64,000 nt of DNA from a virus (Duplodnaviria; Caudoviricetes), in the IMG/VR virus record IMGVR_UViG_2830161386_000001, positions 64,001-128,000 of that record; one strand, given 5' to 3'. Shown here piece after piece: positions 1 to 64,000 of the stretch. Made by a program: the position numbers and the translations under genes. Numbering within the stretch: the first letter of the stretch is position 1; each line of letters starts with the position of its first letter. The notes under the pieces are model-generated. The model ran no database searches. It was not told where the DNA came from and saw nothing but the letters and a program-made list of their open reading frames with translations.

Positions 1-557
1 TCCTGCTCGTCGTAGGTGGGCGGGTCGCTGTAAAACTCCCCGATCCAGTGCACGCCGTTGTCGTACAGAAGCGTGGGCTCGCCGTCAATCTCTTCTTCGT
101 GGGCCAGTCCTACTTCCTTCATTGCGCCGTTGAAGTCCGCCTGGGTGCTGGCTTTGACCCAGACGGTCTGGTAGTCCGGAAGGGCTCCGGGGCCGGGCGT
201 GTTGTCCTCCAGAGTAACTTCATGGGTCCGCTCTACCTCTTCTCCACTGGAATCGAGCCACTTCCGCGTAACCGTGTACCCTTCCTTGTGCTTCGTGGAC
301 CACGTGTCGATGCGGATCGCCTGGGTCCAGTTCTTGTCCAGGTCCAGACCAAACTCCGGCAACGCTTCGCTCCAGGGAAGCCCCTGATCGGAGGGCGCCT
401 CGTTCCAGTTGTCCGCGGCCGCTTCGGTTCCGCCCTGGGGCAAGTCCCCGTGGGAAATGATTCCCTGCCACGCCCGGCCATACTCCTCAAAATAGGAGCG
501 TTGGCCTTGCTTGATGGCGTCGAAGTGATTTTGGAAGCGGTCGTCTTGAATTGCCAT
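1..557 (-). CDS. Partial hypothetical virion/fiber-associated protein (runs off the window edge)
   Basis: Not in the ORF track. Translated by hand from ATG at 557 (MAIQDDRFQNHFDAIKQGQRSYFEEYG...), open to position 1 and acidic. Its segment TVWVKASTQADFNGAMKEVGLAHE resembles ILLTKTPDFQTFKQDMLDAGLAKE in 5371..5826. Confidence 0.7.
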   Translation of the reverse strand, partial: MAIQDDRFQNHFDAIKQGQRSYFEEYGRAWQGIISHGDLPQGGTEAAADNWNEAPSDQGLPWSEALPEFGLDLDKNWTQAIRIDTWSTKHKEGYTVTRKWLDSSGEEVERTHEVTLEDNTPGPGALPDYQTVWVKASTQADFNGAMKEVGLAHEEEIDGEPTLLYDNGVHWIGEFYSDPPTYDEQ

Positions 558-598
558 AGTAAGTTGAACTTTGTACCGCGCTCAGCGAGCGCAGGAGA

Positions 599-2845
599 TT
601 ACACGCTAGAGGTAATCACGTCATTCCACGAGAAGCCGTTGCCGCTGTTGTACGGATCAGCAGACGGCCACTGGAGGGATTCACCCTTGGAGGGGTCTGC
701 ATACTCAACAACAATTTGATGCACGACAACGTCACCGGGGTCCTCCCCCTTCCCGATGCAAAATCGTTGGCCCGTATCGAGCATGCTGTCATTTGTCGTT
801 TGGGTGTTCGCACTGCCCCCATCAAGCCGAGCGTGCATCTCCTTGTTGCTGTTCGTAAACCACCCTTCAATGAACACAGTCTCTCCTGTCGAAAAAATTG
901 AAGGGGCTACAGCTGCTCTTTGGGCACCAGCATCGTGCTTTAGAAAAATTACATCACCAGTATCGCTCGTTCGAAGGCCCCAGCCGCTCTCCTCGAAGCT
1001 CGACTTCTGGACGATATTTACTCTGGCAAACGTATTCACCGTAATCCAGGCAGCAGCGTACACATCTCTGCCTTCGTGCGAGGGAAACGGCTCCCTAGCG
1101 TGCTCCTCGCTATTCGCCCCGAGATACTGGCCGCTCTGCAACCCAAACTTCGAATCACTCGTAGACGCCTGTACGCTATTCACGTCCCCAAACTCGTCGG
1201 CCCACGTCCCCCGAACCCGATTCGGCAGCGGCTCTCCCGCCGACCAGTTGTTGTAGTCCACGAACACCTCCAGGTTGCGGAGGAGTTTCGGCTTCTGTTC
1301 GAGGTGGTTCTTCTGGCTGGTGGAGAGGGGCGCGGGATGGGCGGCGATGCGGCGGATGCCGAAGGACGCGCCATTGACATTGACATTACTTCCCATATCG
1401 GGTATAACCTGCAACTCTTCTATTTCTTCGTTATTTGGCCCCTGAACATCCGTATTGTCTGCAACCCTGTAAACGCCATCCTCATCTGTGTCTACTCCGT
1501 TTACTTTTACTCCAGTAAAGTAGCCAGTAAGACCTGATTCTTGTCCAGTATTATCCGAGGGACCGAGATTGAGATTGGCTTTATAATACACGCCCCCTTG
1601 ACTATTATCATACTCTCCGGCAGCATACTGACTGACTTCAAACATCCCCCCACTCGTCACCCCGGTCGGCCAGTCCACCGGCATCCCGTTGATCTCGTCA
1701 GCGGCGCGGGTGCGAGTACCCACGGAGTAGTCCGGCGGCCCGGTGAAGATCGGGTGGGCGCGGTAGACCTCATCGGCGTAGCCGTTGCCGTCCTCGGCGG
1801 CGGGGCCGTGGCGGATCATCGTTACGCCATCAATAATGATAGAGCCAGTTGCGGACGGCTCGTCAACATTATCAACGGTGGTCGCCCAAGCTGGCGATAT
1901 CTGAATTTGTGAGTTACTGCTACCTGAATTATCGTTGTTTACAGTAACAAGAACCCACCACCACCCAGGTGTCGAAATAATCTCGACGGCACCGGCGTCC
2001 TTCTTCTGTATATAATCGCCAGTTACAGGATCAAATACTATTGATGCTTCAAGAGTGCTTCCATTTCCAAAAATGGACCCCCGAACCTCAACTGTCGCAT
2101 TAGTTGAGGACGCCTTTTTTATGAAGGCTATATAGGTGACACCGTTGTTGTCATCGGGGACAGTAGTGTTAAATATTGCACTTCCTGCATTATTGGAGTC
2201 GGCGTCTTCTAGCTCCGACGCTGCGCTTTGTCCGTCTATGCCTGTTTTGGACGTAGAGGGTACTGTTACATTGCTAAGATTCCATCCACTAGATGACAGA
2301 TCCCGCCCCGCGTCAACGAGATTCGTATGCTCCTTCTCGAACCACCCCATGCGCTGTCCCGTCACCGGGTCGTGATGGATCGCCACCTCGCCCGCAGGCA
2401 CTTCTTTCCAGTTCCCGTCTGCGCCAAGCACGGTCGCCTTCGAGGTGCGCGTGTGGTGGTCCTTTACCTTCTGCGGCACGACGCCCTCCCTGAAATCCAA
2501 ATCAAACGACGGGTTGATCTTCAGCCCGTCCTGGTCGGTCAGGCCGCACTCGTCCCAGATGTCGTCATTCAAGAGTTCGACCTGCTGGACGTTGCCCCCA
2601 TTTGCTGACAGGTCCACCGAGCGCCAGGGCTCGGGGAGGACCACTTCGGTTTTGGTGTTGGAGACGGGCGTGGTGTTCCCGTTGTAATTGGTGTACGCCG
2701 TGAGGTCGTACTCGCCGGGGCGAACGAGGGCGTTGGCCCACCGAGCATGGACCTCTTGCGAGGCGCTGGGTTGATCGGAATGGTCGGACAGAGGGCGCTC
2801 CGTGCCGCCGGGGCGCTTTGCTTTTACGTTGGTGGTCTTAGACAT
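599..2845 (-). CDS. Phage spike/fiber (receptor-binding) protein with C-terminal LamG/concanavalin-like domain
   Basis: Signature HTRTSKATV...HHDPVTG...EKEHTNL plus PIFTG...TRAADE, typical of phage head-spike/fiber modules. Beta-rich C-terminus (VYAAAWI...WGLRT...MHARLDG). Confidence 0.65.
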   Translation of the reverse strand: MSKTTNVKAKRPGGTERPLSDHSDQPSASQEVHARWANALVRPGEYDLTAYTNYNGNTTPVSNTKTEVVLPEPWRSVDLSANGGNVQQVELLNDDIWDECGLTDQDGLKINPSFDLDFREGVVPQKVKDHHTRTSKATVLGADGNWKEVPAGEVAIHHDPVTGQRMGWFEKEHTNLVDAGRDLSSSGWNLSNVTVPSTSKTGIDGQSAASELEDADSNNAGSAIFNTTVPDDNNGVTYIAFIKKASSTNATVEVRGSIFGNGSTLEASIVFDPVTGDYIQKKDAGAVEIISTPGWWWVLVTVNNDNSGSSNSQIQISPAWATTVDNVDEPSATGSIIIDGVTMIRHGPAAEDGNGYADEVYRAHPIFTGPPDYSVGTRTRAADEINGMPVDWPTGVTSGGMFEVSQYAAGEYDNSQGGVYYKANLNLGPSDNTGQESGLTGYFTGVKVNGVDTDEDGVYRVADNTDVQGPNNEEIEELQVIPDMGSNVNVNGASFGIRRIAAHPAPLSTSQKNHLEQKPKLLRNLEVFVDYNNWSAGEPLPNRVRGTWADEFGDVNSVQASTSDSKFGLQSGQYLGANSEEHAREPFPSHEGRDVYAAAWITVNTFARVNIVQKSSFEESGWGLRTSDTGDVIFLKHDAGAQRAAVAPSIFSTGETVFIEGWFTNSNKEMHARLDGGSANTQTTNDSMLDTGQRFCIGKGEDPGDVVVHQIVVEYADPSKGESLQWPSADPYNSGNGFSWNDVITSSV

Positions 2846-2865
2846 AAGGGGTTCCTAATTCTTGG

Positions 2866-5313
2866 TTACGCCCGAACGTAGGCGCTGAGGTTGATGCCGT
2901 TGGAATCGGTGAGGGTGATTTCGGGGGCGTCGGGGGTGGTTATAGTGTTGAGGGTGGATTCTGTGAGGGTACGAGGAACATAAAAGAGCTTCACTAGCTC
3001 ATAAGAGCTTGATCCGCCTGTAAGCCGTATATTTCCCTTCTTTACAAATGCGTCACTTACAGATGCGGTACTGCTTTTGCCATTAGATGAAAGTATAACA
3101 GAGCTTTCATCAAATGAAATTCCAAAAAGCTCTCTTTGAAATGGTCTAATATTATCAAGGGGATAATCTGGCGTTCCACTTTCGCCACTGTCATAAACTC
3201 GGGGATCGTGCGACTGTCCAAAATCTAAGTATCTGGTTCCGTTTGAACTATTTTCTATAAAAGAATCATTGTCTAATGTGATGAATTGCGTCATCACAAC
3301 ATCAAACAAAAGCGTACCTTCGCTTGTATTCCACCAATCCCCCATAGGAATCGAGTAGTCATCCCACGCCCGTGTCACAGATGATGCGTCGGTTATTATA
3401 GGACTCCCGCCCGGTGGGCCTTCGCTGAACCCTGTATAGTGATGAATGCACCCGTTCCCGGCTCCATCGGCATCGGGCCAAATCTCCAAGTCCAACTGAG
3501 CGCCATCCACGTTAAAAGACTCGTTCCCGTCCCACCAGGCGAAAATCTCCACTAGAGTGCCCCCGTTGGGACCGTCAGCAGAAAGAATACGAGACTCCAG
3601 CTGACCTGACGGAATAACGCCGTTTGAGAGATCGTAGCTCCCCCAATCATATTTTAGAATGTCTGACGTATTTCCATCCGTCTCAACTCTGATAAGTGAC
3701 GCACTCGCAGGAGACGAAGATTTTTCAAGGATAAAATGAGCATGCTCAAGCCCTCCTGAGTGTTGCTGGAAGTTCCATTCCGGCCCCTCCGCATCATCCG
3801 TTGCCTCAATCAAATGAGCCGTCTCCCCCTTAACGATTGACGTTCTATCGGCAATGTTGGAAAGCTCCCCTGCTCCATTTTTAACAGATGCATCGCAGCT
3901 TTGGCTAACTTGGTTCGTTTTCCCGTCCGCCTCCACCTGAAGCCCATTCGGATTTCCGTCCGGCCCGTAGTCCAACCGAGCAACATCCGCCCCCTCGCTC
4001 ACGAACTTGCTTCCGTCAAACCGCCGCGCACTTGAGGAGCGGTTCCACGCGCTTCGGATTTTGGCGGGGATCGTGCCGTGCTTCGCGATGTCCCACTGGT
4101 AGGGCGGCGGGTCAATTCCGTTGTCGTCCCACAGCTGGTCGGAATTGAGGTCCGAGATGGTCTCCCCGTCGAGTTCGAGCCACGGCTGGGGGCGGCCGTT
4201 TCTCAGGCTCTCTTTCTCCGATTGCGTGCGCTCGCCTTCCCACACGTCAAGGTTGTAGATGCGGTAGATTGCGCCCTCGCCAGTAGTGTCTTTGTGGGGT
4301 TTGATGACGAAGGTGTCCACATCCGACGTGGTGGAGTTCCCCTGGATGTCCGAGTCGGAGGTATTGATGACCTCGTCGATGATGCCATCCGCGCTTACGC
4401 CCATCACGCCCGCAGACGGTCGCAAAAGCCCATTCCCGGCGCTTCCTTCGTTGCCGGAGGTGGTGAGGTTGATGGCCGCGTTGGTGATGTTGCCGCCCTC
4501 GCCCGGGCCGTAGCCCGCCGCTTCTTGCCCCACGCGGAAGTAGACGCTCTTTGCGCCGGAGGCGAGGGGGGCGGTTAGGCTAGAGACCTCGTCGTTAGAG
4601 CGGGTGACTGTGGAGGAGCCTGTTACGATTGGCGAGGTGGAGAAAGGGGCTTCTTCGACTTGGGTATGGTGTATTACTACTGAATCATTATTTTCATCTA
4701 TATCTAAAAATACGACCAAATTACGAGAGTTACCGGAACGATCTGTGCCATCTTGGTCAGTTGGATCATAACGTACAACAATTTTTACAAGGTCCTGCCC
4801 ATCAAATGAAAATCTTTGATGGTGTGTTGATAGCTCTGCACCGATACTGTCACTAAACGACTCATCTTCAGCCCACAAATAATCAACCCCTGCAACATTG
4901 CCACCTTGATTTCCGTCTCCCAGACGAAAACGAACATGATTGGCCGTCCCTCTTTCTAATATAGCGTAAGCGACTTCTATATTATTTGTGTAAGTTCCTG
5001 CTGAATCTTGTGTAGCTCTTGCTCCTGGACTATTATTCTGCGCCGTAAACTCATACGCAGTCTTGTTAGGAATAACAGAGGTTTTCGTGTCAGATTCGAC
5101 AGCGTCAGTCTGAACGACATAATCATTTGACCAAGCACTACTTCGCCCACATTCATTCGTCCGCTGCGGCTCGGCCAAGATGTAGCGGTCCCCCGTCTCC
5201 GGGTCAATCGCTTCGCGGGGTTCTCCGGCTTGGGCCTTGGCATACTTTTCCCCGTCCCAGTAGTAGCCGACGGTGCTTCGGGTCCACTGATCACGAAGTG
5301 CTTGTGGTATCAT
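2866..5313 (-). CDS. Phage spike/fiber protein with two tandem spike-fiber modules
   Basis: Two copies of the R-S-S/T...E(PQ/AD)..TN ... SPI(V/I)T...TR(S/A)xD module. Paralogous to 599..2845. Confidence 0.65.
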   Translation of the reverse strand: MIPQALRDQWTRSTVGYYWDGEKYAKAQAGEPREAIDPETGDRYILAEPQRTNECGRSSAWSNDYVVQTDAVESDTKTSVIPNKTAYEFTAQNNSPGARATQDSAGTYTNNIEVAYAILERGTANHVRFRLGDGNQGGNVAGVDYLWAEDESFSDSIGAELSTHHQRFSFDGQDLVKIVVRYDPTDQDGTDRSGNSRNLVVFLDIDENNDSVVIHHTQVEEAPFSTSPIVTGSSTVTRSNDEVSSLTAPLASGAKSVYFRVGQEAAGYGPGEGGNITNAAINLTTSGNEGSAGNGLLRPSAGVMGVSADGIIDEVINTSDSDIQGNSTTSDVDTFVIKPHKDTTGEGAIYRIYNLDVWEGERTQSEKESLRNGRPQPWLELDGETISDLNSDQLWDDNGIDPPPYQWDIAKHGTIPAKIRSAWNRSSSARRFDGSKFVSEGADVARLDYGPDGNPNGLQVEADGKTNQVSQSCDASVKNGAGELSNIADRTSIVKGETAHLIEATDDAEGPEWNFQQHSGGLEHAHFILEKSSSPASASLIRVETDGNTSDILKYDWGSYDLSNGVIPSGQLESRILSADGPNGGTLVEIFAWWDGNESFNVDGAQLDLEIWPDADGAGNGCIHHYTGFSEGPPGGSPIITDASSVTRAWDDYSIPMGDWWNTSEGTLLFDVVMTQFITLDNDSFIENSSNGTRYLDFGQSHDPRVYDSGESGTPDYPLDNIRPFQRELFGISFDESSVILSSNGKSSTASVSDAFVKKGNIRLTGGSSSYELVKLFYVPRTLTESTLNTITTPDAPEITLTDSNGINLSAYVRA

Positions 5314-5370
5314 TGTGTGTCGGTCCTAAAATTTGCCCTCTCAGGCGGTTAGCTCAATCGCTTTTTCTCG

Positions 5371-5826
5371 TTACGGCTGGGCGATATCAATATCGTATCC
5401 GGCCCACCCGCTCGTCAGATTGGCGGGGGCTTTTTGGTCTTGGGTATTGTCCCAGATGATCTCGCTCCCGCCAACGGTAAACCCTGTTTTGAGGTTGGCC
5501 ACGTCGATCGTGTCTCCTTCCCCTGTGAACGACACGTAGTCGCTGCTCTGAACGGCCCGAGCAGTGAGCAAGCTCAGCACATACACGTAGCTTGCCTTCT
5601 GGGCGTCATTTGTGATGTTGCCGTCCTCATCGCGCTCGGGAAGCGTGGGGTCGCCGTTCGAATCGACCCAGACGGTTCGCTGGAGGGTGTGGGTGCCAAC
5701 TGGTTGTATTTTTGTGCCGCCCTCCAGGTCGTTTGCCGGGACCTCTTTAGCTAGCCCAGCATCGAGCATGTCCTGTTTGAACGTTTGAAAGTCGGGCGTT
5801 TTCGTAAGGAGAATTTTGGCGTTCAT
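5371..5826 (-). CDS. Small fiber-associated protein (possible fiber chaperone)
   Basis: Directly upstream of the fiber gene, acidic, and similar to part of the ORF at 1..557. Function inferred from context only. Confidence 0.5.
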   Translation of the reverse strand: MNAKILLTKTPDFQTFKQDMLDAGLAKEVPANDLEGGTKIQPVGTHTLQRTVWVDSNGDPTLPERDEDGNITNDAQKASYVYVLSLLTARAVQSSDYVSFTGEGDTIDVANLKTGFTVGGSEIIWDNTQDQKAPANLTSGWAGYDIDIAQP

Positions 5827-5828
5827 GG

Positions 5829-6038
5829 TTAGTCGTTTGCGTACCTTTCGTTGTGGATCAGTCGAAAATCGGGAGGGTTGCCCCTTCCGTTTGCATCGGT
5901 TAATCCGATGGCCCTGTAAAGCTCACGGTCTACCAGCTCAGACGGCACTCTTTTGTCTTCCGAGCCCCACGGAATTGGCAAGAACCCGCTATCTACGCGA
6001 GAAGCAATTTGAACAATGGCATCTCTTGTGCTGCTCAT
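5829..6038 (-). CDS. Hypothetical protein (69 aa)
   Basis: Fills the gap in a tightly packed minus-strand operon, with an A-rich region upstream. Confidence 0.55.
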   Translation of the reverse strand: MSSTRDAIVQIASRVDSGFLPIPWGSEDKRVPSELVDRELYRAIGLTDANGRGNPPDFRLIHNERYAND

Positions 6039-6051
6039 TGAGTTTTGTATT

Positions 6052-9000
6052 TTAATTAACGTACGTGTATTCGATGTCGTACTGATAACTTTCGTCTCCT
6101 GCCGACGTTTTTATTCCGACGTCAACCCGCCATTCACGGCCGAGAAGCTCTCCGGCTCGTTTGTTTGAGCTGTCTGACAAAGAGGGGTGCACTTGAAGCG
6201 TCGACAATCCCGATGCGGTAAGCGCCCCGGTTGATATGACGTTTTGAACAACCCCACCGGGCGTTTTTCGCTGAATTCGAGCAGTAAGCTCCGGAGACGT
6301 GCCGCCAATGTTGTTCACATTCACAAAAACCATTACTCCCTTGTACGCTCCAGAGGTTTGTGTGTCTGTTGTGCGCGCAGAGGTCGCATCGGTAATCAGT
6401 ATTCCCTTTTCGTTGACGCTCTGCTGCGCAAGGGCAGACTCATAGATCGCGTCAACAATATCTTGTTGGGTTGCCCCGCCTCGAATACCCGGGTCCGTGG
6501 CCGGCTGGATTTGGGTGCCCTGCGGGTCCTCGATGCCGACCGGAGACTGCTGCTCAGTCGGCACCGTGGCGCCAGAGACGTCGAGCGGCTCGGCGCTCGC
6601 GGCGGCCAGATCCACGTCCAAATTGTCGGACAGGGAGTCCTGGGAGAGCTCGACGCTGACGTTTTGCAGGCTTTGGCTGTTGAGGTCGACGTCGATCTCC
6701 GCCGCGCTCGCGTCGAGCGGATTCGGGGACGTGACCCGGACTTCGTCGGTGCCATTGGAAGCCAGAGCGTCGTCTAGCGCCTCGGCCGCCGCCTTGATCG
6801 CGGTTACTGTCTGCTCGGTGGCGGGGTCGATATTTGCGCCCCCACTTGTCTCAAGTTGAACGGGGCTTTGCTGCTCGGTCGGCACCGTGGCTCCGGACAC
6901 GTCTAAGGCGCCGCTTGTCTGCTCGGCGATATCGACGTCGAGGCCGCTTGTGAGGCTGTCTGCGGCCAGCTCGACGGTTAGGTTCGGGCCGGACTGCCCC
7001 GCGATGTCAACGTCGATGTTACCGCTCAGAAGGTCCGACGCCAGCGCCACGCGCAGCTCGTCGTCGGCCTGCCCGCTTGTCAACGCGTCGACCAGCGCCG
7101 TAACGCGTTCGATTAGCGTGGCGGAAACGCCCGAGTCTGCCTGTTCAGAAGCAGTAGACTCATCACCAATCGCCGCCTCCACGGCGCTTACGTCCCCGGA
7201 GGTCGCCGGATCGATGTTCGTTCCCGAGGAGTCCTCGACCTGCACCGGCGTCTGCTGCTCGACCGCCAGGGTTCCGGCGGACACCTCCGAGAGGTCCACG
7301 TCCAGGTTTGCCCCAAGCGAGTCGTTGGTCAGGGAGACGCTAATTTCCCCGTCTTGGCCCGCCAGGTGCGCCCGGACCGCGTCGCCGGTGCGCCCGACCT
7401 CTCCGTAGGAGGTGCCGTCAGTCGCCTGCAAGACCGTTGCCACCCGCGAGAGCGACTGGGAATTCAGGTTGATGTCCAGCTCCGCCTGGCTTACGTCCAG
7501 GGGCTGGTCTCCGGCGGAAAGAGGGTCGATGGTATTCCCCGCCCCGTCTTCCAGTTTGACTGGGCTTTGCTGCTCGACCTGAAGCGTTCCGTTGGAGTTG
7601 GCCGCAATGTCAACGTCTAAGGCTCCGGCGAGCGAGTCGCTCGATAGGTTGACGTTGACCGACCCGCTCTGCCCGTTTAGGTTCACGTCCAGGTTGCCGG
7701 ACAAGAGGTCGCTCGCCAGGGCCACCCGAATCTCGTCGTCTGCCTGCCCGGACTGCAAGGCGTCGACCAGCGCGGTCACCCGCTGGATCAGCGTGGCCGC
7801 AAGGCTGGAATCGGCCTGTTGGGCGGGGGTGGTTTCGTCTCCGATGGCCGCCTCCACGGCGCTTACGGCCGCTTCGGTCGCCGGGTTGATCGCCGCGCCC
7901 CCGGAGTCTTCAAGCTTAATGGGGCTTTGCTGCTCGGTTGGAACGGTGGCCCCGGACACATCAATCGGCTCGGCGCTTGCCTCCGCGAGGTCTACGTCCA
8001 GGTTTCCAGTAAGAGAGTCTTGCGCCAGGTCGACGCTTAGGTTCGAAAGGCTCTGGCTGTTTAGGTCCACGTCGATCTCCGCCGCGCTCGCGTCTATCGG
8101 CGAGGGGGTGGAGACCTGGAGGGTGTCGGTGCCGTTCGACGCCAGGGCGTCGTCTAGGGCTTCTGCGGCCGTCTTAATCGCAGAAACGGTTTGTTCGGTC
8201 GCCGGGTCGATGTTGGTTCCGGTGCTCGATTCGAGCTGGACCGGCGTCTGCTGCTCGGTTGGGACCGTGGCGCCGGATACGTCCAGCGGCTCGGCGCTCG
8301 CTTCCGCGAGGTCCACGTCGAGATTGGCCGTCAGGCTGTCGCTCGCGAGCTGAACGGCGACTTGGCTGTCCTGCCCGCCGATGTTGACGTCGAGATTGCC
8401 GCTCAAGATGTCTTGGGCGAGGGACACCCGCACCGCGTCGTCCGCCTGGCCGGACGTGAGCGCGTCGGTCAGGGCGGTTACCCGCTCGATCAGGGTCGCC
8501 GCGATGGTGGAGTCCGGCTCTTGGGCGGCGGTGGTCTCGTCTCCGACGGCGCTTTCGAGAGACTGCACGTCGCTTGAGGTCGCGACGTCGGAGTTGTTGT
8601 TCGTGAGGTCGACCCGGAGCTGGTCGTCTGCTTGTCCGGTGGTAAGCGCGTCCGTCAGGGCGGAGAGGCGCTCGATCACCGTCGCTGCGGTGGCAGAATC
8701 CGGGTTTTCGGAGGCCGTTGTGTCGTCTCCGATCGTGGCCTCCAGTGCTGCGATATCCCCGGTCGTGGCGACGTCGGAGTTGTTGTTCGTAAGGTCCACG
8801 CGGATCTGGTCGTCGGCCTGCCCTTCCTGAAGGGCATCGACCAAGGCGGAGAGGCGCTCGATTACGGTCGCGGCCACGGAGGAGTCCGCCTCCTCGGACG
8901 CGGCGCCCTCGCTTCCGACCGCCGAGTCGTTCACCTCCAGCTGCGTCGTGAGGGAGTCCTCAATCAGCTCGACGCGGATCTCGTCGCTGGCCTGCCCGCT

Positions 9001-9414
9001 CGCCAAGGCATCAACCAAAGCAGAGAGGCGCTCGATTGTCGTGGCCGCGACGGAGGAGTCCGCTTCCTGCGAAGAGGTATTTTTGTCCCGCAGCACCGAG
9101 GTCAAGGTGCCGAGGTCCCCGGTCGTGGCCAGGTTCGCGTTGTTGTTGGTGAGGTCGACGCGGATCTGGTCGTCGGCCTGGCCCTCCTGCAAGGCGTCGA
9201 CCAGGGCCGTGAGCCGCTCTAGCACCGTCGCGGCAACCAAAGAGTCCGGCTGCTCCGACGCGGTGGTCTCGTCCCCGATGGCCTGCTCAATGGCAACGGC
9301 CTGATCGACAATGTCCTGAAGCGTCGCCCCTCCGCCCTCGGCGGGGTCGTCGCTGTCGTGAATGACGATGGCCTCGTTTGAGGCGTCGAGGGCATCGACC
9401 TGTTGAACTGACAT
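6052..9414 (-). CDS. Highly repetitive acidic structural/fiber-like protein
   Basis: Seven copies of ...DSxxAATxIERxxALxDALxxGQAxDxxRV and six of EQQ(T/S)P(V/I)xxE, followed by a distinct, lower-GC beta-rich C-terminal domain. Confidence 0.7.
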   Translation of the reverse strand: MSVQQVDALDASNEAIVIHDSDDPAEGGGATLQDIVDQAVAIEQAIGDETTASEQPDSLVAATVLERLTALVDALQEGQADDQIRVDLTNNNANLATTGDLGTLTSVLRDKNTSSQEADSSVAATTIERLSALVDALASGQASDEIRVELIEDSLTTQLEVNDSAVGSEGAASEEADSSVAATVIERLSALVDALQEGQADDQIRVDLTNNNSDVATTGDIAALEATIGDDTTASENPDSATAATVIERLSALTDALTTGQADDQLRVDLTNNNSDVATSSDVQSLESAVGDETTAAQEPDSTIAATLIERVTALTDALTSGQADDAVRVSLAQDILSGNLDVNIGGQDSQVAVQLASDSLTANLDVDLAEASAEPLDVSGATVPTEQQTPVQLESSTGTNIDPATEQTVSAIKTAAEALDDALASNGTDTLQVSTPSPIDASAAEIDVDLNSQSLSNLSVDLAQDSLTGNLDVDLAEASAEPIDVSGATVPTEQQSPIKLEDSGGAAINPATEAAVSAVEAAIGDETTPAQQADSSLAATLIQRVTALVDALQSGQADDEIRVALASDLLSGNLDVNLNGQSGSVNVNLSSDSLAGALDVDIAANSNGTLQVEQQSPVKLEDGAGNTIDPLSAGDQPLDVSQAELDINLNSQSLSRVATVLQATDGTSYGEVGRTGDAVRAHLAGQDGEISVSLTNDSLGANLDVDLSEVSAGTLAVEQQTPVQVEDSSGTNIDPATSGDVSAVEAAIGDESTASEQADSGVSATLIERVTALVDALTSGQADDELRVALASDLLSGNIDVDIAGQSGPNLTVELAADSLTSGLDVDIAEQTSGALDVSGATVPTEQQSPVQLETSGGANIDPATEQTVTAIKAAAEALDDALASNGTDEVRVTSPNPLDASAAEIDVDLNSQSLQNVSVELSQDSLSDNLDVDLAAASAEPLDVSGATVPTEQQSPVGIEDPQGTQIQPATDPGIRGGATQQDIVDAIYESALAQQSVNEKGILITDATSARTTDTQTSGAYKGVMVFVNVNNIGGTSPELTARIQRKTPGGVVQNVISTGALTASGLSTLQVHPSLSDSSNKRAGELLGREWRVDVGIKTSAGDESYQYDIEYTYVN

Positions 9415-9415
9415 T

Positions 9416-10168
9416 TTACATAGCGGCTATAGTAGCAGAGTTGCTGCCTGCGCTAAAGCGAAACTGCATCTGCACTCCCAAAAAGCTTCCCGCGCTCAAA
9501 AGCCCCAGAATGTCGTCGCGCCCGCCCCCCTCGCCTTTAAACTCGTTCCAGACGTAGACCTGCTGGACGGTCCCGGCGTAGCTGATTTTGTTCGGCGCGT
9601 TGCCGACGTAGATTGTGCCGGTTCGGGTCCGGTCCCCCGCGTGAGGCGCCGAGGCGAGCGTGTCGTCGACTTGAAGCACAAGTTCGCTTTCGCTGCACGC
9701 CACAAAAATGCGGGCCGAGTCCCCGGAGTGCGGCACCGAAAGCGAGGTGTTGGACTCGTAGAGGTCCGCCCGAATCGACCCGTTTTTCTCGCTGATGCCA
9801 ACCCCATCGACGTGTGCAATGGCGTGCTCGTCCGGCCGCGTGTCGGGGTTGGCACGGAGGCCGATGGTCCGCTCCCGGCTTTTCGGAATCGGGTGCTCGT
9901 AGTATTCCCCGTCGCTGTTGAAGCGGAGGCTCGGGCGCCCGTTTTCAAGCACCAGCCCTCCGTTTCGGACCACGTACGGCTTGTTGTCCCCCATTGACTT
10001 CAGGGCGCGGGTGTTGCCGGAGAGGTCTTGCACCTGATTCACGAGCCCGCTGGCCGACTTGTCCAGCTTGGTGACCCACCGGTAAAGCGCCCCGGACGCG
10101 ATCTCATCGGCCGAAAACAGGCGAATCGCCCCGTCGGTCGAGCGCTCCACCTCCACAATTTCTTTCAT
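9416..10168 (-). CDS. Virion protein with LamG/lectin-like fold
   Basis: Likely start MKEIVEV at 10168 (the track starts at 10249). Motifs VNQVQDLSGN, ENGRPSLRFN and IYVGN...YAGTVQQVYVW. Confidence 0.55.
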   Translation of the reverse strand: MKEIVEVERSTDGAIRLFSADEIASGALYRWVTKLDKSASGLVNQVQDLSGNTRALKSMGDNKPYVVRNGGLVLENGRPSLRFNSDGEYYEHPIPKSRERTIGLRANPDTRPDEHAIAHVDGVGISEKNGSIRADLYESNTSLSVPHSGDSARIFVACSESELVLQVDDTLASAPHAGDRTRTGTIYVGNAPNKISYAGTVQQVYVWNEFKGEGGGRDDILGLLSAGSFLGVQMQFRFSAGSNSATIAAM

Positions 10169-10191
10169 AAGCGGGCCGGCTCTTGTCTGAG

Positions 10192-10203
10192 TCCCAGCTG
10201 GGA
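10192..10203. repeat. Palindrome TCCCAGCTGGGA copy 1
   Basis: tgagTCCCAGCTGGGActga; about 24 nt upstream of ATG 10168. Confidence 0.9.
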
Positions 10204-10294
10204 CTGAGGCCTGTTTGGCCCTCTTTTGCGGTTTCGAATCCGATACCAAACTAAAAGGCCCAGCCCGCCTTGTTGTGGAGCGGGCCTTCTGGGT

Positions 10295-13006
10295 TTAGAA
10301 GCTGTACTCTTCAACGTTTACGCTCTTTTTCGCCGTTTTGCCGTTTGCGTCCTCCAGAACGTAATACACGCTGTCGCCAAAAGAGGACTCCATGACATTG
10401 GTACCCGAGTCGCTGCCGCCACTTAAATCGGTCTCCGTGTGCAGAAGAGTCGTTTGAGAATCGGTTTTGTAAATCCGGAGCTGAAATGGCCCGGCCCCGC
10501 CGGACCACTCAATGTTGTGGTTAAGATAACTAGCATATCCGTAGTCTGTCGCCTCCGTCTTGTCAAACGAGGGGCCTATTGTGCCTCCCCCCCCGCCTCC
10601 ATCGCTGCTGCTCGATAGCGTAAAGGAAAGGTCGTCGATCCAGTAGTAGCAGTCACCAGAGCCGAAACTCCCGCCCTGATAGTTTGTGATCTGAATTTTC
10701 TCGACGCCCCTCCCACCGATATCGACGCCGTTTTCTGTCCGGCTCGTTCCGGTCGACTCGTTAGTAAAGGTCACGTCGGCGGTCCCCGCGCCCCAGTCAA
10801 ACGCCATTTCGACCTTGATCCAATCCTGGTACTCTCCGCCCCCGTCGTAGAGCTGGGTAATTGTCCCGTTTCCGTCGTAGACCTTCCACTGCGGGTTGTC
10901 GGTCAGGGCCGCGATTACGCTTGTCCCGCCCGAGTCGTACAGCCGGAGTCCACCTCCGTAGCTGCCCACTCTTTCGGTGTAGTAGAACGTCAAGGACTGG
11001 ATTTGATTGCCGCCTCTCAATTCAGCAGGTTCGACGTAGGCGATTTCACCAGCTTGTGCGCCGCTTACCCCACCCCCATAGGAGTAAGAGCCGTTCCGTG
11101 CGTAGGTCGTCGTGCGCCCGAACCCTGACTCGACGGGCACCCACCCCTCATCACCGCTCTCAAAGTCATGCGTTACCGTTTCGCCGTCGGCTCCTCCACC
11201 GCCCCCTGAAGAAGCCCGATTTACGCTCGTAGACACCGAACGCCCGACTGTTGCTGTACTTGAGGTGGACCTCTTTATCACCTCTTTTGCCCGCTCCACG
11301 CTTGTTTCAATGGAGCGTCCAACTGATGCTGTACTTGAAATGTCTTTTTCGAAGGTCTGAAGGCGCCACGTTTTGCCGGGAAACGTCTCGACTTTCGCGA
11401 CGGTCTTTTCCGCGCCCCGATCTTCTTCTTGATACGTCATCCGGTTTTCCGGCAGGCCGCTTTCCGGGCGGCCGATCCCGTCACTATCGCTTCCGGCAAT
11501 ATCGCCATCGTAAGACAGGTAATAGTCGTCATCTACCTTCTGCCCGTCGACCCAAAGCTCTAGGTCTCCTTTAGGAATGTTCGCGGTCCACTCGATCACG
11601 TGGGCCCCGCCTTCTACGTTGTACTCACGGCACTCCCCGGAGCCGCCCTCCTTCCCCCCGTCTCCGACCTGTAGGTACAAGTCTCCCTGGTGCAAATATA
11701 AAATAGCCCCGTCCCCGCCAGCGCCCCAATGGGCAATAATTCCACCAGCATTTGAGCCGTCACTGATGTTCACGTATGCGCGGGCAGAAGAGCGCTTCCC
11801 CAGGTCCACGCCCGAGCCGTACTCAACTGCTTCGTGGCGGTAGACGACCGGACCGGAAAACTCCTCGGTTTTGTACTGCGGAACTACCTGTCCGGTGGTC
11901 TCCCCGTCGTAGATGTCCGCCCAGTACACCTCTCCGCCGTACTCGTAGTCCGACCCGCTCCACCCCTGACCTAAGTCTCGGGCCCCGCCGCTACTGTCCC
12001 CAATCGTTCCGTCATCGCCCCCGCACAGCCGGCTGTTGCTAATTGTATCGGTGTCAACCGGCGCCCCGTTTACGTACAAAACGCACTGTCCAGTATCTAC
12101 GTCCGCGCTCCAAGCAGGCCAGATTTTGCCTGGAAGCACGTAGACTGCACTTGCCGAATAATCGTAACCTGCATACTCTCCGTCGTGGCCGAGGGTTGTC
12201 TCGTCGTCGGAGGCGTCGTAGGAAACTGACGTAATTGACCCTGTGTCGTAGTTTATCGACCAGCCGATCCGGTCGCCTTTTTGGATGTCATCGGTCCAGT
12301 CTCCTTCCAAAACAGTTTCGTCTCCATTAACATCCACGCCGGAAAACCGGAGCCCAAGGCGGTGGCTCAGCGTAGCAACGTCCGTTCCGGAGGTAGACCC
12401 CCCGTCTCCAAACATCGCAACCAGCCGCTCGGTGCCAAGAATCGGATCTCCGTAGTTGTCCCGGTCCGCCACAATTGCCATCGCGAGCCCGTCTCCCGTT
12501 CCGCCTGACTCCATCAAAATGCCCGTGGCCCCCAGCTCAAGCCGGGCCCGGGCGTAAACGGTAGCGGAGGAGCTGTAATTCAAATCCGAATAATCTTCGT
12601 AGGAACGGTCCCACCGTTCGTCCCGGGAAAACCCTTCCACGAGAGGGTATATTGCCCGCTTCGATGCGACGCTCGTCGCAGAAACGCTTCGGCTAAGCGA
12701 CACCCCGACTTCTCGTGGACGCTTCGCGTCCGTGCTAATAGAACGGCCAACGGTCGCAAGGCTTGAGGCAGACTTTTGAAACGTCCGTTCGACCTCGGCT
12801 TCTATAGAGCGGCCAACCATCGCGGCGCTTGAAGCTGAGATTTTCAAAAGGCGCTCAACGGTCGTCTCAACCGACCGGCCAACCCGCGCTTCCGACTGGG
12901 CCTCAACGGACCTTGCTTTTGTTACCTCGATTGATCGCCCGACCTCTGCCGTCGAGCTGGCCTGGCGCTGCCGGAAGGCAGAGCCGGACAAGTGCGTAAT
13001 GGGCAT
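10295..13006 (-). CDS. Virion structural protein with several LamG/carbohydrate-binding domains
   Basis: N-terminal SSxAxVGRSI repeats, two LamG-like units (LYVNGAPVD; LWVDGQKVD), Gly linkers and a HDFESG...W lectin-like domain. Confidence 0.6.
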   Translation of the reverse strand: MPITHLSGSAFRQRQASSTAEVGRSIEVTKARSVEAQSEARVGRSVETTVERLLKISASSAAMVGRSIEAEVERTFQKSASSLATVGRSISTDAKRPREVGVSLSRSVSATSVASKRAIYPLVEGFSRDERWDRSYEDYSDLNYSSSATVYARARLELGATGILMESGGTGDGLAMAIVADRDNYGDPILGTERLVAMFGDGGSTSGTDVATLSHRLGLRFSGVDVNGDETVLEGDWTDDIQKGDRIGWSINYDTGSITSVSYDASDDETTLGHDGEYAGYDYSASAVYVLPGKIWPAWSADVDTGQCVLYVNGAPVDTDTISNSRLCGGDDGTIGDSSGGARDLGQGWSGSDYEYGGEVYWADIYDGETTGQVVPQYKTEEFSGPVVYRHEAVEYGSGVDLGKRSSARAYVNISDGSNAGGIIAHWGAGGDGAILYLHQGDLYLQVGDGGKEGGSGECREYNVEGGAHVIEWTANIPKGDLELWVDGQKVDDDYYLSYDGDIAGSDSDGIGRPESGLPENRMTYQEEDRGAEKTVAKVETFPGKTWRLQTFEKDISSTASVGRSIETSVERAKEVIKRSTSSTATVGRSVSTSVNRASSGGGGGADGETVTHDFESGDEGWVPVESGFGRTTTYARNGSYSYGGGVSGAQAGEIAYVEPAELRGGNQIQSLTFYYTERVGSYGGGLRLYDSGGTSVIAALTDNPQWKVYDGNGTITQLYDGGGEYQDWIKVEMAFDWGAGTADVTFTNESTGTSRTENGVDIGGRGVEKIQITNYQGGSFGSGDCYYWIDDLSFTLSSSSDGGGGGGTIGPSFDKTEATDYGYASYLNHNIEWSGGAGPFQLRIYKTDSQTTLLHTETDLSGGSDSGTNVMESSFGDSVYYVLEDANGKTAKKSVNVEEYSF

Positions 13007-13074
13007 AAAGAAATGAACTCGGCATTAGCCAGCAATCCCTCTGGCTAAACGGCCCGCCGCACAGGCGGGCGCTT

Positions 13075-13836
13075 CTAATAGGTCAAGTCGTGATACAGAG
13101 ACGTGATGCGCAGCTCCGCGAGGTCCGGCACGTCAACCGAGCTGAAAGTGGCGACGTCAAACAGGTACCAGTTGTTGTCCCCGCTGTCGCGGATTTCGCA
13201 TTTCACCCGGTCGATCCCCGACCACTTGCTTCCGCTTTGGTTCGTAAACCGGAGATTGTCTGAAATGCTTATGTACCCCGAGCCGGCCGTAGTGTAGTTT
13301 TGATTGTTGGCGATAATAATTCCGCCGCCGGAGAGGTCGCTTAGGTAGTCACCAGAGCCAGAGCCGAGCGTAAAGCGGTATTTTATGTTACTATTGCTTG
13401 TCCCGCCCTGATTTACAAGCGAGACAAACCCGGGGTGTCCGCTGAACGTTTGGGAGGCGCGATTGATAATGAGCGTGTCCCCCTTCCCCAGATCCTCGCC
13501 GCTGGTCGAGAACTTAAACGTAACCCATTCGAGCTCTTGAGGGATGTTTGAGATAAGAAAGGCAGGCGACCAAGTAAAATATAGCGGCTCATTCCACGTC
13601 CCGGTCGACTCGTTTGTAAACTCCAGGTCATCACTTGAAGACCCCGGCGTGATCGTGAGGCGAGGCGGGTTGTTTGCCGGCTCGGCCGTAATTGCTGTGT
13701 CAGACCCTCCACTTTTTACTGGAGTGTTAGACCCGTTTTCATAAAGGTCATATGCAGCTCCCGCGTCAAAGCCTGCGGTTCCCTCGTTCAGCAACCGGTC
13801 TAGCGCCCCGGCGGGCTTGTTGTTCTGCGATGGCAT
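13075..13836 (-). CDS. Hypothetical virion protein (two-fold internal repeat)
   Basis: 253-aa beta-rich ORF. LEFTNESTGTW and LRFTNQSGSKW indicate an internal duplication. Confidence 0.6.
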   Translation of the reverse strand: MPSQNNKPAGALDRLLNEGTAGFDAGAAYDLYENGSNTPVKSGGSDTAITAEPANNPPRLTITPGSSSDDLEFTNESTGTWNEPLYFTWSPAFLISNIPQELEWVTFKFSTSGEDLGKGDTLIINRASQTFSGHPGFVSLVNQGGTSNSNIKYRFTLGSGSGDYLSDLSGGGIIIANNQNYTTAGSGYISISDNLRFTNQSGSKWSGIDRVKCEIRDSGDNNWYLFDVATFSSVDVPDLAELRITSLYHDLTY

Positions 13837-13874
13837 AAAAAGAAATTGTTCGTATTGGCCGCAAGGCGCGGCAA

Positions 13875-13886
13875 TCCCAGCTGGGA
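13875..13886. repeat. Palindrome copy 2
   Basis: caaTCCCAGCTGGGActca; intergenic, about 39 nt upstream of ATG 13836. Confidence 0.9.
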
Positions 13887-13905
13887 CTCAGCTTCTCACT
13901 TGCAA

Positions 13906-14121
13906 TTACTGATTAGAACTGCCCTTTTTCTCTTCAGAACCTGGCTCTTCAGGCGCCTCTTCTTCGGGGACCTCCTCCGAGGCCCCTTCCTCAGAGCTTC
14001 CTCCCTCCGAGCTTTCTCCCTTAGAACCTTCTTCTTTTTCAGGCTTACCTCCCGGCTTGTCCTCCGGCATTACAACTTCGACCTCGGCGTGGGACTCGAC
14101 GCGAACGTTTTTATCAGGCAT
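13906..14121 (-). CDS. Small Glu-rich hypothetical protein
   Basis: Likely start MPDKNVRV at 14121, preceded by an A-rich tract. Low-complexity E/S/G tail. Confidence 0.45.
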   Translation of the reverse strand: MPDKNVRVESHAEVEVVMPEDKPGGKPEKEEGSKGESSEGGSSEEGASEEVPEEEAPEEPGSEEKKGSSNQ

Positions 14122-14155
14122 TTTTTTGAGTCTTGAGTTGTTTTGGGGCTTGCGT

Positions 14156-17100
14156 TTATTCAATTGGGCTAAGATCAAAGGAAATTGTCACCTCCCCAAT
14201 CCCGGAATCCGCAGACGCGGTCGTGGCCCGGATTACGTCTCCCTTCGAGACTTCCCTGCCGATGCTTCCATCCACGACGTAGTTTTGGCCTCCATCTAAG
14301 GATACCGTTTGGGCGTTTCCACCCACGTCCACGTTTACAGCATAAGAGCTATCCGGGGCGCTGTTGGCGTACAGAATCGCCTCCTCGACCCGAAACTTCT
14401 CGTGGAAGATGTGCTGAAGCAGAAGCTCCCCCTTCGGTGGCGTGCCGGCAAAGGTGCTCGCGACCTGGTTGTCGACCACATCCGTTGTGTCCGAGCGCTG
14501 GACCTCGATGCTTCCGGTGCGCCCTTCAAAAGAGCTCACGCCACCCCCACTTCCACCCCCACCCCCACTTACAACACCGACTGAGCCGTTCGCGCCAAGG
14601 GTTGAGGTTACCCGAGGCGACACTTTCGAAAAGACTCCGTTTTTATTGACAACTGTTCGAGGACGAAATTGACGCCACGTCACGTCGTTTAAACCTGGTG
14701 TGCTGGTTTTCAGCCCCCCTATCGAAGCACTAATCTGTTCGGCGCTGTCGATGTCCCGGTCTGTTTCGAGAGTCACGACAAACTCGACGACGTCCCCGAA
14801 CTGCGGACGACTAATAACAGCGTCGTCAAACGAGAAGGATTCGGTGATAGTATATCCGCTGTAATCCGGGGTTACCGTTCCCGTCCCTACGATCTTTTTA
14901 GCGAGGGTTCCGTCGGTAATGCTTGTGTTTTCGCGGAGCTCAAACACAAGAGTAAAGTCAAGATCTTCAGCCTGGCCGGTATTGCCAATTGTAATAGATA
15001 GATTGACCTCCGACGCCATCTCAACCGGTACATCCGGGCTATGCCCGAAATCCGTTACGTCGAACCCCTCACTTCCATCGAGCCTCAGCAACTCGTATGA
15101 GGTTTGCCTATTTCCTCCAGGGTCATTCGTGCTAAACGTGCGGGAATAAGTCTGCCCCAGGCTTTCTGTTGCAACCGGGTTCATGTTGCCCGGAAAGCTC
15201 GCGTTCGGCCCGATTGCAATCGACGGTCGAGACGGTTCGTCGGGAAGCTCATTGGCGTATACCCGAATCTCTTCTTCCCCGCCATCTAGCCGGATCCCTT
15301 CGTCCGGCGGATCTCCCAGGTCAACCGTCCTGCCCTGCTGTATTTTCCCAGCCAATCTTCCGTTAAGAGCCAAGACCCCCTCGTGATACCCGAAAAACGT
15401 GTCTGTGTCCTCATCAGCCGTTCCATTACTCGGGTAATCCCCAGAGGACAACGACTTGAAAAACGACTTTGCTTCCCCGACACGACCAACCGCAAAGAGC
15501 CCGCTATCTGGGGTACTGGGCGTTCCCCAGTTCGCCACGTACTGCATCGAGGTCTCGTCGTCGGACTCGTTGAGGTAGAGGTCCCCGCTGTCCGACAGGT
15601 AGGTGCGCCAGCGGCGGGCGTGTTCGTCAATGGTTTCGCCGTCCCCGTCGCTCTCGACGTTTTCAAGCGCGGTGAGGTACCCAATCGCGTCGGCGGAGGT
15701 CGCAAGGCCGCTAAAACCGTCCCCAAGCTTCCTTGCCGCCTTTCCGCGCTCCGCCAGCCCCGGCCCGATCACGTCGCGACCGATTCGGTAGTTGACCACC
15801 CCAACTGGCTGGATTTCTTCTCCACTTGCCCTTGTGGCAATCACCTTTACCTTCGCCTTGCCGCCGGTAAACGGCGCGGTGTAGTCCTGCGGCACGAGGC
15901 GTGCGTAGTCCCCTTCCGACTCGGTTTTCACCGGCGCTTTCGCCTGCGAAAACGGCCCGTTGTCAACGACCGTTGCGGAGCTGATGGCAAGCTGCTTCGC
16001 GCCCTCGTACACCCGAAACTCCGCCGCCCCGCGGTCTAGGTCCCCCACAATGTCGCCGTTTTGGTCGACCGGGTACGCGTGGGTGTCGTTCGCCACGGAC
16101 AGCACAATGCCGTCGCTTCCCTCCTGCACGACGGGAAAGGTCTCTACGTCCGTGTAGGACTCCCCGTCTGCGCCGTCGGTGACGGTCAGCCGAACAGTTT
16201 TCTGAAACGGGTCTGTGCCTACTGACGGGTGGCTTACGGTAAACGTATCCCCCCCGTTGTCGCCGGTCTGGGTTTGGGCGGCCGAATACGAGCCCCCTCC
16301 TTCTTTGGTCTCCCACTTATACGTGATTTCAGAGGGATTCCCGACCAGCCCGCCGGTCTTTGCCGTCAGGCCAATTTCCGGGACCGACCAATCCTCTTGC
16401 GCGGTCGGCTTGTTTTTGATAAAGACGTACTGCCCCGCCGAAATCCGGGCCTGCTCCGCCGCGTCTTGCCCCTCCCGCAGCGCGGTGACCTGCCGGGTGC
16501 GGCGGTAGGTCTTGTCGTGGGGGTCCCACTCGGTTGTCGCGCCGTCTGGGGGGTCCCCAACGGTTGTCGATACGACCGTACAGATGTAATTGCTGCCCTC
16601 GTAGCTTACTACGTCTCCCTCCCCGTACTGCACGTCGCTCTGCCAGGGCTTCGACTCGCTTGGGTCCTCGTACACAAACTCCACGTCTACAGACCGCGCC
16701 GGAAGCGAGCCGCCCCCCGCCGCCGTTACGTTAACCGTATAGTTTGAGCCGACGTTTGAGGCGCTGGTGACGTCGGAGAGCGTCCCGCTTCCGGTATCGA
16801 GCCGGAGGTCTACGCGGGCGGACTGCCGCTCGGAGGCGCCCTTATAAAAGGTGGCTTTCAGCCGCGTCTCCCGGTTTCCGTTTGCCGTCGGGCCCGGCGC
16901 CCAATCGCCACTCTGGTCGCGCACCCACTCTTTCGGGCCCAACACGCGGTCGATGTCCAAAAGCGGGGCGTCGTCTCCGTCCGTGCCTTCTTTCTGGTCA
17001 ATAATGCGGAGGGACTCGACCGTCGCGCTTCCCTTTCGTAGCTGAAGCAAGGCGCTTCCAGACACGTCTTCGTGGCCGACTTCAACCGAGGTTCCGCCGC

Positions 17101-20100
17101 CGGTGTAGGTCTTCGTGGGAGTGGAGTCGGTGTCGTCGAAAAGCGCAAACGAGTAGGGATTTCCGTCAACCGAGAGCGTTTTTTCGCTTTTGCTACCCTC
17201 CCGGCGGCCCCGGAAGGTCAAGCTCTCAGGCTCGATGCGGTCCCCGTCGGGGTTGATCCGAAACACCTGGTCGTCCGGGTCCTCGATCAAGTACTCGGCA
17301 AAGTCCCGGTTGAACCGCACCGTCTCGGAGAACCGAATTGTTTTGTCGGCCGTCTCCGCGTTGTGCTCAAACGAGATTGTCCACCGGCTGGGGCTCGTTG
17401 CCGTGGTGTCGGGGGGGACGTCGTTTCCGTTTTCGTCGGTGACGGTCACGCCCCCGTTCAGGTTGTTTTGGGGCCCAATCGTCCAGTACGCGTCGATTTC
17501 TGAGCCGTTAGGCGAGGCGTGCACGTCGACGACCGTCCGCACCGTCGATCCGGTCGGCGGGGCGTAGGTGCCTTTGATGGCAATCGGGGACGGCGCGACG
17601 GTATCGTCTGTTTCGTTGGGGGTCCCGTCGGTGAAGTACGTAATCTCCGTTCCTTTTGGGGTAACGATGTATCCGGTGCTTACCCCGTCGTTTAGGTCCA
17701 CAAGGCGCTCGGAGTCTAAGACCTGCCCGTCCCAGGTCTGGAGTTGAATCACGTCTTGTTCGGCGATGTCATCCGGCGTAATCTCAACAGTTGAGACCGG
17801 GGATGCCGAGCTGCTTCCTGGCACCGCCTGTTGCGGATTGGTCTGGTCTCCGCCCTCGTACCGGACGAGCTTGAGCTCTCCGTACTGCAAGTCAATCGGC
17901 TCCCCGCTCCGTTTAAACCCAAACGACAGGGCCTGATTTGAGCCGTCCTTGATGCTTGTCCCCTTCTGCGGGTCGATGCGGTAGATGCCAAAGTCGCGGG
18001 GGAGCTGAAGCTGCTCGGCGAAGGTAATTGTGTCCCCGGCGTGCGGGTCCTCTCCTTCAAACTCGACCAGAAGATCCTCGACCGGCCCGGTCACGCCGGT
18101 TTGCGCCGGGCTGTCCGCGTTCAGCGGCGAGGAGACCTCTGTGCCTTGAGCTTTCACGGCGTAGCTTACGTCCGCGTCTCCCGCGCCTGCGCTCCAGCTG
18201 ATCTCCAGCTCGTTTCCACTTGTTTCCGTGCCGCCGATCAAGACCTCTTGGGCGTGCCCCCCGCCCTGCACGTCCACAAACCGGCCGGTAAACGTGACGC
18301 CACTTGGGCTTACGACATCAACCCCTGGGCCGTTGAAGTGCGTCATCTCCAGGGAGGAGGGCTGGACGTAGCCGGTCGATACCGCGTCGTTTAGGTCCGC
18401 CAGGGCGATGCTGTCAACGATCCCGGACTCATTGGCCGAATCCCCGAGATAGACGCGCCGACGCCCGCCTCCGATATCCCCTGGCTGAAGGGTTGGCTCG
18501 TAGTCGCCCGCCGCGCTTGTCAGGTCGCTGATCGGGGGATAGCTGCTCCCGTCTTTGACGCGGAGCTTGTAGTTTCCGCTTGTAATCGGGGTTTCGGTGT
18601 CCCCGACCACCTTGACCGCGCTTAGGGTTATGGAGCCGTCTCCGTTTTTAATAACGCGCCCGTCCTGCGAGCGGATAAACCGCTGGACCGTGCTGTCCCC
18701 CGGCCGGACGGCAAACACCCGCTCGCGGGCCGTTTCCGTGACGCTCGCGTTCGGGTCGTCGTAGGTAAACTCGGCGGTTGCGGCCTGCCCATCGCCTCGC
18801 AGCGTCACGGACACGTCCCCGGGACTCGTCTCGGAAAACGAGCCGCCGGAGGAAGCGCCCGTAACGCTTCCGTCCAGGGAAAAGCTCGTTCCGTCCCACG
18901 TGACCTTCGCCAGCTTTGCCGCCACGCGACTTCCTCGAAAAAACTGCGCCCCGATAAACACCGACTCGGTTTGCCAGTCCGTATCCGCGTCTCGGGTAAA
19001 GACCGCGCTTCCCTCGACCACCTCGGTTGTGCCGCGGATCAGGTCCGTTAAATCCGCGAGCCGCATCGTGTCGTAGGTGACACCCCTGCTTTTGTCCGCA
19101 AGATGAAGGGTCAGCTGCCCGTCGGTAATTTGAGGCGCGCTAATCGAGGGGCTGTACGGGTCGCTTGCCCCGATGGAGTTGGCCGAATCGGTAATCGGGT
19201 AGAGCGTCCCGCCGGACTTGGTGTAGAGCTTAATTTCAGGCTCGTGGCTGGAGGAAATGGCTTTTTGCTCGCTTGCCCGGACGTGGGTGGCGCGGACCTG
19301 AACGGTCTCTCCTGAATTGCGGATCACCCGACCCCCATCGGTCCGGATGTAGAAGTACTCCGACGCCTCTCCCTTTTCGCCTTTGACCCGGGCAACGTCC
19401 CAGTCCGACCAGTCGCCGCTACCGTCGCTTCCGGCCTCGTCGTCGTAGCGGCTTACCGCCACGAAATACGGGTCCCGGCTTGTTACATCGTTTGGGCTTT
19501 TCTTCCAGCCGTTGCTCCCAGGATCCCAGCTGGGACTGGCGCCCGGGCGGCCGGTCGGCTGGTTTTCCGGGGCGGGCGGCTTTCCGATTCCAGGGGCGGT
19601 CGGGTCGTCTGCGGTCGGCTCGCTCCCGGTGCCAGGGTGCCATACCCGAAACACCCCCGCCTTCGAGTCGAGCTTCTCCGGGGCCGACCAGGCGGCGTCT
19701 TCCGCCCCGTCTCCAGTGGTGTCAATTGTTTTGGCCGGCCCGCCTGCCGCGACCGTATACACCGCCTTGCTCATCCAAAGCTGCTTTTCGGAACCGGAAC
19801 CGGTTGGGGGCGCGTCGCTCCAGCCGCTCGGCGGATTGGGGTCGAAGTACGTCCCGCCCGCCGAGTTTGAGGGGCGCCCCGGGCTGCCGCTGCTGCGCTG
19901 AAAGACGTAGCTCGTAAACGCGCCCGGCTCCCCGGTCCGGATGGCCGTCACGTCTCCGTATGCCCGCTGTACGATCCCGGACTCGTTTTCGTACTCGACG
20001 GCGACGTCGGCAGCGTAGTCCGAAAGAACCGTCCCGTTTCCGTCTGCAATGAGGCTTACCGACGCCCCGGGCTCTTTCGTCGAGGCGCTAGAAACAGAGA

Positions 20101-23100
20101 GCGACCAGCTCGGGGAGGCGCTCGGGCCGTTGTAGGTGACCTTGGCGGTAAGCTCCGCCACCGGGTCCGGCCTCGGGCCCTGGAAAAACGCGTACTCGAT
20201 GGTTGTCGTCGTCCCAAGGGCGGGCGTCCAGGACCGGTCTTCGTTTTGGTCGTAGGTCCGCGGCCCGCTTGTGTAGTCGACTGTCGGCACGACCGACTCA
20301 GTTAGGTCCGCCAGGGTTACCCCCTGGACCTGCCGGCCCGGCGCCCCGCCATCCCAGGTCTGAAGCAAAACGTCGGTAGAGTTGTCGATGGCCCCGGCCG
20401 AAAATTCGTAGTAAAGGTCCCCGCTTCCCCCTTTCTGAGACACCCCGCTGGTGTTTTCGTCCAGCACTGTGCCCGTTCCGTCCGTAAGCCGGAATCCATC
20501 GCTTTTGGAGAGACGGTTTTCCCGCGGGCCCTTTGTCTTTCGGGCCTCCACCGGAAGAGTGCCCTGAGAGTTTTTGATCAGGTTCCCGTTTTCGAGAAGC
20601 AGGTTGTAGCTGGTCCCGTGCTCCCCGTCTCTCCGGACCGTAATGGTTTCAGATTCGGTATCGCGGGCGTCGTCGCCGGTGTCGACCCACACCCCATCGG
20701 CCGCCTCCCCGTCGGGGTTCCAAACTGCCTCACCAGACACGTCAAGACTGGACCCGTCTCGGGTCGTATCCAGCTTCCAAAACGTGCCGCTTTCCTCCAC
20801 GTACCGGAGGTCGTCGTCGCGGGTCTCTTTCTTTTTGATGCTGGTCAGGTCGGAGGGGGCCTGCACGCCGCTTTCCGGCTCGTGTTTGTAGGTAAACTCC
20901 AGCCCCAGCGCCTGGCCGCTCTCGCTGAGAGACTTTTCGTAGGTAATCTCCGAGCTGGAAATGCTGGCGTCGTCTTTAATAAAGAGCGACGCATTCGGCG
21001 CATCGAACCCAATCGTAACCGAGCCGCGGGCCTGGACGGCAAGCCCCCGCCGGGCCGTCGCGGTAATTACAGTATCTGTTGTCCGGTCCCACGTCTCGCT
21101 CTCCTGGTCCCAGCTATACACCAGGTCCTGTGGGTTCCGCTCAAGCGCAACGTCGATGGCGTCGGCCCCGTCGGTCCCGTCTTTTAGGTCGACGATCTTA
21201 ACCGCCTCCAGCACCGCGTCTCCGTCCCGCAACACGAGGTCATCGTCCCCGTCGATGTCGGTCTCGTTCAGCACAATCCGCCCAGAGGGCGCCTCCCCGC
21301 TTCCGTCTTTGAGGCGGCCCTCCGACCCGTCCAGGACAACAGATTGAGTGTCAACCGGCCTTAGCTCAACGGTAAACTCCGCGTCTTCGCGCCCGGCTAC
21401 GCCGGTGATGCTGTCGATCTCTTTTTTGGTGAGACGGCGGTTGACCGCGCCCCGCTCGCGGACGTCGATCTTGACCGTTCCGCTTCCGTTTCGGATGACC
21501 TTCGGGGTCACTTGCTTGAAGTAGAAGCTCCCCGGGTCGTCGACAAATTCAAGCTGCTCCTCCTCGGTGGAGGACTCCCCGGTTTCCGGGTCCACCATTG
21601 TAAACCGGACGCGCATCCGCTTTGGGTCCGTCGTGGCCGCCGTGCCGGACTTGTCCGTTCCGGCGCTGGTGTCGTAAACGACCGTGCCCGCCTCGTTTAT
21701 GACCTTGAAGTCTATGCTCCCCGCCTCGTTTTCGACCGGCGCCCCGCTTGCGGCCATCTCCGCGATCACAAGGTCCCCCGAATCGTTTTCCTCAAACCGG
21801 AAATACGCGTCTTGGCGGCGGGTCGACCGGCTATCGCCCGGCGGCTGAAACACGCCGGTAAACCGCAGGTCCTCCGGGTCAATCGGGAGCCCTCCCGTTA
21901 CCTCGTCGACGGTGTAGTGGGTCACCTCCCGGCCGCTCGGGGCCTGAATGTAGGTGACCTGAAACGGGTCGGTCGTGTCCAAAATCCGCTCTGCGTCCAG
22001 CACGGCCGGGTCCCCGGAGGCCGGGTCGGTCTGGAGCTGCACGACGTCCTGCTGCTTGATGTCGCTGGCGGTCAGCTCCACCTTTGAAATTAGGTTCCCC
22101 GACCCGTCTTTGGGCCACACCTCAATAGGGTCGGTCGGGGCGTCGATGCCCTCGTACTGCACGAAGCGAAGCTCTCCCTCCTCCAAGTCGACCTGCCGGT
22201 TCGGGTCGTTTCCATCGAAGCGCTTGAACTTAAAGACAAGCGTTTTGTCGGTGCCCTTCTTCAAGTCCGTTCCGTTGGGCGCGTCGATCCGGTAGGTCCC
22301 GTCGTCGCGAAGAAGCTGAAGCTGCTCTAAAAAAGAGACGGTCTCGCCGGTATTCGGGTCCGTGCCGGTAAACTCGACGACCAGCTCGCGGACGGTGCCC
22401 GAAACCCCGCTTACAGACGGGTTGTCCGCGTTCACCGACCCGCTAGTTCCGTTGGACGGGTCAAATACAACCGTTCCCTGCGCCCGCACGACGTAGGTGG
22501 TGTCCTCGTCGGCGGGAATCGAATTGCTGGGCGTGCCGTGCTGGAAATCGACGATCAGGTCTCCGTCGGCGTTGTCCGACGGTTTCATCTCCAGCCCCTG
22601 GGCGTGCTCTGTTTTTTGGCTGTCGAAGAACCGTCCGGTAAACGGCACGCTGGAGGCGGACACAGAGCCGTGAGCCGGGCCGGTAAAGTGGGTTACGTCC
22701 AGGGTGGGGGCCTGCACGTACCCGGTCGAGAGCCCGTCTGTAACGTCGGCAACGGCGATGCTGTCCTCCTGTACCGCCTCGCCGGTTCCCGGCCCCAAAT
22801 ACAAAATCCGCTGCCCCTCGATCTGCGCGTCGTTTAAGGACGGGCTATACGGGTCTGCCCCCGGAAGCGGGGAGCCCGGCGCCCCGAGGGGCACAAACCC
22901 GTCTCCGCTATCGGTCTCGTCGGTTCGGATCTTGTACCCGTCCCCGCTCCCGAGGCGGACCTCTTCGTTTGCCTGCTGGCGGATAATTTTGAGGTCGACC
23001 GTTCCGACGCCGTCTTTGATAGCCTTTCCGTTTTCGGCTCGGATAAACCGGTCGGTGGTCGACTTCCCGCCCGTTAGGGCGACGACTTCGTCTTGAATAT

Positions 23101-25594
23101 TAACGTCCGGGGCACCGGAATCTCGGTACTTCCATACGATTTGAACGCTGTCGTTGGTCGTGTTCGGGGCTTTTGTGATCTTCCCGGGATTGGTCTCCGA
23201 AGGGTGGGTAATGTCCGTTGTCGTAAAGGTGCTTCCGTCGTAAAAGACCTCAATCGCGTCGGAGGCCAGCTCCGTGTCCCCGATAAACACCCGCCCGATA
23301 AGCTGAACGGTCCGGTCGGATTCCGGCTGCTCGGCCCAAGACTCGTTGGCCGGCTTCGTAAAAACGGTTTGCCCAGACAAGACCTCGACCGTTGAGGAGT
23401 ACTGGTCGCTCGCGTCGACGAGGGTAATCGTGTCGAGGGTATTCCCCGCGTCGGTGTCCCGCAGAAAGACGTCAAAATCACCCGCGTCGGTAATGAAGCT
23501 CGCCCCGATTTGCGTGGGGTTGTAGTCGTCGAGCCCGATATTGGAAAGGAGCTGAAAGTTTCCGTTGTCGTCCTGGTAGTGCAGCTTGTGCGGCCCGGAG
23601 GTGAGAACCTCCTTGGCCCCGCCTTCCGCCCGGACAACTTCAAGGCCAAGCTCCTTCGCTGCGTTGTCGGAGGGAATGACCGTTCCTTTCGTCGGGCGGA
23701 TGTACCGCCGAATCGAGGGCTTTCCGGCCGATACCGCGACAATGGACTTCGTCCGGCTGACCGTCACCGACACCTCGCCGGTGTCGGACCACACGCCGTC
23801 GTAGGTGCCGTCTCCGTTTGGGTCCCAACCGACTTGACCGGTCTCTGGGGACGTGCTCGTCTCGTCAAGGCGCCAGTACGTGCCGGTTTCTACTACAAAA
23901 TACCGGGCCCCGCCTGCCGCCTCCGCGGCGCTGATTCCTTTGAGGGACGCGGTGGTGTCAACAGAGGTTACCGGCACGTAGGTGTACTCGAACGTCACGT
24001 CGATAATCTGGCCCTCTTCCCCAAACTCCTCTCCCTCTTCAGTCGTGATCTCGACGTAGCCTTTGTTTTTGTAGTCGCCGGGCCCGGACGGCTCCTTCGT
24101 GACGCTGAAGGTGTAGTTCCCGTTTGCGTTTTCGTCCCAGGTTACGTCGACGTAGCTCCGGGCCTTCAGCGCGGTGCCCTGAAAAAACGCGCCCTTCAGC
24201 CGCGTCGTGCCGGTTTGCCAGTTCCCCTCCGGGTCGCGGTAGTAAGAGTAAAAGCCATCGATCAGCGAGACGACCCCGACAAGCGATTCGGTGAGGTCTG
24301 TAAGCGTGATGCTGTCTAGCACGTCGCTTTTCGACAGGTCCCCCTCAAGCGAGTCGATTGCGTATACGTCAATCTCCTCGTTAATGTCGGAGGCGGCGAC
24401 CTGAGGCGCGTAGTTGTCCTTGCCGATGGCCGTCTTCAGCGTGACGTAATTGCCGTTTTGGTCGGTCGTGTAGAGGCGAACCGGCCCGCTTTGAACGGGA
24501 AACTCCCCGCGCCCGGACACCCGGATGAGCTCTAGCCCGAGGGTCCCAGACGAGTTTTTCAGAACCGTTCCATCGGTCGGCCGCACGCGGTACTGCACGT
24601 TGTCTTCCCCGTCCTGGCCGTCTTCGATGGCCCGGATCACCTGCCGGGCCTCCTCGACCGCGCCCCGGCCGGTCTCGTACTTCGCGATGACCTCCACCGA
24701 GCGGCCCGCCTCGTCGAACTCAAACTCGATTTTCGAGGAGCTGCCGGCGGAGACGACCGAAAACTCCGCCCCGTCCCAGCTTACCGATACGGTATCGCTG
24801 GCAAGCGGCTTCCCTCCTTCCCGAAACTCGGCGCGAAGGGTCGTAATGCCAGTATTCCAGGCTCCTCCTTTCGGCTTTCGGTACTCCACCCGGCCGCTTA
24901 CGACCGTGAGCTTCCCGGAAATCGCTTCGGTTAGGTCCGTGAGCGTAACAGAGGCCTTTGCCTGGTCCTCCGGTCCAAAAAGCCGGAGCACGGTTTGGGT
25001 GCCGATGTCCGCCGCGTCGAGGTAAAACGAAAGTGCCTCTTCGCTGGCCGGGGCGCCTAAATTCGACTCCAGGGCGCCGACCGTCTCCCCGTCTCCGGTC
25101 TTGAGGGAAAAGCCCTCGCCCAGCTGAATTGGCTCTCCGTTCCGCTCCGCCCGCACGAGAAGGCGGCCCTCGGAGTTTTTCAGCCGGGTGCCCTCCGGCG
25201 TAGCAATTTCGTAGAGAAGCGCGTCTTGGCCGGCCTGCCCGCGGATAACGGACCGCTCGAACGGGAGCCAGCCCCCGCCCTCGTAGACGGACTGGGCCAT
25301 GTAGACGGTATCGGCCCCGGAGCGGAGCGACCAGTCTCCGTCGCCGGTCCACTCAACGCCGCCGGGCTCCCCCTCAATGTCAGATACGCGAGGGACCTCT
25401 GGGCTCGGGTCTGCGGGGCCGTAGAGAACAAGAACGCCAGATACGCTCGCCCCCTCCGCGCTGGAATCGCTTTGGGTACCGCCGGCTTCAATTTTATCGA
25501 TGCGCTGCCGCAGCCGGTTGATCTTCGAGCGGTCGCCGGTGCCACTGTTTCCGCCCTGGCCGCTGCCAAGAGGAGATGAGGGGCGCTCTGCCAT
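14156..25594 (-). CDS. Giant (~3,800 aa) repeat-containing virion adsorption/fiber protein
   Basis: Likely start MAERPSS at 25594. About ten beta-repeats opening GxxI/LKNxxG and closing L(T/A/V)DLxD/E. CBM5/12-like module at 16520-16648; C-terminal VSSFEGRTG fiber-type motif. Confidence 0.7.
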   Translation of the reverse strand: MAERPSSPLGSGQGGNSGTGDRSKINRLRQRIDKIEAGGTQSDSSAEGASVSGVLVLYGPADPSPEVPRVSDIEGEPGGVEWTGDGDWSLRSGADTVYMAQSVYEGGGWLPFERSVIRGQAGQDALLYEIATPEGTRLKNSEGRLLVRAERNGEPIQLGEGFSLKTGDGETVGALESNLGAPASEEALSFYLDAADIGTQTVLRLFGPEDQAKASVTLTDLTEAISGKLTVVSGRVEYRKPKGGAWNTGITTLRAEFREGGKPLASDTVSVSWDGAEFSVVSAGSSSKIEFEFDEAGRSVEVIAKYETGRGAVEEARQVIRAIEDGQDGEDNVQYRVRPTDGTVLKNSSGTLGLELIRVSGRGEFPVQSGPVRLYTTDQNGNYVTLKTAIGKDNYAPQVAASDINEEIDVYAIDSLEGDLSKSDVLDSITLTDLTESLVGVVSLIDGFYSYYRDPEGNWQTGTTRLKGAFFQGTALKARSYVDVTWDENANGNYTFSVTKEPSGPGDYKNKGYVEITTEEGEEFGEEGQIIDVTFEYTYVPVTSVDTTASLKGISAAEAAGGARYFVVETGTYWRLDETSTSPETGQVGWDPNGDGTYDGVWSDTGEVSVTVSRTKSIVAVSAGKPSIRRYIRPTKGTVIPSDNAAKELGLEVVRAEGGAKEVLTSGPHKLHYQDDNGNFQLLSNIGLDDYNPTQIGASFITDAGDFDVFLRDTDAGNTLDTITLVDASDQYSSTVEVLSGQTVFTKPANESWAEQPESDRTVQLIGRVFIGDTELASDAIEVFYDGSTFTTTDITHPSETNPGKITKAPNTTNDSVQIVWKYRDSGAPDVNIQDEVVALTGGKSTTDRFIRAENGKAIKDGVGTVDLKIIRQQANEEVRLGSGDGYKIRTDETDSGDGFVPLGAPGSPLPGADPYSPSLNDAQIEGQRILYLGPGTGEAVQEDSIAVADVTDGLSTGYVQAPTLDVTHFTGPAHGSVSASSVPFTGRFFDSQKTEHAQGLEMKPSDNADGDLIVDFQHGTPSNSIPADEDTTYVVRAQGTVVFDPSNGTSGSVNADNPSVSGVSGTVRELVVEFTGTDPNTGETVSFLEQLQLLRDDGTYRIDAPNGTDLKKGTDKTLVFKFKRFDGNDPNRQVDLEEGELRFVQYEGIDAPTDPIEVWPKDGSGNLISKVELTASDIKQQDVVQLQTDPASGDPAVLDAERILDTTDPFQVTYIQAPSGREVTHYTVDEVTGGLPIDPEDLRFTGVFQPPGDSRSTRRQDAYFRFEENDSGDLVIAEMAASGAPVENEAGSIDFKVINEAGTVVYDTSAGTDKSGTAATTDPKRMRVRFTMVDPETGESSTEEEQLEFVDDPGSFYFKQVTPKVIRNGSGTVKIDVRERGAVNRRLTKKEIDSITGVAGREDAEFTVELRPVDTQSVVLDGSEGRLKDGSGEAPSGRIVLNETDIDGDDDLVLRDGDAVLEAVKIVDLKDGTDGADAIDVALERNPQDLVYSWDQESETWDRTTDTVITATARRGLAVQARGSVTIGFDAPNASLFIKDDASISSSEITYEKSLSESGQALGLEFTYKHEPESGVQAPSDLTSIKKKETRDDDLRYVEESGTFWKLDTTRDGSSLDVSGEAVWNPDGEAADGVWVDTGDDARDTESETITVRRDGEHGTSYNLLLENGNLIKNSQGTLPVEARKTKGPRENRLSKSDGFRLTDGTGTVLDENTSGVSQKGGSGDLYYEFSAGAIDNSTDVLLQTWDGGAPGRQVQGVTLADLTESVVPTVDYTSGPRTYDQNEDRSWTPALGTTTTIEYAFFQGPRPDPVAELTAKVTYNGPSASPSWSLSVSSASTKEPGASVSLIADGNGTVLSDYAADVAVEYENESGIVQRAYGDVTAIRTGEPGAFTSYVFQRSSGSPGRPSNSAGGTYFDPNPPSGWSDAPPTGSGSEKQLWMSKAVYTVAAGGPAKTIDTTGDGAEDAAWSAPEKLDSKAGVFRVWHPGTGSEPTADDPTAPGIGKPPAPENQPTGRPGASPSWDPGSNGWKKSPNDVTSRDPYFVAVSRYDDEAGSDGSGDWSDWDVARVKGEKGEASEYFYIRTDGGRVIRNSGETVQVRATHVRASEQKAISSSHEPEIKLYTKSGGTLYPITDSANSIGASDPYSPSISAPQITDGQLTLHLADKSRGVTYDTMRLADLTDLIRGTTEVVEGSAVFTRDADTDWQTESVFIGAQFFRGSRVAAKLAKVTWDGTSFSLDGSVTGASSGGSFSETSPGDVSVTLRGDGQAATAEFTYDDPNASVTETARERVFAVRPGDSTVQRFIRSQDGRVIKNGDGSITLSAVKVVGDTETPITSGNYKLRVKDGSSYPPISDLTSAAGDYEPTLQPGDIGGGRRRVYLGDSANESGIVDSIALADLNDAVSTGYVQPSSLEMTHFNGPGVDVVSPSGVTFTGRFVDVQGGGHAQEVLIGGTETSGNELEISWSAGAGDADVSYAVKAQGTEVSSPLNADSPAQTGVTGPVEDLLVEFEGEDPHAGDTITFAEQLQLPRDFGIYRIDPQKGTSIKDGSNQALSFGFKRSGEPIDLQYGELKLVRYEGGDQTNPQQAVPGSSSASPVSTVEITPDDIAEQDVIQLQTWDGQVLDSERLVDLNDGVSTGYIVTPKGTEITYFTDGTPNETDDTVAPSPIAIKGTYAPPTGSTVRTVVDVHASPNGSEIDAYWTIGPQNNLNGGVTVTDENGNDVPPDTTATSPSRWTISFEHNAETADKTIRFSETVRFNRDFAEYLIEDPDDQVFRINPDGDRIEPESLTFRGRREGSKSEKTLSVDGNPYSFALFDDTDSTPTKTYTGGGTSVEVGHEDVSGSALLQLRKGSATVESLRIIDQKEGTDGDDAPLLDIDRVLGPKEWVRDQSGDWAPGPTANGNRETRLKATFYKGASERQSARVDLRLDTGSGTLSDVTSASNVGSNYTVNVTAAGGGSLPARSVDVEFVYEDPSESKPWQSDVQYGEGDVVSYEGSNYICTVVSTTVGDPPDGATTEWDPHDKTYRRTRQVTALREGQDAAEQARISAGQYVFIKNKPTAQEDWSVPEIGLTAKTGGLVGNPSEITYKWETKEGGGSYSAAQTQTGDNGGDTFTVSHPSVGTDPFQKTVRLTVTDGADGESYTDVETFPVVQEGSDGIVLSVANDTHAYPVDQNGDIVGDLDRGAAEFRVYEGAKQLAISSATVVDNGPFSQAKAPVKTESEGDYARLVPQDYTAPFTGGKAKVKVIATRASGEEIQPVGVVNYRIGRDVIGPGLAERGKAARKLGDGFSGLATSADAIGYLTALENVESDGDGETIDEHARRWRTYLSDSGDLYLNESDDETSMQYVANWGTPSTPDSGLFAVGRVGEAKSFFKSLSSGDYPSNGTADEDTDTFFGYHEGVLALNGRLAGKIQQGRTVDLGDPPDEGIRLDGGEEEIRVYANELPDEPSRPSIAIGPNASFPGNMNPVATESLGQTYSRTFSTNDPGGNRQTSYELLRLDGSEGFDVTDFGHSPDVPVEMASEVNLSITIGNTGQAEDLDFTLVFELRENTSITDGTLAKKIVGTGTVTPDYSGYTITESFSFDDAVISRPQFGDVVEFVVTLETDRDIDSAEQISASIGGLKTSTPGLNDVTWRQFRPRTVVNKNGVFSKVSPRVTSTLGANGSVGVVSGGGGGSGGGVSSFEGRTGSIEVQRSDTTDVVDNQVASTFAGTPPKGELLLQHIFHEKFRVEEAILYANSAPDSSYAVNVDVGGNAQTVSLDGGQNYVVDGSIGREVSKGDVIRATTASADSGIGEVTISFDLSPIE
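19524..19535. repeat. Palindrome copy 3 (intragenic)
   Basis: ggaTCCCAGCTGGGActgg; read as SPSWD in a Pro-rich linker of the giant protein. Confidence 0.9.
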
Positions 25595-25614
25595 AGAAGG
25601 CAACTTTTTTTGAG

Positions 25615-25626
25615 TCCCAGTTGGGA
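25615..25626. repeat. Palindrome copy 4 (1 mismatch)
   Basis: tgagTCCCAGtTGGGAc; about 21 nt upstream of ATG 25594. Confidence 0.8.
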
Positions 25627-25694
25627 CGGAGGCCAACTACACATTTACAAGGTAGCGCCCCGGCGGCCTTTCCGTGTTGCCGGAGCGCCGACTC

Positions 25695-25736
25695 AAAACG
25701 CGAAAAGCCCGGCCGCCATCGACAGGCGGGCCGGGC
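25695..25736 (-). terminator. Rho-independent terminator after the major capsid gene
   Basis: GC hairpin gcccggccgcc/ggcgggccgggc followed on the minus strand by TTTTCGCGTTTT. Confidence 0.6.
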
Positions 25737-25787
25737 CCTTCGGGACTAAGAAGAAGTGCGGCTGCGGGCCGAGATGGCCACAAAGCG

Positions 25788-27119
25788 TTACCCGAGGTGA
25801 CGGGCGCGCTGCATGCGGTACTTCGCGACGCCTTCGGTGTTGCCGATGCCGAGGCCGAAGTACTCCCAGGAGCGCCGGTTGATCTCGTTCTCGCCCTTGG
25901 TCTTCCAGACCTCCGACTCGACGTCCTTGCCCGAGAGGCGCACGATCTCGCCCATGAACTCCTCGTCGGGGAACGCCCACATGACGTCGAAGCGGTCGTA
26001 GCCCTTCGTCTGGGCAGTGCCGCCGCCGAAGTTGGAGAGGTCCACCGTAATCTGGTGGGACGCAAACTCCCGGTCGTCCAGGTTGTTGTCCGGGGCGCGG
26101 GAAATCCGGACTGTGGTGTCGTCGAAGAGCTCCGCTCGGACGTGGCGCTTCACGGCGCCGTCGACCTCCTCAACAATGCCGGGGGCTCCGTCCAGCGGCG
26201 TGAGGCTCTGGATGCCCTCCGCGAGCTGCTGGGCAGCCTCCGCGGCGCTTGCGGCGTTGACGGTAATCGCCTCGCCCTCCACCATGATGTCCTCGTCGAC
26301 CGAGCCGTTGCCGGCCTCGAAGGAGACGAGCGTGACCCGCTCGTGCTCGGTGAGCAGGCGCTTCTTGATGGAGCTCATAAACTCAAGCCCCTGCACCTGC
26401 TCGCGGGTGAAGCCGTCGGTAAAGACTTCGCCCGTCAAGTTATCCCCGAGCTGGTTCAGGTCCAGCTTGCCGAAGTCCTTTCTCGTATCCTCGTTGATGA
26501 GCATACGGGTGGCCTTCAGCTGGTCCTCGGCGGGCATCCCGGTGCGGGTGCCGCTCTCCAGAAGCGTGCTCAGGTCGTTGATGTGGTCCTTCTGGATCTG
26601 GACCGCGCCCTCCTGGGCGTCGTCCGTTACGTCGGTCGTCTTCCCGGAAATGCGGACGCACTCGTTCAGGATGGTGAGGAGCTTGACGTCCCGCTGGATC
26701 CCCAGCTCGTAGACGTCCTTGTCCGCCGCGTCGGCGAGGAGGTCATAGTCGTAGGCCATGAGCTCCTCCTTGTTCTTCTGCACGATCGGCGTCTGGTGCT
26801 CCCCGAGCGGGATCTCAAAGCGGTTGCCGTACAGGTACCGCTCGTACGGGCGGTCCCTAAAGTTTGCAACCGTGGCCTGCTCGGTGCCCTGCTCCACGTC
26901 GGTCAGCACGTAGTACGAATCGGTCTCCGTGTCGACCTGGAGGTCGTTCTCAGTTACCGGCCGCACTGCGAGAATCTGGTCCGCGAAGCTGTCCTCATAC
27001 AGCTTTACGCGAATGTAGGGCCGGATCGCTTCGCCTACCTTGTCGAACTCACCGTCGTCGACAAAGGAGCGAATGCGCTCGTTGTATGCCTTCTTGTCAA
27101 AGTCAAACTCAGCGTCCAT
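25788..27119 (-). CDS. Major capsid protein (probable HK97 fold)
   Basis: Follows the protease, scaffold and decoration genes, has strongly GC3-biased codons and is followed by a terminator. The sequence YIRVKLYEDSFADQIL...FRDRP.ERY..G.RFEIP resembles capsid proteins of large uncultured phages. Confidence 0.75.
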   Translation of the reverse strand: MDAEFDFDKKAYNERIRSFVDDGEFDKVGEAIRPYIRVKLYEDSFADQILAVRPVTENDLQVDTETDSYYVLTDVEQGTEQATVANFRDRPYERYLYGNRFEIPLGEHQTPIVQKNKEELMAYDYDLLADAADKDVYELGIQRDVKLLTILNECVRISGKTTDVTDDAQEGAVQIQKDHINDLSTLLESGTRTGMPAEDQLKATRMLINEDTRKDFGKLDLNQLGDNLTGEVFTDGFTREQVQGLEFMSSIKKRLLTEHERVTLVSFEAGNGSVDEDIMVEGEAITVNAASAAEAAQQLAEGIQSLTPLDGAPGIVEEVDGAVKRHVRAELFDDTTVRISRAPDNNLDDREFASHQITVDLSNFGGGTAQTKGYDRFDVMWAFPDEEFMGEIVRLSGKDVESEVWKTKGENEINRRSWEYFGLGIGNTEGVAKYRMQRARHLG

Positions 27120-27232
27120 AGTTGGTAATGGGGTTGTTGTGGGGGCCGAATGGGCCCCGTTCCGGCCAGCGTTGTTGGAAGCTGGAAAGACCAGGCGGCC
27201 GGATTAGCGCCAGGTGGCGCTTAAAGCGTTAG

Positions 27233-27730
27233 TTACACTGTGTGGGGGGCGGGGAAGACCTTAATCCGCATCGGCGTGTTGGCGCTCGCGTCCTGCGGGG
27301 CCGTCTGCACCTGCCCAATTGCGTGGGTCGTGCTTCCGTCGGTCGGGGCAAAGACGCCGCCGTCGATGCCCGAATCGTAGCCGGCGGTCACGAAGTCGCC
27401 CAGCTCGTAGCTGCCGCTTGCGTCGTAGAGCTCCGTCTCCACGATAAAGAGACCGTCCACGACCGTAATCGCGCCGGACTCCAGCGTGTCGTAGCGGGTG
27501 TTGTCGATCCGCATCGCGACGTTGGCGGCCTGGTCCACCGCGTTGCCCGCAGTGACCTTCTCAAGCGTCAGGCTCTGGCCGGCTGACGGGCGCAGGCCCA
27601 CCAGCTCGCCGAGGGCTACGTCCTCGTGATCAACGCCACGGGGAAGGTGGCGCTTCTCGGGGAATGCCGTCTTGGTCATTCCCGACAGGATGCGAAAAGG
27701 CTGCTCGTCCTCTCGATAAATCGTTCCCAT
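27233..27730 (-). CDS. Putative capsid decoration/cement protein
   Basis: 165 aa, immediately upstream of the capsid gene. Beta-rich, with GAITVVDG..VET..YD...Y..GD and AIGQV patterns. Confidence 0.55.
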   Translation of the reverse strand: MGTIYREDEQPFRILSGMTKTAFPEKRHLPRGVDHEDVALGELVGLRPSAGQSLTLEKVTAGNAVDQAANVAMRIDNTRYDTLESGAITVVDGLFIVETELYDASGSYELGDFVTAGYDSGIDGGVFAPTDGSTTHAIGQVQTAPQDASANTPMRIKVFPAPHTV

Positions 27731-27795
27731 AGTAGAATAAAGGTTGTGCGGCGGTTGCCGCGAAGTCTAGCGCCAGTCGGCGCTGTAAGCTCTGG

Positions 27796-28191
27796 TTACG
27801 CGGCGCCGATGTCCGATGCGCGCTTTTGAAGGTTGCGCATGGCATTGGCGGCGTACTTGCTCGAAGTTGATGGCTCGGTGCTGGCGGCCTCCTTCGCGGG
27901 GCCGTCGTCGACGTCTTCGACCAGCGACTGGCCGCCGGCAAAGCCCGGCCCGGCCTCCTTCATCGCGGTCTTCGTCTTTTGCAGGTCCTTGTCCGACTCG
28001 ACGAGCCGATCCCGTTCCTGCAAGAAGTTGCTCGGCTCGGTGGCCCCGTTGGCAATCTTCATGTCCACGATCTCCTCGGCAACCTTCTCGCGCCGAAACG
28101 CCGCCAGCTTCTCTCGCTGCTCCTCAATGGTTTCCTGCTGAGACTCCAGTCGCTCTCGCGCCGCCTTCAGCATCTGTGCGGTCTTGTTCAT
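27796..28191 (-). CDS. Scaffold-like coiled-coil head protein
   Basis: Helical and charged, in a scaffold position. K-x-A motifs: NKTA, EKLA, AKEA, QKRA. Confidence 0.5.
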   Translation of the reverse strand: MNKTAQMLKAARERLESQQETIEEQREKLAAFRREKVAEEIVDMKIANGATEPSNFLQERDRLVESDKDLQKTKTAMKEAGPGFAGGQSLVEDVDDGPAKEAASTEPSTSSKYAANAMRNLQKRASDIGAA

Positions 28192-28225
28192 AGTAGTGAC
28201 TTACGATCTGTTGGGCCGTGGGGCC

Positions 28226-29161
28226 TTAAAGCGAATCGATAAACGCGTTGGTGTCGTTGCCGGGCAGGGCCTCGCTTCGGGCCTGCGCGACCTTGTCGGT
28301 CAGCTCGCGAACGGCATCCTCGTCGGCGGTCCGGGCGGCGGCCTTCGCGACCGTCTCCTCGACGATCTCGGTCTCAAGCGCCTGGGCAACCTTGTTCAGG
28401 TCGTGGCAAGACTTGTCGTCGAGGCGGTCGGTGATCTTCTCTTTCTTGGCCCCGTCTTCGCCAGCCTCCTTGTCGTTGAGCTTCTCTTTGACCTCCTCCG
28501 GCATGTCGTCGTCGGAGCCCTCGTTGGAGCTGTCCTCCGACTCCTCATCAGAATCCTCATCGGACTCCTCCTCGCCGGACTCTTCCTCGTCGGAGTCTCC
28601 GCCGGACTCGTTGGCCTCCTCGACGCCGCCCTCCTCCTTGGCCTCTTCGGCCTGCTCCTGCATCTCCTCGGGCAGGTCTTCCATCGACTCGGCCTGCTTC
28701 TTGTTGGAGGTGGCGTCCTGCATCGGGGCGCCGTCGGTCTGCATGCCGCTGTCGGTGCGCCCGGTCTCGGTCGAGCCCTCGTTTTGGGCCGACGCGCCGG
28801 AGGGGACCCCAGAGTGCTCACCGTCGTTTTTGGCGGACTCTCCAGAGGGGACCCCGTCGTGCTCCCCGTCGTCTTTGGCGGACTCCCCGGAGGGGACCGA
28901 CTCTTCGTTGGGCATGTTTTGCCCGTCGCCCTTAGCCGGGGACTCGCTGGGGGCGTTGTCCATCGGGCCGCTTCCGCCGCTGATCTCTCCCTGCTCGGCC
29001 TGCTTTTGCAGCTCGCCGAGACTGGAGATTAGATCGCCCGTCGACATCTCCGAGGGCGGGTCTTGAGGGCTTGCCTCCTTGGTGTGGTCGCCGCCGGACC
29101 CGCTTTCAAGGTCGGTCAGGTCCTCGATAATTTCTCGGCGCGTTTCGTCAAAGTCGCTCAT
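28226..29161 (-). CDS. Acidic low-complexity scaffold/internal head protein
   Basis: Very D/E/S-rich, with a 15-aa tandem repeat and K-x-A motifs (TKEA, QKQA, KKQA, DKEA, NKVA, DKVA). Confidence 0.55.
   Translation of the reverse strand: MSDFDETRREIIEDLTDLESGSGGDHTKEASPQDPPSEMSTGDLISSLGELQKQAEQGEISGGSGPMDNAPSESPAKGDGQNMPNEESVPSGESAKDDGEHDGVPSGESAKNDGEHSGVPSGASAQNEGSTETGRTDSGMQTDGAPMQDATSNKKQAESMEDLPEEMQEQAEEAKEEGGVEEANESGGDSDEEESGEEESDEDSDEESEDSSNEGSDDDMPEEVKEKLNDKEAGEDGAKKEKITDRLDDKSCHDLNKVAQALETEIVEETVAKAAARTADEDAVRELTDKVAQARSEALPGNDTNAFIDSL
28775..28905 (-). repeat. 45-bp tandem repeat x3 encoding VPSG(E/A)SA(K/Q)(D/N)(D/E)G(EH)
   Basis: SVPSGESAKDDGEHDGVPSGESAKNDGEHSGVPSGASAQNEG in the translation. 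Confidence 0.8.
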
Positions 29162-29213
29162 AAAAAGGGTGTTGGTTTGTTACGCCGCGTCTGCGGCGGG
29201 CCGGTCGGCGCGT

Positions 29214-29684
29214 TTACTGGTTGGCGGCCTTCAGCTGCTGGGCCACCAGGTTGCGGGCGCTCTTCTCCATCTCCTCGTCCGGCTCCTGCCCGGTCAGAGA
29301 CGACCAGGCCTCCATCGCGCCTTTGACCATGCGGTCGAACATCTCCTGGTCCTCCTCGTCGCTCTCCGGGGCCATCGAGGCGCTCTTCTGAAGCTCACTT
29401 CGGGCCTCTCGGACCTCGCTCAGCACCTCGTCGGTGGAGGCGCCCTTCTCGATCATCTCCTCCATGGTCGAGAGCATCTTGAGCGCGCCCTGGTCGTGGG
29501 CGAGCTTCTGCTGCTCCCCGCGGTAGGCGAGGTCATCGGCAAGGCTCGCGGTAAGGGCATACCGCTCCTCGGAGATGTCCTCCCCGTTGTCCGCGGACTT
29601 TTCAAGGTCCTTCGACTCGGCGTCGACAAAGGCGCGGGTCGCGACTTCGCGACCGTACATTTCACTGTAGGCAAGCTTCTGCAT
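29214..29684 (-). CDS. Helical head/scaffold-associated protein
   Basis: 156 aa with six K-x-A motifs (QKLA, EKSA, QKLA, EKGA, QKSA, EKSA). Confidence 0.55.
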   Translation of the reverse strand: MQKLAYSEMYGREVATRAFVDAESKDLEKSADNGEDISEERYALTASLADDLAYRGEQQKLAHDQGALKMLSTMEEMIEKGASTDEVLSEVREARSELQKSASMAPESDEEDQEMFDRMVKGAMEAWSSLTGQEPDEEMEKSARNLVAQQLKAANQ

Positions 29685-29717
29685 AGGTAAAAAGGGTTGT
29701 TTGAATTGGGAGGCGCG

Positions 29718-29729
29718 TCCCAGCTGGGA
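29718..29729. repeat. Palindrome copy 5
   Basis: gcgTCCCAGCTGGGActca; intergenic, about 34 nt upstream of ATG 29684. Confidence 0.9.
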
Positions 29730-29764
29730 CTCACCCGTTTTGGGCGAGCGTGCCGGGCACGGAG

Positions 29765-30115
29765 CTAGCGCTCCGATTCGGCCTCGATTCGACTAAGAAA
29801 CCGATTCGTTCTTCGCGTTCGGTGCCGCACTGATCCTTCTTTCTCGTCTCCGGCCAGGTACCCGGCCCCGCCTGCGGCGGCAGCCCCGCCAGCGGCCATG
29901 CCCGGCGTGAGGTTCTCGTCTGCCTTTTCGTAGGCGCTGGAAAGCCGGTTTCGGGCCTGCTCGACCCCGCCCTCCGTTGATTCCCGGACTTTCTTCAAAA
30001 AGTCGCCCCCCATGTCTATGGCATCGTCAATTGCTTTCCCAATCTGCTTTCCGGCCGACGCGCTAAAGGCAGTTTTGACGTTTTGAAGTCGGCGCCGGGC
30101 CTTGGAGACAGCCAT
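29765..30115 (-). CDS. Hypothetical head-module protein with Gly/Ala hydrophobic segment
   Basis: VKTA...GMAAGGAAAAGGAGYLA...EKEGS, the same layout as the polyprotein cassettes. Confidence 0.55.
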   Translation of the reverse strand: MAVSKARRRLQNVKTAFSASAGKQIGKAIDDAIDMGGDFLKKVRESTEGGVEQARNRLSSAYEKADENLTPGMAAGGAAAAGGAGYLAGDEKEGSVRHRTRRTNRFLSRIEAESER

Positions 30116-30194
30116 ATCAATTTGGGGTCTCGTTTGAGAGGGGGGCGTCCCTCGAATGTCATCACTCGCTCAATTAAATGCCTACAGCTTTACA

Positions 30195-30926
30195 TCAACC
30201 GCCCGGCGCAAGTGAGATCTGAAACGACCGCTCTCCCTCCCCCCGGTCTACCGCCCGGCTCGCGCTTATCCGGTCGTTAATCGGGCGCTTGAGGTAAGAC
30301 TCGATGAGCGAAAGATCTTTTTCCTTCCGGTCGCGCTTCCGCTTCGCTTTTGCAAGGCGCTTCGCTGCGGTTTCGGCCGTTTGCCGCCCGGGGTTCCTAT
30401 ACTGCTTGACGATGCTTTTGCCCGGCAAAACGGCGCCAAGGGCTTTTGACCCGAGGTTGTATCCCGCCCGGCTCATTTGAGCCCGCGCCTCTGCTACTTC
30501 CTGGGCCGTATCGGCATTGAGGTCTTTCTCGACCGCGTTTCGGTGCATCTCAAACGACTCGCGGGCCGCGCCCGGAAGCGTAAACGGGCCCAGAAGCACG
30601 TCTTTACCCGCTTTCCCGGCCAGGGACGCGGCCTCGGACACCGACTCCGCGACCCCGGCTGGCGCCGCCTCCATGCCCCCGGACGTGGCGGCGTTATAAA
30701 GCGTCCCGGCCGCCCCGCCAAGCGCGTTCATCGCCCCGACCGACGCGGCGGCTTTTCCCGCCCGGATCAGGTGGTCGGGCACGACCCCCATTTCGTACTT
30801 CTGGTGGGGGTAGAGCTCCTCGTCCATCAGCCTCCGCTCCTCCCGCCCGACGTAGTTTCGGAGGTCGCGGACGCCCCAGTTGATCGGCGTCGTTTTTGGA
30901 ACGTGTGCGTTTAGCTCCTCGGGCAT
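30195..30926 (-). CDS. Hypothetical Gly/Ala-rich head-module protein
   Basis: 243 aa; its start overlaps the stop of the protease gene (TAATG). Confidence 0.6.
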   Translation of the reverse strand: MPEELNAHVPKTTPINWGVRDLRNYVGREERRLMDEELYPHQKYEMGVVPDHLIRAGKAAASVGAMNALGGAAGTLYNAATSGGMEAAPAGVAESVSEAASLAGKAGKDVLLGPFTLPGAARESFEMHRNAVEKDLNADTAQEVAEARAQMSRAGYNLGSKALGAVLPGKSIVKQYRNPGRQTAETAAKRLAKAKRKRDRKEKDLSLIESYLKRPINDRISASRAVDRGEGERSFQISLAPGG

Positions 30927-32884
30927 TACGTGTGGCGAAGTGCCGATTGAATTAGCGCGGCGTTCACGTCCGGCGCGTCGTGGCGGGTCGGCTCTTCAAG
31001 CACCCAATCGACCTGCTGGCTCGCGACTTTTTGAAGCCCGGCCATCGACTCCCCGATTCGCCGCATCCGGCGGCTGGCCTGTTTCCGGAGGGCCGACTCC
31101 TTCTGCATCGCGCTCTCGGCGGGGCCGTATACCTGCGTATTTCCGCCCGTGCCCCGAATAAACTGCGTGACCGGAAGGGTCATCATCCCTGCGTCTCGGG
31201 GGCGGCGCCGGTTGCTGCGCCGGGCCCGGCGGGCGGCCAGTTGCCGGCGGGGCCGCCGGCGGCGCACGTCCCGCCGGATGGTCTGCCGCTGGCGCCGGGG
31301 CACGCGGCCTTCGGTCCATTGGCCCTCCGCCAATACGTTGGCAATTGCCTCCAGGACCGAAGCCTGCTCGACTTCCTCTCGCGCCCGCCGGTTCCGATTC
31401 ATTCGTATTCGGCGCCGCTCCTCGGGACTGGCCATCGCGGCGGCGCGCCCAGGGGTAATTTCTTGCCGGTTTCGGACGTACGGGTTCGGCCCGAGGGCCC
31501 CGCTTTTCTCCAGGCGACGCGAAAGGTGAAGCGGGTGGTAGCTCCGCTTGTCCATAAGCCCCTCGTCACTGGCAATTTTCTCGTAGAGGCGGCCGTTGAC
31601 GTGCGGGGGGCCGACCTCCAGTCCGCCCTCCTTCTTGTTTTCCGGCGACAAGACCGACCCGGTTTTCCGAAGCCGCCGGGCCAGCTCCGGCGCCCCTGCT
31701 TTGGTAAGGGCCACGTGCTGAAGCTCAACCGGTCGGAGGGAAATGCCCGCCGCGGCGGCCGTCGACGCGACCGATTCCATCGGGTACCCGGCCACCGACT
31801 CCAGTGTCTCCGCCGGAATCAGGGTTTCGTTTTCCCGGAGCGCCTGAACCGCTTCTTTGATGCGCTCCTCGGTTTCCTCGGGCAGCTCCTCGACGTCGGC
31901 CTGGACCCGCTTTTTGATGTAAGAGGTTTTCCCCTCTTCGTTGTCGGGCGCTTCAGATGCGGGCGCTTCAGATGCGGATTTGCGCCAGCGAAGCGGCTTC
32001 TCGCCCCCGAGTCCGGCCTCCTCCGCCGCGTCGGCCGAGAGTCGGACCTCGTTTTGGCCAGTCGAAGCGGCCTTCGCAAACGCTTCTTTGCTTCCGCCCC
32101 TGGCCGAGGCGCCGCCGTCTTCTAGGTCTCCGGTTGCGGGATTGTTGATTTCGGTGCCGTCCCCGACCGGAAGGCGGCTGGTAGCGACCGCCCGGCTTGT
32201 CGGGTCCGCCCGGTCTTCAACAAACGAGATATCGAAGAACTTCCCCTTCGGGTTGCGGGCGTGGACGATGTGGCCGTTGGGCTTGACCTCCAGCATGTTT
32301 TTCCGGAGGTGGTCGCAGTACTCCGCCCGGCTTGAGGCCTTGTTGCCACATACGCTGCAAGTATCGTAAGCGGCCCGGAAGCCCATGCTTGTTGAGACGG
32401 GCTCGTAGTTTCGGATCTTCTGCGCGATCATCGGCGCTTTGTCCGCGTTGAGGTGGGCAACCAATTCCACCCGGTCCATCTTTGGGTTGAAGAAGCTCTT
32501 TTCGACCGTCCCATAGGCCGGGGAGTCGTCCCGGTTGATGTGATGCTTGTAGGGGCGGGCAAAATGCTCGAAGGACTTGTACATCGGGACTTCCAGAGAG
32601 CCCTCCCCCTCCGGCGGGGTCCCGTAGTCCACGTTCCCGAGCAGGTCCTCCCGGTAAAACCCGTCGCCGTTTTTGTTCGGCCCGATCCGGTCGAACGAGC
32701 TCAAGGCCGTAATCAAGAGGCGCATCGTCCCGTCGCCTGGGCTCGCGGCCTGGTCAAGATACGACCGCACGTCCGGGTGGACCTCGCTTGCGGTTTTGTC
32801 CAGCGAGCCAGAGGCGGGGTGGACCAGCGCCTCTCCCGTCGCGTCCGGGCGGGAGTCGTACTGAACGAGCTTGTCTATAGCCAT
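30926..32884 (-). CDS. Putative prohead (capsid maturation) serine protease with Zn-finger and C-terminal extension
   Basis: GPNKNGDGF, PYKHH (candidate His), VSTSMG (candidate Ser), CSVC...YCDH and FFDISFV..AD fit HK97/assemblin-like maturation proteases. Lies upstream of scaffold and capsid genes. Confidence 0.65.
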   Translation of the reverse strand: MAIDKLVQYDSRPDATGEALVHPASGSLDKTASEVHPDVRSYLDQAASPGDGTMRLLITALSSFDRIGPNKNGDGFYREDLLGNVDYGTPPEGEGSLEVPMYKSFEHFARPYKHHINRDDSPAYGTVEKSFFNPKMDRVELVAHLNADKAPMIAQKIRNYEPVSTSMGFRAAYDTCSVCGNKASSRAEYCDHLRKNMLEVKPNGHIVHARNPKGKFFDISFVEDRADPTSRAVATSRLPVGDGTEINNPATGDLEDGGASARGGSKEAFAKAASTGQNEVRLSADAAEEAGLGGEKPLRWRKSASEAPASEAPDNEEGKTSYIKKRVQADVEELPEETEERIKEAVQALRENETLIPAETLESVAGYPMESVASTAAAAGISLRPVELQHVALTKAGAPELARRLRKTGSVLSPENKKEGGLEVGPPHVNGRLYEKIASDEGLMDKRSYHPLHLSRRLEKSGALGPNPYVRNRQEITPGRAAAMASPEERRRIRMNRNRRAREEVEQASVLEAIANVLAEGQWTEGRVPRRQRQTIRRDVRRRRPRRQLAARRARRSNRRRPRDAGMMTLPVTQFIRGTGGNTQVYGPAESAMQKESALRKQASRRMRRIGESMAGLQKVASQQVDWVLEEPTRHDAPDVNAALIQSALRHT

Positions 32885-32970
32885 CGAACACTAGCGTTGC
32901 AGGTTGCCAGCCGGAAGGCCGGTAAGGCGCCGTTGCGCAAAAGCCTTTCTTCTGTTAAGGCTGTTTTCCG

Positions 32971-35900
32971 TTAGGGCTGAATTGCCTTCGCCGCGTCCAT
33001 CATCGAGCGAGAGCGGTTCCCCGACACGCGCTGCCGCTTCTCTTGCCGCTCAAGCTCGTCTGTTCCCTTTCGCACCGCATCTCGGAGAAGCTCCTGCGGC
33101 TCTCCGGCCGTCAGGTTTTTGTCGATAATCTTCCGAGCCACGACCGGGGTCTTGGTCAGCTGCGGGGCGTGCTCGTGCAGAATCGAAAACGCCTGGCGCC
33201 GAGCGCGCTCGTTTGCCTCCTCCTTCGGGGCGTCTTTTTCAATTCCGTAGCTCTTTCTCTGCCCCTCGTCGCTGATCATATTATCGTCGATCAGCTTCGG
33301 GTCCCGGCCCGGAAGCTCCATCATGCGGTTGTACCGGATGCGCTCCCGGATCGGGTCGATGGCCTTGCTGATCCCGCTTGCCACCGGCCCGGCCGCAAGC
33401 CCGGCGCCGAGAAGTCCCTGCGCGAGAAGGCGGCGGTTGTCTGGATCCCCCAGAGCATCCTTCGCCTTTTGCATCATTCCGGTCCCGTAGACTTTCCCGG
33501 GCGCCGCCGTTTTGCTTAAGGCGTCGGCCTTCTTGTCCATCGCCTTCTTCAAGGCACCGAGGTAGATGGCTTCATCTTCGCTGATCTTGCCCTGGTCGTA
33601 GGCGCGGGCGATTTTTTCACCTGTCTCCGTTTCCGGCGGCAGGTACACCGGGCTTCCCGCCGGCGCAAAGGCGCGGGCAAAGGTCCCGTACGTCGAGGAG
33701 TTTTTCTCCGAGTCGTCCTTCGGCACGCAGTTGGGCACCTTGTTTCCGTCTTTGGTCTTCATGCCCACCTGCTTGTAGCCATCCCAGCAAGGGTCGCTGT
33801 CATCATCGGCCGTCTTGGCGCTCTCCTTCGAGTCGTCTTTCGGGACGCAGTTCGGCACCTTTTTGCCGTTTTTGGTTTTCATCCCGATCTGCTCGTAGCC
33901 GTCCCAGCAGGGATCGCTATCGCTAGAGTCGTCGGCGGTTTTCTCTCCGCAGCCGCAATCGCTGGAGGCTTCTTTTTCTTTCCCCATGTCGTCAACATTG
34001 GCGTGAAGGGCCTTTTGGTGGTCCCGAGCCTCTTCTTTCGTGTCGTGGGGCTCTTCGTTTTGGCGCTCGCCCGTTGACTCTTTCTCAACGTACCAACCGC
34101 CTTCGCCCTGGACGACTTCATACTCGGCAACCTTCCGGAACGCCCCCTCCGCGGCGGCGGCCTTCGCCATGTCCGTCAAGAGGTAGCTGTCGGGAAGATT
34201 GGCCTCTTTCTCAGGCGACACCTCTTTGCCGCACTTCGGGCACTTGCCCTCCTCGGTGATCTCCCCGCCGCAGTGTGGGCAGGTCTTCGCCGCTTCCTTC
34301 TCGGCGGCATCCTCGCCGGAGTCGCCACTCTCCTCAGAACTGTCCTCTTCGGAGCTGCTGTCCGCAGAGCCGCTCTCGCTAGAGCCACTCTCACTAGAAC
34401 CGTTCTCGCTGGAGCTACCCTCCGAAGCGCCCCCACTTTCTTCAGAAGAAGAGGTCCCCTGTGCCCGCTGCATCTCTTGCTGCTTCCGCTGCTGCTTGGC
34501 CCGAAGCATCTTCATCATCAGGATCTTCTTGAGCATCTGGCGGGCCTTCTCGCTTTTGGCCCCGGCCGGGTGCTTGCGCTTTGTGGTCGGGCCTTGTCCG
34601 GCGTGCTGGGCGAGAGCCTTCTGGGGCGGCTCGGCGGTTTTCTCGACCCACCGGAAGCTGCGCGCCGAAGCCTCTTTTTCGGCCGAGGATTCCGCCTGAT
34701 CCTTAGAGGAACTCTCAAAACTCATACTTTCATTCCCTTTGCCCAGGTACACTTCATCAGGGCGCACTTCTCCCTGATCGTTGTATTTATCGTCTACGCT
34801 TTTTCGCCCAGCGATTCCACCACGATAGAAACCGTACCCCGCTCCACCAAGTGCTCCTAGCCCCCCCGCTGCCGCTGCTCCTGCGGCTGCGCCAGGCGCT
34901 CCTCCAATCAGACCACCGGCGGCCCCTCCAGCAGCAGCTCCGGCAGCTGCCCCTCCAAGACCGCCGCCAGCTCCATAGAGCGTACTGTATCCGTATCTAG
35001 ACCCATAATCACCAAGATTACGGCCTATGCTTTCACTTCGAGGGTCCATTGCCGTATTATATACCGGGCCAATGTGACCAGCAACGGGAGCTGCAAACGG
35101 AACAAGAGACCCTCCTATTGTCGCAGCAGCATTTATCTTTCCCTCCTCTTTGGGAGAAGCAGGAGGGCTCTCTGCCGACTTCAAAAACGCGTTTGTCGAC
35201 GCTTGCTTGGTCTCTTTCTGCTTCCGGTTCGACGGGCGGTCCTCATGCATGGCTTTTGCCCGGCCGACCGGGGATCCCGAATCGGTGTACTGAAGCGGTC
35301 GCCCCTCTGGCCCAGGCGTTCGCGGGGCGGGATTGCCAGGCTCTTGGACTCCTTGCTGCATCCTGCGGCCACCACGTCGAGAGCGTGCCTCTTGGGCCAA
35401 GTACCCCCCCATCGGAGAACGAGTAATCTGAATGTCCCGCCGGTTTCCCTCCGGGTATACCGCCTGATACAGACCCTCCCCTTGCCGCCGCACGTCCACC
35501 TCCGACGGCTTCACGCTCTCAGGCGCCAACCGGCTTCCGATGTACCCCCCGCCAACGCCACCAAGCGCGCCACCAGCAAGCATAGCCAAAGGTGCAGCTC
35601 GGCCGCTTCCAATATTACTGCCTGCAAGAGCGCCTCCGGCGGCGCCGGTAAAGCCGCCAATTGCAACGCCGTTTCCGATTGCGTTTCCACGTCGTTGCCC
35701 CCGGCGGTTCCGTGCCACTTGCCGGGCGATAGCCCGCTGGGCCTGCTGCTCGCCCTCCGCTTTTTTGTCAAATGAGCTGTCGCTTCGTCCTGCTGACTTT
35801 AGAAAAGGGTTCATAGATTTGTTTTTAGTTTGCCTGCTAGAGGTACTGCCCTCTACGTTGCTAATCGGTTCGTTTTGTGCTTGCTTGTTGGACGAAAGCT

Positions 35901-37122
35901 CGTATGCTCCCGCCCCTACGCCAAGCGCGCCTCCGGCCATGCCGACGTTCTTGAGGCGCTCGGCCATTCCGGCTCCTCCTTCTTCGGCCGCCTCGGACGC
36001 ACCTTCCTCTGCCGCTTCTGAGCCGCCAGATTGACTGCTTGTCCCAGACGAACTCGTTCCAGATGAGCCGCTTACCGACGATTCGTCAACCAAGTCCTCC
36101 AGCTGCTGGCCCTCCCCCCCGGAGCTAGCTGCTTCGTCTGCCCCGCCAGGAGGAGTTCTGCTCATGCTCGCGTCACTTGTCCTCGGTGCAGTTCTGCCAA
36201 AACCCACCCCCTCTATCGGCTCTACATCTGCATTTCTCATTCGCACCTGCGGCGGCGAGAGGTCAATGCTGCGAGCCGCGTCGCTGAACATGTCTGCGAG
36301 CGAGCCACGCGCCTCTTTGCTCAGTCCCAGCTGGGACTCGGTGTTGGCCTCTTTGTCGCTAACCATAATTGGGCCAAATCCCGGCTGAGAGCTCTCGATG
36401 CGGGTTTTCTCTCCCTCGTCTCGAACGGTAAAGTCTCGGGTCCGGCGCACTCCGTTTGTTGTCCGCCCCATGTCGGCCTCGAAGTCCGTTCCATCTTGGT
36501 TCACGCTCACCTCCTCGGCGCTAACTGCCTGCGGGCTTGCCCGGTCGGCAACGGCACTGCCGCCCAGCGCGCCGAGCGCCCCGCCAGCAAGCGTCGCCGG
36601 GAGGCGGTACCGGTTTGGCACGTGACGAGACGTAAAGCCCAGCCCGGCGCCAATGCCTGCGCCTGACAATACGCCGATTCCCTTGTTTACTTGGCGATTG
36701 GCCTTGTTTTGCGATGCAGCCGATACAGCGACCATGTCCTGCTTCGTGGTTGTGTCATCAGACAAGTCTTTTGGCCCGTCCGCGAGCCCGGCTGCGCTTT
36801 TCAAAAACGCGTTTTTCTCCCCCGAAGCCCTGCCTGAAGAGTCAGCTGAAGACCCAGTTGAAGCGTTGGCTGAAGAGCGAGTTGAACCGCTGGATTCGGC
36901 GCTTGGCTGCGCTGCCGGTCGGGCAGGCGGGGCCGCCCGCACGTTCGGGGTCGCCATTATTTGCTGGCGTTTTGCGTCGGCAAGGCCTTTTTCGTATCCT
37001 TGGCGGTACCCTTCCCGGCGCCCCTGCTCTAGGCCCTCTGCGCCGCCGTACAGGTAGCCCCCACCGCCTGCAAGAAGGCCGGTCCCGCCCGCAATTCCGA
37101 TCGTCTTTGGCATAGATGGCAT
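32971..37122 (-). CDS. Internal-head polyprotein (1383 aa) of K-x-A-delimited modules
   Basis: Many Gly-zipper segments, three N(A/P)FLKSA motifs, a CPHC/CPKC Zn ribbon, two CWDGY...VPNCVP repeats and over 15 K-x-A sites. Confidence 0.65.
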   Translation of the reverse strand: MPSMPKTIGIAGGTGLLAGGGGYLYGGAEGLEQGRREGYRQGYEKGLADAKRQQIMATPNVRAAPPARPAAQPSAESSGSTRSSANASTGSSADSSGRASGEKNAFLKSAAGLADGPKDLSDDTTTKQDMVAVSAASQNKANRQVNKGIGVLSGAGIGAGLGFTSRHVPNRYRLPATLAGGALGALGGSAVADRASPQAVSAEEVSVNQDGTDFEADMGRTTNGVRRTRDFTVRDEGEKTRIESSQPGFGPIMVSDKEANTESQLGLSKEARGSLADMFSDAARSIDLSPPQVRMRNADVEPIEGVGFGRTAPRTSDASMSRTPPGGADEAASSGGEGQQLEDLVDESSVSGSSGTSSSGTSSQSGGSEAAEEGASEAAEEGGAGMAERLKNVGMAGGALGVGAGAYELSSNKQAQNEPISNVEGSTSSRQTKNKSMNPFLKSAGRSDSSFDKKAEGEQQAQRAIARQVARNRRGQRRGNAIGNGVAIGGFTGAAGGALAGSNIGSGRAAPLAMLAGGALGGVGGGYIGSRLAPESVKPSEVDVRRQGEGLYQAVYPEGNRRDIQITRSPMGGYLAQEARSRRGGRRMQQGVQEPGNPAPRTPGPEGRPLQYTDSGSPVGRAKAMHEDRPSNRKQKETKQASTNAFLKSAESPPASPKEEGKINAAATIGGSLVPFAAPVAGHIGPVYNTAMDPRSESIGRNLGDYGSRYGYSTLYGAGGGLGGAAAGAAAGGAAGGLIGGAPGAAAGAAAAGGLGALGGAGYGFYRGGIAGRKSVDDKYNDQGEVRPDEVYLGKGNESMSFESSSKDQAESSAEKEASARSFRWVEKTAEPPQKALAQHAGQGPTTKRKHPAGAKSEKARQMLKKILMMKMLRAKQQRKQQEMQRAQGTSSSEESGGASEGSSSENGSSESGSSESGSADSSSEEDSSEESGDSGEDAAEKEAAKTCPHCGGEITEEGKCPKCGKEVSPEKEANLPDSYLLTDMAKAAAAEGAFRKVAEYEVVQGEGGWYVEKESTGERQNEEPHDTKEEARDHQKALHANVDDMGKEKEASSDCGCGEKTADDSSDSDPCWDGYEQIGMKTKNGKKVPNCVPKDDSKESAKTADDDSDPCWDGYKQVGMKTKDGNKVPNCVPKDDSEKNSSTYGTFARAFAPAGSPVYLPPETETGEKIARAYDQGKISEDEAIYLGALKKAMDKKADALSKTAAPGKVYGTGMMQKAKDALGDPDNRRLLAQGLLGAGLAAGPVASGISKAIDPIRERIRYNRMMELPGRDPKLIDDNMISDEGQRKSYGIEKDAPKEEANERARRQAFSILHEHAPQLTKTPVVARKIIDKNLTAGEPQELLRDAVRKGTDELERQEKRQRVSGNRSRSMMDAAKAIQP
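36325..36336. repeat. Palindrome copy 6 (polyprotein junction)
   Basis: tcagTCCCAGCTGGGActcg; translation DKEANTE-SQLGL-SKEA. Confidence 0.9.
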
Positions 37123-37152
37123 CGTAGAAGTGGTGTTTTTATTGGCGCCTGC

Positions 37153-38253
37153 TTAAAACTGACGCTTTTGCTTCTCCATGTCTTCCTCCTGCTTTCCGGC
37201 AAGCTGCCCGGCGGAGTAGCCCCCAAACCCAAGCTCAATCGTGCGCAAAAAAGGCTTCTCGGCCACGAAATTGCCGACGCCCTCCCCGACGCTTTCCGCG
37301 CCTCGTATTGTGCTTTTTGCCGTTTCCCCCAGGCCTTTCATAAAGTCTACGCCCTTGCTCCCAATGCTTGACATAATGCCGGCCTGCTTCTCGGCGAGGC
37401 CCGGGTGCACGTCGAAATCCGCCCCGCTTAGCGACTCGGCGTTTTCGGCGACCTTCGACGCAAGCCGGAGCGCCGCGGCATCCAGCGAGGCGTTGTCCGC
37501 GAGCTTTTTCAGCTCCGCGGCCTTCTTTCGAAGCGGAGCGTCTTCTGAAATTTTTGTCGGGCTACCCTCCTTTAGGTACTGCCGCTCAAGAGAATAGGGA
37601 CCGTCGTCCGGATATTCGCTTCGAGGAATCATGCCGTCGGCCTCCAGGCGGTTCAAGACGTACTCGATCACGTCTTTCCCGTGGCCTTCCTCCTTCATCG
37701 ACCGGAGCGCCTCTTTCGGGGAGGCGCCCTCGTAGATGCTATTTTTGATCTCCTCGTAGACCTCCTCCCGCTTTTGGCTGAGCTTGACGATGCGCCCTTT
37801 GAGCTGGTCGGCGGCCTGGTGGGCGATTTTTTCCGCGGCGCCCAGAAGGTGGCGGGCGTCCCGCTTCGGGCTCGGGGAGGGCACGTACTCCGCCCCGTAG
37901 ACGCCTGCAATCTTTGAGAACAAGCCGCCGTTTACGACCTCGTCGCTCTCGGGAGCAGCGGTTTTCTCGTGGCCCTCCGCAGGCCGAGGCGCAAACCCGG
38001 CGGTCTTCTCCGCCGCCTCTTTCGACCGGAGAATCTCCTCGGGCTCGGCCATTTCAAACTCGGTATACGCGCTTTCTTTCATCAGCTCCGCGTTGACCGA
38101 CCGGTTCGCGTAGTGGGCAACTCGCTCGATTTGCTGGTCGGTCAGGGACTGATCCGACGCGATTTTCCGAATCGACTCGTTTAAGGGCGTGTCGTCTTTG
38201 AGGTAAGACTCGGCGGCCTCTTTGCCGAGGGACTGAAGCGCCTCTTTGGTCAC
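37153..38253 (-). CDS. Head-module protein (366 aa)
   Basis: GTG start; N-terminal PLNESIRKIA...QIERVAHYAN domain; about ten K-x-A motifs; Gly-rich hydrophobic C-terminus. Confidence 0.6.
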   Translation of the reverse strand: MTKEALQSLGKEAAESYLKDDTPLNESIRKIASDQSLTDQQIERVAHYANRSVNAELMKESAYTEFEMAEPEEILRSKEAAEKTAGFAPRPAEGHEKTAAPESDEVVNGGLFSKIAGVYGAEYVPSPSPKRDARHLLGAAEKIAHQAADQLKGRIVKLSQKREEVYEEIKNSIYEGASPKEALRSMKEEGHGKDVIEYVLNRLEADGMIPRSEYPDDGPYSLERQYLKEGSPTKISEDAPLRKKAAELKKLADNASLDAAALRLASKVAENAESLSGADFDVHPGLAEKQAGIMSSIGSKGVDFMKGLGETAKSTIRGAESVGEGVGNFVAEKPFLRTIELGFGGYSAGQLAGKQEEDMEKQKRQF

Positions 38254-38349
38254 GTTGGTGTAGAAGTTGAGCAGCCCCGATACAGAAGGGGCAGGTCGCT
38301 AGTGGCGTCTGTGTTTAGGGTAGCACATACATTTTCACAGCCAACCCGC

Positions 38350-40035
38350 TTACGCCGGCTCCCGCTCCATGACCGGAAAGACCGAGTTCATCTTCTCCCC
38401 GAAGTCGGTGTCCGACCGGATTTGACCTGCTTGCGGCTGGGCCTCAAACACCTGCCCTCGGAAGAAGCACTGGCCCTCGTGAATCCGGATCAAATCAACG
38501 CTGTGGTCGGTCCCACCCTCCTCGTACTGCACGGCAACGAGCCCCTGCTGCCAGTCCATGCGGTTGCTCACCGCCGGAACCACCCCAGGATCGGTCCGGC
38601 AGAGGCACCCGGCCGTTACCCCGTGAATCGGCTGCTGGTGGTCCCGGAACTGCATCGTCGAGGACTTCATCTCGATCCGGTGGTTATGCCCCTGGATCGT
38701 CGTCACGTTGTGCTTCTCCATTAGATTTCGGCACACTCGCTTTGCGGCGCTCTCCCCGTGGATGCCCTTCACCGCGTCGTTGAGCCACACCTCTCCTTGC
38801 GGGTAAGGGTCGCTTACCTCGTAGCCGAGGTCGTCAAGCTCCAGCATCGTCCGAATCGACATGAGCGGCGGCTCCTCCATGCGCCCGCCGGGGCGGACGT
38901 TGTAGGCCTGGCCGTAGTGGTTGATGAGGGAATTTCGGACCCGGTCCTCGTGGTTTCCGAGCAGGTAGTGCTTCTCGGCGCCGGGATGCTGCTCCCCGAG
39001 GTTTTGAAGCCACCACTTGCCCTCCTGAAGCGCCGGGTTTGTCGTCTCCCGGAACTCCTGGCTCTGGGTGTACTTCTTCGTCCAGTTGGTCATGTCCAGC
39101 CAGTCGCCAAGAACGATAATATCGTCCGGGTCGATGTGGGCCGCGACTTGGAGCATCACGTCCAGGGCCCGCCGGTCGTGAATCGGGGAGTACCGGCCGG
39201 TACGCTGACTGCGCCGAAACCCGATTTGCGGGTCCGGGACGAAGAGGGCAGTTTTTAGCCCGTCGGGGCGCCGTTGCGGCGGGTCTGCTTCGTACTGCTG
39301 GGTCACGCTAATCTCCACCGGGCGCAGCGGCTCGAACTCCACCGGCTTGACCTGTTTCCGCTCCAGCTTGACATGAAAGCTGTGCAGCTGCTGGCTCTCT
39401 TTCCGCTCGACGTAGATCGGCTCCCCGTTGTCTTTAAACTTCAGGATCTCCCGCATTTTCATGCCCTGCTCGTAGCACTTGACGTTCGAGTCGACCCGGC
39501 GCCACTTGTTTTCATCCAGGCCCGCGTAGCCGATCAGGTCGTCAACGGAGGCTATATCCGTGTCGCTCGCCGTAATCGTCGCTTCGTTTCCGCTTACGTC
39601 CACGCCGATCTGCTCCCGGTAGGCGTCGCTTGCTTTTTCTTGGGCCACCACGCGAAGCCGGCTCTCCCCGTCCTCCCGGTGGTAGGAGACGTACCGCTGG
39701 CAGCCCGTGTAAACGTTGTCTGCCTCCTTGGAGAACACCTCCGCCCCGCGCAAAAACTTGTTCAGGCGGTAGGCCTTGTCCGAAGAGATGCCTCGGTCGC
39801 GGCACATCTCCGCCCGGCTGCCGCCGTACTGGCCGTTTTTCACCGCCCGCAGCGCGAGGGCCGACACCGCCTGCACGACGTCTTTGTCCCGCCCGAGGTC
39901 CGAACTTTCGTCGAGGGCAGGAAGGTCTATTCCTTTCCGGCCCGCCTCCGAGAAGAAGACCTCGTAGAAGGAGTTGGGGTCGACGTCCAAAGACAGAATA
40001 TCGAGAACATGGTCGGCGCTAAAGCTAGATCGCAT
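38350..40035 (-). CDS. Calcineurin-like metallophosphoesterase with N-terminal extension
   Basis: Motifs PDPQ, GDWLD, GNHE, IHG and GHNH. Likely start MRSSF at 40035, which avoids overlap with 40071..40349. Confidence 0.8.
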   Translation of the reverse strand: MRSSFSADHVLDILSLDVDPNSFYEVFFSEAGRKGIDLPALDESSDLGRDKDVVQAVSALALRAVKNGQYGGSRAEMCRDRGISSDKAYRLNKFLRGAEVFSKEADNVYTGCQRYVSYHREDGESRLRVVAQEKASDAYREQIGVDVSGNEATITASDTDIASVDDLIGYAGLDENKWRRVDSNVKCYEQGMKMREILKFKDNGEPIYVERKESQQLHSFHVKLERKQVKPVEFEPLRPVEISVTQQYEADPPQRRPDGLKTALFVPDPQIGFRRSQRTGRYSPIHDRRALDVMLQVAAHIDPDDIIVLGDWLDMTNWTKKYTQSQEFRETTNPALQEGKWWLQNLGEQHPGAEKHYLLGNHEDRVRNSLINHYGQAYNVRPGGRMEEPPLMSIRTMLELDDLGYEVSDPYPQGEVWLNDAVKGIHGESAAKRVCRNLMEKHNVTTIQGHNHRIEMKSSTMQFRDHQQPIHGVTAGCLCRTDPGVVPAVSNRMDWQQGLVAVQYEEGGTDHSVDLIRIHEGQCFFRGQVFEAQPQAGQIRSDTDFGEKMNSVFPVMEREPA

Positions 40036-40070
40036 AAGGGAAGTTGTTGGTTGGCCGGTAAGGGGCGGCG

Positions 40071-40349
40071 CTATATCGAGACGCCGGGCGTGATGTCGTC
40101 GCTTCGGTCCTGCCCTCGGGACCGGGCGAAAAGTTTCTCGAAATCCTCTTGGCGAAAGGCTTTGACCTGCCCACTCGGGTAGCGGACGACCCAATCGCCA
40201 GGGTGAACGGTGATTTTGTGCGGGCCCATTTCAATCTCTTCTGAGCTCCCGCTAATTTGCCGCGCCTCCACCTGAACGGGCTTTTGGACGGCAGGGGACC
40301 ACTGGCTCTTCTCCGGGCCATTCCAGTACTGCTCTGCGTCTTGGTCCAT
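40071..40349 (-). CDS. Small phage protein with PGDW motif
   Basis: HPGDWVVR....VKAFRQEDFEKLF pattern, common in phage hypothetical proteins. Confidence 0.6.
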   Translation of the reverse strand: MDQDAEQYWNGPEKSQWSPAVQKPVQVEARQISGSSEEIEMGPHKITVHPGDWVVRYPSGQVKAFRQEDFEKLFARSRGQDRSDDITPGVSI

Positions 40350-40406
40350 GGCGCTGTCAGGCTAAAGATGTTTTAGGTGCCTCAAGCACGTTTGTCGTTC
40401 GGGCGC

Positions 40407-42248
40407 TTACCGCGCCGACACCCCCGGCGTCTCAAAGTCGCCGGGCGCGGAGTCCGGGTCCCCCGGCGCGACCTCTCCGCCTTGCAGGGTTCCGGCAATT
40501 TGCCGGTCCCGCTGGGACCGCAGGTCGGACTTGCTGCCTGCAAACACGCCGCGGCGGCGGTCTAGGCGCTCGGCGATGGCAGCGTAGTTGAGCACGTGCA
40601 CAAAATCGTCGGTGCCGGTCGACTCGTACTTGATAATTCGGCGAGCGGGGTCGACGTCTGTACTTAAATTGTAGAGATCATCAGCGAAAGGCTTGACTTC
40701 CTCATAACGAGGGAACTCAAATTCTTGATTTTCCAAGTCCACGATGAGCTGATTCAGGGTCCGGGTCTTTGGAATGATCCACTTGAGGCTCTTCTCGTCG
40801 TAGGTCGACCGGGCCTGCCCGGCCCCGCGCTTGTACTGAAACGCCGCGATCCGCTGATGGCCGAAAATCCGCATCAGGCGAAGATCTTCCTTGTACCCAA
40901 TGCCGTAGTCGGCCCCGACCCGGTTTACGTTAAAGAGCCGGATCCACTCGGTGAGCTTTTTCATGACGTGATCCGGGTCGTTGGACTGCTGGCCCCGAAA
41001 CCGGTGGGCAAAAATGAGTTTGAGGTTTCCCCGCACCTTCGCGAACACCGCGAAGATCGTGTAGCTGGGCACCTCCTCGTCGGAGGCCTGCATCGCCCAG
41101 TCTAGCCCCGCGTACGTCTGCCGCCCGCGAAACCGCTTGGCCACCTCCCGGATGCGCTGATCAGAGCTGGGCAGGTCGTAGTCCTCGGTGCAGCTTTTAA
41201 CCATCTCCTCGGTAATCGGCACCGTCCCGGAGTCGTAGGGCAGGGCCATGACCTCGTTGTAAAACCGCCGCTCCGACCAGTCCTCCAGCCGGTCTAAAAT
41301 CCCGTCGTCCCGGTCGGTGCGCCACTGGGCCCACGGCATCATCATTCGCACCACGCGGTACCCATCGTACTTTCCGTCCGGGTTGTGGGCAACCCACTGC
41401 CCATTGGGCGGCACCCGCTGGTCGGCCGTCGACCAGGAGGGGTCGTACATGTCTCGCCCGCAGTGCTCGCAAAACAAGTAGGGGCGGTCCCGGTCCAGGT
41501 GCTCCATCCCGAGCGGGCTGTTCCAGCCGCCTTTCCGCCGATCTCGGCCGTTGGGCCCGGTTTTTCCGGTCGGCTCCGAGCAGTGCGGGCACTGGATGTG
41601 CCACTGGTACTGACGAGACCGATTCCACTGGCGCTCAATCAGGTTTTGCTTCGAGAGGGGCGTCCCGGCGTACACGTAGAAGGCCTGGCGGCGCCCGTCT
41701 TGGCCGTCGAACGTGGCGGCGGTGGACTCAATAACCGGCACGTCCTCCTGCAAGAGGCTTTGAAACTCGTCGAGGTAGATGTCATTGGCCGTGATTCCTC
41801 GGATCCGCTCTGCCCCGCTTGCGCCGCCGGTCGAGCGCAGGGTAATGCGGCTCGTGCCGCGCCCGACCCGAAACTCTTTGACACCGACGTTCCACTTCGT
41901 GTCGTTTGTCGTAAAGGCCTCTTTCAGCTTCTTTCGGTACGTGAACGTCGTTTCCAGCTTCTCGTCGTTGAACGTCCGGAGCTGGGTTGTTGTCGGGGCA
42001 ACCACTAAGGACTTCGATCCGGACTTCATAAGCGAGCGCCCCACGGAAAAATTCCGCAGTGTCGTCGACTTAATCGACTGCCGGGACGTATACAGGAGAA
42101 GCTTGTTGCGAGGCTTGTCGTAAACCGGCTTGTAGAACGGCATCCGGTCCAGGGCCCACCGCCGCCCGTCGTCGGTGGTGAAGATCATCTCGCAAATCTT
42201 ATGAAACGGCAAGTCCCGTGTCGGAAACTGCCGGAGAGACGTGCCCAC
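40407..42248 (-). CDS. terL: Terminase large subunit, lambda GpA-like
   Basis: Walker A-like SRQSIKST, RIRG...IYLDEFQ (Walker B), CPHC...CEHC Zn site, and RNase H-type nuclease motifs AGLDWA...DDFVH. Confidence 0.9.
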   Translation of the reverse strand: MGTSLRQFPTRDLPFHKICEMIFTTDDGRRWALDRMPFYKPVYDKPRNKLLLYTSRQSIKSTTLRNFSVGRSLMKSGSKSLVVAPTTTQLRTFNDEKLETTFTYRKKLKEAFTTNDTKWNVGVKEFRVGRGTSRITLRSTGGASGAERIRGITANDIYLDEFQSLLQEDVPVIESTAATFDGQDGRRQAFYVYAGTPLSKQNLIERQWNRSRQYQWHIQCPHCSEPTGKTGPNGRDRRKGGWNSPLGMEHLDRDRPYLFCEHCGRDMYDPSWSTADQRVPPNGQWVAHNPDGKYDGYRVVRMMMPWAQWRTDRDDGILDRLEDWSERRFYNEVMALPYDSGTVPITEEMVKSCTEDYDLPSSDQRIREVAKRFRGRQTYAGLDWAMQASDEEVPSYTIFAVFAKVRGNLKLIFAHRFRGQQSNDPDHVMKKLTEWIRLFNVNRVGADYGIGYKEDLRLMRIFGHQRIAAFQYKRGAGQARSTYDEKSLKWIIPKTRTLNQLIVDLENQEFEFPRYEEVKPFADDLYNLSTDVDPARRIIKYESTGTDDFVHVLNYAAIAERLDRRRGVFAGSKSDLRSQRDRQIAGTLQGGEVAPGDPDSAPGDFETPGVSAR

Positions 42249-42352
42249 CAGATAAAAGCAAGCTATTGGGCCAGCTGCGGCCAGAGGATGTGATGAAGGG
42301 GCTTTCTGTATGCAATGTAGAAGGCCATCGCCGCTTCGTTGAGGCCTGTCGA

Positions 42353-42398
42353 CAAAAAAAGACCCCCACCCGGCCTATTACGGCGTTGGGCGAGGGTC
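42353..42398 (-). terminator. Probable intrinsic terminator
   Basis: gaccc...gggtc imperfect stem next to an A7 tract (T7 on the minus strand). A similar sequence, acaaaaaaagaccccaccccggc, occurs at ~58624. Confidence 0.4.
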
Positions 42399-42806
42399 GA
42401 CGCGGTTTTCACCGCCCATGTTGAGCATCTCTTGCAGCTCCCGGTACGAGGGCGGAAAGGAGTCCTTGTGCATCTCGTGATCCCGGGCGGCATTGGCCAT
42501 CATCCGGACGAAATGGCGAGCCGGCAGGTTTTTATGCTGCTCGTAGAGGCCCCGGTGCATGACCGTCATCGTCAGAAACTCCCCCAAAGGGACCTTTGAG
42601 AGAGCTCTATCGTCCGTGGCCGCTTCCCGGATCAGCTGCACGCCGCGCCAAAACGCCTTTGTGCCATGTTTTTCGAGACCAATCGACATGGCCACGATCA
42701 CTGGCTCGTCTTGGGGGGTGACCCGCTCGATATCAATTCCGTTGCGGGTCACCCGGATCTGAATCTCAAATTCGTGAATCTCCGTGTTCGTCGTTTCGCT
42801 TGCCAT
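42378..42806 (-). CDS. Hypothetical protein, VTRNGIDI paralog 1
   Basis: Likely start MASETTN at 42806; contains EIQIRVTRNGIDIE. Confidence 0.6.
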   Translation of the reverse strand: MASETTNTEIHEFEIQIRVTRNGIDIERVTPQDEPVIVAMSIGLEKHGTKAFWRGVQLIREAATDDRALSKVPLGEFLTMTVMHRGLYEQHKNLPARHFVRMMANAARDHEMHKDSFPPSYRELQEMLNMGGENRVDPRPTP

Positions 42807-42820
42807 CGTTTGAATTGAGT

Positions 42821-43315
42821 TTAGTAAGCAGAAAGCGCGTGTTTTTTCGCTTCCTTCTCCAGCTTCATAAGCTCCCGGAGGCGCGGGGCGTCTAAAAACG
42901 ACTTCTCGACCTGGTAGGGGCCGCATTTCAGGACTCCTGGGCCGCGGGCCCAGTTTACAAGCGCCTCCGACTGGAGCTGGAAGGCAAGCTCCTCCCCGCT
43001 GGTAACGTCGGTGAAGGCGGGAAGCCCCATTTCGGTTTGGAGGCCTTCTGGAAGCAGTCCAAACCGGTCAAGAACCTCGTAATACTCCTCGGCCACAGCC
43101 CGGCCGCCTTCCTCTCGCATAACGCGAATGCGCTCGCCGATGCGGTCGGCCACCTCCTTTGAACTTTCTCCTGCGTGGGGAATTTGCTCCCGGCGCGTCT
43201 TGGGGTGGATATGGTTTATGATTGCAATTGCCGTGTCCCAGCCAGGCCACATGCCCGGCACGTCGACGCCCGTCCTCGACACTTGTACGATTAGTTGCGG
43301 CTCGTAAATGCTCAT
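42821..43315 (-). CDS. Hypothetical protein, VTRNGIDI paralog 2
   Basis: Contains LIVQVSRTGVDV near the N-terminus. Confidence 0.6.
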   Translation of the reverse strand: MSIYEPQLIVQVSRTGVDVPGMWPGWDTAIAIINHIHPKTRREQIPHAGESSKEVADRIGERIRVMREEGGRAVAEEYYEVLDRFGLLPEGLQTEMGLPAFTDVTSGEELAFQLQSEALVNWARGPGVLKCGPYQVEKSFLDAPRLRELMKLEKEAKKHALSAY

Positions 43316-43345
43316 AGGAAACGTGGGTTTATTGAGAGAAGCTAC

Positions 43346-43696
43346 TTACTTCTTGTATTCTGGCTTCTTGTAGTCCGGGTAGCGCTCGTGACGGTACACG
43401 GTACTGCCGATCACGGCCCAGCTTTTGACCCACGTCCGAAGCTGCTCGTGCCAGTCCCGGACAAGGGTGCCGTTTCTCGTGATAAGCTCGCCCAAGCCCC
43501 GCTCTTGCAGAAGGCTCACAAGCCGCTCCTCCCGGCCGAGGTGGGCGTCCCGGAGGGCTCGACCGATCGTGCGCCTCGGCTGGGGCCACTGCTGGTCCAG
43601 GTCGTCTAAGATCTCAAACTCGTCGGCCCGCAGGTCCCGCTCGGCCGACTCGATATCGATTCCGTTGCGGGTCACGCGAATCTCGATTTTAAGCAT
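43346..43696 (-). CDS. Hypothetical protein, VTRNGIDI paralog 3
   Basis: Likely start MLKIEIRVTRNGIDIE at 43696. Confidence 0.6.
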   Translation of the reverse strand: MLKIEIRVTRNGIDIESAERDLRADEFEILDDLDQQWPQPRRTIGRALRDAHLGREERLVSLLQERGLGELITRNGTLVRDWHEQLRTWVKSWAVIGSTVYRHERYPDYKKPEYKK

Positions 43697-43730
43697 ATCA
43701 CTATTGCAGCAAGTGAGTGAAAGTAGGCGC

Positions 43731-43764
43731 AAAACAGAAAAGCCGCCCCGAGTCGGGGGCGGCT
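43731..43764 (-). terminator. Rho-independent terminator after the 1175-aa polyprotein gene
   Basis: Stem agccgccccg/cgggggcggct followed by TTTCTGTTTT on the minus strand. Confidence 0.7.
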
Positions 43765-43778
43765 GGCCTGCCTCTCAG

Positions 43779-43790
43779 TCCCAGCTGGGA
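43779..43790. repeat. Palindrome copy 7
   Basis: tcagTCCCAGCTGGGAttca; intergenic, between the polyprotein stop and the terminator. Confidence 0.9.
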
Positions 43791-43825
43791 TTCAGCTAGG
43801 CGTTAAAAAAATGCTCAGCAAAGAG

Positions 43826-46800
43826 CTACTCCGTCATGTCCACGTCGGTGTCCCCCTGGTCGTGGTCCATCGTCTCGGGGTCGATGTCCTGCATGTCCGG
43901 CGTGGACTGGACGTCCGGGGAGCCCATCTCCATTTCCTCCGGCATCTCCGGGTCCGGCATGTCAAAATCGAACCCTTCTTCGAAAAGGGATGGCTCGTCT
44001 TCTGCCGTAGTTATGGTGCCGTTCTGGTCGGCATATTTGCGTTTCTGAGCGGGCTGCTGGCCGCCTGAGCGGTTTACGTAGCTGTAGCCCCCGTACCCGG
44101 CGGCCCCGGTCAAGCCCGCTCCTATGATCGCGTCACTCATCTGACTGGCCCGCGCCTGGCCGGAAAGCGGAACCCGAAACTCCGTGTCCGTGCCGCCTGT
44201 CGATTCGGCCCGAGAAAGGTCCACCGGGCTCACCTCCGACACCGCGTTGGCGTCGGTCGTGTCCGCGACGCCGGGCATTTTATTCGGCACCTCCAGCTCG
44301 TCTCCACCGGATTTGATGCCGGGCACGAGCCGCCGGCCCTCGTCGGTCGCGACCTCCCACATCTCGGGCCCGTCGCCGTTTCCGGCAAACACGACATTAT
44401 CCCCGTTCATGTCCGGCCCGTTGAGCTTTTCCGGGCGGGCCCGGACCGTCGGGTTCGGAACCCCATCCACGTCTTGAAGGAAGTTCTCAAACTTGCTCGG
44501 AGAGGGTGCGTCGGTCTTATTCGCGAACTGGACAAACGCGTCCGCTACCTTTTTTTTAGAAGCCTCTTTTCGCTGGGCACTTGCCGCAGCGGATTCCTTG
44601 GAGAAAAGCCCAAAGAAGCGGTTGTCTTTTGCCTTCTGGGCCAGCTCGTCGAACGACTGGTTTGTGTCGGAAATCTCGTCGGCCACCCCTTCCATTCGGT
44701 CCATAAATTCGTCCGCCCTGGAGGTCCCCTCATCTACGTTTCGGCGCACGTTTCCGAGATCCTCCGCCGCGCTTTGCATATCGCGGAAGGCCTGGTCTGC
44801 CTCGTCCATGGTCCGCTTCGCCTGTCGGCCGAGGTCCCGGGCGCGCCCGGCAAGTTCCCGCCCGCCGCGAATGGCCGCCGGGCCTGCTGCTCCAAGCGCC
44901 CCACCAACAGCGCCGGACCGGGCGAGCCGGTACGGGTCAATCCGCTCTTGCCGGCCGGAGCGGATTTCTCCCCTTTGCTTCGCGTAGTTGAGGCCAGTTC
45001 CGGCCGCCCCGCCTGCAAGCCCGCCGCCAACCGCAGCAAGTGGCACGGCGCTTTTGCCCATGCTGGCTCTCTTTGTTTGCGGGCCGCTCCCCGGCGGCAT
45101 CTCTTCAAGGGCCTGGTTTCGCACTTCATCGTTCAGGCTTTGTGTCGGCTCTGGGTCTTCGGTAAGCTCGTCACTTAAATGCCGAGCACCCTGGTATGCA
45201 CCGTATCCGCCAAGGGCCGCTCCTCCAAGAATCAATGGCGATGCCGCACCGGGTTTGAGGTCCAACTTTGAAGCAAGCCCCGCAGCTCCAGCCCCACTAA
45301 CTGCTCCACCAGATAGCGCCCCCAATGCACCGTTTAGGCTTTTTGCCTGCTCTTTGCGGCGGCGACGACGACGATTTTCCGTTCGTTTTTGGGCAAGTTC
45401 TTTTGCACTTGCGTCCAGCTCTGGACTAGCTGGTCGAGAGGCTTTTACCCCCCCACCAATTTGACGCTGAACATAAGTACCATCTGGGCGCATTGTTACC
45501 GCAGAATCAGCCGGCATTCCCGATACAAGTGGCCGCCGCTCACTGGACGCCTCTTTATGGACATCTACCGGCTTTTGATCGGTCTTCTCCCAGTCCCCCT
45601 CTCGGATTTTCTCTCGAACCGCGTCGGGACGCTCGGTCCACGAGGCGTCATCGGTCGAGAGCTCAACCGTATTGTCTCCGACCCCCTCGACGGTTACCAT
45701 CTTGTCGTTCAGATGCGAGTAGTACTTGCGCTGCGCGATAATTGGCGGAGACGTGCTCCCAGTTTTTTCCTCGACAAACTCCTCTGCGCTTACGTTTTCG
45801 GGGCTATAATACTCGATTGTGTCCATATTCAGCCTAGCTTCGCTTCCGCCTAGAATCCCGCCAAGAGATCCTGCAAGACCCCCGCCTATCATGCCTTCCG
45901 CCGGATTCATATCTATCTTCCGGACCGCTCTCGCTCCACCAGCGCCCCCAAGAACGAGTCCTCCAGCAAGCCCTACGAGCGGAAGAGCGTCTCGAATCGG
46001 TTCTGTAATTTGCTCGTTTTTGTGCTCAGCAACGAGCCTATCGGAATCTTCGTGCGCCGTAAGCGGTACGTATCCAGTCATGTTGCCGCTCCGGATGTTT
46101 CTGCGGGGGGCCTCATCAACACCGCCCTTCATTTCCGATACGCTTGAGGCCGTCTGGTTTGGGGGCGTGTACTTGTGCGGCTCCCCAAACCCGTACTCGT
46201 ATGTGGGCGTGGCGCTGGCCTGCTCGTCCATATATTCGGCCCGCTCCTTAACAAAATCCGGGCCGCGGCGACTCCACGTTGATATCATCCGTGCTTTCGT
46301 CGGGTCCTCCGCGCTTACGCTTTCGGAGTAGCTATCAAAAGCAGTTTTTTCCTTGCCCTTACTAAAAGATGCCTCTTTTGCGCCAAATACGGGCCGATAC
46401 GCCGTTGACCCGTCCTCGCGCTGAACCTCTTCCGTCCCAGTGACAATTTGCTCTGAGGGGCCTTCAATCTGTCGCCCGAGTCCAGCCCCACTATATCCCC
46501 CTGCAACCGCAAGCGCGGGAATTCCAATTGCTGCCGCAACCGGCTCATATCGACGTGGAACCGCTCGCGTTAGTCCCGCTCCCGCAGCCCCGCCTGCAAG
46601 GCCCCCTCCCATTGCCCCGGGCAGCTCGGCTCCAGTAGACGCTTCAACTTCTCCCATATCCCGCGCCTCTGCTCGGGTATGGTACCCCTTTTGGGACGCC
46701 TCCTTTCCCACGCCTGGCGGCGCAACGTCTCGGAGCGTTGGGCCTGACGGCTCTGTTTTTCCAATTAGCTTTCGGACTTGTGGCCCTAAAGACGCCCCCG

Positions 46801-47353
46801 CACCTGCGCCCAGCGTTGCCCCCATAGCGACTTGCCCCCCTTTTGAGTCAGCAATATAGTCAAACGTATCGGTGCCATACCCCAGGCCCGCTCCAGCACC
46901 TATGCCTATTGCTTCATCTGCGAGATAGGTTTTAGCCGACCCCTCTTTTTGCCCCGTGACGCGGCGCACCTCGTCTTCTCCCATCACGTACACATCGGCC
47001 TTAACGGAGTCCATCCCAAGGCGATCTGCCGCTAAAACCCGGTGGTGCCCGTCCATGAGATGATGATCCCCCTCAATCCGGACGACTTGCACCGGGTCTT
47101 CCTCCCACTCCTCGACGTTTGAGAGCATCCAGCCGAGCTTTTCGACGTCGTAGGTCCCTTGGGCCCCGTAGTCAATCTTGCCCAGCGATAGGTCTTTTTC
47201 GGTTTGCTCCGGGCTACGGTGGTTCATAATTTTCTTCCGCCGGTGGAGCGTTACGAGCGGCGACTTGTCGAGGCGCTCAATCGGGGCGGTGCTGTCGCGG
47301 GACTTCCCGCTACCGGGGCCGCCGCTGGATTTAAGAAGTGTAGGTCGGTCCAT
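43826..47353 (-). CDS. Polyprotein (1175 aa) with N-terminal ParB/Srx-like domain and Gly-zipper modules
   Basis: DPVQVV...LMDGHHRVLAADRLG (ParB-N signature), then modules separated by KEGS/KEAS/EKTA/EKTG, each with paired Gly/Ala hydrophobic segments. Confidence 0.7.
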   Translation of the reverse strand: MDRPTLLKSSGGPGSGKSRDSTAPIERLDKSPLVTLHRRKKIMNHRSPEQTEKDLSLGKIDYGAQGTYDVEKLGWMLSNVEEWEEDPVQVVRIEGDHHLMDGHHRVLAADRLGMDSVKADVYVMGEDEVRRVTGQKEGSAKTYLADEAIGIGAGAGLGYGTDTFDYIADSKGGQVAMGATLGAGAGASLGPQVRKLIGKTEPSGPTLRDVAPPGVGKEASQKGYHTRAEARDMGEVEASTGAELPGAMGGGLAGGAAGAGLTRAVPRRYEPVAAAIGIPALAVAGGYSGAGLGRQIEGPSEQIVTGTEEVQREDGSTAYRPVFGAKEASFSKGKEKTAFDSYSESVSAEDPTKARMISTWSRRGPDFVKERAEYMDEQASATPTYEYGFGEPHKYTPPNQTASSVSEMKGGVDEAPRRNIRSGNMTGYVPLTAHEDSDRLVAEHKNEQITEPIRDALPLVGLAGGLVLGGAGGARAVRKIDMNPAEGMIGGGLAGSLGGILGGSEARLNMDTIEYYSPENVSAEEFVEEKTGSTSPPIIAQRKYYSHLNDKMVTVEGVGDNTVELSTDDASWTERPDAVREKIREGDWEKTDQKPVDVHKEASSERRPLVSGMPADSAVTMRPDGTYVQRQIGGGVKASRPASPELDASAKELAQKRTENRRRRRRKEQAKSLNGALGALSGGAVSGAGAAGLASKLDLKPGAASPLILGGAALGGYGAYQGARHLSDELTEDPEPTQSLNDEVRNQALEEMPPGSGPQTKRASMGKSAVPLAAVGGGLAGGAAGTGLNYAKQRGEIRSGRQERIDPYRLARSGAVGGALGAAGPAAIRGGRELAGRARDLGRQAKRTMDEADQAFRDMQSAAEDLGNVRRNVDEGTSRADEFMDRMEGVADEISDTNQSFDELAQKAKDNRFFGLFSKESAAASAQRKEASKKKVADAFVQFANKTDAPSPSKFENFLQDVDGVPNPTVRARPEKLNGPDMNGDNVVFAGNGDGPEMWEVATDEGRRLVPGIKSGGDELEVPNKMPGVADTTDANAVSEVSPVDLSRAESTGGTDTEFRVPLSGQARASQMSDAIIGAGLTGAAGYGGYSYVNRSGGQQPAQKRKYADQNGTITTAEDEPSLFEEGFDFDMPDPEMPEEMEMGSPDVQSTPDMQDIDPETMDHDQGDTDVDMTE

Positions 47354-47392
47354 TAGTCAAGTCTTGCTTTGTAGGGCGCTTGCCCAGTCTAT

Positions 47393-50300
47393 CTACAAGC
47401 GGGGAATATCTAGCTCATTATCGACTTCGCGCTTGTACTGCTTGTACCGGGGCTTCGCGAGCACATAGGCGTCTTTGAGGCGCTTTTTCTCCCCAATGAT
47501 GCGCCCTCGGTCCTCCGGCGTTAGCTCCTCGTTTGCCCGGTCGAAGCTCTCAACGCGCTCGTCAACGTGGGGGCCGTGGCCAACGACTACGTCCATATCA
47601 TCGCCGTCAACGGTGCCGGACATAACGTACACTCCGTCTCGAAAACGGTTGTACGGGCTGCTTTCCAGGTCGGTAAACTTCTCCCGCACCTCCTCAATTT
47701 TGCTTCGGTACTCCTCGTCGCTGCCAGTTGGAATCGTGACGTCGATGTCAGAATCGTCATCGGGGACGTTAATGCCAAGTCCCATCGAGCCGTGCAGGCG
47801 CACCTTTTCGCCGAAGAGGTCTTTAAGCCGGTCTTGATCCGGCGCCTCCTCCTCTGCTCGCCGGGCCAGGTCTCGAAGCTCCTCTTTGTCTAGGTCCAGG
47901 TTCCCGTACACCTGATCTCGGAGCTTCGATACTGCCGACATGACCGTATCTGGGGCAGCAGTTTTCTCCTTTGCTGATTCGTTCAAATGTTGATACGCGC
48001 CACCAGCTAACGCCACGCCTCCTGCTCCGAGTGCCGCTCTAATACTGCCTTTATTCATCCGTTGAGCATTTCTGCCCAACCGCCCCGCCTCTTGACCCAC
48101 CTCGTAAGTCTGCAAGTACATTTTACGCAATTCACGTTCTTCTGGCGTAAACCCGTTTCCAAAACGAGAATTAGCCAGGTTTTGAGCCCGGTCCCACGCT
48201 CGCCGCTCTTCTCGTACTAAAGACGAATCAGGGTTTTTGCCCATTAGATCCTGCAAAACACCAGCTTGATCAGACTTCAACTTCTTGGTTTCTTTGAACC
48301 CTTCCAGCTCCCCATCAAAATCTTTGAAGTTCTTAAAGTGTCCAAGCTCATGCAAAAAACCAGCTCGATTTGAAGGCTCACTAACCATTATTCTTAGACT
48401 TTCTGAATCAGGTGTGATTGAGCCGGTGGCCGAATCTGATATACCAAATGCATCTTGTTTCCCTTTAACGACTTCGCCCGCAAAACCTTCTTGCCTCGCT
48501 AGATCCGTTGCCGCCTCAATGTTAGGGGCATCAGGCGCCGAACGCTCTAAATGTCTTGCTCGTGATCTCACTTCTCGCTTTAGATCGTTTTTGAGATTCT
48601 TCTGTGCCTCATCATAGTAAATGTGACCACCACGCATTGCCAAAGAGCCCGCCCCGAGGGCGCCTGCCGCAGCGCCGGCAGCCTCATCAACCTCAATTGA
48701 ATCGCTACCAGAAAATCCTTCGTTTTTATCGTCTACCGCCCCCTCTTTTTCGGCAAGATAGGCTCCTCCCGCCAAAGCCGGAGCCCCAACCATCCCAGCT
48801 CTCCCGGAACGGCTCAACCCCCGCCCCACTGACTCCAAACCTGATTGAACTTGCTTCAAGGGTTGCCGAAGAACGCTATCATAAGATTGGGCTGAGCCCT
48901 TTGTCCCTTCTACCATGCGGTGATAAGAGAGCTCTTGAAAAACGTCATGTGCCGCCCCTCCTGACCCCTTCATAATCTTAGATTGCTCCTCTGGCGCAAG
49001 CGATTTCAGGTCCTCCACGCTTGAGACGTCATAGCCCATTTTTTGCGCCTTCCCGAGATAGTTTTGCAAATGGGCCTCACGTCCGTTCAGATCGGAAGGG
49101 TCAGTATCCGAAGAAACACCAAGAGCTTCTTGTACTACGTGCTGAGCATCTTCAGCAACATTTCCGCCTGAAGACCCTGATTCTTGAATGGCTTTCTCTA
49201 CCTTCTCAGACAGGCTGCGAATTGACTCGTCAGGAACGTCATTATATTTGAATCCTTTTTTCAGCTCTTCATCTAGGGCGCTCATATAGTCTTCTCCACT
49301 TGCAGCCCGATTTTGCGCTGCCATTCGTGCTCCAATAAGGCGCTTACCCGTGTCTTCGACTGGATCGTCAAAGCTCTCTCCGTAAAACTGCGCGTGTCCG
49401 AATATCGGCCCTTTTTCAAACGCATCGTAGTGCGCCCGTTCAGCAGTTTGCGGCAACCCAGTCTGGTCTGAGAAATTCCGCATTGCCGGATTGTTAATAG
49501 CAGACATCATATCTGCCCCCGACACCTCACGTCCAGATATAGGAACTCGAAACTCTTTCTCTCGAAGGGTTCTTGATCCCGACTCAAAGTACTGATTCAT
49601 TGCCCGGGTGGGATCGTCAATATTTCTCATGCCCCCTACTTCCTCAAACGAATTAAGCCCTTTTTCTGTGACCAGTTTTGCACGGTCGGATTCAGGAAGG
49701 CGCTTTCCAGCAGCGTCCGTTGCTTTCCCCCCGGCCATGCCCACACCAGAAGCTAAACCAGTTTCTTCTTCTGAAAGCTGGTCGTCACCTAAGTCAATGC
49801 CACTAAGAGATAAGTCGTTTAATCCCAGCTGGGACTGAGGGGCCGCTTCTTTTTCTGCCTCTTCCTTTCTTTTTTCTGCTTCTTCCTCCAGAAGCTTAAT
49901 CAGCTGGTCGCTCAGTTCCTGCTTCTCTTTTGCGAGACCCTGAATGTACTCCTCGACCGAACCGGTCATGGTTTTGTCCCCGCCGAACACCGACCGGACG
50001 GCGTTGGACACCGATTTTTCGGGAAGCTCGGAGACATACCGTTTCACGTCGACTTGCCGCTCCTCCTCCGGTAGGCCCTCATGGCTTTTGTACCGGTCGG
50101 CGCGGGCAACCACCTGGTTGATCTTCTGCTCGTTCCAATGGGGCTCCATCACGTGAATCTCGTTTACCGCGTCGAGGTCAAGCCCCTCCCCGCCGGCCGA
50201 CGACATCACGAGGGTAGAGAGTTCTCCTTCGTTAAAGCGGCGCACGTCTTCTTCACGCTTGGACTGAGACGTGCTTCCGGTATACTCCCCGTAGTCAACG

Positions 50301-53300
50301 CCCTTCTCGTCGAGAACGGCCCGAAGCGGGTCAAGCCCGCTTTCCAAGAAGTTTGAGTAGACGACCTGCCGTTTCGAGGAGTCGTCTACCGCCTCCGCAA
50401 TCTCTTGAACCTTGGGGGAGTCCTGCCCGGCCTCAAGATCGGAGGCGTCCTCGTCAAACGCGTTGATTGAAGTTGCCACCTGGCGCGGCCCGTTCAGAAA
50501 CTTCATCATCTTGCCCCGCTCGTCCTTGTCCGGCGGCAGGTTGCTCTGCACCTTCCACCGGAGGTGCATCGGAAGGTCTTTAAACATGTACCGGTACGCG
50601 TCTTTCTGGCGCTTAGACATCGGCACGCTGACCTCCTCTTCCTCGACGTCCGGGTAGTTTTCGTTGTCGCGGTCCGGCTCGTAGTAGTCGACGTACTGGC
50701 GGAGCGGCTTTCGGAGGCTCTCCTTGCCGGTCTCTAGCTTTTTCTTGATGCCGGGCGTGCCGCCGGTTACCCGGTAGGCCAGTCCGCTTAGGCCGCCTGG
50801 ATACTCCTCCTCTTCGCGGACGTACTTCGTCTCGAATCGGGACTTGGTCTCCGGCAAAAGGTTTTCTCCTGCCGAGATGTTGACCAGAGGAGAAATCTCG
50901 TGCGGGTGGTTGTATACCGGAGTTCCGGTCATAAGCAGGTTCTTTTCCGCCGGGGTCTCCCGGAGGCGCTTCTTAAACTTGCTGCCCGTCGAGCGGGCGC
51001 GGTGGGCCTCGTCAACCACCCGCATGTCGGTTTTCTCGTCTCGGGGGCCCTCCATCGTGGCCTTCGTGTGGCTTTTTGGCTGGGGCGTGCCGCCGGTAAT
51101 GCCTTCATCGGTGTGCTTTTCAACCTCCTTGCGGAAGTTTTCCCGAAGGGAGGCCGGCGTTAGCACCCGCAGCATCGAGTCGGGGTCTTCTTGCCGAACG
51201 TCTTCCAGCGCGCTAATTGCGGATAGCGTTTTCCCAGACCCCATGTCATGAGCAGCTACAAGACCTTCTTGATTTTGCAAACGGTCCCGTACTCTCTTTT
51301 GGTGGGGCCGAAGCTCCGTGTTCAGATCTGAGTTTTTTTTAATTGAAGACTGTTTGTCTATGGCTGGCCTTCCATAACGCTCATTTGCTACGGCCATTTC
51401 TTTCGTCAATCCAGTTTTGGCCTCACGCTTTTCTGTAAGGCCGGAGTTAAAATCCATTGGCGCTGCCCTGGCGGTTTTTTCACCTTGTTGCATTGCTTCG
51501 TTAGCTGCATACCCACTAGCGGCAAGAAGGCCAAGCCCGGCGCCTCCTTTCCCAACCCCCTTTGCAAACCGACCCGAGTTCTTCCTTGCGTATTCCATCA
51601 CCTCATCGACGCTCAAGGGGTTGTAACCATCGCTTCCTTTGATATACTTGGGGTCGATGCCATGATCAAATACCCGAGATTTTTCTAATTCACGAAACTC
51701 CGCCCGGTGCTGCATCTGTCGCCCGGGAATATCAGCAAGAGGGTCCGTTTTTTTCTTCTCCACCAGAAATTCGTCAAGATTCCCGCCAGTTTCTGGGTTC
51801 GTTACTTCATTAATTTCCTCTTTCCACGTTGGAACTGATATATCAACTCGTTCCCCCAATCCCATTCCCGGAACCTTAACGCGAAGCAGCCCAAGCGGGT
51901 CTTGCATAAGCTTCTTCGGACCACCTGCAACAGCTTGCTCCCCGTACATTTTTGCTTGTGCCTTTTCCGGGGTTGTATACGTTTTACCCTTCGACTCTTC
52001 AAATACACTGGGCCGCTGGAATTCTAACCCCCCAAGATTTGGCCCAGACCCTTGCGAGGGCCTGAGGCCCTCTTGCCGAATTGACGCTGCTGCCTCTGGA
52101 GTAGTACCGTGATAAAGGGTTTCTCGGCCCGTGATGTCAGGCTTGGCAGACTCAAAAGTCTTTTTGCTTCCATAAAGCCCTGCGGCTGAGAGCCCAGCAA
52201 GCTGCTTATCTTTATCTAAGCCAGCTTTATCACTCACAAGAAGACGCTCCGAATCTGCTGTCTTTTCCGACCCTTCAACCACGTCTTCAAGATCGTACCG
52301 GGCCGACTCGTCTGCGTCTTGGTCCTCTGGCCAGAGGTCTTTTATCGACCAGTGATTGGCCGAGTGCGGGTCGTCTTTCGTGGGGTTTCCGTCCCCGTCG
52401 GTAATGCCCTTCGCTCGGGCAAGATAGTTTTGCTTCGCGTCTTCGCTGTAGTTGTGCTTGTGGTCGGAGGAGCCGTAGTGAATGAGCTTCACGCGCTTCT
52501 CCCCGTCTACATCTTTTGAGGCGAGCACCGCCCGCTTCTTCCCGTCTCGCCAGGACTCAACCGGCTGGTCAACCGGCATCCAGCGGCCCCGATATTTTGC
52601 CTTGGTCGTCCCGTTTTCCTCTTCAGTCTCTAGGTCTTTTAGTTGCCGCGCTCCCTCTTTCAGAAATGCCTTGTCGCTAGCGGTTTTCTCGCTTTGCAGT
52701 CCCAGCTGGGATCCTATGGCTTGACCTGTTTCGTTCTGGGCCGATTCCTTTTGCATTCCAGGCTGGACTTGAGGCGAGACGCGGGCCCGGTTTGGGCTCA
52801 GGCGCTGGGACTGCGGCGCGAGCGGACCGGCGGGGTGCCCTACGTTTTGCGCCGCCCGCTCTACGCGGCGCTGCTCCCGGCGCTCCTGCGGAGACAGTTT
52901 GACGTTCGGCTGCGTAGCGCGGTAGCCGTAGTTTCCCGCCAGCCCGGCGCCGGCGGCAAGCCCCGCTCCTGCGAGCGTTTTCCCGTCTCGCTTTAGCGCC
53001 TCCCCCGCGTCGCTGATGCCACTAGAAATCGAGTCTCCCGCCTCCCGCATCGACTGGCGGAACTGAAAGCCCAGGTCGTTGTCGACCATTTTCTGCCCCG
53101 CCTCCATGCGCATGTCTCCAAAGAGGTCCTCCACGCGGCCAGTCGCCTCCTCTGCCGACATCGACTCGGTCGGCGGCGCGTCTCCCATCTCTTGTCGTTT
53201 TTTGAACTCGCTCAAGGCGTCTTCGAAGCTGGGCATGCTCACGTCATCGCCCATGCCAAAGAGCTTTTTGCCCTTATTTAGCGCCGCTCCAAATACACTC

Positions 53301-53911
53301 CCTTTCGCTTCTTTCAAGGCAGACGCCTCTTTACGGCCAAACTCCGACTCTTGGCCGGCGGCCATTTGCCGGCCGGAATCCGCCTCTTGTCGAGGCGTCA
53401 CCTGCGGGGCGGGTGAGCTGCTCTGCGAACGCTGCATTTGATAGGCACTCTGCCCGCCGCTCAATTGGCCGGGCGCAGCTCTTGGAGCCGTCCCCGTGTA
53501 CATGTCCTCGTCCTCATCGAGAAAGTTGCTAATTGCGCGCTGCCCGGCGTAGGTCGCCGCACCTGCGCCAAGGCCCATCCGGGCTGCCCGCCGGCCCACG
53601 CCGCCTTCGACAAAGGGACGTCCTATTGACTTTAGAAAATTAGGCACATCGGCGTTCTTAAGACGGTCTAGCGATTCGGTCTCAGGCGAGGGCTTGGCCG
53701 CCTCGATCCCGCCGAAAATAATGGCCGACCCGGTTGCCTCACCGATGTCCTTTTCCTGCCCCTTCGAGAGGCCCCCGGCAAAGTCCTTCCGCTCCTCGTC
53801 GGCAAACTCAAGAAGGGCATTCCCGCCTTGGCGTGGCGGCGCCTGCCCCATCGTAGGGCCTGGGTCGGCAGCGGGACGGCCAGAAGAAATGTCGTTTTGA
53901 TCAGTAGGCAC
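47393..53911 (-). CDS. Polyvalent protein (2172 aa): ART-like, SNF2 helicase, zincin metallopeptidase and Pol-beta-type nucleotidyltransferase domains
   Basis: LYHGT...IRQEGL (ART-like); HDMGSGKT, DEAH, MTGTP, GEGLDL, QVVARADR (SNF2/SF2); FLHELGH (HExxH); LHGS....DSDIDV (NTase). Confidence 0.8.
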   Translation of the reverse strand: MPTDQNDISSGRPAADPGPTMGQAPPRQGGNALLEFADEERKDFAGGLSKGQEKDIGEATGSAIIFGGIEAAKPSPETESLDRLKNADVPNFLKSIGRPFVEGGVGRRAARMGLGAGAATYAGQRAISNFLDEDEDMYTGTAPRAAPGQLSGGQSAYQMQRSQSSSPAPQVTPRQEADSGRQMAAGQESEFGRKEASALKEAKGSVFGAALNKGKKLFGMGDDVSMPSFEDALSEFKKRQEMGDAPPTESMSAEEATGRVEDLFGDMRMEAGQKMVDNDLGFQFRQSMREAGDSISSGISDAGEALKRDGKTLAGAGLAAGAGLAGNYGYRATQPNVKLSPQERREQRRVERAAQNVGHPAGPLAPQSQRLSPNRARVSPQVQPGMQKESAQNETGQAIGSQLGLQSEKTASDKAFLKEGARQLKDLETEEENGTTKAKYRGRWMPVDQPVESWRDGKKRAVLASKDVDGEKRVKLIHYGSSDHKHNYSEDAKQNYLARAKGITDGDGNPTKDDPHSANHWSIKDLWPEDQDADESARYDLEDVVEGSEKTADSERLLVSDKAGLDKDKQLAGLSAAGLYGSKKTFESAKPDITGRETLYHGTTPEAAASIRQEGLRPSQGSGPNLGGLEFQRPSVFEESKGKTYTTPEKAQAKMYGEQAVAGGPKKLMQDPLGLLRVKVPGMGLGERVDISVPTWKEEINEVTNPETGGNLDEFLVEKKKTDPLADIPGRQMQHRAEFRELEKSRVFDHGIDPKYIKGSDGYNPLSVDEVMEYARKNSGRFAKGVGKGGAGLGLLAASGYAANEAMQQGEKTARAAPMDFNSGLTEKREAKTGLTKEMAVANERYGRPAIDKQSSIKKNSDLNTELRPHQKRVRDRLQNQEGLVAAHDMGSGKTLSAISALEDVRQEDPDSMLRVLTPASLRENFRKEVEKHTDEGITGGTPQPKSHTKATMEGPRDEKTDMRVVDEAHRARSTGSKFKKRLRETPAEKNLLMTGTPVYNHPHEISPLVNISAGENLLPETKSRFETKYVREEEEYPGGLSGLAYRVTGGTPGIKKKLETGKESLRKPLRQYVDYYEPDRDNENYPDVEEEEVSVPMSKRQKDAYRYMFKDLPMHLRWKVQSNLPPDKDERGKMMKFLNGPRQVATSINAFDEDASDLEAGQDSPKVQEIAEAVDDSSKRQVVYSNFLESGLDPLRAVLDEKGVDYGEYTGSTSQSKREEDVRRFNEGELSTLVMSSAGGEGLDLDAVNEIHVMEPHWNEQKINQVVARADRYKSHEGLPEEERQVDVKRYVSELPEKSVSNAVRSVFGGDKTMTGSVEEYIQGLAKEKQELSDQLIKLLEEEAEKRKEEAEKEAAPQSQLGLNDLSLSGIDLGDDQLSEEETGLASGVGMAGGKATDAAGKRLPESDRAKLVTEKGLNSFEEVGGMRNIDDPTRAMNQYFESGSRTLREKEFRVPISGREVSGADMMSAINNPAMRNFSDQTGLPQTAERAHYDAFEKGPIFGHAQFYGESFDDPVEDTGKRLIGARMAAQNRAASGEDYMSALDEELKKGFKYNDVPDESIRSLSEKVEKAIQESGSSGGNVAEDAQHVVQEALGVSSDTDPSDLNGREAHLQNYLGKAQKMGYDVSSVEDLKSLAPEEQSKIMKGSGGAAHDVFQELSYHRMVEGTKGSAQSYDSVLRQPLKQVQSGLESVGRGLSRSGRAGMVGAPALAGGAYLAEKEGAVDDKNEGFSGSDSIEVDEAAGAAAGALGAGSLAMRGGHIYYDEAQKNLKNDLKREVRSRARHLERSAPDAPNIEAATDLARQEGFAGEVVKGKQDAFGISDSATGSITPDSESLRIMVSEPSNRAGFLHELGHFKNFKDFDGELEGFKETKKLKSDQAGVLQDLMGKNPDSSLVREERRAWDRAQNLANSRFGNGFTPEERELRKMYLQTYEVGQEAGRLGRNAQRMNKGSIRAALGAGGVALAGGAYQHLNESAKEKTAAPDTVMSAVSKLRDQVYGNLDLDKEELRDLARRAEEEAPDQDRLKDLFGEKVRLHGSMGLGINVPDDDSDIDVTIPTGSDEEYRSKIEEVREKFTDLESSPYNRFRDGVYVMSGTVDGDDMDVVVGHGPHVDERVESFDRANEELTPEDRGRIIGEKKRLKDAYVLAKPRYKQYKREVDNELDIPRL
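49823..49834. repeat. Palindrome copy 8 (polyprotein junction)
   Basis: taaTCCCAGCTGGGActga; translation EKEAAPQ-SQLGL; near a GC-content step. Confidence 0.9.
52700..52711. repeat. Palindrome copy 9 (polyprotein junction)
   Basis: gcagTCCCAGCTGGGAtcc; translation QKESA...G-SQLGL-QSEKTA. Confidence 0.9.
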
Positions 53912-54860
53912 GGCTGTCGGTGTCGTTTTCGGTACCTTCCTCGGGAAGAGAGTCCGGGGCGCTTGCCTCGGGCAGCTCCTCGGAAGGGGTGTCGTCAGCG
54001 TCTAGGACCTCGTCGTTTTCTGCTTGCAGGTCTTCGGGGGACACCTCCGTCGACTCCAAAGCGCGGTAGTCGTCAATGTCCTGGTCGATCTCGTCCCACA
54101 TATCCTCGAAAAACTCCCCCAGCTCAATTGCTTCCTCTTCGTTGGTGCCGATCTCTTGGGCCGCCTGCGTCACGATCATCGTCGTCCGCTGAAACGAAGC
54201 GATGTTCTTGTACCGCCGGGTATCTCCGATGCCGTCCTCCTGCATCAGCTCCCGGCTTAGCTGCTGAGAGAGCCGGGTGTTGATCATCGCCATGCGTTTC
54301 AGCTCCTTTCCGGCCTGAAAGCCCCGCACCGCCCCCCAGTCGACGCGGGCATCGGTCAAGCTGCGGCTTCCGGCAAGCACCGACCGAAGCGGGCCGCCGT
54401 CCCGAAAACAGGCACTCGCGTAGGTCTGCACTGCCTCCGGGTCCGCCCCCGAGAAGTTCCAGAAGAACGACGCGTAGTCCAGAACGTCCAGAAGCCCGAG
54501 CTGAATAACCTCGTCTCCAATCGACTGGTAGTCCCGCCACGCCCGCTCGACGGCGCCTTTCAGCCCGAAGCCCCGCTGGAAATAGAGAAGCAAAAACTCG
54601 TCGAGGGCCTCCCGAGAGCGGCTCCGCGGCAGCTCGACAAACGACTCGACCTGGCGGGAGAAGCTCCCGATGCCGATGGGCGTCTCAAGCTCCCCAGCTG
54701 AAAACTCCTCCCCGTCGGGCCGAAACCGGCTGGGCACCGAGCGGTCGCAGATCGCCCGGGCGTGACGAAGCGCCTCCTGGCGAAGTCGCTGACGGGTATT
54801 GGCCCGCCCCCGGCTCTGCTCGGCGGCATAGTATGGAAGGTGCCGGTAGGGCGTCCACAT
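53901..54860 (-). CDS. Hypothetical protein (319 aa, acidic tail)
   Basis: Operon-embedded ORF that overlaps the start of the next gene. No motif recognised. Confidence 0.6.
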   Translation of the reverse strand: MWTPYRHLPYYAAEQSRGRANTRQRLRQEALRHARAICDRSVPSRFRPDGEEFSAGELETPIGIGSFSRQVESFVELPRSRSREALDEFLLLYFQRGFGLKGAVERAWRDYQSIGDEVIQLGLLDVLDYASFFWNFSGADPEAVQTYASACFRDGGPLRSVLAGSRSLTDARVDWGAVRGFQAGKELKRMAMINTRLSQQLSRELMQEDGIGDTRRYKNIASFQRTTMIVTQAAQEIGTNEEEAIELGEFFEDMWDEIDQDIDDYRALESTEVSPEDLQAENDEVLDADDTPSEELPEASAPDSLPEEGTENDTDSRAY

Positions 54861-54906
54861 CAGCGGTGCGGCAGGTTGTTAAAGGGGCTTTTTACTGAAT
54901 GGGCTT

Positions 54907-56976
54907 TTACTGAACAGACTTCAGCTCCTTGAGGCCGTCGATCACGGAATCGAGCGCGGAGAGCGCCTCCTTGGCTACGTCTTCCTCGATGATGTCAACC
55001 GCCCCGGTCCGGATCCGGTAGAGAAGCTCCGCCACTGCTCGTTTCGAGGACTGAAGTTCGTCGGTCGCGTCGGTAAATTTGTCCGCGTTGTACTGGTTGA
55101 GCATGTTGACCGCGTTGAGCGAGTCTTGAAGCTCCTCGCCCCGCTCTTGCCCAGGGGCCTGAAGCTGCTGGCGGTCCTGCCGGCGCTTTTCTTGAGGAGA
55201 CTCCCGCGCCTGCTCCTGCTTGCGCCTTCGCTGGGCGGCCTCCTGCCGGGACCGCTGCGGGCGCCTCGGCATCATCGGGTGCTGGGGCGCGGGGCCGGCC
55301 TGGCGCATTGCCTGCGGAGCGCGGGCGGCAAGCCGGTTGATCGCCTGCCGGCCACGGGCCCACTTCTCGATCACGGAGGCAACCTTCTCCTGCGCCGCCG
55401 ACCCGTCCGGCTCGCTGCGCCGCCCGTCTTGGGCGTGGGGCTCCAGGCCCTCGACGCGCACGGAGCGCTGGCTGTCGGCGCTTGTGGCCTGCTTGACGGC
55501 CGTCTGGGCGGACTCCGGCGTGGCGCCGAGGCTCTCTAGCAAGCCGACCATGCGGGTCGGGCTCTCGGTCTGAGAGTAGTTTCCGTTCCGAATCTCCACC
55601 GCCCGGCCGGTCTTGGACAAAAAGTACTCTGGCCCCTCTCGGCTGGCCTCCTTCTCTTCGGTATCCGGCATCAGCTCCTCCGCCTCTACAAACTGAATCT
55701 CCTCCGGCACGATGTACCGGGAATTCCCCCGCGGGCTGTCGTCCTTCCCAAGCTGGCGGACCTTCGGCATTACCTCCGAAACCTGGAGGTACGTCCGGCC
55801 TTCCAGCCGCGACCGGAGCGCGAGAAGAAAGTCGTTGGACTCGTCTTGAATCCACTCCTCCGTATACACCGGGCCGCTAAGAGCGGGCGGCCCCTCCTCC
55901 TGCGGAATCACCAAAAAGCCCCGCGCCCCGACCGGGGCGTCCCGGACCGGAACCGACCCGGAGAGCGGGTCCCCGCTTGAGCTGGCAGTATCGGCCGGCG
56001 CGGTAATCGGCTGCATGTACCCGCCCTCGTCGCCGAGGAAGACGTGACCGGCCGCCATGCCGTCTGGATACGGCGACCGGAGGCGAACAAGGCGGTAGGC
56101 GGTTCCGACCGGCCCGCCGTCCCCAAGCCGGACCCGGTCCCCCGGCTCGAAGCGGTTGATCTCCCCGCCGTCCGAGCGGTCGATCACCATCGCCTTTTTG
56201 TCCAAGTCGCGCTTGCTTCGAATTGTCGTCCCGCTTTCCATCGCCTCCCGGGCCCATTTCGCGAGGCTCGACTCCGGGTCTTCGAACATCTCGTGGCGAC
56301 TTGCGGTGACGTCGACGGTCCGCTCCCCCTGCGAGAAGCCCGCCAGCTTAAAGCGATCCCCGTGAAGCGGAGACTCTTCGTGCTCGACGACCATCGTGTC
56401 CCACGTCCGGCCCGGCTGCCCGCTTGCCCGCTTTTGAATCCGGTCGAAGCTCTCGGCAAGAGCGGGAAAGTCCTCAGTCACGTGGGCCTTCATCCGCTCG
56501 CAGTCCTCCGAAAACGAGGAGGTGGAGGACACCTTCTGGATCATCCCGTCGCTTTTGATGGCCGTCCCGCCCCCGTACATCGGCTGCCCCGCATGCGGGC
56601 GGACGTCGCGCCCGACCTGAACCTCGCCCCGCTCGGGGTGCTGCATGCCAACCGACTCGTCGAGAAGGTCCATCTTCCCGTCGGGCCGGAGGTAAAGGTC
56701 GACCGGCTTGAGCTCAAAGTCGCGGACGACAATTGGGATCCGGATCGGCTGGTCCCCGACGCGGGCGGTCATAATGCCGACCGCATCGCCGGAGGTGTCG
56801 TCCACCGGCTCGACCGACCAGTCAATGTCGCCCTGAAGCCGGTCGGCTAGATACGGGTGCATGCGGAGCACCCGCTTCATGATTTCATCCGTCCATTTCG
56901 ACGGGTCGTTCGACAGGCGCATGCCCGCCTGCTTTTGGAAGATGTCGGAGGAGAGGCCTTCGATATTGCGGGGCAT
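54907..56976 (-). CDS. Large head-module protein of unknown function
   Basis: Likely start MPRNIEG at 56976. K-x-A motifs (QKQA, QKRA, DKKA, EKEA, EKVA), an R/Q/P-rich insert and a helical C-terminus. Confidence 0.6.
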   Translation of the reverse strand: MPRNIEGLSSDIFQKQAGMRLSNDPSKWTDEIMKRVLRMHPYLADRLQGDIDWSVEPVDDTSGDAVGIMTARVGDQPIRIPIVVRDFELKPVDLYLRPDGKMDLLDESVGMQHPERGEVQVGRDVRPHAGQPMYGGGTAIKSDGMIQKVSSTSSFSEDCERMKAHVTEDFPALAESFDRIQKRASGQPGRTWDTMVVEHEESPLHGDRFKLAGFSQGERTVDVTASRHEMFEDPESSLAKWAREAMESGTTIRSKRDLDKKAMVIDRSDGGEINRFEPGDRVRLGDGGPVGTAYRLVRLRSPYPDGMAAGHVFLGDEGGYMQPITAPADTASSSGDPLSGSVPVRDAPVGARGFLVIPQEEGPPALSGPVYTEEWIQDESNDFLLALRSRLEGRTYLQVSEVMPKVRQLGKDDSPRGNSRYIVPEEIQFVEAEELMPDTEEKEASREGPEYFLSKTGRAVEIRNGNYSQTESPTRMVGLLESLGATPESAQTAVKQATSADSQRSVRVEGLEPHAQDGRRSEPDGSAAQEKVASVIEKWARGRQAINRLAARAPQAMRQAGPAPQHPMMPRRPQRSRQEAAQRRRKQEQARESPQEKRRQDRQQLQAPGQERGEELQDSLNAVNMLNQYNADKFTDATDELQSSKRAVAELLYRIRTGAVDIIEEDVAKEALSALDSVIDGLKELKSVQ

Positions 56977-57114
56977 AACACAAAACGCGCAGATTTGCCG
57001 CAGACGTGCGGCTGGGGTGGACCATGCGTTTTGCAATATAGCCCCCGAAAAGCAGAGAGATGAAAAGCCCGGGACCCCGCTTGGAAACCTGTTCCATCCA
57101 GAGCCCCTCGGGCC

Positions 57115-57378
57115 TTACCCGTTCTCAATTTGACTTTCAAGCTCGTTGATGCGCCGCTCTTGCTCTTTGATTTTCTCCTGCCAGCTCTTTACGCCGTCAA
57201 ACGTCATGAGCACCGCGTAGGGCTCGTTGTTGCGCTGGACGATCACCCCGTCTCCTTCCTGGGCTGCATCGACCACGTCTTGAAAGCTGGTCCGGAGCTC
57301 GGTTACGCTTGCAACATCGGTAATGCCTTGGGTGCTATACATGGCAGTGAGGTGTTTTTCATAGCCGATTGGGCTCAT
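57115..57378 (-). CDS. Phd/YefM-family antitoxin-like DNA-binding protein (orphan)
   Basis: SVTELRTSFQDVVDAAQEGDGVIVQRNNEPYAVLMTFD is the classic Phd N-terminal pattern. No cognate toxin is recognisable next to it. Confidence 0.75.
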   Translation of the reverse strand: MSPIGYEKHLTAMYSTQGITDVASVTELRTSFQDVVDAAQEGDGVIVQRNNEPYAVLMTFDGVKSWQEKIKEQERRINELESQIENG

Positions 57379-57450
57379 TACATAAGATATTTTGCCGTAG
57401 AAACGCCAGATACATCTGCCCTATTTGGCCGGATTAACTGCATTTTTACG

Positions 57451-58530
57451 CTACCGGCAGTGCTCCCCGATCAGCTCCGGAAGGTTTAGAACCCACTCCT
57501 TGGCCGTCTGCGGGCAATCGTCCCCGAGCTGGTCCTCGAAAAACGCCTGGTACGGGCCCTCCGGCACGTTTTCCCGCCCGTATTCCCGGATCTCCTCGCG
57601 CTTGACAAGCTCCATGAGCGGCCCGGTTTTCATCGTGCGGGCCGTTTTCGGCCAGTCAAGCTGGCGGCGAATCACCGTTTGAAGCAGCTTCAAGCGCCTG
57701 CGGAGAAGGAAGTTTTGCTGCCGCCCTGGGGACCACTTTTCCAGCTCAGGCCCGGCCTTGATAAAGCGCTTGCGGGGGGACTCCTGCATGACCACGTCCA
57801 GGTCCCCGCGGGCAATCCCTCGGGTAATTGAAGACTGGTTTTGGTCTTTAAGGTCACTTACCTTCGCGATGCTAATCCACCCTTCCGGCGCCTCCTCGAC
57901 CGTCGGCCGGGACCGGGACGCGCCTTTCCCCCAACTCGGGTCCCCCTCCACGTCCAGGTGCGTCCAGTTGTAAAAGAGAAACTGAAAAATCGTTTTCCCC
58001 TTCCGGAGCAAGAGGCGGTAGTCTTTTAGGTTAATGTCGAAGGGGCTCCGGTCGTATCCGTGGCTGGACTCCTTCCGGCCGGAGGGCACGTCATTTCCGC
58101 CTTTGTGAAGCGCAAGGCGCCGCTCAAGGTTGCCCTGGTGGATGCGGACGTAATCTACGCGCTGCGCCTCAATCACGCCGGACTTCCAGGAGAGCCACTG
58201 CGACGGAGAGTCGATCACCTGAAGCACGCACTTTACGTCCCCCGGCTCCCGGCGCTCGAAGAGCTTCCGGGCCTCCTCGTCGCTTAGGTCCCCGCCTCGG
58301 GTCGCAACCTCTTCCTTCGGGAAGGTATCGGGGGCTTGCTTGGTGGCGGGGACGCCTCGGTCAAATACAGATTCATCGTCTTGAAACGGGGTCACGCGGC
58401 CGACGCGAGAGACCTGCTTCGGGCTAATCGCGCCGGAGTAGTCCATCGAGTGGTCCATGTCGGGGAGGGCTTGTTTGTGGGGCCCGTTGGCGGGCCGTTT
58501 GCTGAGAATGCATTTCAAATTTACGGGCAC
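57451..58530 (-). CDS. Hypothetical protein, possible HTH DNA-binding domain
   Basis: WISIAKVSDLKDQNQSSITRGIARGDL resembles an excisionase/MerR-like HTH. Start uncertain. Confidence 0.45.
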   Translation of the reverse strand: MPVNLKCILSKRPANGPHKQALPDMDHSMDYSGAISPKQVSRVGRVTPFQDDESVFDRGVPATKQAPDTFPKEEVATRGGDLSDEEARKLFERREPGDVKCVLQVIDSPSQWLSWKSGVIEAQRVDYVRIHQGNLERRLALHKGGNDVPSGRKESSHGYDRSPFDINLKDYRLLLRKGKTIFQFLFYNWTHLDVEGDPSWGKGASRSRPTVEEAPEGWISIAKVSDLKDQNQSSITRGIARGDLDVVMQESPRKRFIKAGPELEKWSPGRQQNFLLRRRLKLLQTVIRRQLDWPKTARTMKTGPLMELVKREEIREYGRENVPEGPYQAFFEDQLGDDCPQTAKEWVLNLPELIGEHCR

Positions 58531-58534
58531 TCCC

Positions 58535-58635
58535 GTAGTAAATACAAGCCATTTTTGATAATTGATTTCTAAGACTCAAGGCAAAAAATAAAAGCAGAGT
58601 AAAGTTATATAAAGAGCGTTTTAACAAAAAAAGAC
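58535..58635. promoter_or_regulatory. AT-rich intergenic region, likely promoter plus upstream terminator
   Basis: Conspicuously AT-rich stretch in a GC-rich genome, upstream of the 57-58.5-kb regulatory genes. Confidence 0.4.
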
Positions 58636-58722
58636 CCCACCCCGGCTCTCGCCTGGATGAGGCCTTCTCTTCTTCCAGTCAGTAGCACTTTTCCTGCCAG
58701 TATCGCCTTGCCCGCCGGGCCT

Positions 58723-59157
58723 TTAAAACGTGGCGTCGGTCTCCTCCCCCACAAACAGGCTCAGCGACGGATGCTCCTCCAAAAGCCCGGCGTGAGATTG
58801 GCCCGCAATTTGAGAGCGGGCCGACCGGAGCAGGTCGTGAACCTGATTTACGCTTTCGACCGACTCCTCCTCGTAGCCGATCTCTTCAAGCCGCTTCTTC
58901 CGCTCGCGGATTTCCTCAAGAAGAGACCGGACCTCCTCTTCGTTCTCGAAAAACGCGAGGACCGACCGCCGGCGCTCCGGGCTTATTTGCTGGAGCAGGC
59001 GGCGGGCCCGCTTCCGCATCCGCGACTCGTACCGGGCGGACATCTCCGACTCGTACCAGGCCGGGCTTTGGCTGCCCGTTTTCAGTTCGGTTGGGATGAG
59101 GCGGTCTTCAAGGTGCTCGATAATTTGATCGATTTCAGAGGGGCTGTCGCCATCCAT
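58723..59157 (-). CDS. Hypothetical coiled-coil protein
   Basis: 144-aa helical charged ORF within the operon. Confidence 0.55.
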   Translation of the reverse strand: MDGDSPSEIDQIIEHLEDRLIPTELKTGSQSPAWYESEMSARYESRMRKRARRLLQQISPERRRSVLAFFENEEEVRSLLEEIRERKKRLEEIGYEEESVESVNQVHDLLRSARSQIAGQSHAGLLEEHPSLSLFVGEETDATF

Positions 59158-59172
59158 GTTGGTAAGGGGGAT

Positions 59173-59454
59173 TTATTTGACAGACTTGCGAATTGTCCAT
59201 TCTCTTGTGGAATCGGGATTCACGGCAAGCCGATAGGGGCACTCACCGGTCCGGCACTGAATCGTGGCTTCTTTCAATCCGTTGCGCCGCTTCTGGTCGC
59301 CGTATGCGCTTGCAAACAGGCCACATGCAATTAGTATCGCCAGCGCCGAAAGCACGGGCGGCCCAGCCGACCCGCGGTCGCCAGCGGCAGAAACGCCCGC
59401 CGCAAACGAAAACAGGCAAGCCAAAACCGCCGCAAGAATTGTAGGAAGATACAT
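59173..59454 (-). CDS. Small membrane protein (two hydrophobic helices)
   Basis: ILAAVLACLFSFAAGV and VLSALAILIACGLFASA segments. Confidence 0.55.
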   Translation of the reverse strand: MYLPTILAAVLACLFSFAAGVSAAGDRGSAGPPVLSALAILIACGLFASAYGDQKRRNGLKEATIQCRTGECPYRLAVNPDSTREWTIRKSVK

Positions 59455-59488
59455 GCTTAAAAGCGTCTGTTACGCGAAAGACAACGAA

Positions 59489-59500
59489 TCCCAGCTGGGA
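59489..59500. repeat. Palindrome copy 10
   Basis: gaaTCCCAGCTGGGActgg; intergenic, about 35 nt upstream of ATG 59454. Confidence 0.9.
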
Positions 59501-59558
59501 CTGGGCGGGAGGCCCCCGCCCAGCCACGCGCTAGGGGCGCTTCTTGGGCAACCGCGCT

Positions 59559-62500
59559 TTAGCTGCACCGCGAGTGGCCGCAGTCCGCGCAGGTCATGCA
59601 GGACTCCTCCATCCGGACGTTGTCGGACCCACATTTGTCGCAGGTCGGCCGGCCGGTTTCCGCGTGGGCCTGGAGGGCCTTTGCAAGCGACTGCCCAAAA
59701 GAGGCTATCGACCCCTCGGCCTTCTCCAGCTGCTTGACCAGAAAGTCGATCTTCGCTCCGTGGCGAAGCGCCGTCGAAACCATTCGGGTTTCGTGCCGGA
59801 CGTCGTCGTTGGGGGCCTTCGAGGTGATGTCGTCGACGATCACCTTCTCGTCTCCCTCCGGCGCCAGAAGCTGGTAGTGCCCCGACCCGGCCTTCCGGAT
59901 ACGGCCCCTAGAGAGCTTCTCGCCGCTGGAATCGGTGATGCGGACCTCCCCCATCGTCGTAAAGGCAAACACCTCATACGGAGTCTCCTCCAGAAAGCCG
60001 ACCAGCACCTTCCAGTTGTCGCCCCGGAACCGGATGCGGTGGATCGCCGCCTCCAGGGTGCCGGGCCGCTCGGGGGCCTCCGTCCGGGGAACGCCGCTTC
60101 CCTCCTCGCCTTCCCCGGAGAGAACCGCGCTCATCGTGCCGGCCCGGTAGGTGGTCACGCCCTTAATCGCCGTGGCCTGGTGGGCCTTGTCGTAGAGGTC
60201 CTTGAAGTCCTCGAAGGGATAGTCATTCGGGACGTTGACCGTTTTGCTCATGCTTGAGTCAATAAACGGGGCCAGCGCCTTCATCTGGGTCAGGTGGTCG
60301 TCCACGTCCAGATCGCGGGTCGTGACCGCCCAGTCGGCATCCGGGTCAAACTCCCCGTTCATGTTGCGCTTCGCGTAGTCCTCCACGACGCTGTCCTTGA
60401 CAATGCCGCGAGTCGGGTGGATCTGCCAGTGGGTGTGACCCTCCACCGTGCACCGCGCCACGTTCTCATCGCCCTGCTCCTCGATTTCCCAGTCCTCGGC
60501 GTGGTCACCGGAGATGTCCCCGGCTTCCAGATCAAGCACGTCCGGTCGCTCGACCTCGTCGGGGAGCGCCGGCTGCTCCGATGTCCGCACGTAGCTATGC
60601 ATGAACACTGGCTCGACGCCCGAGGACGGCGCGTTCGCAACAGTCGACGTATTCCCCGTCGGCTGAATCGACAGCAGGTGGCTGTTGCGAAGGCCGTAGG
60701 CGGCGATCATCTCCTTCGTTTCCGGAGAGAGCCGGTCGATAAACGGAGAGTTGTTCAGGTACTCGTCCTTGTCGAACAGCGGGAACGCGCCCTTCTCTTC
60801 TGCAAGGCGAGCGCTGGCCTGGTAGGCCAGGTTCGCAAGCCGCTCTTGAAAGGCCCGCATGACCTCAAACCCCTCGTCGGACCCGTATCGGACCTTCATC
60901 ATCGCAAGGGCCGACCCGTCTCCGTAGTGGCCGAGGCCGATCCGCCGCTTGTTTTGAAGATTCCAGCGCTGCTTCTGCGTCGGGACGTAGGTCCGGTCGT
61001 TCACGTTGTCGAGGAACCGCACTGCCCGTGGCACGAGCGTCTCCAGCAGGTCGTAGTCAAACCCGCTCCGGCTCTCGTTCATGAGCTGGGTCAGGTTGAA
61101 ATTCCCCAGGAGGCAGACACCCCCAACAGGCAAAATTTGCTCACCACAGTTGTGAATCACAATGCCGTTTCCGACCAGAGAATGGGTGTCCGGCTCCGTA
61201 AGGTCATAGACCGGCTCAACGCCACGATTGCGAATCTCATCGACTGTCGCGGTGAACGCCCGGCTGTAGGGCCCTTTTGTGTATGAGTCGAGAAGCTCAT
61301 CGAGCTGCTCGCTCTTGTAGTCAATCAAGAAGCCGATCTCATCGCGGAAGCGAATGAGATCGTCTTTCGACACAACGAGATCATGGCAGCCCTGAACATC
61401 ATACTCCTTAGAGCCGCCCTTTCCATCAGGCAATACTTTCTTGCCTTCCGTCTTACGATCGGCATACAGTGTCGAATATATGCCAAAGTTCAACAGAAGC
61501 CGCTGAACCTCTTTCAGAAGCTCTTTGCTTACGCTAGTAAGACGGACCGACAAACCGTTAGCAGCGGTTCCTTGCACGCCACCATCGGCGCTAAACAAGC
61601 CCTGAAGGTATCCACGGGCCATGTCTTCGGACCCGCGCATGACACGGTCAGGGACCTGTAGCTTGTTTTCTGCAAGCCCTGTCGATACAGCAAGGTCGTA
61701 TGTCGGCTTGTTCTGCACGCGAACCTCACGCTGATCGCTTCTGGCGCTTGCATCGTCTGGAATTTCTACGACTCCAGACTCATAATCATCACGGTGCACG
61801 TGATCGGAATGTCGCGGCAACTCGTTGGTTGCCTCAGCCATTGCCTCTGCAATCTCACAGTCTTCGCCAAAGAAGGAAAGAACTCCCCAGCTCATTTCCT
61901 CATTGACGTATCCGTCGCCCACAAGCCAGCCCAGAACGCGCCCTTCTCCCAAGGAACCGTGGTCACCAAATCCACCTTTTCGGTTCTGGATATGAATCTC
62001 GTCTCCTTTAGACAGGTGTTGAGTTTCAACCCACCCGTTAGGCGTTCGGATCTTGTGGTCGGCCGTCACTGAAAGCTCATATCCTTCCTCAGTGACAAGG
62101 TCGTACGTCATTTTCTCACCCGTCTTATAAACGCCCTGTTCGGTCGTGGGGTGGATCTTCTGGTCTGAAAGACGTCCATCGACAACAACTTCCTGCGGCG
62201 AGTTGGCTTCAGCCAAGACAGCAGCCGAAACTAGACCCTGATCCGTTGAGATCAGCGTATCGCCTGTAAAGCAAGGATTGGTCGCGTCGATGTGCTCCTC
62301 GTAGCCGAGGTTGTTTTCCCGGTTCATCTTGTCGACAAACAGGACGCCGGGCTCATTCCGCTCGTAGGTCGAGCGCATGATTTTGTCCCAAATCTCTTGG
62401 GCGTCGTAGACGGCCTTCTCGCCGGTGGCCGGATCACGCCAAACGCGGACGGTCCCGCCTGCCTCCTCGTACTTCTGGAGGTCCCCCTCCCAGTGCTCCT

Positions 62501-63284
62501 CGTAGAAGCCCGGCTCTCCCTCGTAATCGGGGTACTTCAGGGCCCACTTCTTTCCCTCCCGCACCGCGTTCATGAACTTGTCGGTCACGAGCACCGACAT
62601 GTTGAACTTGTGCAGGCGGCCGGCTTCCTGCTTCGCCTCGATAAACTCCAAGAGGTCCGGGTGCCAGCAGTGCATCGTCACCATCTGGGCACCCTTCCGG
62701 ATCTTGTCCTTCACGTCGTCTCGGTCGGAGTCCATGCCGGACCCGGCGACAATCGTGGCGGCCTGCTCATTCCAGCAGTCCAGCATCCGCACCGCTCCGG
62801 GGGTCATCGCGCCCACGCCCCCAATCCGGGCGCCTCTCGGTCGCATAAACGAGGCGCAGAAACCGTACCCGCCTTCCGAGGCTAGAATCTTGGCCTGCCG
62901 GGTCAGCTCCGCCTGGATCTCGTCCATCGAGTCCTGGTCTGTGCCCCGGGCTCCACTGACAAAACAGTTGATGAGGCTGGCCTTGCCGAGCCCCGTCCCG
63001 GCGTTTGCGAGAATCCGCCCACCGGGCGTAAACGGAAACGGGCCCGTCCCCACGCCCTTGCCGCTCAGCAGCTCGTAGAACTTCTTCGTCCACTCCTCTG
63101 GACTCTCTTCCTCTTGGGCCAGGGCCCGGGCGTTTCGGTACCACGTGTCCGGGACCCGGCTGTCTTTCCCGTACTTGTAGTTTTGGCCGTAGACCTCCTC
63201 GCTGATTTCGGTTTGAAAGATGTCTTCGTTCGTCCGGCTGTCAGACAGGATCTCCGAGCCGGAAAGCTGAATTTGATTTTGCAT
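59559..63284 (-). CDS. nrdJ: Class II (AdoCbl-dependent) ribonucleotide reductase, intein-containing
   Basis: TPGGRILAN, LINCFV, EPGVLFVD, ATNP[intein]CGEQ, RRIGLG, QPTGNTS, GVTTYR, and a C-terminal domain ending CDKC...CADC. Likely start MQNQIQ at 63284. Confidence 0.9.
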   Translation of the reverse strand: MQNQIQLSGSEILSDSRTNEDIFQTEISEEVYGQNYKYGKDSRVPDTWYRNARALAQEEESPEEWTKKFYELLSGKGVGTGPFPFTPGGRILANAGTGLGKASLINCFVSGARGTDQDSMDEIQAELTRQAKILASEGGYGFCASFMRPRGARIGGVGAMTPGAVRMLDCWNEQAATIVAGSGMDSDRDDVKDKIRKGAQMVTMHCWHPDLLEFIEAKQEAGRLHKFNMSVLVTDKFMNAVREGKKWALKYPDYEGEPGFYEEHWEGDLQKYEEAGGTVRVWRDPATGEKAVYDAQEIWDKIMRSTYERNEPGVLFVDKMNRENNLGYEEHIDATNPCFTGDTLISTDQGLVSAAVLAEANSPQEVVVDGRLSDQKIHPTTEQGVYKTGEKMTYDLVTEEGYELSVTADHKIRTPNGWVETQHLSKGDEIHIQNRKGGFGDHGSLGEGRVLGWLVGDGYVNEEMSWGVLSFFGEDCEIAEAMAEATNELPRHSDHVHRDDYESGVVEIPDDASARSDQREVRVQNKPTYDLAVSTGLAENKLQVPDRVMRGSEDMARGYLQGLFSADGGVQGTAANGLSVRLTSVSKELLKEVQRLLLNFGIYSTLYADRKTEGKKVLPDGKGGSKEYDVQGCHDLVVSKDDLIRFRDEIGFLIDYKSEQLDELLDSYTKGPYSRAFTATVDEIRNRGVEPVYDLTEPDTHSLVGNGIVIHNCGEQILPVGGVCLLGNFNLTQLMNESRSGFDYDLLETLVPRAVRFLDNVNDRTYVPTQKQRWNLQNKRRIGLGHYGDGSALAMMKVRYGSDEGFEVMRAFQERLANLAYQASARLAEEKGAFPLFDKDEYLNNSPFIDRLSPETKEMIAAYGLRNSHLLSIQPTGNTSTVANAPSSGVEPVFMHSYVRTSEQPALPDEVERPDVLDLEAGDISGDHAEDWEIEEQGDENVARCTVEGHTHWQIHPTRGIVKDSVVEDYAKRNMNGEFDPDADWAVTTRDLDVDDHLTQMKALAPFIDSSMSKTVNVPNDYPFEDFKDLYDKAHQATAIKGVTTYRAGTMSAVLSGEGEEGSGVPRTEAPERPGTLEAAIHRIRFRGDNWKVLVGFLEETPYEVFAFTTMGEVRITDSSGEKLSRGRIRKAGSGHYQLLAPEGDEKVIVDDITSKAPNDDVRHETRMVSTALRHGAKIDFLVKQLEKAEGSIASFGQSLAKALQAHAETGRPTCDKCGSDNVRMEESCMTCADCGHSRCS
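61149..62273 (-). mobile_element. Intein (375 aa) with LAGLIDADG homing endonuclease
   Basis: Starts CFTGDT and ends GIVIHN before Cys+1. Block B VTADH; endonuclease motifs LGWLVGDG and LQGLFSADG; lower GC than the exteins. Confidence 0.92.
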
Positions 63285-63415
63285 ACGTCCTCGGTGTTGA
63301 TGAAACGAAAAACAGATAAGGGGCGCACTTCGCCAAAGAGAAGCGGCACCCAGGGCGGGCGCCGCGGCTGAAGTCAGTTGCAAAAAATCAGTTGTAAAAA
63401 AGGCTACGAAAATGG

Positions 63416-63835
63416 TTAGAGAAACTCGGCGCGCCGGCCATCGGCCCGCTTTGGGCCTGCCCGGTACACGTAGTCGGACTCCGACTGGGGGAACCCGCCG
63501 GGCTGCCCAACTCCGCCCCGAGCCAAAAACGCAGACTCCGGCTCCCGCACTCCACCGGTGGAAAACCCGATTAGAATCTCCTCTCGCCCTCGCCACTGGA
63601 TCCACTGCCGGGCCGCCGACACCGATCCCGGGCGGGCGATCACGACGCTTAGGTTTCCGTGCTCACCGACCGCTCGGGGCATCGTATACGCGATGCGCCC
63701 GGTTTTCTGCATGCGGCGGCGCACGCTGGTTGCCCCCTCACGGTCTAAGTTCGACCGCTCGAACAAGACGCGGGTCAGCTCCGACTCCGCGTTGGGGCAT
63801 TTGTTAACCGGTTCCAGGGATGGGAGAAAGTTCAT
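63416..63835 (-). CDS. Hypothetical protein (139 aa)
   Basis: Same strand as all other genes and plausible composition. Confidence 0.5.
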   Translation of the reverse strand: MNFLPSLEPVNKCPNAESELTRVLFERSNLDREGATSVRRRMQKTGRIAYTMPRAVGEHGNLSVVIARPGSVSAARQWIQWRGREEILIGFSTGGVREPESAFLARGGVGQPGGFPQSESDYVYRAGPKRADGRRAEFL

Positions 63836-64000
63836 GCTGAGAGGCTACGTTAGAGAAAGCGGCTGCGGCGCACTACCACCGCAAAAAGAGCGATACCTCG
63901 CTGATCGGGCGCACCGGCCCGCCGCCAATCCGAGACTCCGCCCCGGCCGCCACTTCTGCCGAAAGGCGAAGCCCGCCGCCAAGCCGAATTCCGCCGGAAA

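What the first reader, a model, noticed from the sequence alone, without database searches (positions are those of the whole stretch)
47950..52270. Cassette grammar K-x-A / Gly-Ala helix / enzyme / Gly-Ala helix / K-x-A with lower GC
Seen: three cargo units share one layout. The ART-like unit is QLAGLSAAGLYG...LYHGT...GVGKGGAGLGLLAASGY. The unknown unit is TGLASGVGMAGG...AGMVGAPALAGGAYL. The zincin unit is AAGAAAGALGAGSL...HELGH...AALGAGGVALAGGAY. Their DNA (about 47950-49820 and 51250-52270) looks more AT-rich than the SNF2 and NTase coding blocks. Established: phage 'polyvalent proteins' combine SNF2, ART and zincin domains, and glycine-zipper helices mediate membrane insertion in toxins. 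Inference: these are interchangeable, recently acquired effector cassettes whose flanking helices target them to a membrane or an ejection conduit, somewhat like a polymorphic-effector system inside a capsid.
Basis: partly seen in the sequence, partly recalled or inferred. Interest (0 to 1): 0.8.

Follow-up and report, generated by a model that had tools for sequence, protein, structure and literature searches.

The report
Swappable cargo cassettes in virion polyprotein
A large salt-lake virus encodes a 2172-residue protein, probably packed into its capsid, built from enzyme modules joined by what look like protease cut sites, and three of those modules are exchanged as cassettes among related viruses.

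Summary
The finding lies inside one 2172-aa ORF (minus strand, 47393-53911) in the head-gene block of a 197.8-kb tailed virus. E-K-x-A motifs sit at the module borders. Gly/Ala helices flank the ART-like, unknown and HExxH units only. GC3 falls from about 0.70 to about 0.45 in two blocks, 47948-49900 and 51188-52294.

Each helix-enzyme-helix unit is self-contained and also occurs as a stand-alone gene in large phages. Cassette exchange is supported three ways:
- the codon-level GC steps;
- relatives that carry the same modules in a different order, with homology blocks starting at K-x-[AG];
- contigs from independent hypersaline metagenomes that skip or replace the low-GC blocks.

One GC step lies about 95 codons inside SNF2, so exchange also uses homologous recombination. 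The proposed membrane role of the helices is not supported: they are glycine-zipper-like but far too polar for classical membrane helices. I rate this a new variant of a known kind.

The parts
47393..53911 (-). 2172-aa polyvalent cargo polyprotein ORF (GTG start; an ATG lies at codon 21)
   Evidence: Pfam SNF2/Helicase_C; phrog_62 and phrog_220
52685..53911 (-). M1, N-terminal module (aa 1-409): high GC3 (0.69), two Gly/Ala helices (aa 109-124, 310-330), no family match
   Evidence: colinear with P0003 aa 491-880
52262..52684 (-). M2 (aa 410-550): domain shared with phrog_220 'minor head protein and DNA pilot'; the best-conserved module; no helices
   Evidence: E 1.2e-23, aa 436-544; 47-71% identity to relatives
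51476..52261 (-). M3 (aa 551-812): helix / ART-fold enzyme (LYHGT) / helix; low GC3 (0.46)
49850..51475 (-). M4 (aa 813-1354): SNF2-type ATPase with GSGKT (aa 891-895) and DEAH (aa 967-970); no helices; its first ~95 codons belong to the low-GC block
48737..49849 (-). M5 (aa 1355-1725): helix / all-alpha domain of unknown function (HY..F.KGP motif) / helix; low GC3 (0.47)
47963..48736 (-). M6 (aa 1726-1983): helix / HELGH (aa 1854-1858) plus EERRAW (aa 1901-1906), zincin-like by motif / helix; low GC3 (0.42)
   Evidence: no Pfam or PDB sequence hit
47396..47962 (-). M7 (aa 1984-2172): pol-beta-type nucleotidyltransferase, motif HGSMGLG..DDDSDIDV (aa 2040-2060); no helices
   Evidence: PF01909 E 5e-4, 20.8 bits against a cut-off of 21
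52679..52690 (-). E-K-T-A site, aa 408-411 (border M1|M2), preceded by SQLGLQS
52256..52267 (-). E-K-T-A site, aa 549-552 (border M2|M3); contigs of 2 runs diverge from the window at 52254
51470..51481 (-). E-K-T-A site, aa 811-814 (border M3|M4)
49844..49855 (-). E-K-E-A site, aa 1353-1356 (border M4|M5)
48740..48751 (-). E-K-E-G site, aa 1721-1724 (border M5|M6)
47957..47968 (-). E-K-T-A site, aa 1982-1985 (border M6|M7)
52700..52711 (.). In-frame copy of the genome-wide palindrome TCCCAGCTGGGA (read as SQLG, aa 401-405)
49823..49834 (.). In-frame copy of the same palindrome (SQLG, aa 1360-1364); a contig joint and a loose end lie at 49823
43826..47353 (-). Neighbouring 1175-aa ORF that continues the cargo array: ParB-like module (aa 19-145), 11 Gly/Ala helices mostly in hairpin pairs, and a C-terminal module shared with P0003 and P0035
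30926..32884 (-). Candidate prohead protease (652 aa)
   Evidence: phrog_18299/phrog_2774; 39% identity over 210 aa to the L003 protease, E 9e-33

Best explanation
The region is the central part of a 2172-aa polyvalent cargo polyprotein encoded in the head-morphogenesis block of a 197.8-kb halophile tailed virus.

Shown:
- It strings together seven modules: N-terminal module, a domain shared with phrog_220 minor-head/DNA-pilot proteins, ART-fold enzyme, SNF2 ATPase, unknown all-alpha domain, HExxH unit, pol-beta nucleotidyltransferase.
- The modules are separated by a short linker ending in E-K-x-A, sometimes preceded by SQLG.
- The ART-like, unknown and HExxH modules are self-contained 'Gly/Ala helix - enzyme - Gly/Ala helix' units. 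The same units exist as stand-alone genes in other large phages.
- Related viruses carry the same module types in different order and number, with homology blocks starting and ending at K-x-[AG].
- In this virus the three units have foreign, low-GC codon usage.
- Contigs from independent hypersaline metagenomes skip or replace them.

Inferred:
- E-K-x-A is the recognition site of the virus's own prohead protease. The polyprotein would then be taken into the procapsid, cut into separate cargo proteins and delivered with the DNA, as T4 does with Alt and its internal proteins.
- Cassettes are exchanged between co-circulating viruses of different GC content. Exchange happens both at the linkers, two of which are in-frame copies of a genome-wide intergenic palindrome, and by homologous recombination inside conserved modules (SNF2).

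Unresolved:
- The role of the Gly/Ala helices. They are glycine-zipper-like, belong to the unit, and are found on the units not predicted to act on DNA (ART-fold, HExxH, unknown), not on the predicted DNA-directed ones (SNF2, ParB-like, nucleotidyltransferase). My best guess is helix-helix association, as a hairpin or bundle, in the capsid or at the host envelope. I do not think they are classical membrane-spanning segments.
For: Context.
- Virus record of 197,771 bp with terminal repeats.
- Large terminase at 40407-42248, head protease at 30926-32884, tail genes downstream.
- The order 709 aa / 319 aa / polyprotein / terminase is conserved in the relative L002.

Domains.
- SNF2: PF00176 E 3.9e-16; phrog_62 E 1.3e-51. 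phrog_220: E 1.2e-23.
- ART fold: model pLDDT 74.4 with a core near 90.
- A profile of the family hits Tpt1 in the PDB at E 0.001.

Protease site.
- EK.A occurs 25 times against 3.7 expected in six head-side ORFs; 0 of 1000 shuffles reach 25. This group was chosen after seeing the counts.
- The tail group has 1 against 1.4 expected.
- Genome-wide and unselected, 23 of 48 EK.A lie in the head block, which holds 14.5% of residues.
- The protease is 39% identical over 210 aa (E 9e-33) to that of bacteriophage locus L003.
- In L003, 4 small head-module ORFs start M.NKYLEK.A and scaffold-like ORFs carry 3-7 [EQ]K.A.
- The two capsid-protein candidates share only HTKEAS, at identical residues 26-31.

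Units.
- 14 stand-alone ART-unit homologues of 251-433 aa (12 of 14 between 251 and 280) keep both helices.
- P0037 (392 aa) is a stand-alone helix-M5-helix unit.
- The 15 viral loci lie in phages of GC 0.30-0.60. The two whose neighbours were annotated (L003, L015) place the unit among head genes.

Exchange.
- GC3 change points.
- Module order differs in P0003, P0004, P0005, P0006 and P0009.
- A 97%-identical block between P0006 and P0009 starts exactly at EKTG|SSNS, with unrelated sequence upstream. P0005 has an extra module of about 320 aa between DKTA and NKEA.
- 26 of 138 internal HSP ends lie within 6 aa of a site, against 7.8 expected and a maximum of 17 in 2000 random sets.
- Contigs from 4 runs in 4 studies were laid on the region. 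One contig in X6 joins 47941 to 49823, skipping 1881 nt (M5+M6), while another X6 contig bridges that border as in the window.
- The same loose-end sequence is seen at 51259 in X2, X3 and X6 (aa 885, inside SNF2) and at 52254 in X5 and X6 (just after EKTA 549-552).
Against: - No cleavage, packaging or ejection has been observed; every functional step is inferred.
- The head-side ORF group used for the shuffle test was chosen after seeing the counts. The genome-wide tally is the fairer control.
- EK.A in the polyprotein alone is only modestly enriched: 5 against 1.42, with 73 of 5000 shuffles reaching 5.
- One GC step (aa 908) is not at a site.
- The contig joints rest on single low-depth contigs. 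The joint 47941 to 49823 has side 49 and depth 3.3. The joint 51463 to 52311 has side 24, below the tool's own caution line. In both, 'between: not known' allows replacement rather than deletion.
- No near-identical donor of the low-GC units was found.
- The zincin assignment rests on motifs only. The M5+M6 model is poor: pLDDT 50.8 overall and below 50 over M6.
- The MuF domain itself was not detected.
Confidence: 0.62

Rival explanations
1. One reading: the flanking Gly/Ala helices are membrane-insertion or conduit-targeting elements. On this view they anchor each released effector in the host membrane or build the ejection channel.
For: - Repeated small-xxx-small motifs: 4-9 per helix, with 1-5 triple zippers.
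- A basic patch before the C-terminal helix, mean net charge +3.1 in 16 of 16 homologues.
- A Tyr is visible at the helix end in the listed sequences.
- A neighbouring 1383-aa ORF weakly matches PF05433, the glycine zipper 2TM domain (E 0.0035, 17.6 bits).
- The helices are confined to head-side cargo ORFs: 32 of 65 genome-wide lie in 14.5% of residues.
- AlphaFold does not pack them onto the enzyme core.
Against: - The additive insertion estimate is +7 to +12.5 kcal/mol in the window and +3.5 to +11.7 across 16 homologues. None is near 0, though the scale is recalled from memory.
- The PF05433 score is below its cut-off of 24.2, and the polyprotein itself has no such hit.
- No localisation data exist.
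Confidence: 0.3
2. The helices are packing or assembly handles. The N- and C-terminal helices of a unit pair with each other or with other cargo proteins. This would bundle the cargo inside the capsid, dock it to the scaffold or protease, or keep it extended enough to pass through the portal.
For: - In the neighbouring 1175-aa and 1383-aa ORFs the same helices occur as adjacent pairs 7-10 residues apart. The enzyme units therefore look like hairpins with an enzyme inserted in the loop.
- The helices are conserved with the unit across phages of very different hosts and GC content.
- They are too polar for a bilayer.
Against: - The single-chain model did not place the two helices with confidence (pLDDT 40-60).
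- No oligomer prediction could be run.
Confidence: 0.3
3. K-x-A is not a prohead-protease site. The polyprotein is processed by its own HExxH module, as proposed in general for polyvalent proteins, or is not processed at all, and the motif is merely a conserved linker.
For: - Iyer et al. 2017 (PMC5512222, passages read) propose processing by zincin-like peptidases.
- They also note that N4 vRNAP is packaged uncut.
- An HExxH unit is present here.
Against: - The motif is also enriched in scaffold-like and other head ORFs, and in L003 proteins from a locus with a homologous protease.
- It sits at residues 28-30 of both capsid-protein candidates.
- One metagenome contig lacks the HExxH unit yet keeps the flanking modules.
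Confidence: 0.12
4. The low GC of the three units is not due to transfer. It reflects local selection on codon usage or translation speed, or a mutational bias.
For: - All cargo ORFs have somewhat lower GC3 (0.60-0.66) than core head genes (0.79-0.89).
Against: - The steps are sharp and sit at or near borders.
- The shift is equal in 4-fold and 2-fold codons.
- Relatives with uniformly low GC carry the same unit types: the L002 polyprotein has GC3 0.35.
- Contigs from other samples replace exactly these blocks.
Confidence: 0.05

Closest known systems
Phage-type polyvalent proteins (Iyer, Burroughs, Anand, de Souza, Aravind 2017, PMC5512222; passages read)
   Same: - One polypeptide combines unrelated enzymes: SWI2/SNF2 ATPase, ART, HExxH peptidase-like unit and pol-beta NTase, with a ParB-like module in the adjoining ORF.
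- It is encoded among head genes.
- It was built from solo versions that still exist as separate genes.
   Different: - That paper states that almost all large examples (>1000 aa) come from bacteria and that archaea show a paucity. This one is from a halophile virus whose host is unknown.
- The words 'glycine' and 'transmembrane' do not occur in that text, so the helix-enzyme-helix unit is not described there.
- Processing here appears tied to a prohead-protease motif rather than to the zincin.
- Its Pfam ART/MPTase-PolyVal models, whose names I recall rather than looked up, gave no hit. MuF was not detected.
T4 internal proteins and Alt with their capsid targeting sequence; SPN3US ejection proteins (PMC3012670, PMC7411985; passages read)
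   Same: - Diverse injected cargo, including an ADP-ribosyltransferase, shares only a short conserved leader that ends at the prohead-protease site.
- The cargo set is highly variable between related phages.
   Different: - Here the units are fused in frame into polyproteins of 2172 and 1175 aa, so the leader becomes an internal linker.
- The motif is [E/N/Q]-K-x-[A/G], not L/I-x-E or A-x-E.
- Cleavage has not been shown.
RNA 2'-phosphotransferase Tpt1/KptA and the ART superfamily
   Same: - The (L)YHGT motif is shared.
   Different: - The N-terminal RNA-binding lobe of Tpt1 is absent; only chain residues about 91-181 align.
- All Pfam and NCBIfam scores are far below their cut-offs.
- M3 carries Gly/Ala helices at both ends and an insert of low confidence (aa 116-132 of the model).
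PeSL promoter/terminator stem-loops that mediate modular shuffling in T4-like phages (PMC4122927, abstract read; PMC2839356, search listing only)
   Same: - A short conserved palindromic intergenic repeat occurs at points of exchange between otherwise unrelated sequences.
   Different: - Here three exact copies lie inside cargo ORFs, in frame, and are read as SQLG linkers.
- No role of the repeat in transcription or recombination was tested.
Glycine zipper 2TM domain (PF05433) and glycine-zipper helices in general
   Same: - Runs of small-xxx-small.
- Paired helices with short loops in the neighbouring ORFs.
   Different: - Only one sub-threshold Pfam match, and that in a neighbouring ORF.
- In the polyprotein the two helices are separated by a whole enzyme.

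Membership tests
Polyvalent proteins (Iyer et al. 2017) | Two or more domains of disparate biochemical activity in one polypeptide | tested here: met
   SNF2 ATPase, ART fold, HExxH unit, pol-beta NTase motif
Polyvalent proteins (Iyer et al. 2017) | Encoded in a phage head or packaging gene context | tested here: met
   Terminase, protease and tail genes on the same strand; synteny with L002
Polyvalent proteins (Iyer et al. 2017) | Protein is packaged and delivered into the host with the DNA | not testable with these tools
   Needs virion proteomics and infection assays
MuF / SPP1 gp7 minor head protein and MuF polymorphic toxins | N-terminal MuF head-morphogenesis domain | tested here: inconclusive
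   phrog_220 matches only profile positions 517-621 of 1338; no MuF-family match was listed by Pfam for any part
ADP-ribosyltransferase superfamily | ART fold of the catalytic core | tested here: met
   [not shown]
ADP-ribosyltransferase superfamily | NAD-binding His in the first strand ((Y)HGT-type motif) | tested here: met
   Y50 and H51 invariant in 16 of 16 sequences; aligned to the LYHGT of Tpt1
ADP-ribosyltransferase superfamily | Remaining catalytic residues (Tyr/Glu of the H-Y-E class, or equivalents) | tested here: inconclusive
   N155 is invariant and P156, E157 nearly invariant; E220 is invariant. Their place in the active site was not examined
Pfam PARP (PF00644) / PTS_2-RNA (PF01885) | Score at or above the curated gathering cut-off | tested here: not met
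   12.3 bits against 26.7 and 11.5 against 26; 5 of 16 and 3 of 16 family members match, all below threshold
Tpt1/KptA RNA 2'-phosphotransferase | Two-lobe enzyme with an N-terminal RNA-binding lobe | tested here: not met
   Only chain residues about 91-181 (the NAD lobe) align. About 45 residues precede LYHGT, and they include the Gly/Ala helix
Zincin-like metallopeptidase (MPTase of polyvalent proteins) | HEXXH on one helix and a Glu on a later helix | tested here: met
   HELGH at aa 1854-1858 and EERRAW at aa 1901-1906; both conserved in 4 of 4 aligned units. Sequence level only
Zincin-like metallopeptidase (MPTase of polyvalent proteins) | Zincin core fold (3-stranded sheet, N-terminal helix, two C-terminal helices) | tested here: inconclusive
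   Model pLDDT is below 50 over M6; no Pfam or PDB sequence hit
Glycine zipper 2TM domain (PF05433) | Pfam score at or above cut-off | tested here: not met
   Only the neighbouring 1383-aa ORF matches, 17.6 bits against 24.2; the polyprotein modules have no hit
Classical transmembrane helix | About 19 hydrophobic residues with insertion free energy near or below 0 | tested here: not met
   +7.2 to +12.5 kcal/mol for the 9 helices; +3.5 to +11.7 in 16 homologues. Additive scale recalled from memory; no dedicated predictor was available
Prohead-protease substrates with a conserved leader (T4 CTS type) | The same short motif in the capsid-protein N-terminus, scaffold and cargo of one virus | tested here: met
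   HTKEAS at aa 26-31 of the capsid-protein candidates; leaders in L003, L004 and L006
Prohead-protease substrates with a conserved leader (T4 CTS type) | Cleavage at the motif | not testable with these tools
   Needs mass spectrometry or an in-vitro protease assay

The most novel reading that the evidence does not exclude
Large tailed viruses of very different hosts may share a portable 'ejection cassette': a leader with a protease site, then a glycine-zipper helix, a cargo enzyme and a second glycine-zipper helix. On this reading the helix pair is the handle that lets a capsid-packed enzyme leave through the tail and lodge at the host envelope. In this halophile lineage the cassettes are fused into polyproteins. 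Their joints would be in-frame copies of the genome's own intergenic palindrome, so a regulatory repeat would double as a peptide linker and as the recombination joint. That would amount to a capsid-borne polymorphic effector system with a DNA-level shuffling mechanism.
Probability: 0.2. Interest if true: 0.85.

Novelty: new variant of a known kind. Interest (0 to 1): 0.62.

Why it matters
Polyvalent proteins and protease-processed internal proteins are both known. Three things are added here.

- A large, well-delimited example outside the usual bacterial hosts. Module borders, a candidate cleavage motif, codon-usage steps and population variants all point to the same places. That makes cassette exchange in virion cargo directly testable with proteomics and long-read metagenomics.
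- The helix-enzyme-helix unit with a conserved leader recurs in large phages of GC 0.30-0.60 and is not mentioned in the papers I searched. If the helices are a delivery or assembly handle, they would be a general rule for recognising ejected effectors and for loading foreign proteins into capsids.
- The ART-fold unit, closest to Tpt1/KptA, and the rare M5 family (7 hits among 1.84 billion representatives) are candidate early-infection effectors of unknown target.

Tried and rejected
Searches for close relatives or donors of the low-GC units found none:
- IMG/VR scan with the whole protein and with P0005.
- Word search on aa 1355-1983, which returned only the window's own protein.
- Genome collection with M2.

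Family and sequence searches that gave nothing useful:
- M5 against 1.84 billion representatives gave 7 hits, with P0006 at 29% identity as the best non-self hit. P0034 and P0036 are repeat proteins matched on short stretches, and I disregarded them.
- Pfam, NCBIfam and PHROGs on M1, M5 and M6.
- PDB sequence searches with M6, M2, the 709-aa ORF, the capsid-protein candidate and the protease. All were empty, or in one case a His-tag artefact.

Structure work that did not help:
- The M5+M6 model is poor: pLDDT 50.8, pTM 0.44.
- BFVD search with the M3 model gave weak hits, best E 7.8e-4 to unnamed phage proteins.

Other negative or weak results:
- The five E-K-x-A sites share only about 8-11 nt at the DNA level. 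A repeat search of the ORF found nothing at the borders except the palindrome pair. No comparable palindrome exists in L002, L003, L004 or L015.
- In the contig lay-down, depth is near zero in X3 over 47920-48771 and 51328-52179. The joint 51463 to 52311 (side 24) and the joint 52689 to 52767 (77 nt, not a multiple of three) are weak.
- No tRNA genes in the window.
- A 2025 preprint on haloarchaeal and nanohaloarchaeal viruses has none of the words polyvalent, SNF2, ADP-ribosyl, jumbo or zincin.

Literature searches for the helix idea:
- 'polyvalent proteins' plus 'glycine zipper' returned 1 paper, which was irrelevant.
- 'glycine zipper' with ejection-protein terms returned 260 papers holding at least 3 of the 5 terms. 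None of the 15 listed contains 'glycine zipper'.

Full report
WHAT IS THERE. The window is bases 64001-128000 of a 197,771-bp virus record with direct terminal repeats. The finding lies inside a single uninterrupted ORF on the minus strand, 47393..53911, of 2172 aa. All large ORFs around it run the same way. They include a large terminase (40407-42248; PF05876 E 3e-15, phrog_675 E 1.4e-47), a head maturation protease (30926-32884; phrog_18299, phrog_2774), tail proteins, and a ribonucleotide reductase with an intein. The ORF therefore sits in the head-morphogenesis block.

MODULES. Pfam and PHROGs place an SNF2 ATPase at aa 833-1356 (PF00176 E 3.9e-16, Helicase_C E 8.1e-14, phrog_62 E 1.3e-51). 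They also place a domain shared with phrog_220, 'minor head protein and DNA pilot', at aa 436-544 (E 1.2e-23). Using the E-K-x-A motifs at aa 408, 549, 811, 1353 and 1982, plus E-K-E-G at aa 1721, I divide the protein into seven modules, M1 to M7. The two domain matches fall neatly inside M2 and M4.
- M7 has the pol-beta nucleotidyltransferase signature (PF01909, 20.8 bits against a cut-off of 21).
- M6 has HELGH and, 43 residues later, EERRAW. Both are conserved in 4 of 4 aligned units.
- M5 has no family match.

The quoted peptides are at the quoted places.
- Helices. Gly/Ala-rich, uncharged helices flank M3, M5 and M6. Two more lie in M1. There are none in M2, SNF2 or the nucleotidyltransferase.
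- Motif. EKTA occurs 4 times against 0.05 expected (0 of 5000 shuffles). The looser EK.A occurs 5 times against 1.42 expected (73 of 5000).
- GC3. It is 0.46, 0.47 and 0.42 in M3, M5 and M6, against 0.69-0.71 elsewhere.
- Segmentation. The BIC-best segmentation of GC3 has four change points, at aa 539, 908, 1337 and 1988.
- Coincidence with sites. Three change points lie within 17 codons of a site; random placement reaches this in 712 of 200000 trials.
- Codon classes. The shift is the same in 4-fold and 2-fold degenerate codons.
- The exception. The aa-908 change point lies about 95 codons inside SNF2.

THE ART-LIKE UNIT.
- A word search found 14 stand-alone homologues of 251-433 aa. In the alignment with the window and L002 units (16 sequences), Y50 and H51 (LYHGT), N155, Y206, G209, Y213 and E220 are invariant, P156 and E157 are nearly so, and both terminal helices are kept.
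- The profile hits Tpt1/KptA in the PDB at E 0.001.
- The AlphaFold model has pLDDT 74.4 and pTM 0.68. The core is near 90. The N- and C-terminal helices are predicted helical but with pLDDT of only 40-60.
- Foldseek's top rows are all ART-fold proteins, at weak E (best 2.3e-3).
- Pfam and NCBIfam scores are all below threshold, and only the NAD lobe of Tpt1 is matched.
- I therefore file M3 as an ART-fold enzyme closest to Tpt1/KptA, not as a Tpt1 orthologue.

THE UNITS ARE SELF-CONTAINED AND WIDESPREAD.
- M5 is rare, with 7 hits among 1.84 billion representatives. Even so, P0037 (392 aa) and P0038 are stand-alone 'helix - M5 - helix' proteins of non-halophile composition.
- The ART unit occurs in 15 IMG/VR loci of GC 0.30-0.60. 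Most of the parent contigs are 57-384 kb (range 22-384 kb).
- In L003 it lies next to a protease and a capsid protein. In L015 it is part of a 1279-aa polyprotein between portal and capsid genes.

K-x-A AS THE PROHEAD-PROTEASE SITE (INFERRED).
- In the window, EK.A is absent from the 3826-aa tail ORF. It is frequent in the 1383-aa (9), 366-aa (4) and 156-aa (3) ORFs beside the protease.
- Six head-side ORFs hold 25 sites against 3.7 expected (0 of 1000 shuffles; the group was chosen afterwards). The tail group holds 1 against 1.4 expected.
- In an unselected genome-wide tally, 23 of 48 sites lie in the head block, which holds 14.5% of residues.
- The window's protease is 39% identical over 210 residues to that of L003 (E 9e-33).
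- In L003, L004 and L006, small head-module ORFs begin M.NKYLEK[IV]A and scaffold-like ORFs carry several [EQ]K.A.
- The capsid-protein candidates of the window and of L003 have no other detectable similarity, yet both have HTKEAS at residues 26-31.
- This is the logic of the T4 capsid targeting sequence and of the SPN3US propeptides (PMC3012670 and PMC7411985, passages read), with a different motif.

CASSETTE EXCHANGE.
(a) Relatives carry the same module types in other orders and numbers. These are P0003, P0004, P0005, P0006 and P0009, out of 32 hits at E <= 0.001 among 7998 scored candidates. In every one the ART, M5-type and HExxH units are helix-flanked, and the ParB-like, M2 and SNF2 modules are not.
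(b) Homology blocks begin and end at the sites.
- A 97%-identical block between P0006 and P0009 starts at EKTG|SSNS, with unrelated sequence upstream.
- P0005 has an extra module of about 320 aa between DKTA and NKEA relative to P0006.
- 26 of 138 internal HSP ends lie within 6 residues of a site, against 7.8 expected and a maximum of 17 in 2000 random sets.
(c) The relative L002 is uniformly low in GC (about 0.44; polyprotein GC3 0.35). Viruses that could donate low-GC units therefore exist.
(d) Nineteen runs from 9 studies hold parts of the gene, and one of them is the probable source. I laid contigs of four runs from four studies on 46500-55000 at 88% or better.
- One X6 contig joins 47941 to 49823, skipping the 1881 nt of M5+M6. 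With 0 or 45 unplaced bases at the joint it stays in frame.
- Another X6 contig bridges the M7|M6 border as in the window.
- Contigs of X2, X3 and X6 leave the window sequence at 51259 (aa 885) with one and the same alternative sequence.
- Contigs of X5 and X6 do so at 52254, directly after EKTA 549-552.
- A weaker X3 joint (side 24) skips 51463-52311, which is M3.
- These are single, low-depth contigs, so they are supportive rather than conclusive.
The breakpoint inside SNF2 shows that replacement also proceeds by ordinary homologous recombination between related polyproteins.

THE ARRAY IS LARGER THAN THE FINDING. The next ORF (43826-47353, 1175 aa) starts with the ParB-like module that lies inside P0003, P0005, P0006, P0009 and P0035. 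It ends with a module shared with P0003 and P0035, and it has 11 Gly/Ala helices, mostly in adjacent pairs. The 1383-aa ORF has 8 helices and 9 sites. Genome-wide, 32 of 65 such helices lie in the head block, and 28 of those lie in these three ORFs.

THE HELICES.
- They are rich in small-xxx-small repeats.
- In the 16 ART-unit sequences the C-terminal helix is preceded by a basic patch (mean +3.1).
- Their additive insertion energies are +7.2 to +12.5 kcal/mol in the window and +3.5 to +11.7 in homologues (scale recalled from memory).
- The only Pfam hint is a sub-threshold PF05433 match in the 1383-aa ORF.
- The membrane reading therefore remains a hypothesis. A packing or hairpin role is at least as likely.
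- Only the ART, HExxH and unknown units have the helices. The predicted DNA-directed modules do not.

A DNA-LEVEL FEATURE NOTICED ON THE WAY.
- The 12-base palindrome TCCCAGCTGGGA occurs 11 times in the window, allowing up to one mismatch, against 0.23 expected. It occurs 37 times in the genome.
- 27 of those copies are fully intergenic, against 4.1 expected on a crude ORF set.
- Three exact copies lie in cargo ORFs, all in the frame that reads SQLG(L): at 52700 and 49823 in the polyprotein and at 36325 in the 1383-aa ORF.
- The copy at 49823 is where the X6 joint and an X3 loose end fall.
- 'SQLG..EK.A' linkers also occur in P0003 and P0035.
- This recalls the PeSL repeats of T4-like phages (PMC4122927, abstract read). 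No test of function was possible.

COMPARISON AND VERDICT.
- The protein meets the definition of a phage-type polyvalent protein (PMC5512222, passages read).
- That paper reports that large examples are almost all bacterial. It does not mention glycine or transmembrane segments.
- Its proposal that zincins do the processing is less likely here than processing by the prohead protease.
- The closest functional analogue is the T-even internal-protein system.
- I rate the finding a new variant of a known kind.

Noticed in passing
window 10192, 13875, 19524, 25615, 29718, 33902, 36325, 43779, 49823, 52700, 59489 (12 nt each): The palindrome TCCCAGCTGGGA (extended roughly to CTCAG..CTGAG) occurs 11 times in the window against 0.23 expected, and 37 times in the genome. 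27 copies are intergenic against 4.1 expected, often 35-70 nt upstream of an ATG. One sits just before a strong terminator-like hairpin at 43764-43741. Three exact copies inside cargo ORFs are in frame and read SQLG.
   Followed up: partly
window 43826-47353 (-): This 1175-aa ORF continues the cargo array. It has a ParB-like module at aa 19-145 (DGHH-type, as in P0003, P0005 and P0035) and 11 Gly/Ala helices, mostly as hairpin pairs. Its C-terminal module is shared with P0003 and P0035. It is separated from the polyprotein by only 39 nt.
   Followed up: partly
window 32971-37122 (-): This 1383-aa ORF has 9 E-K-x-A motifs, 8 Gly/Ala helices and zinc-ribbon motifs around aa 940-972. It also has a sub-threshold match to the glycine zipper 2TM domain (PF05433) at aa 488-529. 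It is probably another processed internal head protein.
   Followed up: partly
window 28226-29161 (-) and L003:14374-15267: The capsid-protein candidates of a halophile virus and of a GC-0.44 phage share no BLAST-detectable similarity except the hexapeptide HTKEAS, at identical residues 26-31. This may be a conserved maturation site.
   Followed up: partly
L009, L010, L012, L015; protein P0011: Other phage lineages show the same theme with different leaders. Several small head-region ORFs start MIILRE.L[YF]S or MIIKRKLFSKK and carry Gly/Ala helices. L015 and P0011 polyproteins repeat L-T-x-F and I-[RQ]-F-A between helix-rich segments. From memory this resembles the Prp/L27-type cleavage motif of Firmicutes phages; I saw those papers only as a search listing.
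   Followed up: no
window 59559-63605 (-): The ribonucleotide reductase large subunit is interrupted by an intein with a LAGLIDADG endonuclease domain (aa 482-819). A low-GC patch at about 61200-62250 coincides with it.
   Followed up: no
window 47393-53911; protein P0002: The protein on record for this window (P0002, 1220 aa) begins at aa 953, in the middle of the SNF2 domain, although the frame is open for 2172 aa. The gene seems under-called in the source.
   Followed up: no
L010-L014, L017: In the GC-0.30 loci (parent contigs 57-384 kb) the ART-unit frame is broken into short open frames under table 11. This could mean a reassigned stop codon or pseudogenes.
   Followed up: no
window 599-5313 (-): The two tail-protein ORFs (phrog_5939) have GC3 of 0.63 and 0.54, well below the genome median of 0.72. 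This is another likely exchange hot spot.
   Followed up: no
window 38350-40194 (-) and L002:14984-16675: A metallophosphoesterase-domain ORF directly follows the large terminase in both the window and the low-GC relative. This is an unusual conserved neighbour in a head module.
   Followed up: no
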